DNA from: Nemertoderma westbladi
Taxonomy: Eukaryota; Animalia; Xenacoelomorpha
Direction: 5' to 3'
Length of the DNA stretch: 64,000 nt
Assembly (NCBI GenBank): GCA_032718475.1
Contig: JAUCBJ010008359.1
Coordinates: 8,275 to 72,274 of the forward strand
Shown here: positions 1 to 64,000 of the stretch, one piece after another
Position numbering within the stretch: position 1 is the stretch's first letter
Layout: the number at the start of each line of letters is the position of its first letter
Notes under the pieces: generated by a model
Told to the model about the DNA's origin: nothing
What the model saw: the letters and a program-made list of their open reading frames with translations, nothing else
The model's database searches: none
Program-made: the position numbers and the translations under genes

Positions 1-55
1 CTAAAGTCTGCACAAAAAGTCGTACGAATATCCCGCACTTTACATGGAATGAGCC
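1..55. mobile_element. Right end of a GGCTCATT-TIR non-autonomous DNA transposon (same family as 25753-27775)
   Basis: Ends ...catggaatgagcc followed by tata. This is the reverse complement of the GGCTCATTCCATG start at 25753. Confidence 0.6.
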
Positions 56-119
56 TATAGTGTATAGTATAGTAGTAGTATAGTAGTAGTAGTACAGTAA
101 TAGTATAGTATAAAGTATG

Positions 120-759
120 TATCTCTATTGTTGCTACTCTCTATCCATGACCCAAGGTATTTGAAGTCGTCAACCTTCCTTCGTTGATTATTATCAATTA
201 ATTGTTGTCAATCAAGTTTCCATTAACATTAAAAGTGATGAATTCGGTCTTCGTAGTATTTATATGCAATCCAACCTACTCAACATCCCTCCCCACTTTA
301 TTCAGTAGGATCTGTGCATATTCTAACGTATATTAGAGAGCAGGGCGATGTCATCCGCAAAGTCAGTGTCTGTGACTTTCGTTGCCGGATATTTACTACT
401 TCTGCGTTCTTGTAGTGTGAATCCCAGATCTTCACACTTTATGGCCGTCCTCGTTGCGTAGTCCAGTACAATTTCAAATAGTAATGACGCCAATATACTG
501 TATCACGTTGCAGTACGCCAGCCAGGATTGAGAAAAACACAGTTTCACCATCTGGTGTGGTGAGAGTATCTGAGCTTCTGTTTCACAATATATCAATCCA
601 ATGCCAGCGTCGATTACTTCTGGTATTCCATAAGCTCTTAGGATTTCAAGCATTTTACCTCTATGGATGGAGTCGAATGCCTTCTTGAAGTCCACAAATG
701 TCAGGACTGTGGGGAGATTCTTTAATTTAATTACCCCACTCAGTCTCCGTAGCGCAAGT
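120..759 (-). pseudogene. RTE-clade LINE reverse transcriptase fragment (3' part), interrupted by the LTR element
   Basis: Motifs VDFKKAFDSIHR, DFADDIALL and DFKYLGSWI on the minus strand, with frameshifts. Continues at 14017. Confidence 0.85.
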
Positions 760-2229
760 TGTTCGCGCTTTTGAAGACCTTTAGCAGTTTAACCTGCCAA
801 AATTTATATGTCTTTTAGTTAATTAAAACACCTTTAGCATACGACAATATTTTATGCTAATACACAAAACATTAGCCGAAGTCAGCCCATGCGCGATCAT
901 TCACCCGATGGATCTACACCCGGGAGGCTGAATTCGGATGCTTAAATTTTATTATTGCAGTGTAAGGTTGCAGTGTAAACTTACTGTATTATTCGATAGA
1001 TCGTTATTAATTAATTTCTGACAGATATTATTGGCTTTCGGGAAATATTAACAGTTCCTTTAGGACGCGGCGCTCTATCTATTTAAACAGAACTAGGACT
1101 TATACTAAACGCAACGATACTGCTTATGATTAAAGTATAAAGCGCATTCTTTAGGAAATGCTTTGTTACCAATCACAATCATACACACTATTCTGCCGAC
1201 CGTCAGTAAATTTGATCACACTTAAAGAGAGCAGCAATTGACTCATGTAGTGTCTGCTAAATAACATTAGATTCAATACACACCACATTGATATAAATCG
1301 CAATTGTTATGTATAGCCGGTCTCTCTAACCTGTAGTGTATCAAGAAAATTGGGAAATTTGGGTGATTTATCCGTATTCTCCAAAGAGCAATATTTCCAT
1401 CAACAAATAGATACAATTAATAACTGACAGTAAAATAACAGTACAAACAATATGATTAATGCAGTTAAATTAAGTGAGTTAGTTAGATTGATTAATTAGT
1501 TAAGATTCGTTAGGTAACAGTTTATACTTTCGATAATTTAAGCAGTTTTACTAGAGTTCTTCCCAAAAAGCCGGTGTTATGGCGAAAAATGGGAACACAA
1601 CAACAGAATCATATAAAATCATATGACTACTACCACTATACGAGTATACCAAAATACCCTTATTCCCCGAAGCTCCGTTCAACACAGAGGATGAGCATAG
1701 AGATAGGAAATTCAGTTCAGTAGCGCTGGGATAGGTCGAAATCAACGCCTACGCAAATTCTATTGGCCGACACGGACAGCAAGGCTTAGGCAACCTCCCT
1801 ACGCTGGTTGGCCGATTAAACTGAGCCCAGATATCTCCACACAGCACATCAGCCAATAAGCTGGTAGCTTGCACTATTTTAGTTATAAATCCCTTTGAGA
1901 GTATTCTAGCGACCGGGGGGGAACTGGCCAGCAAAGGCAAACGTATCAGTTACAGTGTCCGAGTGGATATGGCGCCTTACACAATAGTGTTTGGTGGCGC
2001 AGGTTCGAATCCGACTAAAGGCTGTAGAAATTTCGCACTGTTGTGTCCCTAGGCAAGACACTTTAGACATTAGTGCCTACGTCAACCCAGCGGTATAATG
2101 GGAACCTGGCTTTGCTGGGGTAATGATAATAAAAAGCGCTTTGAGTATGCCGAGCATAATAAAGCGCTATATAAATAACCAATATTATTATATTATTATT
2201 ATTATAGTTATCCCACAAAAGCTTTTACA
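760..2229 (-). repeat. 3' LTR of element 1 (contains a SINE insertion)
   Basis: Near-identical to 12812-14011 apart from the SINE; in element sense it is preceded by purine-rich GGGAGCGG (PPT-like). Confidence 0.95.
1953..2205 (+). mobile_element. tRNA-derived SINE with CORE-like domain and L2-like tail
   Basis: A-box-like gtccgagtgg, B-box ggttcgaatcc, gtgtccctaggcaagacactt CORE-like motif, aaagcgctatataa plus (TAT)n tail, TSD AGTTA (1948-1952 and 2206-2210). Absent from the 5' LTR. Confidence 0.9.
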
Positions 2230-2307
2230 CCGCTCCCAGAAAATGGGATTTAAGTCTATAAAATATACAAAATCACAGTTTCTAAAATATAAAAATACTC
2301 TAAACAG

Positions 2308-4390
2308 TTAGTCTTTCTTGCGCGGACGGCGTTTACGCAGTTTTTTAAAGCTAGCAAGAGTCCTTTTCTCTTTGGGGCGAGCCACTTTACGAGGAGGGCT
2401 ATAACTCCTGGGTGAAGGGTGCAATATGATTGCATCAGAAGGTATGGGATTGCGATCGGTATATCCGCCGGTCGAAGTACCGGGTTGATTGACATCAACG
2501 TCCGGGGAGAGGGGTCTAACGGCTTTGAGAGCTCGTTTCAAGACAGCCGCTCTTACGGGTCCTTTACGAGTGGTCTGAACGAGGGCCGTGGGTGGACCAT
2601 AGGCAGTTAGAAACTTCCTTGGTTTAATGGTTCTTTCCAGCTCGCGTTCGCGGGCTCTGTACTCGTAAGGCCGTCGATATACTTCCTGTAACTCAGGGTG
2701 TGAGTTGACAAATAAGTCTCCATAGGCCGGATCTTGACGGATAAAGTTTATTAAGTTATACGAATTGATGTCACTCGGATTAATGCTCCTGAGGAATTTG
2801 CGTACATATTTGGTTGAAATACATTCTCCAACGCGCTTCAATAGTTCATAACTTGATAGGCGCGATTTCTGCTCGACGGAGGCAAACAAATAAGGATGGA
2901 ACGCATAAACTCCTTCGTAAGCGCGTCCAGGATAATAGCGATGGCGTGAATCACAATGTAAATCAGCGTTCGCTTCCCAAGCTCTGATATAACGTAGTAC
3001 AATCATTTCATCTACGCTCTCTAAATCATGGTTAAAGGGACAATCAAAGCTGGCGTGTCCTTTTAATTGACAATGATGGCATTGAGTCATAAATTGGGGG
3101 CAGACAGCAAAAATGTGCAAATTATTAAGCCGACAATATGCACAATAGATTTCCATCGATGGTTGCTCGTGGAAATAGGAACAAAGATCGTTGGTGTCCA
3201 TAGACGTAATATGGTCTCTCGATGCGCACAGCCGACAACGTTGTCTAGAAACATAATTGGCATGGCGATAATCATACGCAGTAAGACACTGGGAACCTTG
3301 ATATCATTCCAATATGTAGTCGCTATCGCTACTCCGAGACGTGGGGGGCTGAATCTCTTCAGATTCTAAACATATGGGTTCGTCTTCCCCTTGTATAGTT
3401 GAGGTAGGCGTGGCTGTCTCCTCAAGTGGACCTATCGTCTGAATTTCCACGACAGAATAACCTGTGGGGATCCGAGGTCTTTGGATAACCGAGGAGTGCA
3501 GGTTCATTATACAAATGTCTTTGAAAATAGCAAATCCAGCGCTATCTAACTTCTCCGCAGCCGAGTCTCTTAAGCTGAGCTTGGTCAAAGCGCGGTCTTT
3601 GAATTGGCTATCCACGTTGCGAAACGGGGTTAAAAGCCGTCGGAAACATTCAAAGCGGATGAATTTATTATGTTCATCTAGCTTAGCGAGTTTGGTCCCA
3701 AGGATTAATGGATGGGCGCGTATAGTACGACTGCACACATCGGCTAGCCAACCGGAAAGTGCGGTGTTTTCGAAGATCGTATAGATAGTCTTCCATTTGT
3801 TCAAAGCTGTCCGGGACAACAGGCAGTGGACGATCTGCGGTAAGATACATCATGGTGAAATAGAGTCGTTTGAGTTCTACCATGGGATCGTGATGTATAC
3901 CTTGAGGATATCGAGTCTCTAGGTTCTGTTGACTGGCAATATTGAGATAGGTTTCTCTCAAAAATTCCAAGTAGTCGTTGAAGTTGATACGCTTATCGGG
4001 TTCTTCAACGTTTTCTCTGTCAAGTAGGTTGCGAATAGAGTTCTCGTGTTCTATTCTCGGTTTATCATTACGATTCCGCTGGGCATGATATTTAAATAAA
4101 ACCATTTCCCTTTCGGTGTCTACATCATCAGTATCATGTAAATCGATAGGATGGCCGGTAGTTAAGAAGTCCATATACGTACCATTACGATTCGTATAGC
4201 GAGCGGTGAATTTTCTATAGTCCGCTTCACGCGTAAGTTGTTCCTGGGACATCGGCGGTTCGATATAACGACCATCGTCCTCCGTAATAGTCGGATCGGC
4301 TTCACCGCGTATCAAGCTATCCACAAACGCTTGTAAAGGTAGAGTATATCGCTCTCTAATACCAAGGTCATCTTCTATCAATTCCGTCAT
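2308..4390 (-). pseudogene. Accessory 3' ORF of element 1 (~690 codons reconstructed): helical domain, three CCHC-type zinc knuckles, basic tail; broken by one frameshift (~3830-3850) and one TGA (3304-3306)
   Basis: Track ORFs 3683-4390, 3304-3819 and 2308-3201. The last two share a frame, and the sequence between them reads YQGSQ...RCRLCASRDH. Colinear similarity to 46979-48754. Confidence 0.75.
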
Positions 4391-4433
4391 ATCTGCTATC
4401 TGAGTTTATTAATATCAATATGAGTTAATATTT

Positions 4434-4577
4434 TAGGCAAGCGGGCGTCGCTGCCTACTAGGCTTTTGCCCCCGGACAGTGGGTTTCTCAGCGCCGATGT
4501 ACCGCTGTCGCAGTGTTTACGCCAACATGTAGCAACAGCACGACAACGATAACCGGCACAAGTCCCACCACTGTCCG
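4434..4577 (-). promoter_or_regulatory. Structured RNA leader (long hairpin plus short hairpin) upstream of the accessory ORF
   Basis: Perfect CGGACAGTGG/CCACTGTCCG (4473-4482/4568-4577), inner 7- and 12-bp helices that need G-U pairs on the minus strand, and TAGGCA/TGCCTA hairpin at 4434-4457. Confidence 0.6.
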
Positions 4578-5204
4578 TCCCAAAGGCTTGAATCCACTTG
4601 AGGTTATCTCGGTAGAGTTAGGGCTATTTTACAATTGCGATTAGCTACTGTAAACACACTTTAGTAGTAACATTCACCTATAAACGCACAAATTCCATAC
4701 AATCATTACTTACTGCACACATGCATGCCATTTGTCCGTTAGTCAGTGTCTTCCAGAATGTCACGTTATTACTATGTATCCTTGGATACCAATAGTGCGT
4801 TATGTATACTCTTATGCTACGCAATGGGGCAAGCTTTTTATTGTTCCTTTTAACTTGCTTCTAATTCTAGCGTGGGTGTTGCCATGGTGACATTATGGAA
4901 AACTAGCGGTAGAATTAGGGCAATTCTCAGGCATACAGATCTGGGATGTTATTTAATAGTAATTCTTTAATTGTCAATATCCTCTTTATGCATGATTTTA
5001 TAAATTTTATCGGCTATTGACTATATGTTGGAGATTCTCGCGCTCTAGTACACTCAATATGAATCTCCGCTCCCATGATCTATTAATTACTGGAATTTTG
5101 GGAATGTTATAAATTGCACAAAATGACAATTTATGAAATTCATTTGAATATGAATTTAAATTTATTCCCGTGAATTTTATTATTTGATGTTAAATTGATA
5201 CAAA

Positions 5205-5485
5205 TTTTATTCCAGAGCATATCTGGGGTGGGGACTTAGGATCCTTAATTCTATAAAATAGTCCTTCTAAGAATATCGGTAAATACTGCGATATCTTAAT
5301 TGACTAGAAATTTTAAAGGATCGGGATTTTACAGATTTTAATAAATATTAAATTAATATTTAGGATGGGCACCGATTTATTCCAGAACTTGTCTGGGGAC
5401 TTTAACCACTGATTCTAGAATTTGTCTTTCAAGTATATCGGTGGGTGCCACGATATCTTAATCGACTAGAATTACAGATGGTCAA
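5205..5485. repeat. Diverged direct duplication (~170 bp period) in the pol-accessory spacer
   Basis: The block tttattccaga..tctgggg..gactt..tatcggt..cgatatcttaat.gactagaa occurs twice. Confidence 0.7.
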
Positions 5486-6018
5486 AAAATTTAACAGATT
5501 TATTTGCGATTTACGCTACTGTTAGAGGGACATCACGCTACTATATGTATTATTTGTTATAAGGTAGAAGAGCAATATCGCACGAAGCAATGTCAGTGTG
5601 AAGAGGCAAGTCGTTTCCAAGGTCTACCCAGAGCTTGGTTTAGCCGAGACACGAGGATCTGAACTTTGCATTCCTAATACTCTGCCTACCAATAATACTT
5701 AAATATAGTAGTGGCTTTATTGTACTTTAAGAAGTACTGACATGTCATCTTACTATAGTCTCGCATTTATAATATAATACGGACAGTACGGAAAGAGAAA
5801 AATAATTATTTCTTGCCGTCGCACTAAATATATATTATAAGTAATTATGTAATAAACACTAATATATTGCACTAATCTACTAAATAATCTAAATAACATT
5901 CCACTAAATAAAATTAAATAAAACGATTATAATAAAGTACATAATAATCCATACATAAATATAAAGTAATAATAAAAAAATATAAAATAATATAGTCACA
6001 CACCCACTCCATATATAA

Positions 6019-9000
6019 TTACGTTATGGAGTCCCTAGATCTTTGTCGAATTAGGGAAGTGGTCGTAGGAAGAGTATCTTGCCTTCCATGGTTTCCGGAC
6101 AGTTTTCGGTCTCTTTCCAGTAAACCTAAATGACCAGCTGGGCGATTAGGCTGTCGTGTTACTTCCTCCGCTCCCTTGGCCTGTCTAATCTTCGCCGTGG
6201 TAAGATGAGGAGGCCATTCATCTTTTTCTTTACTTAGGGAGTCGGGTCCACTTAACCAGCCGGGAGTATCTATCCGTTCTTGAGGAGTTGCTCCTCTGGA
6301 AGCGATGTCGGCTAGATTAATCATCTCGGGGCGATGTCTCCATTGATCTACATTGGAGTTAATATCGTCATTATCTGAGGAGTATGGTGTTCCCTCAGTT
6401 GGATCGTCCACATCACTGCTCTCCACTTCCCATTCCTTTACTTGGTATACCTGTTGTTGAGGTAATCTCTCTTTGAGAGTTCTACGGGAAGGGCCAGTGA
6501 AGTACCAACCTACTCTAGTTCTTACCGCATAGGTTTGCAGTGGCTGCGGTTGAGCAGGCCGTTTCTCCAATGTCTCGAGCGCCTCATGCGCGTTTTGGCC
6601 GATGAGTATTTGCACTCCAGGATAATCTGTCTGGAATCGAGGTATCTTAAGATGTTGGATGCTCTCATCCTCGTCCCAATTATAAAGGTCTGCTTGGGTA
6701 GTAGCGAAGTTCTTTATAGCCACCATTTTTACTGACCTTATACTTTGTGCTCCTAATTTATCCTGGGGGGTGGACAACTCACCTACATAGTAATCTGCCG
6801 TTAGGGTAGATTTCCAAACCTGCATAATTCCTGACATATTCAATTTAGTCCGGAACTTGGGTTGTCCAGCAAAGATATCTTCGGCTAGTTCTTGATCGAT
6901 GAATGTTCCTGTGCTGCCGGAGTCAAGTAGGGCGTTCACTATGTAACTCTTGTTGAGACCATGAACTCTCACTTGCACTACAGGAAATTCTCTTATTCCT
7001 ATGTTGGAAGTTGGAACTTTCCAAGATGGTTGTTTGTCAAAAGGAGTTGGAGTAAACTCGTCAGTGTCCTTTTCATACGTAAGTGCTCGATACACTGTGG
7101 TATTTATTAGATAACAGGATTCGTTGGCATCGGAGAATTCGTCTGTATAGAATCCTTCCCACTCAGAACCTTGGTCAGTGTCGTTCACATCACTGAATTG
7201 GACATGTAGTTCGGGCTCACTTACCTGACTCGGGTTGTCTCGTTCGAACTCACTGTGTAACAAGATGTGATGTTTCGCGCCACACTTTGCACACTTTACG
7301 TCGGAGTAACAGGTTCGCCGTTGGTGTCCTGATCTGAGGCAATTATAGCATAACCGCTTATTCCACAGGACTGTACGTCTGTCTACAGGGGATTTCTTTA
7401 GAAATTCAGCACACGCACTCAAACGGTGGGGCCCGTCGCACAGCGCACATTTTGGTTTGATGTTACTCACCTTAACTTGGTTAACGTTATGCACTCTCGT
7501 TCTTTCTTCGGGCTTTCTTCCGTGAATTCTCTTAGGAGACGTTGGAGGAGTTGTTGTTACCTGTTCTCTCCTGTCACTGGTTCGAGACTTGTATTTACTT
7601 ACGTCTTTATAGGTCTTGTTGTCATAGTAAGATTTTGCTGTGTCTTTCCCGCTGTCCTCTTCTTGAGAAGCTTGGCTTTCGCCGTCGTCAGTATAACACA
7701 CTGGTATTATCCTTCTCCTAGAAACGGGTTTCTCACTTACCTTATTTTCCGATGTTTTCTCTCTGGACTGCCTTATGAGTTGTAATTTTACTTCACTATC
7801 TAAGAAGGACATGAGATCAGCCATGGTAGGACTTCGTCGTTGTTGTTCATTCATGTACAACACTTTCTTGTCCCAGCGTGTACATACTCCACCCTTTGGT
7901 AAAGTAGAGACTACGGCTCCAATAACCATGGAACTCTGATATTCATGCGACTTACCTAACCAGTCCAGTTGTCTACAGATCTCTTGAATTTCATCGGAAA
8001 ACTCTATAATCCCGCTACTAAGGAAGTGTCGGGGGGCTACTAATTTTGCATACAAATACTTAGCTATGTTATCCTTGTTACCATACCTGATGTTTAATGT
8101 ATCCCAAACTTGTCTTAATCCTTCTGGATGTCCAATAAACTTTAACGCCATTAACTTGGGAGGTCCTTCCAAGCACTTGATGAGGAATCTAAGTTTCTCT
8201 CCGTTAGATAGTACAGAGTTCTGTATGCTATCTTTGTAATATTCGTTGAAAGGTAACCATTTCATCTCATCTCCATTGAATTTGACGATCTCTCCCACTT
8301 TGACCGCTTGGCGGGCTTCTGTTCTAGCCATCTGACGCGTAAAGCTTTCTTGGGCCATCGTGTTATTTAATATCGAATTATCGGTATATAAATTTCTCGG
8401 ATCATTATCAGGTCTATAGGGAATATCATTAATAACAGGTCTATAATCACCCTTAATAGGGTTTGCTATAGGAGTTTCAACTTCACTAGCAGTATAGATG
8501 CGTGTAGGCTCCACACCTTGCGCATGTAATCCTTCAGACCTAACAGGTTGACACAATGTTATAGGGGGTATTGGTATGCCCTTTTGGATATTGACTAATT
8601 TGTCGCGTTCTAGTGCGATACTTTGCTGCACCTCTTGCAACTCTGCTCTACCTTCCCTCACTGTTCCCTTAAGTTGGTGGACAGTCTCCTGCATCTGTCC
8701 CAGCAGGAGATTCATCCCCCGCCGTCCCTCTTCCACCCACTCAACCGCCGAAGCGGGAGTCGCCAACATAGTAGCGGGCTGACGCGGGACGACGGGAGAC
8801 AAATTATTGATTTCTCTCTCTGCTATCTGGACAGGGGTATTCTGCATGGACTGTTCCACCGGGTACAGGCAGTGTAGTACTATGTAAAGGGAATTTAGAG
8901 TTAAGCTCTGGAAGTGCAGGGGTCTCTAGCACAGAAGTGACTTTGGGAACAACAGGCCTAATTATTTCAGGTTCATCGACTATAGTAGGGAGTCTTTTGA

Positions 9001-10657
9001 CCTGGATAAATTGTTCTATGGGTTCTGCACTACCTAAGTCTGTGCTAGTTAGCTGTCTTTTAACAGCTGGGGGCAAATCAGGCAATTTGCGACGGTAAGA
9101 TGTTTTTCTACGCCTACTTAGATGAGATCTATTTCCTCCGCCTTCAGGATCGGTGGTCTCGCCTTCCTCCGAGGATGTGTATCCCTGGCGCTTGGGAGTA
9201 GATTTTCTCATCATCTGCATTTGATTAGCAGTAAACTGTTTATTTATACTGTCTTGTGTCTCTTGCAGATTTTCCAACTCCAGTTGGGTAGTCTGCTCAG
9301 ATGCTCTCCTTTCTGCTTCTGCCACTGCCTTTGCTGCTTTTCTTTCTGCTTCTGCATCTGCCGCCGCTGCCTTTCTTTCTGCTTCTGCATCTGCCGCCGC
9401 TGCCTTTCTTTCTACTTCTGCTTCTGCCATAGCCGCCGCCTTTGCTGCTTTTCTTTCTGCTTCTGCATCTGCCATAGCCGCCGCCTTTTGTTCCTCTATC
9501 CTTCTTTTCTTTATTTGTTCTTCTCGGACTCTAGTGAGACGGAGTTTTTCATCACATTCAGCTTGGTTTGCAGCTAACATTTCGGCATCGATTGAGTCCA
9601 ATACAAGCTTGGTTCCTTCACTATTAGGGGAAAGTCCAGACAGCCGTCTCCTCAACTCTTCGTCTCCTAGGAATCGCTGATAGTCGGACAAATAAATGTC
9701 GATAGCGTCTCTAGTTCGCGGTTTCTCGGCGGCCTCTTCGCTTTCCGCTTGAGAAAGGGTGACATCAGTTGGTTCTTCATAGGTTGATCTCTCAGCCAGC
9801 TGGGATTTCCACTGGGCCGTTTCCTGTACTTTGAGATCTACCCGATGTAGCCAAGTTTTGACAGCAACCTGCAGCGACGTGTCCTGTCTTCTTTTGGAAG
9901 TTTCCTCAAAGGCTGAGAGGATTAGTCGTATGCGTAGGGTTCTTTCGCGTATTTGATATAGCAGCTCTTCCTGCTCTTGAGGTCCGTGAGGTTGTCGAAA
10001 CAGTTGTTCTTCCAATCGATCCAAGGATCCGAAGAATCCCTGCACATATCCTGCTGCCGACCTCTTCCAAACAGCTGGATCCATTGTATCTTTAGCCACT
10101 CCCATCCTGTGTATATCTTCCCAAGTAGCCTCGGACAGATCCAACGGAAGTCCGAGTCCGGGAAAGTTCCATTGTGATTCAACAATAGATATCAATTCTT
10201 CCCTGGCGTATCCCGCGTAATTATCTTGGGTCGCTCGCTTATTCTTCGCCCAGTCGGCTTGATGTTCCTCCACCGCAATGAATATAGTAGTTAGCACTGC
10301 AGCAGGAAGAGTAAGAAGGGGGTCCGAGTAGACTGTATCAGCCATCTGCACTCCATGTTCGGGAGTCAGCTCTACAGTATCCGAACTGCTGGAGCTATCG
10401 GGTCGCTGGGAAGTAGGTTCTTGACCAAGATGTTGCTGCGATAGGACAACTGCCTCTTGGTCCCGTTTTACCTGTGCCCGAGTGCCTATGATGGACCTAT
10501 GGTGGACTAGCCTAGGGTCTGATACTACTGGAGGGATGACCTTTTTTACAGTAGGAGGTGAGCCGAACTCCTTTCTTATTCGCTCCACACTCCTATCTGA
10601 ATCACAGATAGTTGTATCGATCAGACTGTCTGACAGGTTTTGCTGAGTGTCAGACAT
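6019..10657 (-). pseudogene. gag: BEL/Pao Gag-protease polyprotein with RT, most of RNase H and integrase deleted; 1-bp frameshift near 8843
   Basis: DUF1759-like region (KFNGDEMKWLPF...EKLRFLIKCLEG), BEL triple Cys/His knuckles, protease ALLDSGS, then only the RNase H tail QWRH...NLADIASRG...WLSGP...WP. The same ORF is contiguous in element 2. Confidence 0.9.
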
Positions 10658-11989
10658 GTTTAGCTATACAGTTGAAGGCTTACTGCTATAGTTACAGTTA
10701 AAGCAAGTCTAGTAATTCAGTATGACCACTGGCCTAGTACCGGTAATTTATTGCAGTATATTAGAATACCGGTATGCACTTATAATATATATAAGTATTG
10801 TAAACTAGGTTTGTCACAGAGTACCGGTATATAAATTTAACACAGATATATATAAATATATAATAGGCCTATCTTGAATACCGGTATACAGCTTACACTT
10901 ATAGTATATATAAGTATAATTATGAACTAGAATTAATTACAGAGTACCGGTATGATTTCAGCTCAAATTTATAGAAATAAATATAATAAGCCTATGGTAA
11001 GTACCGGTATGTCAATTATTTTTAGAATAATTGAATTCCTGAATATTTTAGGGTTACTTAGTTACTTTAACTTACTTTATTACCGTTATTTAAGCAGTAG
11101 TCCAACTGATAGTGAGACCTAGTTGTTGTATGGCAGGCCTACTATTTATAAATCGTTTGATTTGATTTATAATATTTATATACCCGTTTAAATGGGTTTT
11201 TTGTCAATATTTGAAATAAATGTTATTATTTCTGGGGGAGTCACTACACAGAAGCTGTGCGCTCTCAGTGAAGTGCTATTTATTTGACACTAAAACTGAT
11301 AATTCTAATTTACCTAAGTTACTTAATACTACAAATTACTTACTATACTGGTGAGATTAATTCTCTAATTAAACACAACAAAATATTACGTACGAAATTT
11401 TTAGGGTAATTTTACAGGAAGTCTACAAACCAGCCTAACAAAGGGTTAGAATTCTGGTTATTACAACGGACAGGGTACTACGGTATTTGAAATAATAAGT
11501 AGTAGTAAATATATTGTACTGTCCAGATAGGAAAATACCACCGCCTGACGACCTATAACCGTATCGCTATAGGTACTACGTTATGTATCACGGATTGTTC
11601 CTACCCAGAAGCTAATAGAGCTAACGAATGTGCCTATCAACCACTTTACAACACAAATATACTGCCTACACTAATTACTTCGGAAAGCACTGTACACTAA
11701 ACCCTAAATTAGGTACAAGTACCGGTATAACAAATAATCAGTAGTTAAATATACTTGAACAGTTAAAAGAACCACGGCATCTGCTGGAGTGACCGAAGCA
11801 CAAAGTCACCAGTCTTGTCCTACGCCAAGCAGCCCGTGTAGTACCGGGGTTAATTTAACTATAACGGTATGTATAACAAGCACAATTACTGTAGGAATAA
11901 ACTTGGGGACATGAATGTTGCGAATAATCGCATAAACTCTGAATAATAAATATTACGCTACCCGTACAGAATACTCAAACAAAATACAA

Positions 11990-12515
11990 ACTAAACGCTG
12001 GCAGACTACTATCAAGCCTAAACAAACTACAGTATGTGCAGATTCTGAAACTGTTAGTTAGTATGCGTTCTAGCACGGTAGTACGACTTATTCTTTAAGA
12101 GGGGATTGACCTTACCGCATATGGCTGCCCCAACTTACTAACGGCACTTTATCAGACCAACTCTACACACGCAGCAATCCCTTCAGGCCTAAGAATAGCT
12201 AGACAACAATCTAGCCTACAAAATATCTGAGTAATAACTATTACGGTACCTGAACAGACCACACAAACAAACACAGGCTAAAACACTGGCAGACTACAAT
12301 CAAGCCTAAATAAACTACAGTATATGCAGATTCTGAAACTGTTAGTTAGTATGCGTTCTAACACGGTAGTACGACTTATTCTTTAAGAGGGGATTGACCT
12401 TACCGCATATGGCTGCCCCAACTTACTAACGGCACTTGATCAGACAAACTCTACACACGCCGTAATCTCTCCAAACTCAACACAGTCAGACAGCAGTTCA
12501 GCCTACAATTATTTG
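11990..12515. repeat. Internal direct repeat (~230 bp x2, ~290 bp period) in the long 5' leader
   Basis: ctggcagactac...cttacc.gcatatggctgccccaac...ctctacacacgc duplicated; also duplicated in element 2 (~38670-39190). Confidence 0.9.
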
Positions 12516-12798
12516 AACAATCTGAGCAGACTTACACGTCTTCAGCTCAATATTAACTTACTAGGAAATAAAACCGACAGAAATAAGTAAGCTCCAAAAG
12601 AAACAAGGGGTGTACAGTCCCTAATCTCTTAAACAGCCTACCGGTATACAATAATCAAAATCGAATAATACTAAATGTACTTGTACAGCAGTACCGGTAC
12701 CGGTGATGACAGTTAGGCCTACTGACCTACAGAAGTACCGGTTCAGTTTTACCAGTCACTACGGTATTTTGCAACCTTATTGCCTACTGCAATAAGAT

Positions 12799-12811
12799 TA
12801 TAAACTGTTAC
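12799..12811 (-). promoter_or_regulatory. Non-tRNA primer-binding site GTAACAGTTTATA, complementary to its own LTR
   Basis: Abuts the 5' LTR end, lacks TGG, and is the exact complement of 13553-13565 and 1514-1526. Confidence 0.7.
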
Positions 12812-14011
12812 TGTTCGCGCTTTTGAAGACCTTTAGCAGTTTAACCTGCCAAAATTTATATGTCTTTTAGTTAATTAAAACACCTTTAGCATACGACAAT
12901 ATTTTATGCTAATACACAAAACATTAGCCGAAGTCAGCCCATGCGCGATCATTCACCCGATGGATCTACACCCGGGAGGCTGAATTCGGATGCTTAAATT
13001 TTATTATTGCAGTGTAAGGTTGCAGTGTAAACTTACTGTATTATTCGATAGATCGTTAATAATTAATTTCTGACAGATATTATTGGCTTTCGGGAAATAT
13101 TAACAGTTCCTTTAGGACGTGGCGCTCTATCTATTTAAACAGAACTAGGACTTATACTAAACGCAACGATACTGCTTATGATTAAAGTATAAAGCGCATT
13201 CTTTAGGAAATGCTTTGTTACCAATCACAATCATGCACACTATTCTGCCGACCGTCAGTATATTTGATCACACATAAAGAGAGCAGCAATTGACTCATGT
13301 AGGGTCTGCTAAATAACATTAGATTCAATACACACCACATTAATATAAATCGCAATTGTTATGTATAGCCGGTCTCTCTAACCTGTAGTGTATCAAGAAA
13401 ATTGGGAAATTTGGGTGATTTATCCGTATTCTCCAAAGAGCAATATTTCCATCAACAAATAGGTACAATTAATAACTGACGGTAAATAACAGTACAAACA
13501 ATATGATTAATAGTGAGTTAAGATTGATTAGTTAAGTTAAGATTCGTGGTAGGTAACAGTTTATACTTTCGATAATTTAAGCAGTTTTACTAGAGTTCTT
13601 CCCAAAAAGCCGGTGTTATGGCGAAAAATGGGAACACAACAACAGAATCATATAAAATCATATGACTACTACCACTATACGAGTATACCAAATACCCTTA
13701 TTCCCCGAAGCTCCCGTTCAACACAGAGGATGAGCATAGAGATAGGAAATTCAGTTCAGTAGCGCTGGGATAGGTCGAAATCAACGCCCACGCAAATTCT
13801 ATTGGCCGACACGGACAGCAAGGCTTAGGCAACCTCCCTACAGCTGGTTGGCCGATTAAACTGAGCCCAGATATCTCCACACAGCACATCAGCCAATAAG
13901 CTGGTAGCTTGCACTATTTTAGTTATAAATCCCTTTGAGAGTATTCTAGCGACCGGGGGGGAACTGGCCAGCAAAGGCAAACGTATCAGTTATCCCACAA
14001 AAGCTTTTACA
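12812..14011 (-). repeat. 5' LTR of element 1 (1200 bp)
   Basis: TGTAAAAGC...CGCGAACA in element sense; matches the 3' LTR. Confidence 0.95.
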
Positions 14012-14016
14012 CAAGT

Positions 14017-14360
14017 ACATATCTGAGCTATTGTTGATCTACTTGGTCGAAATCCGTTTTGGCTCTTACGCAGAAGTTTCTCTATGTGAGGTCTAATTCT
14101 ATATAGAATCATTTTCTTGTATATTTTGGCAGCTACCACAATCAGACAGATCCCACGATAGTTTGTTGGTACACCGAGGTCTCCTTTCTTAGGGAAAGGC
14201 TTTAGTTGACCTTTAGTCCGAATTGATGGTGGCTATTCCTCTTTCAACATCCGGTTGCAAACATCCAATAATGGTCTGGTGTAGCACTGCTGTTTTCCAT
14301 ACCTCTGTAGTGATTTGATAGTAATTTACGTAGTTTATACAACATTGATTCTGGTAATCT
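14017..14360 (-). pseudogene. RTE LINE fragment (5' continuation of 120-759)
   Basis: PFPKKGDL..TNYRGI and QNGFRPSRSTIAQI, which join the LRRL... sequence across the TSD. Confidence 0.85.
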
Positions 14361-14389
14361 GAAAATTACATATTATTGTATACTGTAGG

Positions 14390-17300
14390 CTAAAAGTTCA
14401 CACGAAGTCATAACATGATGTTGTAAATACAATACAGTAGCCCCCCGCACAATAACCCCTCTGACAGTATCCCCAGGAGATGTAGCCCCAAAACAGCAGC
14501 CCCCCACACAGTCCCCCCCCCCCCCCCCGGACAATGGCCCCCGAAGAGTACCCCCCCCCCCCCCCCCCAAGGAGTATTGTTGTAATTTCTGTAGCAGTGA
14601 TACGTAGTAACCAAATTAATGTTCATTTATTTACTATTTTTTATGTAACTGAAATTCTAGAATTTTGAATATCGGTACCTAATTCCATTGACATTAGGTC
14701 AAAAATGTATGAATATATTATTGATGTAGGCTTAAGCATATTTACAGTACATGTGAGCCTATTACAAAGGATCAAAGGACATGTTTTGATTTCTATAAAT
14801 AAGTTTCTGGAATTTAGTTTCTTAGAACCTAATTTTTGCTATACTCTTTGGTATACATGTTTAGACGTAGACCTACAGTTTCATTTTTTTTCATTCATTC
14901 ATTAATTTTCATTCATTGATTTTAGTTGATAAATTTATAATATTTTTTGCGTTTAATCTAGATATTAATTGTTATTATTTCGCAAAGCGTTAAAAGCTCT
15001 TCAGTTTGTATGTGGTAGGTTTGTATGTCCCGGAAGATACTGTCCGGGGGCCTGCAGTCCAAGTACCTGAACTGGTAAAGATTCTCCGACCAAATAATTT
15101 CCCATCCAATAATGTACTGGAGGCCTATACAATAAGGTACAGTAGAGAATAGCCAAAGACCCGTCCGAGTAATTGACACATATACTGAAGGCCCTAGCTT
15201 TAATACTGTAGTACTAGAGCTACATGCCAGCCACATGCCTCATCTACATTATGGTACTGTATATGTACTGTACAGGCTACTGTCAGTAGGCCCCATCAAT
15301 TCCATCCATAGGTGCCAATCAATTCAATGCGTGGCCACCAAAAATCAATAAGGGTGTGGTCGGACAGTCCTACTCTCTCCTATTGGATGTTCCTTTATTA
15401 AATCGGATTGATTTTAATCGGAATAAAATATTCTGTATAATGACTAATATACAGTACAAGGTCCCACATATATTACTGGGCTGTTCAATACATTTTAGAA
15501 AACAGCTACTCACTGTACATATAGTACTACTGTAGCCTACAGTTTAAGTAACATTATAATATAAGTTCAGTAACCTACAGTATACTTAATGTGTTTGAGA
15601 TACTGTACAGTATGTTTGATTCGTTGTCAAATTAAAAAGATTTAGTTTTTTTATAATTGTGTATAGCTACAGTACTATATGTATTTATTGAATTTATCTA
15701 CATTATATAGTAACTAACTACTACTGTATGTACAACAGATACTAGTAAGTAATTATTTAGTTACTGTAGTTAGTTATAGTAAATAGTTTCTGTACAGAAC
15801 AGTAGTAAGTAATTATTGCTCGAGTAAATTATATACAAAATGCGCCGTACTGTAGCCTTCTTACTGTAGAAATAATCCTAACTTTTAAAAATGGTGGCGA
15901 TTGAAGTCTGTCCCTGAAACGAAAAGAAATACAGTACAGTACAAGGCCATAATAGGCCAACAGATATAAGAATATGTCGTAATATTTTTAAAGGAAAGCT
16001 ACACCATCACCGCATACAGTAGGCCAACCGCAAATAGATTTGCCATGATTTAATACACCTAGAGACCGGCCTCCCATCCCCGAGGCGTTAGTTTAGTTCG
16101 CTCGCGGCAACGTAAATTCACAATAAAACCTAAAAAAAAACCGGAAACCTTGATTCCGGTACACGCCGTTCAACCTTTTTCTCGATTAACCAAATATTCA
16201 CAATAGGCCTACCACTAATAATGTCGTCTTTTTTGTTATTTTCGGGTTTTCTAACTACTGTATGCCCAGTCATGGTACGTACTGTAGTACGTAGTCAAGT
16301 CAACCCTTCATATGGTTGAAGGGTTCCAAAATAACAGTTAAAGTAGAAAGTAGAAAAGATCGATCTAAAAGTTCACACGAAGTCATAACATGATGTTGTA
16401 AATACAATACAGTAGCCCCCCGCACAATAACCCCTCTGACAGTATCCCCAGGAGATGTAGCCCCAAAACAGCAGCCCCCCACACACCCCCCCCCCCCCCC
16501 CCGGACAATGGCCCCCGAAGAGTACCCCCCCCCCCCCCCCAAGGAGTATTGTTGTAATTTCTGTAGCAGTGATACGTAGTAACCAAATTAATGTTCATTT
16601 ATTTACTATTTTTTATGTAACTGAAATTCTAGAATTTTGAATATCGGTACCTAATTCCATTGACATTAGGTCAAAAATGTATGAATATATTATTGATGTA
16701 GGCTTAAGCATATTTACAGTACATGTGAGCCTATTACAAAGGATCAAAGGACATGTTTTGATTTCTATAAATAAGTTTCTGGAATTTAGTTTCTTAGAAC
16801 CTAATTTTTGCTATACTCTTTGGTATACATGTTTAGACGTAGACCTACAGTTTCATTTTTTTTCATTCATTCATTAATTTTCATTCATTGATTTTAGTTG
16901 ATAAATTTATAATATTTTTTGCGTTTAATCTAGATATTAATTGTTATTATTTCGCAAAGCGTTAAAAGCTCTTCAGTTTGTATGTGGTAGGTTTGTATGT
17001 CCCGGAAGATACTGTCCGGGGGCCTGCAGTCCAAGTACCTGAACTGGTAAAGATTCTCCGACCAAATAATTTCCCATCCAATAATGTACTGGAGGCCTAT
17101 ACAATAAGGTACAGTAGAGAATAGCCAAAGACCCGTCCGAGTAATTGACACATATACTGAAGGCCCTAGCTTTAATACTGTAGTACTAGAGCTACATGCC
17201 AGCCACATGCCTCATCTACATTATGGTACTGTATATGTACTGTACAGGCTACTGTCAGTAGGCCCCATCAATTCCATCCATAGGTGCCAATCAATTCAAT

Positions 17301-20292
17301 GCGTGGCCACCAAAAATCAATAAGGGTGTGGTCGGACAGTCCTACTCTCTCCTATTGGATGTTCCTTTATTAAATCGGATTGATTTTAATCGGAATAAAA
17401 TATTCTGTATAATGACTAATATACAGTACAAGGTCCCACATATATTACTGGGCTGTTCAATACATTTTAGAAAACAGCTACTCACTGTACATATAGTACT
17501 ACTGTAGCCTACAGTTTAAGTAACATTATAATATAAGTTCAGTAACCTACAGTATACTTAATGTGTTTGAGATACTGTACAGTATGTTTGATTCGTTGTC
17601 AAATTAAAAAGATTTAGTTTTTTTATAATTGTGTATAGCTACAGTACTATATGTATTTATTGAATTTATCTACATTATATAGTAACTAACTACTACTGTA
17701 TGTACAACAGATACTAGTAAGTAATTATTTAGTTACTGTAGTTAGTTATAGTAAATAGTTTCTGTACAGAACAGTAGTAAGTAATTATTGCTCGAGTAAA
17801 TTATATACAAAATGCGCCGTACTGTAGCCTTCTTACTGTAGAAATAATCCTAACTTTTAAAAATGGTGGCGATTGAAGTCTGTCCCTGAAACGAAAAGAA
17901 ATACAGTACAGTACAAGGCCATAATAGGCCAACAGATATAAGAATATGTCGTAATATTTTTAAAGGAAAGCTACACCATCACCGCATACAGTAGGCCAAC
18001 CGCAAATAGATTTGCCATGATTTAATACACCTAGAGACCGGCCTCCCATCCCCCGAGGCGTTAGTTTAGTTCGCTCGCGGCAACGTAAATTCACAATAAA
18101 ACCTAAAAAAAAACCGGAAACCTTGATTCCGGTACACGCCGTTCAACCTTTTTCTCGATTAACCAAATATTCACAATAGGCCTACCACTAATAATGTCGT
18201 CTTTTTTGTTATTTTCGGGTTTTCTAACTACTGTATGCCCAGTCATGGTACGTACTGTAGTACGTAGTCAAGTCAACCCTTCATATGGTTGAAGGGTTCC
18301 AAAATAACAGTTAAAGTAGAAAGTAGAAAAGATCGATCTAAAAGTTCACACGAAGTCATAACATTATGTTGTAAATACAATACAGTAGCCCCCCGCACAA
18401 TAACCCCTCTGACAGTATCCCCAGGAGAGTAGCCCAAAAACAGCAGCCCCCCACACAGTACCCCCCCCCCCCCGGACAATGGCCCCCGAAGAGTACCCCC
18501 CCCCCCCCCCCCCCCCCAAGGAGTATTGTTGTAATTTCTGTAGCAGTGATACGTAGTAACCAAATTAATGTTCATTTATTTACTATTTTTTATGTAACTG
18601 AAATTCTAGAATTTTGAATATCGGTACCTAATTCCATTGACATTAGGTCAAAAATGTATGAATATATTATTGATGTAGGCTTAAGCATATTTACATGTGA
18701 GCCTATTACAAAGGATCAAAGGACATGTTTTGATTTATATAAATAAGTTTCTGGAATTTAGTTTCTTAGAACCTAATTTTTGCTATACTCTTTGGTATAC
18801 ATGTTTAGACGTAGACCTACAGTTTCATTTTTTTTCATTCATTCATTAATTTTCATTCATTGATTTTAGTTGATAAATTTATAATATTTTTTGCGTTTAA
18901 TCTAGATATTAATTGTTATTATTTCGCAAAGCGTTAAAAGCTCTTCAGTTTGTATGTGGTAGGTTTGTATGTCCCGGAAGATACTGTCCGGGGGCCTGCA
19001 GTCCAAGTACCTGAACTGGTAAAGATTCTCCGACCAAATAATTTCCCATCCAATAATGTACTGGAGGCCTATACAATAAGGTACAGTAGAGAATAGCCAA
19101 AGACCCGTCCGAGTAATTGACACATATACTGAAGGCCCTAGCTTTAATACTGTAGTACTAGAGCTACATGCCAGCCACATGCCTCATCTACATTATGGTA
19201 CTGTATATGTACTGTACAGGCTACTGTCAGTAGGCCCCATCAATTCCATCCATAGGTGCCAATCAATTCAATGCGTGGCCACCAAAAATCAATAAGGGTG
19301 TGGTCGGACAGTCCTACTCTCTCCTATTGGATGTTCCTTTATTAAATCGGATTGATTTTAATCGGAATAAAATATTCTGTATAATGACTAATATACAGTA
19401 CAAGGTCCCACATATATTACTGGGCTGTTCAATACATTTTAGAAAACAGCTACTCACTGTACATATAGTACTACTGTAGCCTACAGTTTAAGTAACATTA
19501 TAATATAAGTTCAGTAACCTACAGTATACTTAATGTGTTTGAGATACTGTACAGTATGTTTGATTCGTTGTCAAATTAAAAAGATTTAGTTTTTTTATAA
19601 TTGTGTATAGCTACAGTACTATATGTATTTATTGAATTTATCTACATTATATAGTAACTAACTACTACTGTATGTACAACAGATACTAGTAAGTAATTAT
19701 TTAGTTACTGTAGTTAGTTATAGTAAATAGTTTCTGTACAGAACAGTAGTAAGTAATTATTGCTCGAGTAAATTATATACAAAATGCGCCGTACTGTAGC
19801 CTTCTTACTGTAGAAATAATCCTAACTTTTAAAAATGGTGGCGATTGAAGTCTGTCCCTGAAACGAAAAGAAATACAGTACAGTACAAGGCCATAATAGG
19901 CCAACAGATATAAGAATATGTCGTAATATTTTTAAAGGAAAGCTACACCATCACCGCATACAGTAGGCCAACCGCAAATAGATTTGCCATGATTTAATAC
20001 ACCTAGAGACCGGCCTCCCATCCCCCGAGGCGTTAGTTTAGTTCGCTCGCGGCAACGTAAATTCACAATAAAACCTAAAAAAAAACCGGAAACCTTGATT
20101 CCGGTACACGCCGTTCAACCTTTTTCTCGATTAACCAAATATTCACAATAGGCCTACCACTAATAATGTCGTCTTTTTTGTTATTTTCGGGTTTTCTAAC
20201 TACTGTATGCCCAGTCATGGTACGTACTGTAGTACGTAGTCAAGTCAACCCTTCATATGGTTGAAGGGTTCCAAAATAACAGTTAAAGTAGA
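14390..20292. repeat. Three near-identical tandem units of ~1.97 kb (14390-16364, 16365-18337, 18338-20292)
   Basis: Direct comparison; differences are mostly in poly-C length, plus a few substitutions and a small deletion in unit 3. Confidence 0.95.
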
Positions 20293-20695
20293 TGTGATTT
20301 ATTCCATATATATTATTCCAAGCCATTTAATTAAAGTATTCAGGCATACAACTAACATGTTAATTTTAAATGAATAATAATAATTAATCTGTATATTTCT
20401 GAATTGTTACCACTGTGGATTACTTCAATCAAATAGGCCTAATGCATTTTAAAAGTTATATTTTAGTTCTACTATTCGGAGTAGGTAAGTTGATAAATTA
20501 ATTAATTTATAATTATTTTTCTAATGAATTAATAATTGCCCTTAGTTACGGTAAGGTACAGTAGCTGACGGTAATTTAAAAGGACTCTAACTGCAATAAT
20601 TACCGGTGCTAATAAATTTTAAATAATTGATAGGCCAAACTGGATTGTGGAAAATGTGGATATACATTTCACATAATTTATCATGGTTTTATGTA

Positions 20696-20868
20696 ATGGA
20701 TCATGACTACTGTCTGTGTAGTGTTACGAATAGTTTTATAATGGATCATGACTACTGTCTGTGTAGTGTTACGGATAGTTTTATAATGGATCATGACTAC
20801 TGTCTGTGTAGTGTTACGGATAGTTTTATAATGGATCATGACTACTGTCTGTGTAGTGTTACGGATAG
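20696..20868 (+). repeat. 45-bp tandem repeat x4 (in-frame MDHDYCLCSVTDSFI)
   Basis: Unit atggatcatgactactgtctgtgtagtgttacggatagttttata. Confidence 0.9.
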
Positions 20869-21091
20869 CGGGACCACTACTTCCAACAGCACAGTTCATA
20901 AACTCATACGTACTCGAAAAACTACTTATACATGTTATACCCCGTTACCGTTTGATACCGGTAATCACAGTGATAGCGAAAACAACGACCCGTTTTTAGC
21001 CCAAAGGATCGGACGGCCAAGAGGTTCCTCCAATAAAGGAAATATACGGATTCGTACATTCTTAGACGTTTCCCAAGGCAAGCATTATCTG

Positions 21092-21735
21092 GAGAATCCC
21101 GCCTCTGTAACCTGCTCCTTTCCCTCAATTAGTTAAGTGATCGTTTATTGTTTTGGTTAGGAAATCCCGCCTCTGTAACCTGCTCCTTTCCCTGAATCGG
21201 TAAAGTGACCATTTATTGTTTTGGTTAGAAAGGCCCGCCTCTGTAACCTGCTCCTTTCCTTCATTTAGTAAAGTGACTGTTTATTGTTTTGGTTAGAAAA
21301 TCCCGCCTCTGTAACTTGCTCCTTTTCCTGAATTGGTAAAGTGACCATTTATTGTTTTGGTTAGAAAGGCCCGACTCTGTAACCTGCTCCTATCCTTCAT
21401 TTAGTAAAGTGACTGTTTATTGTTTTGGTTAGAAAATTCCGCCTCTGTAACCTGCTCCTTTCTCTCAATTGGTAATGTTATTGTTAATTGTTTTGGTTTG
21501 AAAAGACCATCTATGTAACCTGCTCCTTTCCTTCATTTGGTAAAGTGATTGTTTATTGTTTTGGTTAGTAAATCCCGCCTCTGTAACCTGCTCCTTTCCC
21601 TGATTTGGTAAAGTGACCGTTTATTGTTTTGGTTAGAAAGGCTAGCCTCTGTAACCTGCTCCTTTCCTTCATTTGGTAAAGTGACTGTTTATGGTTTTGG
21701 TTAGAAAATCCGGCCTTAACCTGCTCCTTTCCATC
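21092..21735 (+). repeat. Minisatellite, ~67-70 bp unit, ~9-10 copies
   Basis: Unit cccgcctctgtaacctgctcctttcc...gtaaagtgac..tttattgttttggttagaaa, with alternating aaatcccg/aggcccg variants. Confidence 0.9.
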
Positions 21736-22665
21736 AATTGGTAATTGTTTTTGGCTATAAAATGAGTGTTTTGCTACGTCATGTGGTAATCGATTATCGA
21801 CAACAACCACAAACTATTAAATTTCGAGTCTTTTACCACAGGCGCATATGGAAATCTATCTCATAGTCTATAAATCATGGAATTTTGAATGTTTTGGCAC
21901 AGGCATAGTGAAACCAACTGTCCGACAGACCAGAAATCAACAAATTTTGAATGTTTTGGCATAGGCATGTTGAAATCAACTATCTGACAGTCCAGAAATC
22001 AGCAGTCTGACAGTTTGAAGAAATACATACATAAAAAGTCATTAAAGGGACAACAAAAGTCATTATGCACAATTCGTAAAAAAAGGAGGACAAAAAAGTC
22101 AAATAAAAGGACATAAAAAAAATCACTGCCCTATATAACTAGCCATAGTATAATTAGAATTGTTCGCTAAGATGGCTTGCAGCTTTTGCTGCGCGAAGGC
22201 CCCACTCGTGTTTCTGTTGCATACCAACCTTACAGTATACACAAAGAAGAGTAGTACGAACCCATGGTCGCGATGTAATGCCAACTTAAATGGTCTACAG
22301 TATAACAGATTAGGCCTACTGTAAAATACTATGATTTAATTAATATGAAATATTACAGTTAAAAACATTGATCATAAAATTTTGTTCATAAAGTTTTAGT
22401 AGTTTTTATTCCTTAAATTTTTATTGTTACTTACTGTAGGCCCTACTGTATATAATACTGTAGTAATAATTAATTAGTAACTACTTATTAATTAACAACC
22501 ATCATAAGATTATTCATTTGAATGTATTCATACTGTATGTATGTATGTATTATACAGTATATTCCCATATTAATAATTAATTTATTTAATACTCTATCAT
22601 ACTGTATTTATTTACAGTATAAGGGTAAATTTTTTTAGATAAACTTAATTTTACCCTAATTCTAG

Positions 22666-25600
22666 TTTGCGTTGGCGCGAGGGTAGAAGTTGAGACTTTT
22701 AGGAGATGGTTTTTCGACGAGGCAACGTGTGATGTACCTGGAGAAAAACCTTATGTACCAGAAAGAGCTAAAACCAGCCAATATTGCCCTTTACTCTACT
22801 CACTAAATATTCAACTCTGTTTCGATACCAAGGTAAGTCGATAAAATATTATGTAAAAATATACATCAACCTACAGTACAGTAAGGTAAAATATACTAAA
22901 GTAATAAAAAATACTGTAAAGCAAAATAAAATCAAAATACCTAGACCGATTGTCACTGATCAATGTCAATGAAATTGGCTTTCGTTTTAAGGAAGATTTA
23001 TTTTAATACGTTTAATAGACATGGGGCCTACATTATAAGATAATTATTTTAAATTTATAATTTAATTTTCTGTAGGGTGGTCCAAAACATTTACATTGCA
23101 ATGACAATTCATACGTGTTGGCCATTGGTAAGGCCGTGCTGCGGTCCACGAAGTCTGGGTATCTAGGTAACGGATGCCCCTGGGAGACGTCAATGAAGGT
23201 CATTCCCGATTATGACGTCACAGAAGCTGTCCGAAAACAGTTTAGTATAAAATTTAATATAAAATAAAGAGTGGAATATTAACGGAAACCACATTAATAA
23301 CAACGGAAATCACAGTGATAAGTAATATTTCGTCTAGGCGAATTGACATTATTAAATTGAGGCACTATATTAATAAATATATTAATTCTATACTAACTAT
23401 ATTAATTAATATACGTATACATTCGCGCTGAAACATTTACCAGACAGACGGACAGTCGGGCGGAGGAACAGACAGACAGACAAACAGACAGACAGAAAAA
23501 CAGACAGACAGACGGACATGCCCCATTTACCCTATATAAACGGTATACCGACGCTCGCTGACTACGGGTCTCGCCTCACAGTATGCGGTACTCTTACTAC
23601 TGTAATGTACTCTACAGTACCATTTTAATTATCCATTCCCCTGGATACAAATGTACCAACTTGTATCCATGTCTTCCCCATTGCACAAAATGTAGACCTG
23701 TACCTATTTGAAAATCCAAACTACCCTTAAAGCCAGACATTATTGCACTTGGATACACCCGGAGTTAATGTTTTCTTACAACTCACAGGTTCAATGACTT
23801 TGAACCTACCGCGTATAGGCTCCCTTTGGGTTGATTGACAGTAGTACAACTTAACAACAGGTGGTTTGCGGGGCCTTTTTTTTTTTACATACACTCCATT
23901 CTAAGCAGCAGTCAAACTCCGAACTACCAACAGCAGCCAGGAATACAATGAGAGTTATACCCAGCCAATAGCCAACACTGCCCACCCTGCCCCCATAGTG
24001 TGTATACCTGTTCAGAGGCGCTTTCTTTTATTACAGTATATGGAATAGGAGGCCTTAACCCACCACATTACGTTAACTAACTTGATCACGTATTTTCATG
24101 TGGACGCAAATATCTTCAAATTTCCTAACTGTACTATGTAACTGTACTATAATACGGTAGTGGTATCGCTGACGTTAGTCGACTGGCCCTACTACTGTCT
24201 ACTGTATTGTAGGGTGTATACCTACGTTGTGTGGGTCAGAATAATAATATTGCATATTCATTCATGTATTTAACATCAACAGCTGTTCCGGAAAGTACGA
24301 ATGTTTGTTCCCAAAAGAAGAGATCGATGTTCTAGAGAAAGTTTCCTTTAGTTGTAAAGATAGCGCCAGATTCCTGGATATTCACTACATGTGTTACCCT
24401 CCAGGTAATGTTTCCCTAGGTACATACAGTAATATTAGTCAACAGGCAATAATGTTACTCACCAGGTATACCTAAACGTAACCACCGTCGTACAGTAGGC
24501 CCCCCACTACTGTAGTACGTTTAAGTGGTAATACAGTAATAAGTAATCATACTTTTAAAAGTTGTATCACGGGCTTCATATTGTAATTTGCAATTTCAAG
24601 CAGAGCCCCCACCACTAATGTACAGTATCTTACAGAGATGCTCTATTACAGTGCACACTGTGCTGCATGCCTACACACGCTGCCACGAGAAACTACCGTA
24701 TAGTACTGTACAGGCCTACATAACAGTACAGTACATACTTATGTTTAAACGGGATCAGACTTTTTGGGATTTCCGGTATCAGGATTGGAACAGGGATTAT
24801 CACTCACGGGATTCCGTATTTCGGGGTCGGGATTGCAATTTTCAGTTAAAATTCCTAAAAGTGTTCAGTATATGTGTGGCAGTTGTAAGTATGATAGGCC
24901 CTACAGGTTTTTGAAAATTTTATATATGTTTATTTCATTACTGAAATACGGTATTAGTAAGATAAAATTATATTAAAATTAATTGTTAGCTCTACTGGAT
25001 GGTTTACAGACATATTAATTGGATATAATCGATACATTTCTGTTCTGGTGCAACTATTAATTGGATATTCAAGACATTACTGTATTATACTATTCAAACT
25101 TCGGGATCCCGTTCCAAAATATGTCGGGATCGGCATCGGCATCGGGGCCGGGATTGCTTTTTTGCCGGGATCCCGATTTTTCGGGATCGGGATCGTGTTT
25201 AAACACTAGAACTGTACTACTGTACTTCAACTACAGTACTACAGTACTAGGCCAACTACTACAGTACTTTGGGCTCCCTCAAGTGATTCTGACAGTATAC
25301 CAGTGCAGTACCGGTATACCAGTAACTGTGCTGTAGCATAATGTAGTAGATCTTCCTATTTTTATACATAGGCCTAATGTATCATCTTCTTGCTTGACTT
25401 TTGATCAACAGATCTGTACTTCCAAATCATTATTAAATTTTCCCAAATTGACAGGAGTTGATGGGGTATATGAAGACCAAATTATTTGCAACGACAATTT
25501 CCAACAATTGAAATGCGACACACCCGGAGAAATGCCTATCGTTCTAGAAGCCTCTTATGGGGTTAATCAGGAGGATATTGATAAAGGTCATTGTGGGACC

Positions 25601-28600
25601 GCGTCTGGTACGTTTTGTTTGGAGGATGGGTCATGGGATGCCGTATTGGCACAATGTCCAGGACCGCAATTGGATTGCGTAGTCGAGGTTAGATATTCAC
25701 ATTCACGATTGAAAACATTCGAAAGCCAATAGGCCCTATTAATTATAATATAGGCTCATTCCATGAAAAGGTCAACCTCCCCACTAATTTCTAAAAATGA
25801 GATGTAGCTTTGAATTTATACTTATTTTAGGTCAAAATTTATCGTACTTCATGAATTCAGTGCTAAAAATTGTATCAACACAGGTGGTTTCTCAAAAATA
25901 GTCGAATTACAAATTATGCACCTGCTCTGCATAAAATGTGAATAAAAGTGTGCAAAAGTTTCGTTTCCTGTAGGCACTTCCTATGACCAATAAATTAACA
26001 TTTCTGAGCATGTACCAAATCAAAAACAAACCCATTTTCGAATTTTTTTGGTTTCATTTAATTTCACCAGTGTTTCATTCCTCTGTAATGAAATCGATGA
26101 AGTTAATCTTGTGATGTCCCATACTTTACCTAAAATAGTGAAATTTTTTAGTTTATTCACAGAGATGTAACTCAGCCTATTCACCCAGTGGAATGCAAAG
26201 CACGTTTGTGTTGCGTCATCGTATAAAACAATTAGTTTCATCTTCACTCCCTCAGAAATATCATGGCGGCCAATTGAAAATTGTCCCATACTTTACCATT
26301 AAAATGGCGATTATATTAGTGCACTATATTAATGTAATATGTGAAGCCGGGAGTGTTATAATACTCTAAGGCCATAGTAGGCCGTAAGAATATGAGTCTA
26401 TATTTGAACTGAGAATCATTCCTCAGTCAAGAAATCTTTGGGTTTATGCATGTAAAGTCCCATACTTTACCAAAAAATAGTGAAATTTTTAATTTATACA
26501 CAGAGAAGTAGTCTAACTAAGCCCAATCACCAAGTGGAATGCAAAGCACGTTTGTGTTGCGTCATCTTACGAAACAATTACCTGTAGTTTCATAATCTAC
26601 TCCCTCAGAAACATCATGACGGCCAATTGAAAATTGTACCATACTTTACCATTATAATGGCGATTACATTAGTGCACTGTAATATATGAAACCTGGAGGG
26701 CAGGAGTGTTATGATGCTTCAGGGGGGGGGGGGGGGGGGGGGGTAGGGGGAAGCATAGAAGTATGTATTTGAACTAAGAATCATTCCTCAGTTAACTAAT
26801 CTTTGAGTTTATGCATGTAAAGTCCCGTACTTTACAACAAATTTCAAAAAATTTGTTTTTTAGCAGATAAGAAGATCGGTAAGTACAGTAAGTAATTGAT
26901 ACATTTTCAGAAAAATGGAAAGAATTTCTAAACTTTTTACAGACTACATGTGTACCAAGTTTGGTTATATTTCATCAATGATTGGCGGACTTATTTCAGT
27001 TTTTATCAAAATTTTGAAACTATCGGTACCAACAGACAGACTGTCTGATATGTGACCTTTGATTCCTTAAACTTCAGATTCTTTCCAAACTTTTGACAGA
27101 CTTCATACGTACCAGATTTCGTTTAATTTCATCTAAAAATGACCGAGATATACAGTATTAGCGATCAAAAATTAGACAGATGACATACAACTCCTCAAGG
27201 GCACCCATATGCTAAGACTTCGGGTCAATTTGTGGGCCGCCCCACATTATGTATCCATATCTTGGTTGGAAATACTTAGTTGCACTTTATTATCACTAAT
27301 TATCCAGAAATTACTGTTATGTTGAGTTTTAGAGACAATTTTGACCATAAAATTCGTACAGGTCCCGTACTTTACTTAACAATGTCCCATACTTTACCAC
27401 ACAAACCGCACTGTAAAAAATTAGCAATGCAGCAATTCGTCTTATATTTATATTTTTATTTAAGCTTAATAATACAGCTTTATCCTAAACATCAACTCAA
27501 CACCGTACCTGCGCACAATTCGCTAAATTTTAGAATTGAAATCATAAAATAAAAAAAACCATTTCGTACGAATCCGCACTTTACCTTAATTGGACAAGCT
27601 GGCGTTTTCTCAAAAGTGACTAAGTCCCGTCATAAGCTTCGCGAAATCAAAGCTGGTATTCGAAAGTTTAATCCAAGCACAATTTTGTGCACATATGTGC
27701 TGTGGATAACATTGTACAGGCAATCAAAGTTCAAAATTGTGTACGAATGTCCCGTAATTTACTTTGTAATGAGCCTATACTGTATAAACAGTAGTCATTG
27801 TAATGTCCCTTAGTAAACGATGCATTAAATTTGGTTACGCCACCAAAAAAAATTTGATCATCATCAAATTACTTTCCAACAGAAATAAAACTTACAAATA
27901 ACTATTATCGATATAAGATAATTACTGTAATCTCCCATGTTATATTTATCAATAACAATTCATTGTAAATAACAATAACAATAACCTGCACAGAATATTA
28001 ATGAAATATGGCCAATAAGTGGAGGAAAGACAGAAGACAAACATATACAGTATAGCTATAGTAAAATAGTGTTGATAACCCAGCAAACTGTACAACCTGA
28101 AAACGCAAACTATTCAATACCAGCTGCAGGAAGTGTCTAGTTCTCGAGTGTAAATTTACTGTAATCTCTGCCACTAATTTTCAATTATTTATTGATTGAA
28201 TATTAGTGGTAGATTACAGTAGCATTATCCTACTGTATAACGGTAATTAATTAATTACGAATTTTGTTAACTGTTGCGTGGTAACGAAATTCCATAAGTC
28301 ATGTCCAAAATGTTTTGTGATAGTAAAAGAACGACCTAACGAAAAAAAAGTTAATATACAGTAATTAATGAAAAAAAATATTTTTTCTAGAATAAATATT
28401 CCTCATTGAATGGACAGACTAGGAAATGCGACTTAGCACCAAAAGATGGTGTACTCCATCTATATTGGATGTGCACAGACCGTAATGCTATTTGTCAGCT
28501 ACCGGACCCATGTAGCCACTCGCATTGCGGAGACCACGGTGTGTGTGTACCCAGTCTAGACTTCCAGTCCTATTCCTGTGACTGCACCGACGAATTTACT

Positions 28601-31600
28601 GGGGAACATTGTGAAGAGAAACCTGTTGAACACGAACAGGAAGAAGAACCGGAACATCCAGGTACCGCAAAGTAACTCTATTTCTAATGTAATGTAATGT
28701 AGGACTTTACTGTACATTACAGAATTTTATTAGAAACGTTTATTTGTGAAGTATATTGTAGCAGTAAATTGTTTGTTTGATAGTCAAGTACAGTAGGCCT
28801 ACATTACTGTATGAGGCTCTGAAGCTAGTCATTTTGTCGTTAAATACAGTAGGCCTACACTGTAAATCATATACTTGTTATAACTTTTTGTTGGGAACAG
28901 CTTTTGCAAAGTCGGCAATGACGCCAGGTGGGATCGAACTGATGACCTCCGGGTTGGATGTCTGGCGCTTTAACTAGTAGGGCTTACACGATAATTGATA
29001 CCTCTTTAATTAAACTGAAATTTTATTTAAAAATATAGTAATAAAATTTATTTGGAATTAAACGCTACGCCGACAACCGACAACCATTATTAACGGTAGG
29101 CCTAATATGATGATTATTATGATTATTACTAATGATTATTATCACCAATAGAGGGAATGGAACAGGTTATCTCCAGATCTATAAACGAGATTCAATAGCA
29201 TAGGTAACACTGTTTTATATTTGAATTTCATATTTGAATAAATAGTCGGCTGTTGGTTGTCGGCGTATCGATTACAACCAATTATTTTACTGAAATTCCT
29301 TTTTCGAAAAATTGTAGTCGGAGCTATAATATTGAGACAGGGGAGGAAACTCGACGCAAAACCCGCCTTGGCGAATTAATTTCCCGCCTCAATGTTAAAT
29401 TCTCAATTTAGGGAAAGGAACAGGTTACAGTGACACATTATTTTAAACAAAACAATAAATTAAACACAATACAGTAGAACAGGTTACAGTTATATTTTTG
29501 AGAGTAATCAGCTGTTATTTGCTTCCAATTTCCCCTGGATAGGGATGCATTTTTCATGCGTCCAGTACCCCCCCCTCCCCACCCCCTATCTGATAATATT
29601 ATTTGGTGAGCGAAATTATTTATTTACTTAAAACTTTTTAGCACCTCCTTCTTCGGGATGTTCTGAGGTGTCATCTACAGAAAACTTATCGGTAACAAAC
29701 TATGATGGCGAGACTTGTGTAGCCAATGACGTTGTTGTAACCTCTTGTCAAGGATCCTGTCCCTCCAAACAATATGTAAGTAGGCCTACAGTACGTATAC
29801 TGTAGCTGTAAATACAGGCAGAGAAGCTGGTTACTAACATATGTACAGTAGGCCTACTCAGTACTGTATAATAGGAAATAATTTAGTTGAGATGCATTCC
29901 GAATTGGTATTAGTTGAATTGGTTGGTTGAAACTACATTTTTTTTTTGCTAAGATTGCTGGATTAAATGTAATTAATTATTGATTCTTTATGTTTAATGG
30001 CTTTTATGGAAGCTGTTCTATACAAAATAATATTCACTTTATTTACATATTTAGGCCGTTTCGACCGGAGATCTGGTAGACCGATTCCAGATAAACTCCG
30101 ACTGCCAATGCTGCGTGGGACTACCCAAATCTCACCCGGTATCTTTTGATTGTCCAGGCGGTTCTGAAACCTTTTACGTCCCGGTACTATCTGTATGTGA
30201 ATGTCACGCCTGCAATAGCGGTGGTTAGTATAATTTCTAAATTTGATAGATCTTATAATTTTCATGTTATTGCCCATTTGATTTGATAAAAGTTATACTG
30301 TACACAGGGCTAAAGACCTACTGTATTTATTTCATAATTTTGATTAATAATTTTATAAATTATTTACTCCTTAAATCTATAAAACTAAATATATTTTTCT
30401 TTCATTTTATCCTCTATTTACATACAGTTTTGTAGGTCTATTTATTACTAAGACCCCTCAAACTAAACAGGAACTTAAATACAGTAATAGGTCTACTGTA
30501 CTACTGAACAGCTAAAGTTTCAGAGTCCGATTTTGAATGAAATTTTATATATTTAGGTGAACCGGACTGTGTTCTTGATTCTGGAAGGATTCTAAAATAC
30601 ATGGAAAACTTTGAATCCTGTAAGGAGAACTGCATATGTGCAGAGGCTGGGGAAGCTAAGTGTACTGATATTCCACCGTGCGGCGAGAATGGAGAATGCA
30701 GCGAAAATACCGACCATAAATGTGTCTGCAAAGTAAACTTTGTGGGCGATGGTTACAAGTGCACATTGCAGGGGTCCGGTGGAGCCTCATTATCCGGGGG
30801 TAAGACGAAAGTCATAGACAAGAACACCCACTGCGAGAGTTGGTCCCAGTCCGGCGAGTGTTCAAATAACCCGCGGTATATGTGGGAGAAATGTCCCGTG
30901 AGTTGTGAAAAGTATGGGGATCCCGATTCCAAGCCACAAGAAGGCAAATACACTGAGTATGAATGTATTGTCTTCGCAACCAAAAATCAATGCGCTACTA
31001 AGGAGAAGTTTATGGAGAAATATTGTCCTAAACAATGTGAAGATGTTGCTAATGGGTTAATAATTCCAAAAGAAGTTGATAAAGTGAAGGCTTGCCATAC
31101 TAAAGCGGAATCAGGCCTTTGTATTCTTGATAGAACGGAAATGGAGAGAGATTGCCCCGGGGTATGCGTTGGGGAATATATTATTGTAAAGAATATCGAT
31201 TTGGTTCCGGGAGGGATCCCAAGAGAACAGGTTATTTCTGTAGAAGTTGTCGGAGGTGCTGCTGCAGTTTCTTGTCCCGACGGATTTATGTTGGCCGATT
31301 GTAAATGCAGCGATTCTGACTGTCTCGGTTCTGAAGTTGTAGTCAAAGATGACAAGGTAACCTGCATGGTTAAAAGTCGGATTGATGCTAAAGAAGTTTC
31401 TGAGGCTGAGGCGGTTTGCGCCAATTTGCGTGATACTTATGAGATATTTATCCCCAATGAGTATGGCATTGATGTTGCACCAAAGACCACCAAATGTCCT
31501 GTCAACTTTCAGATGATTTCCTGCAATTCATTGGGCGCATCTGCAGCAGTGGAAGCATCTGGTAAAGGCAACATCAATGGGAATCAATGTCAATTCAACG

Positions 31601-32148
31601 AAAACGTTTGCTCAGGGAGTTGTAGCGTTTCCGGGATATGTTATAGGGCATTTGATTCCACTCCTATTGAAAACATGAAAAAAATCGGCGATGCTACAAG
31701 CGCTGATAAGAGTCGCTTCTTTGTGAATGCAGAACACAACGATTTGGAAGCTGTTGTCTACGAAAGTCCCGAATCTGTTGGTAAGGCGGTAGGACAATGT
31801 CCTGAAGGTTCTTTTGTTATCGGATGCGAATGTATTGGCGACTGTAAAGGTGTTAATCCAATTTTAGCTTATCGGAAGTGCGGAGCCAGGAGTCTAGATG
31901 ATGGGCAGCCACTGAAGGTTAGGATTATGTGTTCCAAAGGAGTTGTAGCCCCCCAATACGACGGACAGGGCGCAGAGCACAGCGCCCATGCTGAATGCCC
32001 AGCTGGAACCTCACTTCTCTCGTGTTCGTCGAAGTTCTCGGATGGGGCTGATGTTGTTTCCGGTTTTGAAGGTCTCGGAAAATCGAAAAACAATGGATGT
32101 GAAGTCAGCTGTTCAGGTTTCTGTTTCGCGTACGCTATCTGTGTTTGA
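22666..32148 (+). CDS. Multi-exon Cys-rich extracellular mosaic protein (~950 aa; 5' exon not found): SUEL x2, EGF, cystine knot, EGF, ShK x3, resistin/PCSK9-C-like repeats
   Basis: GT-AG exons with compatible phases: 22666-22832, 23076-23239, 24283-24404, 25455-25687, 28391-28661, 29642-29775, 30055-30223, 30557-32148. Motifs: IVLEASYG and LDIHYMC (SUEL), CDCTDEFTGEHC (EGF), SCQGSCPS..CQCC..CEC (CTCK), DKNTHCESWSQSGECSNNPRYMWEKCPVSC (ShK). Confidence 0.85.
23425..23580. mobile_element. DINE-1/Helentron-like non-autonomous fragment with (CAGA)n microsatellite
   Basis: (cagacaga)n followed by ggtatacc.gacgctcgct; assigned by resemblance only. Confidence 0.4.
24740..25208. mobile_element. MITE (hAT-like) with gtttaaac-gatc terminal inverted repeats
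   Basis: tgtttaaacgggatc ... gatcgtgtttaaaca, with internal cgggat(c) subrepeats. Confidence 0.6.
25753..27775. mobile_element. Non-autonomous DNA transposon, GGCTCATT TIRs, TATA TSD, internal ~350 bp duplication
   Basis: tata|GGCTCATTCCA...TGTAATGAGCC|tata; repeated cc.tactttac motifs; intronic. Confidence 0.8.
28900..28985 (-). mobile_element. tRNA-derived SINE head or tRNA pseudogene
   Basis: Minus strand reads ctagttaaagcgccagac...ggtcatcagttcgatcccacc (A/B boxes); acceptor stem degenerate. Confidence 0.55.
29066..29267. mobile_element. MITE-like inverted repeat
   Basis: tacgccgacaacc ... ggttgtcggcgta terminal inverted repeats. Confidence 0.55.
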
Positions 32149-34339
32149 ACATTCAAAGTATAGGAAAACAATTATCATTTTTACGCATAATGCCTCTGTG
32201 CATGTTAGCTACGGTATAACTACAGTATCACCCCATAGGTGTGTTTTACCTTGTATATGCCTGGTATTTTTGTCTGTATATTTGGCGGGAAGTTTAAATC
32301 ATGCTATTGTTTGCCGGGGATTACTGTGTTTTGGGTCAACATGAATTTTTTCAATCTTAATTTTTTCTGTTTTTTTTGTTCTATTATGCATAATACTATA
32401 ATATACTGTAGTACTGTAGGCCTACTCTTTAAAATATATTATGCTAGAATATTATCTACAGTATTAGTATAATACATACTAGCTACAGTAGTTATAAACG
32501 ATTCTTAGGCAAAATTACTATTGGGCACACCTCCTCCAAATTTTGTATACTAGGCCTACAGTATGTAGTGTTTCTTACTTTGTTTTTTGAAAATATCCCA
32601 GAACATATTATCTCTTCATTTTGTTTAAAAATATTGGTCTAGAACAAATAAATGCTATTCTTGGACATGTTATGAAAAAATTTTTTGGTGTATATTTTTT
32701 AATTGATTAGTGTTTAGTTTAATTATTTCATTAAGCCTACAACAAATAGATTATAATGGTATCTAGTAATTTTTATTTAGTTTTAAAAAATTTATTTAAT
32801 GAATCATAATTCATTAAATTAAAAATAATTTGTTAAATGTTCTAGAATAAAATATATATAGTTCTAGAACAATATTAAATTTTTAAATAATTAGCTAAAT
32901 TGCCGGAGTACATTTTAAAGTCCAAAACACAGAAATGCCCTTTGCTGTAGGCCCCTACTACTGTTTTTTTGCACTGTACTGTACACGCTCGAATTGTTAG
33001 TTGCATTAAACTTATATTGTGCCCTCAAATAAGTAAACTTGGAATAAAAACGATACAAATTATTATTTAAATGGATTTGGTGTGGGGACAGTTGAACCCT
33101 CGATAGCCATCTACTACGGACTCTTACCTGGAATCACCCAAGATCCTTACAGTAGATCCTTCTACTGTATTACTCCCCCAAGTTCCTCATGAGACATGGA
33201 AACTTATGTGTAGGGTTTTGGTACTACTTTAAAAGTACCATCTCCATACCAATGCTGAGACCTCTTTAAAATATCAGCGGCACTCTCCGAGCAAAACACT
33301 AAAACTCTTTTATCTTCATTCAGAGTTGGCCTACTGTTGTAGGCCCATTGTCAAAACGTAAGAAGGGATGAATCATTAGTCAAAGTGTATTTTTCAATCA
33401 TCGCAAAACTTGAATCCATTTGGTATGGTTCATTTTCTTTATTAGACTGAGATTTAAGACGAAGAATTTTTGCGTTTAATATTACTTACGGATAGAAGAG
33501 ACAAAGCTGCAACATCACTGAAAGAGGAAACAGCTTTGGAAACAATTGTATGCGTTGACGAAGTATTTCAACTCGAATCGCTACACGAACACGTTACCTT
33601 CTAATACCTTTACTGCAGTTTACAGTTTATCTTTTTCTCTTTCAGGCAAAGAAGCCTATCAATACCTGCCGCCAACTTTCTGTGGAAGCGATAACAATAA
33701 CCCTTTTGCAAACAAACAAAGGTTTCCCCTTCTCTGTTGTTTAATCTCCCACTGTCCATCGCCTTCGAACTTTCACTATTCCAGAGAATAAAAGACTGAA
33801 TTAAATTCGCTTTGAAAAATAATACTACTACTACTACGACCGGCACCCTGTATTGCAGCTGCATTATATATATTACATCGTGACCATAGAGCCAGAACAA
33901 CACATACCACAATTAAAAAATAAATAATTTTTTAACCAAAAATACTCAAGATGGCGTTTTACATCTTATGTTAAAATCCTAGACTTGTATGTCAGTCCGT
34001 TTAGGAGATATGGAAAACCAGAACAACCCTCACAACATAAAAGTTGAAAACCGTTAGAGGTAAAACAACACACACAGACTAGAGTTAATGTTAAATTTCA
34101 GTATGTGTTGTATTGCCTCTTTGGAAAATAATAAAAAAAAAAAAAAAATATTTTTTTCATTAACAAAATTTATTCTGAATGCTAGCCACCCAAAATGCCC
34201 AAAATGTAACATTGTATCTTCCCAGACCTCTGTCGAAAATATCAGGAGAATGGATCTATATAGAGGGAAATGAGAAGGTTTTTTGCATTTTTCTCGGAAC
34301 CACATTTTTGGTGAGTGTTGTTCTGGCTCTTTGGTCACG

Positions 34340-35790
34340 ACATATATATTAAGAATGCTGTGCCGGCTTGACGACAAAATTGCGCCGCCACAACTCCCTA
34401 TCACCCATGTCATTTGCTAGTTCATCCGCATCTTCAAGGCCAGTGTCTTTTAAGACGCGTCTCAAGAAAGTCATGTGCTGTCCACAATGCTTATTCGCTC
34501 CATGAGGCCGCCAGACCACAAGATTATACACTGGCTTGTCCTCACGGCGAAAAAAAATGTCCTGCAAAGCGGAGGATATTCCGTTCAAGTGTCAAGTTAG
34601 GGGAGACTAATTGAACACCTCGAAAGTTGTATTTAGTCTGATTGGAGATGTGTTCATTGTACACAATGAACCCGGCGCCGCATTCTTGTGAAAATGCCAT
34701 CCAGAGATTTGGTATCCTCTGCAGTTAGAGCCCAGCATGTACTCCCATAAGAGTACTGGCACTACTACAGCCATAAATAATCGAACCTTAAGGTTCCGTT
34801 TTATTCTATGGTCTTTCCAAATCTTGGACAGACTATTTAACGCTGCCCATGTCTTTGCCTTGCGAATCCGAAGGTTTTCACCTGACTTTCTGATCCTTGA
34901 TCCCAAGCAGCAGAAGTCATCCACGTGCTCAAGCAAGCCATCCTTAGAGCTTATGCCCTTACTATCAGACATTTCTTGAGGGCTGTCTAGGTTGACTGTC
35001 ATGATTTTGGTCTTCTTGGAATTTACAAAAAGACCAACACTAGAAGCAACCTGCTCCAATGAGCAGAGTAACCTTTGGGCTCCCTCTAGTGATTCAGCAA
35101 ACTCTAGATCAGTAAGGTACTTTGCTGGATTTCCTTTACTTCTTGTGCCAGTAGGGGGTGTTATCATCACCTCACCTTTATTATGATGATCTAAGGACAT
35201 GCTTATAACATAATCAACAACAATTACGAATAAGAATGGCGCAAGTGTGTCTTCCTGAGGGACTCCCCATAAAATTTCGAATGGGTCTGTGTCACTAGTA
35301 AACACAAATGTGATGGAACAATAGTACAGTGATCTGATAGCTGCAATAATTTCCTCAGAAATCCCATAATATGCAGGCAGTATGCTGCCGATATGTGGTC
35401 GGGAGACTGAGTCAAAGGCTTTAAAGAAGTCAACAAAGATAATAGCCAGTTGTCTGTCTGTCTTTATTGATAACTCTTCACTACACTTCTAAATGCCGTA
35501 ACAGGATCCATGGTCCAACGACCTTTACGAAACCCATTTTGGTTCCCACGTAACAGTCTCACAACAGGATCCCTGATGTGATTTAATATAATCCTATTGT
35601 ATCCTATCTCGATTGCTTTGCAGCAATCGAGATTAATGAGATTTCAAGAAAAGATCCACGGGTTGTTACGTTGCCCTTCTTCGGAGCTGGGACCAACTTA
35701 TTTGTTTTCAGTTCTTGAGGGACTCTATTTGTCCTATACATGTCCACAATAATGGGGTGAATGAGCACCAAGCACTCAGGTATTTTGAAG
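34340..35790 (-). pseudogene. Degenerate RTE-clade LINE RT
   Basis: GVPQEDTLAPFLFVIVVDY, DDFCCLGS, NQNGFRKGR; multiple frameshifts. Confidence 0.85.
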
Positions 35791-35924
35791 ACATTAGGGG
35801 TTATAATATGTAGTGCACTATTATTTGCAATAATAGTGTACTAATTAATACCAAGTAAAAATTTAAACAAACAAAATATTCTTAGAATAAGTCTAATCAT
35901 TTGGAAACATATGAAAAGTGAACA

Positions 35925-36738
35925 GTTCGTTCGTTCGTTCGTTTCGTTTAATCCAGGCTAACAGCCCCATAAAGTGACAGGAACACAATACTACAATACA
36001 CAGATATACAAACAGACACCGGTAAATTACATTAATAGATTAGCACAAAAAGTTGTATTTATTTAAATATTATTTTCACCCACTATCTCAAGGTACCCGA
36101 TATACGGCAAATATTATTAACTGCACATAGTACTAAATTAGAGGTTTTCCCTACCCTCCTACTTAAACTGTTAATCGAATCATAGTGTAAGTGACTAAAT
36201 AACGGCAAGTTATGTATTCCAAAATGGAGAGACATACTCGTTGCTTCCCCATCTGTTACCCTAGGTATATTAAACAGCATTCTAAAACATTTGTTGTAAG
36301 CTACACGTATTTATTGTACACACTATTTGAAAAGTTTCTCCCAGACCACAGAGCATTACAATACAATAGATCGGCGTGCAAAATGCACGAAATAATAGTC
36401 GTTTTACAATAATATTGCAAGAACCGAACTTTCTTACTAATAGATTGCCCCTGGCATAAAGAGATCTAGTTTGCCTTTTTATATCAGGGTCATCGTCCGT
36501 ACTGCTATGTACAGTAGCAAGTGGCCTAAATAAGTAAACTGCTCAACAACTTCAATAGGTTTATTGTATAGAAACACACTAGCATATTTAGTAACGCTAC
36601 TCGACGTATAAAATATACATTTAGATTTCTTCAAATTAAATGTGACGGAATTGTTATTTGCATACTTGTCAGCCATATCAATCAGACACTGTAAACCAAA
36701 AATAGATGTCGACAATAGACAAAGGTCATCAGCATATC
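35925..36738 (-). pseudogene. 3' end of a CR1/L2/RTEX-like LINE with (GAAC)n tail
   Basis: YADDLCLLSTSIFGLQCLID...FNLKKSK...FTYLGH; microsatellite tail near 35925. Confidence 0.75.
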
Positions 36739-37114
36739 CAGTGCCGGATTAAGCATCTGGTGGCCCTAAGGCACATTTTAGTAATTTCCAAAAAATGGCC
36801 CGAAAATTGATATTTTTCCGCAAACCCTTTCAAAAGAAAAAGCTGCTAAAAACAACTGAAATTGTGAAAATGTTGCGAAGGAAATATAAAGTATTTTCAT
36901 TGGATGACTGCGTGCAAATAAGTACTACTGTAAGTACTTTAATAATAAGTTCTGTACTTTGCAAAAATAGTTTTCATCAAGAATAGTAACATTACTAAAC
37001 GGAATATTATGCCTATAAAACCTTTGCTATAAAAAGTGTAATGGTTTTGGTAGAATTTCTCAAGCTTTAATTTTTAATATACAGTATTAATGGGACAACT
37101 ACCACAAATCTATT

Positions 37115-38372
37115 TGTAAAAGCTTTTGTGGGATAACTGATACGTTTGCCTATGCTGGCCAGTTCCCCCCCAGACGCTGGAATACTCTAAAAGGGTTTTC
37201 TAACTGTAGATATATTCCCCTCGCCCGCAAGGTACCTTTACAGGTGTTTTAACGGACATAAAAGTAATTCTGCTATATACGTGTTTTAGCGGACATGGTA
37301 AGACAAAAAACTTGTAATGCACCAACCACCTTTCACAGCTTAGCCGTGATGATTCATATTACGACATCTAGCAGCTGGTTGCTGACATGGAAACAGCCAT
37401 TGGCCGCGTGGTTCTTTGTTTGGCTTGGGCCAATCAGGGCGGTTTTTCCTGTCGACGTGTAGCTTTCCTGCCGATCATAAGGAGAGTGTTCAGTCTTACT
37501 GTTTTAGAGTTGATACTTTGTTGTTATTGCTGTCTAAGCCAGAAACACCGGCATTTTTGGATAGATACTGCTGTACCGTAAACTGCTTGAATTATCGAAA
37601 GTATAAACTGTTACCGAACGAACTAATTTAACTTGATAATCATACTCATTAACTAATCTTGATACTTTTGCATTAATCATATTGTTTGTACTGTTATTTT
37701 ACCGTCAGTTATTAATTGTAAATATTTGTTGATGGAAATATTGCTATTTGGATAATACGGATAAATCACCCAATTCCCAATTTTCTTGATAACACTACAG
37801 GTTAGAGAGACCGGCTATATATAACAATTGCGATTTATATTAATGTGGTGTGTATTGAATCCAATGTTATTTAGCAGACCCTACGTGAGTCAATTACTGC
37901 TCTCTTTATGTGTGATCAAATGTACTGACTGTCGGCAGAATAGTGTGTATGATTGTGATTGGTAACAAAGTATTTCCTAAAGAATACGCTTTATACTTTA
38001 ATCATAAGCAGTATCGTTGCGTTTTAGTATAAGTCTTAGTTCTGTTTAAATAGATAAAGCGCCACGTCCTAAAGGAACTGTTAATATTTCCCGAAAGCCA
38101 ATAATATCTGTCAGAGATTAATTATTAACGATCTATCGAATAATACATTAGGTATACACTGCAACCTTACACTGTAATAATACAATTCAAGCATCCGAAT
38201 TCAGTCTCCCGGGTGTAGATCCATCGGGTGAATGATCGCGCATGGGCTGACTTCGGCTAATGTTTTGCGTATTAGCATAAAATATTGTCGTATGCTAAAG
38301 TGGTTTTAATTAACTAGAAGACACATAAATTTTGGCAGGTTAAACTGCTAAAGGTCTTCAAAAGCGCGAACA
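37115..38372 (+). repeat. 5' LTR of element 2 (1258 bp) with a replaced U3 segment
   Basis: TGTAAAAGC...CGCGAACA; ~37205-37540 does not align by eye to the element 1 LTR. Confidence 0.9.
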
Positions 38373-38385
38373 GTAACAGTTTATA
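38373..38385 (+). promoter_or_regulatory. Non-tRNA primer-binding site GTAACAGTTTATA of element 2
   Basis: Exact complement of TATAAACTGTTAC at 37602-37614. Confidence 0.7.
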
Positions 38386-40546
38386 ATCTTATTGCAGTAG
38401 GCAATAAGGTTGCAAACTACCGTAGTGACTGGTAAAACTGAACCGGTACTTTGTAGGTCAGTAGGCCTAACTGTCATCACCGGTACCGGTACTGCTGTAC
38501 AAGTACATTTAGTATTATTCGATTTGATTATTGTACACTGGTAGGTCTTAGTACTTAATCAGGGACTGCAGCCCTGAATTTTTATTGAGATTTTACCTAT
38601 TTCTGTCGGTTTTATTTCCTAGTAGGCTAATATTGAGCAGAAGGCGTGTGACCCTGCTCAGATTGTTCAGATAATTGTAGGCTGAGCTGCTGTCTGACTG
38701 TTGTTGAGTTTGGAGAGATTACGGCGTGTGTAGAGTTTGTCTGATAAAGTGCCGTTAGTAAGTTGGGGCAGTCATAACTGTAAGGTCAATCCCCTCTTAA
38801 AGAGTAAGTCGTACTACCGTGTTAGCACGCATACTAACTAACAGTTTCAGAGTCTGCATATACTGTAGTTTATTTAGGCTTGATCGTAGTCTGCCAGTGT
38901 TTTGGCCTGTGTTTGTTTGTGTGGTCTGTTCAGGTACCGTAATAGTTATTACTCAAATATTTGTAGGCTGGATTGTTGTCTAGCTATTTTTGGGTCTGAA
39001 GGGATTGCTGCGTGTGTAGAGTTGGTCTGATCAAGTGCCGTTAGTAAGTTGGGGCAGTCAACACTGTAAGGTCAATCCCCTCTTAAAGAGTAAGTCGTAC
39101 TACCGTGTTAGCACGCATACTAACTAACAGTTTCAGAATCTGCACATACAGTAGTTTGTTTAGGCTTGATAGTAGTCTGCCAGCGTTTGGTTTGTATTTG
39201 TTTGAGTATTCTGTACGGGTAGCGTAATATTTATTATTCAGAGTTTATGCGATTATTCGCAACATTCATGTCCCCAAGTTTATTCCTACAGTAATTGTGC
39301 TTGTTATACATACCGTTATAGTTAAACTAACCCCGGTACTACATCAGGGCTGCTTGGCGTAGGTAAAGACTGACGACTTTGTGCTTCGGTCACTCCAGCA
39401 GATGCCGTGGTTCTTTTAACTGTTCAAGTATATTTAACTACTGATTATTTGTTATACCGGTACTTGTACCTAATTTAGGGTTTAGAGTACAGTGCCTTCC
39501 GAAGTAATTAGTGTAGGCAGTATATTTGTGTTGTAAAGTGGTTGATAGGCACATTCGTTAGCTCTATTAGCTTCTGGGTAGGAACAATCCGTGATACATA
39601 ACGTAGTACCTATAGCGATACGGTTATAGGTCGTCAGGCGGTGGTATTTTCCTATCTGGACAGTACAATATATTTACTACTACTTATTATTTAAATACCG
39701 TAGTACCCTGTCCTTTGTAATAGCCAGAAATCTAACCCTTTGTTAGACTGGTTTGTAGACTTCCTGTAAAATTACCCTAAAAAATTTCGTACGTAATATT
39801 TTGTTGTGTTTAATTAGAGAATTAATCTCACCCGTATCGTAAGTAATTCGTAGTATTAAGTAACTTAGGTAAATTAGAATTATCAGTTTTAGTGTCAAAT
39901 AAATAGCACTTCACTGAGAGGCGTTCAGCTTCTGTGTAGTGACCCCCAGAAATAATAACATTTATTTCAAATATTGTCAAAACCCTTTTTAAACGGGTAT
40001 ATATCTATTATAAATCAACTCAAACGATTTATAAATAGTAGGCCTGCCATACAACAACTAGGTCTCACTATCAGTTGGACTACTGCTTAAATAACGGTAA
40101 TAAAGTAAGTTAAAGTAACGAAGTAACCCCAAAATATTCAGAAATTCAATTATTCTAAAAATAATTGACATACCGGTACTCATTATAGGCTTATTATATT
40201 TATCTCTATATATTTGAGCGGAAATCATACCGGTACTCTGTAATTAATTCTAGTTCATAATTATACTTACATGCTGTAAGTGTAAGCTGTATACCGGTAT
40301 TCATTATAGGCCTACTATATATATATATATTTGTGCTAAAATTATATACCGGTACTCTGTGACAAATCTAGTCTGTAATAATACTTATATATTATAAGCA
40401 TACCGGTATTCTAATATATTGTATATATATCACGTTCCACTGAGTAACGGTACCGGTAATAAATCGCTAGGCTTGCGGTCATACTGAATTACTCGATTTG
40501 CTTTAACTGAAATTATAGTAGTAGACATTCAACTGTATAACTAAAC

Positions 40547-43500
40547 ATGTCTGACACTCAGCAAAACCTGTCGGACAGTCTGATCGAGACCACTATCTGT
40601 GATTCAGATAGGAGTGTGGAGCGAATAAAAGAGAAGTTCGGCTCACCTCCTACTGTAAAAAAGGTCATCCCTCCAGTAGTATCAGACCCTAGGCTAGTCC
40701 ACCATAGGTCCATCATAGGCACTCGGGCACAGGTAAAACGGGACCAAGAGGCAGCTGTCCTATCGCAGCAACATCTTGGTCAAGAACCTACTTCCCAGAG
40801 ACCTGATAGCTCCAGCAGTTCGGATACTGTAGAGTTGACTCCCGAACATGGAGTGCAGATGGCTGATACAGTCTACTCGGACCCCCTTCTTACTCTTCCT
40901 GCTGCAGTGCTGACTACTATACTCATTGCGGTGGAAGAACATCAAACCGACTGGGCGAAGAATAAGCAAGCGACCCAAGATAATTACGCGGGATACGCCA
41001 GGGAAGAATTGAGATCTATTGTTGAAACACAATGGAACTTTCCCGGACTCGGACTTCCGTTTGATATGTCCGAGGCTACTTGGGAAGATATACACAGGAT
41101 GGGAGTGGCAAAAGATACAATGGATCCAGCTGTTTGGAAGAGGTCGGCAGCAGGATATGTGCAGGGATTCTTCGGATCCTTGGAGCGATTGGAGGAACAA
41201 CTGTTTCGACAACCTCACGGACCTCAAGAGCAGGAAGAACTGCTATATCAAATACGCGAAAGAACCCTACGCATTCGACTAATCCTCTCAGCCTTTGAGG
41301 AAACTTCCAAAAGAAGACAGGACACGTCGCTGCAGGTTGCTGTCAAAACTTGGCTACATCGAGTAGATCTCAAAGTACAGGAAACAGCCCCGTGGAAATC
41401 CCAGCTGGCTGAGAGATCAATCTATGAGGAACCGACTGATGTCTCCGAACAAACTGATGTCACCCTTGCTCAAGAGGAAAGCGAAGAGGCCGCCGAGAAA
41501 CCGCGAACTAGAGACGCTATCGACATTTATTTGTCCGACTATCAGCGATTCCTAGGAGACGAAGAGTTGAGGAGACGGCTACATGGACTTTCCCCTAATA
41601 GTGAAGGAACCAAGCTTGTGTTAGACTCAATCGATGCCGAAATGTTAGCTGCAAACCAAGCTGAATGTGATGAAAAACTCCGCCTCACTAGAGTCCGAGA
41701 AGAACAAATAAAGAAAAGAAGGATAGAGGAACAAAAGGCGGCGGATATGGCGGCAGTTATGGCAGAAGCAGAAGCCGAAAGAAAGGCAAGAGCAGCGGAA
41801 GCAGAAGCAGAAAGAAAAGAAGCAGAAGCCGAAAGAAAAGAAGCAGAAGCCGAAAGAAAGAAAAAGGCGGCGGAAGCAGAAGCCGAAAGAAAGGCAGCGA
41901 AGGCAGTGGCAGAAGTAGAAAGGAGAGCATCTGAGCAGACTACCCAACTGGAGTTGGAAAATCTGCAAGAGACACAAGACAGTATAAATAAACAGTTCAC
42001 TGCTAATCAAATGCAGATGATGAGAAAATCTACTCCCAAGCGCCAAGGATACACATCCTCGGAGGAAGGTGATACTACCGATCCTGAAGGCGGAGGAAAT
42101 AGATCTCATCTAAGTAGGCGTAGAAAAACATATTACCGTCGCAAATTGCCTGATTTGCCCCCAGCTGTTAAAAGACAGCTAACTAGCACAGATTTAGGTA
42201 GTGCAGAACCTATAGAACAATTTATCCAGGTCAAAAGACTCCCTACTATAGTCGATGAACCTGAAATAATTAGGCCTGTAATTCCCAAAGTCACTTCTAT
42301 GCTAGAGACCCCTGCACTTCCAGAGCTTAACTCTAAATTCCCTTTACATAGCACTACACTGCCTGTACCCGGTGGAACAGTCCATGCAAATACCCCTGTC
42401 CAGATAGCAGAGAGAGAAATCAATAATTTGTCTCCCGTCGTCCCGCGTCAGCCCGCTACTATGTTGGCGACTCCCGCTTCGGCGGTTGAGTGGGTGGAAG
42501 AGGGACGGCGGGGGATGAATCTTCTGCTAGGACAGATGCAGGAGACTGTCCACCAACTTAAGGGAACAGTGAGGGAAAGTAGAGCAGAGTTGCAAGAAGT
42601 GCAGCAAAGTATCGCGCTAGAACGCGACAAATTAGTCAATATACAAAAAGGCATACCAATGCCCCCGGTAACATTGAGTCAACCCGTTAGGTCTGAAGTA
42701 TCACATGCGCAAGGTGTGGAGCCTACACGCATCTATACTGCTAGTGAAGTTGAAACTCCTATAGCAAACCCTATTAAGGGTGATTATAGACCTGTTATTA
42801 ATGATATTCCCTATAGACCTGATAATGATCCGAGAAATTTGTATACCGATAATTCGATATTAAATAACACGATGGCCCAAGAAAGCTTTACGCGTCAGAT
42901 GGCTAGAACAGAAGCCCGCCAAGCGGTCAAAGTGGGAGAGATCGTCAAATTCAATGGAGATGAGATGAAATGGTTACCTTTCAACGAATATTACAAAGAT
43001 AGCATACAGAACTCTGTACTATCTAACGGAGAGAAACTTAGATTCCTCATCAAGTGCTTGGAAGGACCTCCCAAGTTAATGGCGTTAAAGTTTATTGGAC
43101 ATCCAGAAGGATTAAGACAAGTTTGGGATACATTAAACATCAGGTATGGTAACAAAGATAACATAGCTAAGTATTTGTATACAAAGTTAGTACCCCCCCG
43201 ACACTTCCTTAGTAGCGAGATTATAGAGTTTTCCGATGAAATTCAAGAGATCTGTAGACAACTGGACTGGTTAGGTAAGTCGCATGAATATCAGAGTTCC
43301 ATGGTTATTGGAGCCGTAGTCTCTACTTTACCAAAGGGTGGAGTATGTACACGCTGGGACAAGAAAGTGTTGTACATGAATGAACAACAACGACGAAGTC
43401 CTACCATGGCTGATCTCATGTCTTTCTTAGATAGTGAAGTAAAATTACAACTCATAAGGCAGTCCAGAGAGAAAACATCGGAAAATAAGGTAAGTGAGAA

Positions 43501-44212
43501 ACCCGTTTCTAGGAGAAGGATAATACCAGTGTGCTATACTGACGACGGCGAAAGCCAAGCTTCTCAAGAAGAGGACAGCGGGAAAGACACAGCAAAATCT
43601 TACTATGACAACAAGACCTATAAAGACGTAAGTAAATACAAGTCTCGAACCAGTGACAGGAGAGAACAGGTAACAACAACTCCTCCTACGTCTCCTAAGA
43701 GAATTCACGGAAGAAAGCCCGAAGAAAGAACGAGAGTGCAGAACGTTAACCAAGTTAAGGTGAGTAACATCAAACCAAAATGTGCGCTGTGCGACGGGCC
43801 TCACCGTTTGAGTGCGTGTGCTGAATTTCTAAAGAAATCCCCTGTAGACAGACGTACAGTCCTGTGTAATAAGCGGCTATGCTATAATTGCCTCAGATCA
43901 GGACACCAACGGCGAACCTGTTACTCCGACGTAAAGTGTGCAAAGTGTGGCGCGAAACATCACATCTTGTTACACAGTGAGTTCGAACGAGACAACCCGA
44001 GTCAGGTAAGTGAGCCCGAACTACATGTCCAATTCAGTGATGTGAACGACACTGACCAAGGTTCTGAGTGGGAAGGATTCTATACAGACGAATTCTCCGA
44101 TGCCAACGAATCCTGTTATCTAATAAATACCACAGTGTATCGAGCACTTACGGATGAAAAGGACACTGATGAGTTTACTCCAACTCCTTTTGACAAAAGG
44201 ACAAAAGCTTAG
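40547..44212 (+). CDS. gag: BEL/Pao Gag (1221 aa, open but C-terminally truncated)
   Basis: Ala/Glu/Lys coiled-coil repeats, DUF1759-like domain, CALCDGPHRLSAC / CYNCLRSGHQRRTC / CAKCGAKHHILLH. Confidence 0.9.
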   Translation: MSDTQQNLSDSLIETTICDSDRSVERIKEKFGSPPTVKKVIPPVVSDPRLVHHRSIIGTRAQVKRDQEAAVLSQQHLGQEPTSQRPDSSSSSDTVELTPEHGVQMADTVYSDPLLTLPAAVLTTILIAVEEHQTDWAKNKQATQDNYAGYAREELRSIVETQWNFPGLGLPFDMSEATWEDIHRMGVAKDTMDPAVWKRSAAGYVQGFFGSLERLEEQLFRQPHGPQEQEELLYQIRERTLRIRLILSAFEETSKRRQDTSLQVAVKTWLHRVDLKVQETAPWKSQLAERSIYEEPTDVSEQTDVTLAQEESEEAAEKPRTRDAIDIYLSDYQRFLGDEELRRRLHGLSPNSEGTKLVLDSIDAEMLAANQAECDEKLRLTRVREEQIKKRRIEEQKAADMAAVMAEAEAERKARAAEAEAERKEAEAERKEAEAERKKKAAEAEAERKAAKAVAEVERRASEQTTQLELENLQETQDSINKQFTANQMQMMRKSTPKRQGYTSSEEGDTTDPEGGGNRSHLSRRRKTYYRRKLPDLPPAVKRQLTSTDLGSAEPIEQFIQVKRLPTIVDEPEIIRPVIPKVTSMLETPALPELNSKFPLHSTTLPVPGGTVHANTPVQIAEREINNLSPVVPRQPATMLATPASAVEWVEEGRRGMNLLLGQMQETVHQLKGTVRESRAELQEVQQSIALERDKLVNIQKGIPMPPVTLSQPVRSEVSHAQGVEPTRIYTASEVETPIANPIKGDYRPVINDIPYRPDNDPRNLYTDNSILNNTMAQESFTRQMARTEARQAVKVGEIVKFNGDEMKWLPFNEYYKDSIQNSVLSNGEKLRFLIKCLEGPPKLMALKFIGHPEGLRQVWDTLNIRYGNKDNIAKYLYTKLVPPRHFLSSEIIEFSDEIQEICRQLDWLGKSHEYQSSMVIGAVVSTLPKGGVCTRWDKKVLYMNEQQRRSPTMADLMSFLDSEVKLQLIRQSREKTSENKVSEKPVSRRRIIPVCYTDDGESQASQEEDSGKDTAKSYYDNKTYKDVSKYKSRTSDRREQVTTTPPTSPKRIHGRKPEERTRVQNVNQVKVSNIKPKCALCDGPHRLSACAEFLKKSPVDRRTVLCNKRLCYNCLRSGHQRRTCYSDVKCAKCGAKHHILLHSEFERDNPSQVSEPELHVQFSDVNDTDQGSEWEGFYTDEFSDANESCYLINTTVYRALTDEKDTDEFTPTPFDKRTKA

Positions 44213-44375
44213 CTTAGCTTAGCTTAGCTTAGCTTAGCTTAGCTTAGCTTAGCTTAGCTTAGCTTAGCTTAGCTTAGCTTAGCTTAGCTTAGCTTAGCTT
44301 AGCTTAGCTTAGCTTAGCTTAGCTTAGCTTAGCTTAGCTTAGCTTAGCTTAGCTTAGCTTAGCTTAGCTTAGCTT
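44206..44375 (+). repeat. (TTAGC)n perfect pentamer array, 34 units
   Basis: Direct reading. Confidence 0.98.
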
Positions 44376-44755
44376 TTGTTAGGGTTTGTTTTCTTTTTCT
44401 GGATGGCGATTGCGCACACAGACAGTTACCTATTTCTACCTTGCTGGTCCCTGTACAATAACCTTTACTGAGTACATCAATCCATTTATAGACTTGATTG
44501 AAGTGCCTTTTCGAGAGATGCGGTCCGCAAACTCTATACATAAATCCCGCAAACTGTGTGTAATCCCCCTTGAGGTCCAAGTAGCTTTTTTATGAGCTGG
44601 TTCGTCTTTGTTATTCCCTTCTTTTCCATCCGCTGGTAGAAAATCGGACCAATTCCAGGAACCTTGATGAGCTTGGTTTTGTATATCTTAGACATCCTTG
44701 TAGCCGCATAATCCAACTCCTTTTTCGTTGATTTGTTTCGCTTTGTTCTACCCAT
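44376..44755 (-). pseudogene. Divergent intronless barrier-to-autointegration factor (BAF)-like gene with a 1-bp frameshift
   Basis: KVPGIGPIFYQRMEKKGITK plus (next frame) YLDLKGDYTQFAGFMYRVCG..KWID aligns by eye to BAF ([39 protein letters not shown]..EWCD). Removing one A from the A6 run at 44586-44591 joins the frames. Confidence 0.7.
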
Positions 44756-46171
44756 TTCAAATCTAAAGATTTGAGTTTAGTAAATGAAGTTAAACTGGTT
44801 CTACCCCGTAAGACGCTACGATTTTGAAATTACTTACAATACTATACTATAACCGCTTATAAGCGAACTATATCTAATAACTACATTTTCTTAATTCCAG
44901 AATATTACAACCAAAGTCACCACGGATACAACTTCTAAATTTCACAAAAGCCACTTTTATTGCAACATAGAAACAAGATTCTTCAAACGACAAGACATTA
45001 ATTGTTTTGTAAATTTTAAAATATCTTTTAGGAACAATTTGTATTATCATTATCATGCCACCCTTCTACAAATCTTAATGAGATTGCACGAAATTGGAAA
45101 CGAAACAGTGGAACAAGTATCTTTGTAGTTTAATTCCAAAATTGTAACATTACGAAATGATTGTATATATTATATTATAAGTGATAGAAACTGCACAAAT
45201 TAAATTTGTTGCTGTAAAAATGACATAAATTATGCTATAAAAAAGTTAGCTTATATTTATGGTGGCGTTTGGAGCCATGTTAATAGTTTATAGCTACTGG
45301 TTATTAATAGCTACCGGTAGGTAATGCAGTAGGCCTATCTGGCTGTCAGGCAATTAAAAATAAAATCCAACTATTGTGTATGTGGTAACCATGACGGCGT
45401 TACTTTACAGTAACGCCGTTGGGACATAACATAATAATAATACACCAATACAATACTAATTGTACAGGCCAATACAATAATGTATTGTGGTATAAAGTTG
45501 TAAAGTCCTAAATAACAACTCGCTGTCAATACTAACGTCATTGAGTAATGCTACAATTTTGGAATACAACACATTTGAATTTAGTTGGGAAATAGCTGAG
45601 ATATGAGCATTCGAAAGTTGCATGTATTTGCTTCGGCTGCAGGCAATAAAAAATCAAAAATCACAAAAAAATCAAAAATAAGGCCATCGTAATACAAGGC
45701 CTGATCACCTCCCTCGATCAGCTGATCAAACAAGTCATACTTATATTTAATTTAATTTAATTCAATTCAATTCAATTATATTTTATTTATTCCGTTGTAA
45801 TAAGAGTAAAGTAATAATTAATGTCACATAAACAATACAGATTACGGAAAGGGATAAACGAAAATAGCACTGTGGAATAAAAACATAAGACATGTATGTG
45901 TACAAGTAATAAAGCTACGAGCACCCTCCCCCACGCTAAGCCGTAGCCAAGGCGTACTATATACAAGGCCATGCCATCGAGTTAACTGGGGGCGGTGACT
46001 GGGGGCAAGATTTATTTTACAACAATTTGATATTTTGATATGGGGAGAGTTCTATAAATTTTAATTTGCTGCAATTTTATCAATGGACGTAATTGAAGCA
46101 TCCTCGTTTAAGTAAGATACAAACTTTTATGGTAGCTAGTGTTTTATTAAAAACTCATGGAACCGTTCTAA

Positions 46172-46265
46172 AACGTGTTTAAAATCAATAAAAAAAATTG
46201 TGAAAAAAAATATTGTGAAAAAATAAAAAATTTTGAAAATTTTTTTTATTGATTTTAAACACGTT
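46172..46265. repeat. Inverted repeat with ~28 bp arms (MITE core)
   Basis: aacgtgtttaaaatcaataaaaaaaatt / aattttttttattgattttaaacacgtt. Confidence 0.75.
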
Positions 46266-46534
46266 AATAGAATCCAGCTTTTTTCTAAAAAATGTTCTAG
46301 AACAAAAAATATTTGTTCTAGAATATAATTTTTTTTAAATGAATAGCTAACATCTTCTGGAACATTTTCTATTCAAATAATAACAAGATCTAGCTACTAC
46401 AAAATATTTATAGAGGGAAGTAGGATGTCGGAACCAATGTTGAAATTACTAGCTAAACCTATCTACAACACTAGCTACCATAGTGGTATCTAGGTCAGGT
46501 CAAGTATTCTAGGTCATTGATCAAGAAAACTTGC

Positions 46535-46978
46535 CACCTCCATGCAGCATAAAGGAGGTGCCACCTGTAGCTGCATAGACCCTCTTACTAGGGCATATCT
46601 GGTCCTGTAACTAGGACCCCCTTCGTTCTGGGATAAGGACGCCCTTGGTCCTGGATTAAGGACCCAAATACTTGGCTGCAGGGGTATATGGCCTGACCAG
46701 GCAGATGGTGATCTACTAATGGCTGGTCAGGAGTAGAGTGTTCTCATGTCCACTCTGAGAGCACTTCACTGCGACCTGCACCTGGCAGCAAGGGTACAGG
46801 GCATGACCCAGCAGATGAGCTGCAACAGCCAATGGTGGGTCATGTGCGCCAGAGTAGATATGGGTGATGGGCCTCATATCTGACTCCATTGCGACACCCA
46901 CCCTGTGGAATGGCAAACCAGGGTGTGGTATTTGCCCCGAGAGCTGACTCGGCAAAAAAGCACCCCCCAACCCCCACT
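46535..46978 (+). promoter_or_regulatory. Densely structured GC-rich RNA leader (IRES-like)
   Basis: About 10 consecutive hairpins, then a C-rich tract directly before the ATG at 46979. Confidence 0.6.
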
Positions 46979-48754
46979 ATGGATTACATTAGCAATGCGA
47001 CCACTTTCAAATCCCACTTTAAGCAGCAAGCGTTAGTGTATTGGAACATCTGCACGCCACCCTGTGCGTTGCTGCAATATTATTTGGTGCTGGAGTCGAA
47101 CACGGTAACTTGTTTAGTCGCGGATATTGTTGCGCAAGTTTTGAAGCGTCATCCATTGGTGTTCGGAGGAGATCAATACGTTCGCTCGAAAGGGGGAATC
47201 CAATCCGACGTGATGAAGCATTTCTTAACCCCGTTCTTCAACCAATCGCTAGAAAACACGTCGATGGTTAGGAGAGGATTAGCAATATTCGAAGGAATAT
47301 ATCGACAGAACATCGGAGATTTGGGAGACCGACCGTTGATGGAGTATCCGACGCCAGAGGCCTTGGAGAAGTGGTTCGGGAATCAAACCCGCAGGTTTGG
47401 TACTCCCGTCCACTTAGAGGCGGATAGACCCATTAGAGAGGGTTGGCCGGAGACGTTAGTGGAGGTGTTCGGAGTGGATCTCCCGGTGGAGAAGACATAT
47501 CCGAAACGAACGCGGGAGGAAATATTGGAGATAGAGGACAAAGGCGAGGATGTTTACTTTGTTCTGGATCGACAACCTCTGACTGGAGAGGATGATATCG
47601 TTTTAGACATTGGGAAGGAAGGGAGTGCGAAGCCGATTGGAGACCTCATATATGAAAGGGCCTGATTTCCACAAGTGCGTAGATGCAAGTTGTGCGGCAG
47701 CACAAGGCATAGTCAAAAGTCGTGCGACGCTGTAGTAGAGGCGGAGCATAAGGTTTGTTGTTGGTGCAACGAGACAGATCACTCATTCCATACGTGCACC
47801 GTCTTCATTTCTCAATGTGGATATTGTGGGGTAAAGGGACATCGTAGTGCGAAATGTCAACTACGTGATGATTCTTTCCAAAACCATAGCACCAACCTAC
47901 TCCGGGAAATGTTAGACAAGTGGGAGGGTGTGGCTGATTACCACAACCAAGCGCAAATGCGGTGGTTGCCGTTTAAAGCAGGATACGGGTTCTGGGCGGT
48001 AGATCCATCACACGTCGCATATGAACCGTATTTGCAATCTCTACCATAATATCAGGAGCTGATACTAACCGCTCAAGACCTTCCGCAGAATACTGGAGTT
48101 GTAGTTGTCAGATCATACTTTAGACAGTTGAACATGGACAATAAGTATACTTGGAACTTTGTTGCTATTTGCGACAGTATAACCAAAGGTTTATTTTTGG
48201 AGACGAGGAAGGTGGTGCGCGCGCGAGGAGATTGGAGGATGGCGGCTATACAATACCGCAATGAATTTCTGTTGACTCACGTACCGGTGGGGTCATTGAC
48301 CGCCGAACGAATAGAGGAGCAACGGACCGCGGCGCCCACAGCGACAACAGCCGGAGCTCACAGCTCGCGGCAAGTACCAGAAGGAGGAGTCCTAGACAAG
48401 CATCAGGTCAAGGACGAGCACTATCATTCGATAATTGAAGCTCGACGACTGCAGCGGAGGGCACAGGGGGCGTCCGAAAAGGCGCGCGTGCAACTGCAGA
48501 AAGAGGAGCTGGCGGAGGCGACCACGGGAACACGGCAAATGGGACGAGGCCGAGGGGGAGTACCAGCCGAGAGACAGCCGGGGCCCAGGGAACATCGTCG
48601 CCGGCTCCGGGAAGTGATACCTCACGGACGCCGTCATCTGAGTCCACAGGAGGAAGACTGGTGTATCTGGGGAGGGGGCGAAAGAGGGGAGCAAGCCCAA
48701 AGAACCCAGGAGCGAGCCGATAATACGATAGTATCATGGAGCGACAGACTCTAG
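46979..48754 (+). pseudogene. Accessory triple zinc-knuckle ORF (~590 codons) of a third, distantly related LTR element; two in-frame stops (47663-47665, 48047-48049)
   Basis: Track ORFs starting at 46889, 47675 and 48128 are all in one frame; three CX2CX4HX4C knuckles; colinear similarity to 2308-4390. Confidence 0.75.
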
Positions 48755-48949
48755 ACATATACATCATCGTCGCTCTGATGTATATCGTAGGTTTTGGTAA
48801 AACGATCGACTGGACTCATATACACTAGTCATATTCATTTTAGAGTTTTATATTATGAGAGAGGCGAAGGAGGTGACTGGGGAGACAAACCTGTGGGTTT
48901 GGCTTACTCCTTTCACCAGCCCTAGCCAGGGTTTTTTATTAAGTAGACC

Positions 48950-49145
48950 GTCAATTTGTAAATGAAAGAGCAATATTTTTGTAAATTGTATGTAGTAATC
49001 ATTATGTAGTATGAAAGGGAAAGCAATATTTTGTAAATTTAATTTGTATTTAGTAATCATTATGCAGTGAGAGAGATAATATTTTTGTAAATTTAATTTG
49101 TATGTAAAACCATTATGCAATATCTATGGCAATATTTGTAAATAT
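48950..49145 (+). repeat. Degenerate ~55-bp tandem repeats in the 3' UTR of element 3
   Basis: caatattttgtaaatt...tgtat.tagtaatcattatg x3-4. Confidence 0.7.
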
Positions 49146-49266
49146 TAGAACTATTATAGTACCAAGTTATTTAGATTATTTGAAAGTAAATTTTATTTTG
49201 TTTGTTTACATCGCCCTATATTCTTCTACAATTGGAGGGAAACATTGCTTGTTTCCCTTGGAACGG

Positions 49267-50039
49267 TGTTACGATACTGTTATCAGCCCATTATACAGTA
49301 TAGATATTTAGATAAGCCATAATGATGCGCAATCATATTTAGATAAGGAAAATAAAATATCCATATTCGTAAATCTTATCCATTTTGTATAGTATGTAGC
49401 CCTACCTATGTAATTTTGTAATAAAATATAAATAAATAGTTTTACGGTAGCAAGTTTCCTATAAAAACCTTGATGCAAGCTTGCTGTTATTGGGAGTAAT
49501 CGGATTAATCGTATATTTGCATTAATTTCCGTTATATTTGCGCTAAATTAGATTGTATGTACCGTGCTTTGAATATCGCGAAATTAAGTAACGCAACCAT
49601 TACCATATATGGTAATAATTTGTGATTCTAGGAGCCATTAGGTTCACAATCCGGCTTCCTTATTGCCCTAGCTGCTTCCAGGTTGGTCTAATGGTAGCGC
49701 GGATTGGGGAACCAATGAGAGGATTATTGCATCATCCTTTATGAATCACCTATAAATTGGCTGTATTTCCGGTATGTGCTATCCATAATCTATCTCTGTT
49801 AATCTCAATCTCAGTATAATCTCAGTATTTGTTTCTTGCAATAATTCGTAATTATTTGTAATTTCTGATTTAAATTCTTTGCTGTGTTTCTCAATCGATC
49901 TTGATGGTTACTGCAAATTACAATTTCGAACTATGATTTCTACCCCTTTGATTAATAGTTCTATATGATTTAAGATGCGATAATCCCACGGGATTTTCTT
50001 TAGACTGTCAGACTGTTTGTAATTGCATGCACCGCTACA
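49267..50039 (+). repeat. Candidate 3' LTR of element 3
   Basis: Starts TGT after GGAACGG (element 1 has GGGAGCGG|TGT); CCAAT near 49712 and TATAAA at 49751; plausible ..ACA end. No partner LTR in the window, so the right boundary is uncertain. Confidence 0.45.
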
Positions 50040-50171
50040 GTAGCTATTCGTTGTAATGGTGGGCTAAGGTACCGGTAGGCGCGGCGGGCGCACCGGGGGG
50101 TAGCGACGAAGGGAGTGCGGAGGATTCAAAATGGGCAATGCTGGCGGGGGGTCACCGTTGCGGCCGGGGGT

Positions 50172-50250
50172 TAAGCTAAGCTAAGCTAAGCTAAGCTAAG
50201 CTAAGCTAAGCTAAGCTAAGCTAAGCTAAGCTAAGCTAAGCTAAGCTAAG
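50172..50250 (-). repeat. (GCTAA)n array, ~16 units
   Basis: Direct reading; reverse complement of (TTAGC)n. Confidence 0.98.
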
Positions 50251-51443
50251 TACACCAATATTAGATATTGAGTTCCGTTTTGGAGTTCGCCTTGCAGACA
50301 CTAAAGTTGCAATAACTTTTGAGACCGTGCATGGATTTGGCTCAAATGACTTGCAAACCTTTTCTACGCCGATGCTCTTTTACCACATGTAATGTGGTGA
50401 AATGTGGTGAAAACCACATATTTATAAGAAATTCCACCAAAAATAGTTTAATTTACTTTTTTCGCAGGGAAAAAAGTAAAATCAATGCAATCTTACGGGT
50501 TACTATTTTCCTTAGGGAAAAAAGTTTAACTTTTTCTCCCGATTTTGGGGTACTTTCGAGCGAAAAAGGTAACAAATTAAGAAAATATATTTATATTTTT
50601 TTTGCGGTGGTAATTATAATAGTAATTAATAATTATATATAATTATAATAGTAATTGACAATATGCAATCATAATATCGGCTCAAAAAATTTCAGGCAGC
50701 AACCCTATTGTTGCAACTAAATATTAATGTTTAAAACGAAGTAGTAGGCTACTAACAGTACTTTATAAAAGTTTACAAAAAAATTCAATTCAACAAATTA
50801 TCGTTTTAATCATTTGAATTGAATTCTACGTTTTTTTTTAAATCCAATTTTAATCCAGTTCTTAATTATTGTACTCAATACGATAGTTTTAACAATATCC
50901 ATTTCATCATGCTATCAGTAACAATGACTCTAAAGAAAGGCATTCATTCATACCTAACTGTCGTTCTATCGTGACATTTTTTATTCTGTTCTATCCTGTA
51001 ATTATTGCTAAATATAGCTCCACACCTACTGTATCTATTTTGCCTTTTACTTTGTAGCGTTGACCGCGATGAGATATCGCACTGCTGCCCGTGGGTTTTC
51101 GTCTCTTTTTTCATTTAGTTAGGAAATTGACAATTTTGAATACAGTTAGTAGTCAGTAGTGTAGTACCAGTATAATAAAACAATAAATAAATATTATATT
51201 GAAATTTAAACAAAGATAATTCAGAAAGGCCTTTTACCATAGTCAAAGTATTCCTACTCTCTGACTACCAGTGTTATAGTGCAATTAATTTTCCCTCTTT
51301 CACTGTATTAAACTGCTACCCTGTTACAAGACAAAACAGTTTCGTGGTGTTACTGTATGGACCATCTTAACCCTGCGTGCCGCCCATCTGAAGAATACCA
51401 GGATTTCACTTTTCGGTCGACTTTTTATTGGAATTTTATATAT

Positions 51444-53150
51444 GGCACGTTCCACGATAACGTCAACCAAGGGCTCATTTCTAAAAGTTAGGTATTGTTG
51501 GCTTTTGTGAACTTTTACTAGATCGAAATTTATCGCAGAATACAAATCTGAAACTATAAATCTCAAATTTATAAATTTTAGTATCGTAAATTGCTCTGGT
51601 AGCTGGTGCGTTAAAATTTCAATTTTTTTGTCAAAATTGGAGACATTTTGTTTTTTGAAAATTTGATACAATGCAATACAGTTTTGCTATTTTCAGCCTT
51701 TTCAGATGGAATATATACATTTTGGGAATGCAATGCCACGTTGTTCATGATCTAAAACGAGTTGACTGACTAATACTTTTGATTTTTGCATGAGGCAATT
51801 TGAATGTCACGTACTTTACCAAAAATATGTATTATTTTATTTTATAAAGTCAAATTTAGCTCCAAGGGAACTAAAAGTGGAATCTACAATATTAAAGTAT
51901 ATTTACATGTTTTGTGTTGAACATTTCTCGAAAATTCTGTGCTTTTGACACATTTACAATGGTAAAGTACGTGACGTAAAAATATTTTTTCGTAAAGTAC
52001 GTGACATAAAAATATTTTTTCGTAAAGTAGGTGACGGTTGTATGGACTATAACTGACCACTTAAGCAGTGCCAGCGCATCACACACTGTGAATCCTGCCC
52101 ATCAGGCCACCTGGAGCTCGGCGTCTATTGGATGACAACTCTATCCACCTGCAACTGAAGCCTGCAAAACGATATAACATATGTCTCTACCAGATCAGGG
52201 TGGGGTGATATAAGTCCATTTGTTATGAACTATTGTTTCCCCAGAGACAACCAATTAAATATTATCAATAATTGCTAACGCGTGCATGGCCCATGGTTAA
52301 TGAGATGACAGCAACATTTTCCCAAGGTCTTAGTGGTTCTAATTAATTAGAAACGTGCCAGTACCATAGCGCGTAGCGGTAACCTCGACACAGATAGAGC
52401 TAGGGCCGTAGCAACGTCATCAAAAATAAGCAATCCACCATCAGCTATACGAACTGCGACTACTGCACAATAAAAAAGACAATACATGATATCACCAGTG
52501 TGTGTAATAGCGAAACACGGACTATAATAACCGTAGGCCTACCCCTAATATTAGTTAATCAAAATTTTATTATTATTTTCAATCACCCGGTCTTTAAAAA
52601 TATGATAGAATCTGTATCTAGTTAATTTCGTTACCAAATTGGATTGTAAAAACATATTGCCGCATGGAAGCGGGGTGAAATAGATTTGGATATTCGGATG
52701 AAATCGCATGGGTCACGTACTTTACTTGGCAATGTCACGTACTTTACTTGGCAATGTCACGTACTTTACTTTGTTTTACATCAAATTCACTGAATTGCGT
52801 TAGGTTTGAAATGTCAATAAAGGCTGTTTTGGAAACAGCAATATTACCTCTTGGCTGCTGTGGACTCATTTATTACCTCAAGGTGCTCAATTCGCTGGAT
52901 TTTGGACTTACATTAAAAAAAATATATTTTAAAATTTCTGCGCGTCACGTACTTTACCTGCGTTTGGTTGATGATTACTAAAGCCATCTACACTAAGAAG
53001 TTTAGCTTCTATACTAAACGTGTAGCAGAATACTTTGTCTCTCAGAATATCACAAGTTGATGCTCTATGAAGACTGTTGTATATATGTAATTTGCAAAAG
53101 AATGTAAAAATTGGTCTCTGACAGTCACGTACTTTACCGTGGAACGTGCC
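51444..53150. mobile_element. Non-autonomous DNA transposon, 13-bp TIR GGCACGTTCCACG, 4-bp TSD ATAT
   Basis: TIRs are perfect; the empty site is seen in copy 2 (~55126); internal tcacgtactttac motifs occur in both orientations. Confidence 0.92.
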
Positions 53151-53259
53151 ATATGAAGATTTTTTATTTTTTTTATTTTATCTTTAAGTGTTTTATAGCG
53201 CTTATTTCTGTCTTATAACCTGTACATATACTAATTCGTTTATTGTTTTGGTTAGATTC

Positions 53260-53936
53260 AGCTAAGCTAAGCTAAGCTAAGCTAAGCTAAGCTAAGCTAA
53301 GCTAAGCTAAGCTAAGCTAAGCTAAGCTAAGCTAAGCTAAGCTAAGCTAAGCTAAGCTAAGCTAAGCTAAGCTAAGCTAAGCTAAGCTAAGCTAAGCTAA
53401 GCTAAGCTAAGCTAAGCTAAGCTAAGCTAAGCTAAGCTAAGCTAAGCTAAGCTAAGCTAAGCTAAGCTAAGCTAAGCTAAGCTAAGCTAAGCTAAGCTAA
53501 GCTAAGCTAAGCTAAGCTAAGCTAAGCTAAGCTAAGCTAAGCTAAGCTAAGCTAAGCTAAGCTAAGCTAAGCTAAGCTAAGCTAAGCTAAGCTAAGCTAA
53601 GCTAAGCTAAGCTAAGCTAAGCTAAGCTAAGCTAAGCTAAGCTAAGCTAAGCTAAGCTAAGCTAAGCTAAGCTAAGCTAAGCTAAGCTAAGCTAAGCTAA
53701 GCTAAGCTAAGCTAAGCTAAGCTAAGCTAAGCTAAGCTAAGCTAAGCTAAGCTAAGCTAAGCTAAGCTAAGCTAAGCTAAGCTAAGCTAAGCTAAGCTAA
53801 GCTAAGCTAAGCTAAGCTAAGCTAAGCTAAGCTAAGCTAAGCTAAGCTAAGCTAAGCTAAGCTAAGCTAAGCTAAGCTAAGCTAAGCTAAGCTAAGCTAA
53901 GCTAAGCTAAGCTAAGCTAAGCTAAGCTAAGCTAAG
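53260..53936 (-). repeat. (GCTAA)n perfect array, ~135 units
   Basis: Direct reading. Confidence 0.98.
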
Positions 53937-55579
53937 TACACCAATATTAGATATTGAGTTCCGTTTTGGAGTTCGCCTTGCAGACACTAAAGTTGCAATA
54001 ACTTTTGAGACCGTGCATGGATTTGGCTCAAATGACTTGCAAACCTTTTCTACGCCGATGCTCTTTTACCACATGTAATGTGGTGAAATGTGGTGAAAAC
54101 CACATATTTATAAGAAATTCCACCAAAAATAGTTTAATTTACTTTTTTCGCAGGGAAAAAAAGTAAAATCAATGCAATCTTACGGGTTACTATTTTCCTT
54201 AGGGAAAAAAGTTAAACTTTTTCTCCCGATTTTGGGGTACTTTCGAGCGAAAAAGGTAACAAATTAAGAAAATATATTTATATTTTTTTTGCGGTGGTAA
54301 TTATAATAGTAATTAATAATTATATATAATTATAATAGTAATTGACAATATGCAATGATAATATCGGCTCAAAAAATTTCAGGCAGCAACCCTATTGTTG
54401 CAACTAAATATTAATGTTTAAAACGAAGTAGTAGGCTACTAACAGTACTTTATAAAAGTTTACAAAAAAATTCAATTCAACAAATTATCGTTTTAATCAT
54501 TTGAATTGAATTCTACGTTTTTTTTTAAATCCAATTTTAATCCAGTTCTTAATTATTGTACTCAATACGATAGTTTTAACAATATCCATTTCATCATGCT
54601 ATCAGTAACAATGACTCTAAAGAAAGGCATTCATTCATACCTAACTGTCGTTCTATCGTGACATTTTTTATTCTGTTCTATCCTGTAATTATTGCTAAAT
54701 ATAGCTCCACACCTACTGTATCTATTTTGCCTTTTACTTTGTAGCGTTGACCGCGATGAGATATCGCACTGCTGCCCGTGGGTTTTCGTCTCTTTTTTCA
54801 TTTAGTTAGGAAATTGACAATTTTGAATACAGTAAGTAGTCAGTAGTGTATACCAGTATAATAAAACAATAAATAAATATTATATTGAAATTTAAACAAA
54901 GATAATTCAGAAAGGCCTTTTACCATAGTCAAAGTATTCCTACTCTCTGACTACCAGTGTTATAGTGCAATTAATTTTCCCTCTTTCACTGTATTAAACT
55001 GCTACCCTGTTACAAGACAAAACAGTTTCGTGGTGTTACTGTATGGACCATCTTAACCCTGCGTGCCGCCCATCTGAAGAATACCAGGATTTCACTTTTC
55101 GGTCGACTTTTTATTGGAATTTTATATATGAAGATTTTTTATTTTTTTTATTTTATCTTTAAGTGTTTTATAGCGCTTATTTCTGTCTTATAACCTGTAC
55201 ATATACTAATTCGTTTATTGTTTTGGTTAGATTCAGCCCTTCTGTAACCTGTGGTTTTGGTGAAAACCTGGTATTCTTCACATGGGGGTAACTGCAAAGT
55301 GAAATATAACGGTAGAAAGTCTGGTATTCTTCACATGGGGGTAACTGCAAAGTGAAATATAACGGCAGAAAGTCTGGTATTCTTCACATGGGCCCTGCGT
55401 GCACCTATTGGTGCGATTTGCACCGACTCAAATATTGTCTGGGAGGGTGTCCCAACCCCCATGTAATCGGCCCTGGTAATAACTAGAGTTCGTTCTGATT
55501 TGGTCTTATTCCTTTAGTTAATAACTGACTGCACAATCTCCGGTAGCTATACTGTACAAGCGCAGTGGCAGCGTAGAGG

Positions 55580-56605
55580 TACATAACTATAGGGGGTTAT
55601 AGCCGGTCGTCCACTGGTATGCTTTCCAGAAAAGTAGATCTGGTATGACCTCGTCTTTACTTCGCCAGCAGTGCCCACTGAATCTTAATCTGCGTTCACG
55701 GAGGGTGGTTGATACAGGTAGTATAGTACAATAGAGCTCGGCGTTTGTCATGCGTTGTCTCCAGCTGATGTTTAGGGCTGCCCTTAGTAGTCTTGTGTAG
55801 CAACCATAAATTCGGTGTTAAAGTGATTTCGTCAGTGTCCAGGTCTCACCCCCGTATAAAATTACACTTTCCACTGTGGCTCGAAAGAACTTAGTCTTCA
55901 GGTGCCTGGAGAGATCTGATTTCCAGATGGTATCCATTTTTGATAGAGCTACCCAAGCCTTTGCATTCCTAACTTCTATGTCTTTTTTGCTACTCTCTAT
56001 CCATGACTCAAGGTACTGGAAGTCGTCAACCTTTCTTAGTTGATTATTATCAATTGAACCAATCAGGTTGAATGAGCTGTATGCCTCGCAGTTAATCATG
56101 ATGTTTCTCCACATTTTGTTTATAAGGATGTAATCCAGCTGTGCTTTGGTTCTATTAGGGTATTGAAATATCCATAGCTTCCCCTTACTTTTTGCGAATG
56201 TGGTGTTTGTTAACATCAATTCACATCCATCCATTAGGTCTTCTAAGAGTAAGCACCCATTTCTGTGCGAACTGGTGTTATAGGTGTAACCCTTGATGTC
56301 TTCTGGGCCAATTTGAGCATTCAGGTCACCAGCAATGACTTTGACGTTGTGTTTCAGAATATCCTTTATTAGTCAAGTCAGATCTTCATAAAACTTGACC
56401 GCTTGTTCTGGCTCTGAAACATTGGTTGGACTGTAGCAACATATTACTGTTGTCTAAGCATTCCCATCAAATGTTGCAATCATGACCCTAGAATTTATTG
56501 ATTCGATGTTGTTTAGGGTCTGAAGTGCAAATGGGCTTAGCAGAATTCCAACTCCACCAATTGATGCATTGGCCGATTTTCTTACTGCTGAGCTTGCTAC
56601 TAATG
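55580..56605 (-). pseudogene. RTE LINE deletion derivative (endonuclease fused to the post-RT region)
   Basis: GGVGILLS, CYSPT, GDLNA and AQLDYIL joined to VDDFQYLESW..FFRATVESVILYG. Confidence 0.85.
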
Positions 56606-56754
56606 TAGTTAATGTAATTCTTTCAACCACTGTTCATTCTTCTGTCTGTTGGTCGATCTGTTGACGAATGTTTGAAGGCTAATTCTTCGATGGAATTAAT
56701 AATATAGTCAGATACTGTGGGCCAACGTTGAATTAAATATTGGTACCCATACAA

Positions 56755-58020
56755 CCATATACAAAGTTTTCAGCAGATGATAGTGGCAATAGTGGAATTG
56801 GTCTATTAATGAATCCAACTGCACATGCAACATTGGACAAAATAGACCAAATCTCTATCCGCATCATCCGTTGCCACTTCTCATGTTCTGGAAGACTGGC
56901 TAAGAAGTTTCCTAAGGTGGTTCTGATTGTGTGCTACTCTCCAACTAGTGTTGCCCCAGTAGAGGAGGTGGGAAGTTTTTACCACAATCTACAAGCAACT
57001 ACTGATAGAGTGGATCAGCATGCATTCTTAACATTCCTGGGAGACTTTAATGCAAGTCTGAATCAATCACCTGCATCGCCCTGGGTTTATAGCGATGGTG
57101 TTAACCGAAATTCCGTCCATCTTCAGGATTTCATCTCTGGAAATGGATTGTTTTCGGCTGGAACCGAGTTCAAGAAGCGAACTGGAAAGCTATGGACTCA
57201 TAGAGGACCCAGGGGTCACAAGTCCCAGATAGACCATATTCTGTTTCGTAGGAAATACAAGACTGTAATGCACCTACTGTTAACTAAACTAAACTAAATG
57301 TTAACTCCCCCTACAGGCTCCAGAAGTCGGGGAAATCCTGCCAAGTACCTAAGTGATCTAGACTTTGCTGATGAATTAGGAGTACTCTCTGAATCACTAG
57401 AGGGAGCCCAACGGCTCCTCAGCTCAGCTTCTAGTGTTGGTCTTAATATTAACTCCAAAAAGACCAAAGTTTTGACAGTTAACTTTGAAAGTCCTCAGCA
57501 AGTCTCTGACCGGATGAGCATAAGCTCAAACGATGGTATGCTTGAGCAGATGGATGACTTCTGTTATCTGGGATCAATGATCCGGAAGTCTGGTGAGGAC
57601 CTAAAGGAAAGGCATGGGCAGGGCAGCCTTGAATAGGCTTTCCAGGATTTGGAAGTCACATAGAATTAATCGGAAACTTAAGGACCGATTATTTAGAGCA
57701 GAAGTAGTTCCAGTACTCCTCTATGGGAGGCCATGCTGGGCTCTAACTGCTGAGGACACCAAATCTCTGGGTGGCACATTCACAAGAATGCTACGCTGGG
57801 TTCACTGTCTCAAGTACAATGCACACATTTCCAACCAGACAATATATAACATTGGATGTGTCTAATTGGTTCCCCCAAGCTTGACACTAGAACAAAGCGG
57901 CAGGACACAGTGAACACAGCACATTGTTTTCGCCATGAGTTCGTGAGAACCAGACAGTGCATACTCTTGTGCTTTGGCAGTCTCATGGAGTGAATAAGCA
58001 TGGTGGACAGCCCTGGTGTA
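56755..58020 (+). pseudogene. RTE LINE deletion derivative (family of 34340-35790)
   Basis: CYSPT, LGDFNA and SQIDHIL, then TPPTGSRSRGNPAKYLSDLDFADE. Confidence 0.85.
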
Positions 58021-58029
58021 CAACTTACT

Positions 58030-58240
58030 GGTTCAAGATAGTAAACTTATACCCCTATAATTACTAGGACAGCTATTACCCAACATTGTATCTTTGGGGA
58101 TTGGTTTAATAATGGCCTGGGTTTGTAACCACACACTTGGAACCAAACCACAAATGAAAATTGCATTAAACAAATCAACTAGAAGATCTACTAGGGCCGA
58201 CGACCTTGTTGGTTTTTTACTTATTGGTCTCATTGTCAAT
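58030..58240 (-). pseudogene. CR1/L2-like LINE fragment
   Basis: LFNAIF..GLVPSVW..AIIKPIPK..NYRGISLLS. Confidence 0.75.
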
Positions 58241-58301
58241 GTGAAAATCCTCGGTGGGGTTGAGCATGTTATTGAACCCTTTCTTCCAATGGTTTAGAAC
58301 T

Positions 58302-58502
58302 TCCCACCCCTACCTTCGGGTAACAGATAGGATTAGCGCCTACCCATACCCTCGGGTAGCAGATTGGAGAAGCGCCCACCCCTACCCTTGGGCAGAAGAT
58401 AGGAGTAGCGCCCACCCCTACCTTCGGGTAGCTGATAGGAGTGGCTCCCACCCCTAACTTCGGGTAGCTGATAGGAGTAGCGCCCACCCACACTTACGGG
58501 TG
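58302..58502 (+). repeat. 36-bp minisatellite, ~5.5 copies
   Basis: Unit cccacccctaccttcgggtagctgataggagtagcg. Confidence 0.9.
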
Positions 58503-59778
58503 GAAGCTATCGAATGAGGAGCTTTAGGGTCGTGGTTGCCTCCGGCAACGATCCACTGTTTACTTGCTTTTCTATGCAATGACATTAGAACAACAGGAGT
58601 ATACATAGTGACAATGTTATCTATAGCAACCCCGTAAGTTATAAAATCAATAGTGATAATGTAAGTCCTGAGCCAAAATATATTAATATTTATTAAACAT
58701 TTTAATTAATGGGTTTCTTAGCCAAGAATTATAGTTTGATATTGATTGGAATTTATTATGCTGGGCGTATGCGAGTAATTCACAATTGTTTTCGTTTCAA
58801 CCAATATATAAATTTATTAATTAAGGTTGGAAATAAATGATTTACATTTCAAAAGCAAACACATACATACTTACTGTACTTATGCATTTTGTAGCTTGCA
58901 ATGAAATTAATATAATGTAATTAAGAAGTGTTACTGTACCAACTGTAGTGAAAGTATCTTCATGGTCAATATCATCATTACAGTAGATAGAGATATATTT
59001 ATTATATTTCAGTTTCAGTTTATTTATTTATTTCAGTAATATATATATAAAGTACATACAATATACATAACAAAAAAAAATTACAATCAAAATTTACATA
59101 TTTACAAACAGCTAAATTACCTCGAAATAAGTGCCGGAGCGTTAAGTTTTAAAAGTAATGTGAAATTAAAATTTAACTAGGTAATAGTGAAAAGGGCAAC
59201 ACAGCAATATAGCAAAGCTATTACGTGGCTGTGCGCCGTTTAGAAGGTTATTGACGATTTTAATACAGTGTACGTATTGTGTTTATTAGAATTACTACCG
59301 TATACGTTATATATAATTAAATTTAAAGCACTGCGTGGAAATATATGAATACATAAAAGTGACGATCCATCTGTACGTGGGCACGACATTTGAATTAAAA
59401 ATTACACACAAGGAGCAAAGTTAGAAATAAATTAAACCCAAATTATAAGTGGATAACAGAATAGACAACAACGTTAATATTACTAGCCGTTAGAGACACC
59501 ACAATGAAAAAACTAACAAAGCACCAGACATATACCCCGCAGTTACAGTTCAATAATTAAATATTTTTTTAGTTTAGCAGAAAATATGTTTAATGATTGA
59601 CACTCTTTAATTTAAATATGCAATAAATTCCACAAAAAAGGACCCTGATATTTTAGTGATCTTTGAGATACAAGTATACGAGTTGATGGAATATAGACAT
59701 TTTTTTGGCTTATTGTTCAAAAAGTGATACATGCAACATGAAATTCTAAAATATATTTCGCAATACTAATCTTCTCTC

Positions 59779-62700
59779 ATGGCAGAGGCAATGAAGACTG
59801 ATGGAGATGTAGAAGAATACGCCTTTAAAAATGTACAGACGCCAATTCCAATAGAAAATACATCAGACGACCAGACTACTGCACCGAAAAACCCAACTAC
59901 CACAGCACAGAATCAGAGCACAAAAGCGGAGAAACATAATACTGTACTGGAGAAAACATCAGTGGGTTCTATAAATCAACAACAAGGTACACTGAAAAAC
60001 CTTACAAATTATACTAAAGATGTCTATTCAAGTAAAGTAACCCAAAGCAAACAGGTTTATCTAACGGGCAAGAGATATGGAAAACAGGTCTATAGTAGTG
60101 GAAAATCAAAAATGAAAGAAAGCAACACATATCGAAGAGGCCATGCACACTCAAATCAATTTGAGAAACACAGAAACAAGCCTTCATGGGTTCCAGAAAT
60201 ATTGTCATCCTTTTGGCGAAGGGGAAGCGTTGCCGCTTCAGAAGCCAGTGATATGCAACAGATTGAAAACTGGTACCTCAATAATGAACTTTTAATAACT
60301 TGTGAACAACAGAGGCCAGAAGAAGTGGGGCAATTGTTATCAAAAGGAGCAAACGTGAATGCAATCGATGACTATGGTTGGTCACCACTAAATAGGGCTC
60401 TGAAGGCGGGCGAATTAGATACTGTTAGATTCTTGATACAAGGTGGAGCCGATGTAAATAAGAAACATGAGAGATGGCTTTCTACACCACTGCAGACTCT
60501 ACTTTACTACAGAGATGATGTAAATATGCTCGATTTACTATTCGACGCAGGTGCGAAAGAAACTGTTGGCAATGTGGACAATGAAGGCTGGAATGCACTT
60601 CACATCGCAAGTAAAAAAGGTCGCTTAGAATGTCTTAAAAAAATAATAAGCAAAGATTTAATGTTTTATGCCACCACTGATGAGGCAAAGAGAACCATTT
60701 TACATTTAGCCTGTTATTGTGGAAATGTTGATGTCATAGAGTTTGTTTTAGATTTTTCAAGCGGTCTGTTTATTAGTCAGATATTTTTTGATGCACTTGG
60801 CCAGACACCAGCTCATTTAGCTTGTATCTATGGCCATATTGCTGTTTTGAAAGTAATGATCTCTCATGGGTTGCCATTTGACTGTGTAAATAAAGCCAAT
60901 GTTACACTTTTACACACAGCAGCTCATTATGGACATGATAACATAGTGGATTGGTTACTTAAAGACTGTCCACAATTAATTGTGTGTCAGGATGAGGAAG
61001 GCAGACAACCTCTCTGGGTCGCCAGCCATAGAGGACATACAAAAATTGTTGAGATGTTGCTTGGGTGTGGCGCTGATACAATGGCATGTGATAAAAGAGG
61101 TCGAACAGCTTTACATATTGCATCTATTAAAGGAAATGACAGTGTTTTAAATGCCTTATTGCCATTACTAAAAGACAAGCACCATGCATCTAGGGTTGAT
61201 AAGAGAACCAATGATGGTCGAACAGGACTCCACTATGCCAGCAAGGGTGGTCATACATCAACTCTTATAAAAGTTCTAGATCATGGTGCAAATATAAGTC
61301 AGACAGATAACGATGGCAATACAGCACTGCACTTTGCATTTATGTTTGATGCACCAGCGAGTTTAATGGAACAACTCTTAGATAGAGGAGTGAATACAGA
61401 GGCACGAAATACATCAGATAAGACAGCTCTTGATATCGGCATAGAAAATGGAAATTTCCATCTTATTGTTAACTACCTAATGCACCGAGGGAACAATGCT
61501 TCTTTGGCATCTTTGTCACCTTATTTATTGAAAGGAATGTGTAGGTCTACTAGCTGTCAAGATTGGGAAACCATCTTCAATAAATGCATAAAGTTACAGG
61601 ATGTTGAACATGATGATACGATGATGAACATTGGTGAATCACGCCTTGGTAAAGACAGGTGGGTCACAGTAGACATTGATCTGCTGAAACCGCAATCCAA
61701 AAAGTCAGCCATCTCTGAAACATCGACTTCAGGACACTTCGAAAGAAGTGAGGAATTCTTTTTGAGGAAATGTGAACTTGCCCCTTTGCAAATGATCACC
61801 ACCAAATCTGATAACATTGTTTTATTTAATCATCCTTTTGTCACATCTTTAATTGAAATGAAATGGCATCGCGTTGGATCGATATATAATATACTTGTCA
61901 TTCTTCTGTTTTTCCATCTAGTCACGCTCTGTTGTCACGTTGTAGCAACATTGCATTATCTTGAAGAATTACCCAATCTTAAACTCAACAATTTCACACT
62001 ATATGACATAAGTTGGTGGTTTCTATTCTCTACATCCATTCTAATGACACTAATAGAATTTATACAATTTTCAGTGGTAAAAATGTTTCAGTACCTTTCA
62101 GATCTTGAGAATATTTTAGAATGCGGTCAAATATTGTTATCTATTTGGTTACTACTCATGCCTTTTACACATTTTACGTTAGTCAGAGAAGTGAGTGCCA
62201 TTGCAATAGTGTTTAGCAGTGGTTCATTTACATTATCTGGATCTAAAATTAAAACTTTGGATATTGGAGTCTTTATTATTATCTTCCGGAAGATTGTTAA
62301 CCGTTTGCTACGGACTACATTCTACTTCATGTTTATAATTGGATCATTTGGAGCCGCATTGCATATACTATCAATGAGTGGGCAAGACAACATAATTAGT
62401 TCCTTGTTTAACACTTTAGTTTGGTTTTCTGCGGGAGTTGAGTACCAAGATGAAAATTTAAATACGAAATATGGAGCATCTCATTTCCTATTTCTGGTTT
62501 TCCTTCTTCTAGGACCCATCGCTTTGATGAATCTCCTTTTAGGTTTGGCTGTTAGCGATACAAAGATAATCCTACATGAATCAAAAGCCTATTGTGAAAA
62601 ATCTCGTCTCGAATTTATTATCGAAATTGAACGTGTAGGTTTGCGGTTAAGAAAGATTCCAGTGCTGAGACGTTTACATCGACGGATCCAGTTGTTTGTT

Positions 62701-63264
62701 AAAGGTCGGAGTAATCTATTGCTCATCTCTTCCACCAAACAAATGAATTCGACCCATGTTCGCAAGAAAGTAGCTTTGAGAAATGGGAAATTTGCATGTG
62801 AATCCGCTCATATTCAACCAGAGACACAGTTTTCTCCACCACAATATATTGGCTGTAAGGGTTTATTCGGTTTACGCACTATCTATAGGGGTATCTTATA
62901 CTTATTCACAGATTACGCCGGAAAGATACATGAAGTTTGGGCAATTGACGGGATGCCTGGTTTCTACCAGATGGCTAACGCATTTGACAGCACGACTATG
63001 AAAAGACGTAGGAAAAATGCTGGTGAGACCACTCAGGCTGCAACTCAGGACGCTTCACGAATACATGGGGTTTACATTTCTGCCAAAACATTTGATGATC
63101 TTGTCGATTTGACCACAGAGATACATCACCAACAGGAGGAAGAATTTTATGCAAAAAGTAAAAATTCTAAGGATTTTAGTCAACAGATAGAAACGTTAGA
63201 AGATGATATAAAGGATAGATTGTCTAGAATTGAAGATATTCTATCAAAACTCTTGAAAAAGTAA
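59779..63264 (+). CDS. TRPA-family ankyrin-repeat cation channel (1161 aa, single exon)
   Basis: About 10-12 ankyrin repeats (GWSPLNRA, GRTALHIA, GNTALHFA), pre-S1 NHPFVTSLIEMKW, six hydrophobic segments, S6 LMNLLLGLAVSD, C-terminal coiled coil. Confidence 0.92.
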   Translation: MAEAMKTDGDVEEYAFKNVQTPIPIENTSDDQTTAPKNPTTTAQNQSTKAEKHNTVLEKTSVGSINQQQGTLKNLTNYTKDVYSSKVTQSKQVYLTGKRYGKQVYSSGKSKMKESNTYRRGHAHSNQFEKHRNKPSWVPEILSSFWRRGSVAASEASDMQQIENWYLNNELLITCEQQRPEEVGQLLSKGANVNAIDDYGWSPLNRALKAGELDTVRFLIQGGADVNKKHERWLSTPLQTLLYYRDDVNMLDLLFDAGAKETVGNVDNEGWNALHIASKKGRLECLKKIISKDLMFYATTDEAKRTILHLACYCGNVDVIEFVLDFSSGLFISQIFFDALGQTPAHLACIYGHIAVLKVMISHGLPFDCVNKANVTLLHTAAHYGHDNIVDWLLKDCPQLIVCQDEEGRQPLWVASHRGHTKIVEMLLGCGADTMACDKRGRTALHIASIKGNDSVLNALLPLLKDKHHASRVDKRTNDGRTGLHYASKGGHTSTLIKVLDHGANISQTDNDGNTALHFAFMFDAPASLMEQLLDRGVNTEARNTSDKTALDIGIENGNFHLIVNYLMHRGNNASLASLSPYLLKGMCRSTSCQDWETIFNKCIKLQDVEHDDTMMNIGESRLGKDRWVTVDIDLLKPQSKKSAISETSTSGHFERSEEFFLRKCELAPLQMITTKSDNIVLFNHPFVTSLIEMKWHRVGSIYNILVILLFFHLVTLCCHVVATLHYLEELPNLKLNNFTLYDISWWFLFSTSILMTLIEFIQFSVVKMFQYLSDLENILECGQILLSIWLLLMPFTHFTLVREVSAIAIVFSSGSFTLSGSKIKTLDIGVFIIIFRKIVNRLLRTTFYFMFIIGSFGAALHILSMSGQDNIISSLFNTLVWFSAGVEYQDENLNTKYGASHFLFLVFLLLGPIALMNLLLGLAVSDTKIILHESKAYCEKSRLEFIIEIERVGLRLRKIPVLRRLHRRIQLFVKGRSNLLLISSTKQMNSTHVRKKVALRNGKFACESAHIQPETQFSPPQYIGCKGLFGLRTIYRGILYLFTDYAGKIHEVWAIDGMPGFYQMANAFDSTTMKRRRKNAGETTQAATQDASRIHGVYISAKTFDDLVDLTTEIHHQQEEEFYAKSKNSKDFSQQIETLEDDIKDRLSRIEDILSKLLKK

Positions 63265-64000
63265 TCAAACCTTTGTTTTAATTCTTTGTTTAAATTCTTT
63301 AATTCTTTATTTATAATTATTTTAATCACACATGTTCCAGATAAGAATGTCTTACACTCACCACGTTGAATGATAATGATGGCATTATTTTATTTTACAT
63401 TTCCTCTAATATATTTATATGATTTTTTTACTAATATTAATTTATTTAATTAATATTTATTTATTATCTAATAGAATGAAGAGGGGATGCAATAACCAGG
63501 GGAGGATAAGGGAATATCAACACCCCCCCCCCCCCTCCCCCTCCCCACCTAAAAATTTAAACATAAAATTAATAAAATTTAAGTAAACATATGAATTTAA
63601 ATTCAAACAATAAATTTCACATAAATAAATTTAAAGAGCAAATTAGTATTGTTATTGTGATTTCGAAAAACATTCATTTAAGGGAATTAATAATTTATTT
63701 TGTTTTGGGTGTGGGGGGGGGGGGGGGTAATTCACTGCACACCATCAGTGATAATATGTTAAACTATAAAATAAAATGAAAATATAAAACATAAAAGTTT
63801 ATAGTATATATACTAATTGCTAGTGAACTGCTATTGTAGAATTATATATTCTGTCTGTTATTCGCAACTTATTTTCTCGAAGCTGATCTATGGGATTGAT
63901 TTAAATTACTAAAATTATATATATATGTTTAAGTTTGAATAACATAATATAATGTAATAAATAATTGAATATAAATTGTTTGATTCTAATGTTCATCTGT

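Follow-up and report, generated by a model that had tools for sequence, protein, structure and literature searches.

How a retrotransposon of BEL/Pao descent starts reverse transcription when it lacks a tRNA site is the question raised by this locus. The ICTV describes Belpaoviridae as primed by a host tRNA, which pairs with an 18-nt primer-binding site (PBS) for tRNA-Arg or tRNA-Gly (PMC8742986). The whole stretch of DNA analyzed here (64,000 nt, referred to as the window) contains two copies of one LTR retrotransposon family, in opposite orientations. Directly past both 5′ LTRs there is no TGG; the same positions hold an exact complement of a 13-nt segment found inside the LTR itself. We consider it probable, judging from sequence comparisons, that the family would prime its minus-strand DNA with an LTR-encoded piece of its own RNA and not with a host tRNA. 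The main support for this reading is covariation between PBS and LTR in the sequences of distant BEL/Pao loci, beyond the window.

Two defective copies of a BEL/Pao-derived family

Element 1 extends on the minus strand from 14011 to 760, between two copies of the target-site duplication (TSD) ACTTG (14016–14012 and 755–759). The LTR ends were set by this duplication together with an alignment of the three LTRs present in the window, which places the 5′ LTR (1200 bp) at 12812–14011 and the 3′ LTR at 760–2229, the latter adjoined by a purine-rich candidate polypurine tract (PPT; 2230–2241). The gag–protease region (6019–10663) is read in two frames (10663–8804 and 8925–6019), past which there is just a short remnant of the RNase H end, reverse transcriptase (RT) and integrase being absent. 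Extra 3′ ORFs occupy 2308–4405 on the same strand (4405–3683, 3849–3304 and 3303–2308); their sole Pfam signal is a weak zinc knuckle in the last ORF, and none gave an env-like Pfam match. The 3′ LTR also carries a later SINE-like insertion of ~258 bp (at ~2205–1953) with an (AAT)n tail, flanked by a 5-bp duplication, TAACT.

Element 2, on the plus strand, retains a 5′ LTR of 1258 bp (37115–38372, TGT...ACA) and a Gag ORF (40541–44212) with a Cys/His cluster, and ends at about 44200 in a 5-bp repeat array, upstream of the protease. The domain DUF1759 (PF03564) is present in Gag of both elements (E 2e-12 and 5e-12), and the aspartic protease match (E 0.006) lies below the cut-off. Profile A2, built from 30 BEL-type polyproteins, matches the window element at 3e-85; in element 1 the match covers columns 170–689 (Gag, protease) and 1234–1300 (RNase H end), skipping columns 690–1233, with none past 1300. 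Protein hits of the window element carry PF05380 and PF18701.

Both copies belong to a BEL/Pao-derived family and neither is an intact member. The LTRs have the features of BEL/Pao elements (lengths of 1200 and 1258 bp against 0.2–1.2 kb for the group, TG...CA ends, a purine tract and a 5-bp TSD), and the family shares with the Belpaoviridae of the ICTV its LTRs, PPT, Gag with DUF1759 and a Cys/His cluster, aspartic protease and RNase H-end motif. Unlike Belpaoviridae, the window copies have extra 3′ ORFs and no RT or integrase; the BEL/Pao order RT–RNase H–integrase is absent, element 1 being without RT and integrase and element 2 stopping within Gag. We class them as a BEL/Pao derivative that is either non-autonomous or truncated.

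The host carries the family in repeated form: across DNA runs from three studies, thousands of contigs, rich in variants, match the LTR, a depth that does not translate into copy number. Elements 1 and 2 represent two subfamilies, which have both LTR ends and R/U5 in common and differ in U3 cores that cannot be aligned (37206–37543, plus strand, versus 13920–13620; 184 of 302 columns differ), with a CCAAT box at 37428–37434. This is an apparent swap of promoter or enhancer, and both U3 types occur in the DNA runs. The 2.2-kb leader of both elements contains a tandem pair of ~288-bp units, 87% alike (38667–39240; 11938–12508).

The window holds several further features. A third, distant LTR element is left as a 3′ remnant without a 5′ part (46868–50171); its LTR, which begins at 49267, contains CCAAT and TATA boxes. 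The Cys/His ORF of this remnant shares 29% identity with the extra 3′ ORF of element 1, an ORF type common to two divergent elements of the same genome. Perfect (TTAGC)n arrays occur at 44206–44375, 50172–50250 and 53260–53936; one is plus-strand and the other two are minus-strand. They truncate element 2 within Gag, as well as the LTR of the third element, and the minus-strand arrays head a 1274-bp duplication (50172–51444, 53858–55130). These arrays look like telomere-type additions at breaks or like a repeat-targeting mobile element. Adjoining the 5′ end of element 1, the segment 14390–20292 consists of three tandem copies of a 1.97-kb unit, >99% identical. One open frame of 1164 aa (59770–63264) encodes ankyrin repeats and a TRP-channel-like part, with relatives just 24–29% identical.

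A 13-nt complement at the LTR edge

The candidate self-primer, TATAAACTGTTAC, lies in the 5′ LTR of element 2 at 37602–37614 (plus strand); it starts with a TATA-like hexamer, and its 3′ C is the would-be priming end. It recurs on the minus strand in both LTRs of element 1, at 13553–13565 (5′ LTR) and 1514–1526 (3′ LTR). The primer-binding position GTAACAGTTTATA, its exact complement, directly follows the 5′ LTR of element 2 (38373–38385, plus strand) and, in identical form, that of element 1 (12799–12811, minus strand). The preliminary description had reported these sites, the missing TGG and the register at the LTR edge, and all were verified: with the edge fixed by the TSD and the three-LTR alignment, the complement starts 0 nt past the terminal CA, and in no copy does pairing extend into the LTR end.

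The 13-mer and its complement together have five matches in the window against 0.29 expected (0 of 100 shuffles). When the complement was anchored to the leader at offsets 0–3, dinucleotide shuffling of the two LTRs (3000 shuffles each) produced a 13-nt match twice and once, respectively. Judged by the self-priming criterion used for other elements (an LTR complement of at least 10 bp, 0–5 nt past the 5′ LTR), both copies have 13 bp at offset 0. An 18-nt tRNA-complementary PBS is absent, the earliest TGG being at leader base 58. This TGG was considered as a cryptic tRNA site and is excluded, since priming there would add bases at the right end, where the TSD fixes the LTR edge.

On its 5′ side the 13-mer closes a conserved block (37581–37615, plus strand), and on its 3′ side begins an indel-rich, low-complexity stretch (37615–37670) that starts at the predicted cut and would contain the start of R and the strand-transfer zone. 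The indels downstream of the 13-mer had been noticed before and are confirmed, with 6 indels and 9 substitutions separating the elements and 4 indels separating the LTR pair of element 1. The invariance of the 13-mer, claimed alongside them, is nothing special: the 13-mer is the end of a 26-nt invariant block, and with R/U5 differing at just 28 of 698 bases, chance alone would leave 13 bases unchanged in about half of all cases. Three-LTR invariance was for this reason discarded as evidence.

At the family level, no change at ≥1% is listed for 37581–37614 in three DNA runs (241, 102 and 11 contigs), although short contigs hide changes close to their ends; about 2 variable places would be expected there from the 114 of 1801 found overall. 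This lack of variants weakly supports conservation of the 13-mer. Contig cover collapses past 37615–37617 because the copies diverge there, and family conservation stops at the predicted cut. One low-depth contig repeats the LTR-end/PBS segment (window 38367–38415) with 35 other letters between, and one 734-bp contig represents a roughly 85% identical subfamily and extends to the PBS.

Besides the 13-bp helix, U5 carries one 12-nt and two 10-nt complements of the leader. The U5 arms (38135–38180, plus strand) are predicted to pair with leader arms within 38389–38523 (38135–38146 with 38512–38523, and 38160–38180 with 38389–38414), nesting around the PBS and enclosing it, with pairing probabilities of 0.5–1.0 in both elements. 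The fold of 38125–38535 has z = −6.2 (0 of 100 shuffles). A duplex test of U5 against leader was marginal (15 of 300 and 36 of 300 shuffles) and gave a clear pass in just one of nine relatives. In the nested minimum-energy fold the primer–PBS helix has probability 0, because it would be a pseudoknot to the U5–leader arms, and the 3′ half of the 13-mer pairs with 37961–37967. This competing helix was set aside as no better than shuffles (z 0.1 and −0.35). Opening both sites is predicted to cost 5–12 kcal/mol against −13.9 kcal/mol for the primer–PBS duplex (loop cost excluded), which leaves annealing net favorable by −2 to −9 kcal/mol (loop cost again excluded).

Covariation in distant BEL/Pao loci

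A 15-sequence BEL polyprotein alignment led to 19 loci in animal-looking contigs inside prokaryote assemblies, and 18 further regions came from searching 10 of those assemblies for the family. Among these 37 loci, 20 have a usable LTR–leader junction; the other 17 (L049, L051, L054, L058, L059, L061, L063–L065, L102–L105 and L111–L114) were dropped. Animal-type BEL/Pao contigs occur in at least 10 prokaryote species assemblies, three of them in a single chromosome record (G009:C1). Pairing of the leader with the own LTR was scored as a contiguous match or as a match across a GT–AG intron, at offsets 0–5.

Eight loci (L060, L097–L101, L108, L109) have the TGG site expected of Belpaoviridae, unlike the window element, and pair with their own LTR over just 0–7 nt; L097 has its TGG at the LTR edge, lies outside the self-type clade and is counted here. 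Within this tRNA-type set, L098–L101 are BEL/Pao elements measuring ~13 kb, in which gag and pol occupy separate frames and 5.5–6.5 kb lie between pol and the 3′ LTR.

The self-type group comprises twelve loci (L047, L048, L050, L052, L053, L055–L057, L062, L106, L107 and L110), 11 of which pair over 10–11 nt with their own LTR at offsets 0–5 (0–7 of 1000 shuffles each), in letters specific to each family. Pairing is contiguous in L047 (11 nt, 0 of 1000 shuffles) and L053 (10 nt, 7 of 1000). In nine others (L048, L050, L052, L055, L056, L057, L062, L107 and L110) 11 nt are reached only across a canonical GT–AG intron (0–3 of 1000 shuffles). L106, a decayed copy, scores 8 (50 of 1000 shuffles), with 10 of 11 positions pairing across an intron by eye. 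The LTR-internal introns of these nine loci and of L106 measure ~75–1020 nt and come from several unrelated assemblies. L110 has a TGG at +1, yet shows the 11-nt junction match and is placed in the self-type clade.

For L048, L052, L053, L055 and L056 a single LTR served to infer the LTR end, and in four cases it was picked as the best of 8–15 CA candidates, which inflates the significance of those loci. The counts also include near-copies (L055/L057, L050/L107 and L098/L099); independent families number about 10 of the self type and about 6 of the tRNA type.

When every LTR was matched with every leader in a 12-by-12 cross test, the diagonal values were 10–13 in the 11 self-type rows, and off-diagonal values did not exceed 10 except in same-family pairs. 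In the sister families L050 and L107 two of three exon-end letters differ, and the PBSs differ at exactly the two partner letters; read at the sequence level, these are two compensatory changes. Compensatory change between PBS and LTR, proposed in the preliminary description as a check, is thus seen among distant relatives, L050/L107 included, and none was observed inside the window family. The window PBS opens with GT, and so does the PBS in 11 of 12 relatives, with GT falling within the first 6 bases of the leader.

The distance from primer end to LTR end is 44–153 nt in nine relatives versus 741 and 758 nt in the window elements. A TATA box lies 41–240 nt upstream of the paired segment in four of nine scanned relatives, and AATAAA, where present (five of nine), follows the primer. 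With TATA upstream and AATAAA downstream, the primer would lie in the 5′ part of the RNA and not at its first base. The two sources of primer suggested earlier, the transcript 5′ end or a processed 3′ end, are modified accordingly by the relatives' TATA positions: the primer probably derives from within the 5′ leader and, unlike in Tf1, need not comprise its first bases.

In an RT–RNase H tree of 20 rows, one branch (97) splits eight self-type from six TGG-type rows (0 of 500 label shuffles); as kin share labels, this split shows that one origin is possible, not that there were many. The window element, having no RT, was placed by Gag–protease alone. Its Gag and protease are nearest to self-type loci (up to 25% versus 14–21%), and it is 18–25% identical to all rows of the Gag–protease comparison. 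In the Gag–protease tree (21 rows) it sits on a long branch outside the starred self-type clade (95/97). The covariation in distant loci favors the self-priming proposed in the preliminary description. The independent origin in the window lineage attached to it is the weaker part: a whole other clade has the signature, and placing the window element as sister to that clade, though not recovered in the tree, costs just 0.56 log units (p-AU 0.43). Self-priming is likely not peculiar to the window lineage, as far as these sequences indicate. The self-type clade may be linked to Suzu or the Sailor lineage, a guess from the hosts.

Compared with its self-type relatives, the window element pairs over 13 nt and not 10–11, has no intron across the primer and has a longer path to the LTR end. 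Its contiguous match resembles those of L047 and L053, the intron form being found in 10 of 12 loci (L106 included). It is likely either an intron-less form of the relatives' splice-junction primer or a parallel invention. There was no close protein relative among 1.8 billion representatives, the best being 24–38% identical over matched stretches. A metagenome contig scan with the LTR-end/PBS 18-mer gave 46 loci, none related to the window element, and viral contigs gave 9 and 49 candidate stretches, none confirmed as relatives.

Precedents, proposed mechanism and competing readings

Tf1 primes with its own first 11 bases after RNase H cleavage, as laid out in the priming passages of PMC7175516, a primer close in length to the 13 bp of the window family. 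Like the window family, Tf1/Tf2 of Schizosaccharomyces pombe, Tf1/sushi and Tcn1 (Ty3/gypsy) have no tRNA site and carry within the LTR a short perfect PBS complement that is in register with the LTR edge. A folded U5–leader domain around the PBS, a trait of the Tf1 group, is predicted for the window element, where the duplex test was marginal; cleavage is demonstrated in Tf1, whereas in the window element it would follow by analogy. The proteins differ as well, being of the Ty3/gypsy (chromovirus) type in Tf1/sushi and BEL-type Gag and protease here. In our assessment the window element quite probably works in the manner of Tf1 without being a Tf1/sushi member, as a BEL/Pao derivative that departs from its group in the tRNA-PBS feature.

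The preliminary description named self-priming as established in Tf1/Tf2 and related Tf1/sushi Ty3/gypsy elements. By the 10-bp criterion, self-priming has been predicted for Tcn1 and, outside Ty3/gypsy, for Copia TAR elements (Houba, Osr-1), with a complement of at least 10 bp 0–5 nt past the 5′ LTR; these are plant Ty1/copia, and the primer sections of that study describe no splice-junction primer (PMC6317226). A further origin is, with this prediction in Copia TAR, less surprising than the preliminary description assumed. Cer7 is said to be a BEL-type element encoding its own tRNA-like primer, a different mechanism.

Fungal GalEa Copia elements and bivalve TRIMs have no tRNA site and a hairpin past the LTR, and a 10-bp local hairpin is possible in the window too (38389–38409); the relevant passages report no LTR complement for them, whereas the window complement is exact (PMC5445492, PMC6934838). 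The belief that self-priming is unreported in BEL/Pao agrees with the literature covered, in which we found no BEL/Pao report of self-priming or of a splice-made primer; a precedent may exist in Repbase entries or subscription journals. Term look-ups found no discussion of primer sites in the main BEL/Pao survey (PMC3118150), the Sinbad paper (PMC554778), the mollusc survey (PMC6238403) or the annelid survey (PMC8220671). Passages on self-priming in PMC3601003, PMC5445492, PMC6934838 and PMC5443660 name it just for Tf1-type elements or a hypothetical ancestor.

We hypothesize the following course for the window family. Transcription would start at the 13-mer or up to ~190 nt upstream of it, and the 5′ RNA segment would fold over onto the PBS, held in the loop of the predicted U5–leader helices. 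The RNA would be cut just past the C at 37614; the cutting enzyme would, by analogy with Tf1, be the RNase H of the element (PMC7175516, priming passages). RT would extend the primer end through U5 to the cut, so that 37615 would be the first base of R; strand transfer between the short repeats of the indel-rich stretch beyond would explain the indels there. As element 1 lacks RT and integrase, both would be needed in trans, from an intact family member absent from the window. An intron upstream of the cut would be copied from the 3′ LTR and could persist, and splicing of the 3′ copy would give the contiguous form of L047, L053 and the window family.

Several points weigh against self-priming by the window family. 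The covariation comes from elements just 18–25% identical to the window element, which the Gag–protease tree places outside their clade and which differs from them in match length, intron and primer distance. The window family itself showed no compensatory change, and the U5–leader duplex test was marginal. In addition, a pattern scan for TATA-like sequences at the 13-mer or upstream hit just the TATAAA that opens it, so the 13-mer may belong to the promoter and be missing from the 5′ end of the transcript. Were this hexamer a TATA box, with a start near 37632 and the 13-mer in U3, the primer would come from the 3′ RNA copy, or that of a second packaged RNA, cut past the C; this would still be self-priming, from the 3′ end. 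The hexamer does sit at the switch from variable U3 to conserved R/U5, has no further TATA-like hit upstream, and finds a counterpart in the related partial element, where a TATA box is followed by a similar low-complexity stretch (49749–49830), but the LTR alignment to that third element is insignificant (score 50 versus a shuffle maximum of 53). At 172 and 240 nt upstream, CCAAT is too far from the hexamer for its usual spacing to TATA, and the two bases past TATAAA fit the TATA consensus poorly. The would-be start region is full of indels, and the paired segment of TATA-bearing relatives is downstream of that box. We regard such a promoter as improbable. Still less likely is a pairing that is real but structural, acting in packaging, dimerization or translation control while another primer is used. 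Although the region has further long-range helices, and the primer–PBS helix is missing from the nested fold, where 37961–37967 takes up the 3′ half of the 13-mer, that helix is a pseudoknot the program cannot show and the competing fold is at shuffle level. The start of pairing coincides with the LTR edge in the window and lies 0–5 nt from it in 12 relatives, pairing is absent where a TGG site is present, and the TSD ties priming to the LTR edge, ruling out the TGG at +58.

A host RNA ending in the 13-mer (a tRNA half, spliced-leader RNA or other small RNA) might prime instead, the LTR copy being chance or a captured relic. The last seven bases of the 13-mer, on our own reading, which we take as no more than a resemblance, look like an Asn anticodon loop, and half-tRNA primers are described for Copia lineages in the primer sections of PMC6317226. 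The chance of the LTR copy is nevertheless ~1 in 2000, the relatives' PBSs vary by family and track their own LTR or splice junction, and there is no tRNA gene in the 64-kb window and no Rfam match at the LTR; a host primer seems to us very unlikely. The least likely of the readings is that the window primer is itself spliced, a weak donor past base 8 of the 13-mer being joined to an acceptor at 37800 or 38338, which would yield 12 matching nt and shorten the path to the PBS. Both acceptors are kept in all three LTRs, both exons would begin GTTA, and a 730-nt intron would give a short last exon like the relatives'. However, such a donor, GTTACC, departs from the canonical donors that every spliced relative has, and the unspliced match is longer. 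The longer intron would also delete the U5 arms of the predicted helices and be lost in the first copying round, and the DNA-run rows listed contain no GT–AG joint and no intron-bearing loose end.

Returning to the internal leader primer, we lean, with less confidence than in self-priming as such, towards a wider scenario. A large BEL/Pao branch would have dropped tRNA priming for an internal leader primer, mostly splice-assembled from an LTR intron, so that splicing would license reverse transcription; the window family would be an intron-less, long-U5 offshoot or a second origin, mobilized in trans. The reading yields precise predictions of the cut site and the R boundary, and suggests a rule for annotation, namely to seek a 10–13 nt complement in the LTR or at an LTR junction. 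If true, it would account for the many aquatic BEL/Pao elements that PBS searches overlook, and would add a third LTR superfamily with self-priming, unlike Tf1 in using an internal leader segment, often a splice junction. BEL/Pao elements of this kind would be freed from tRNA supply and from tRNA-fragment silencing, and their replication would be tied to host splicing.
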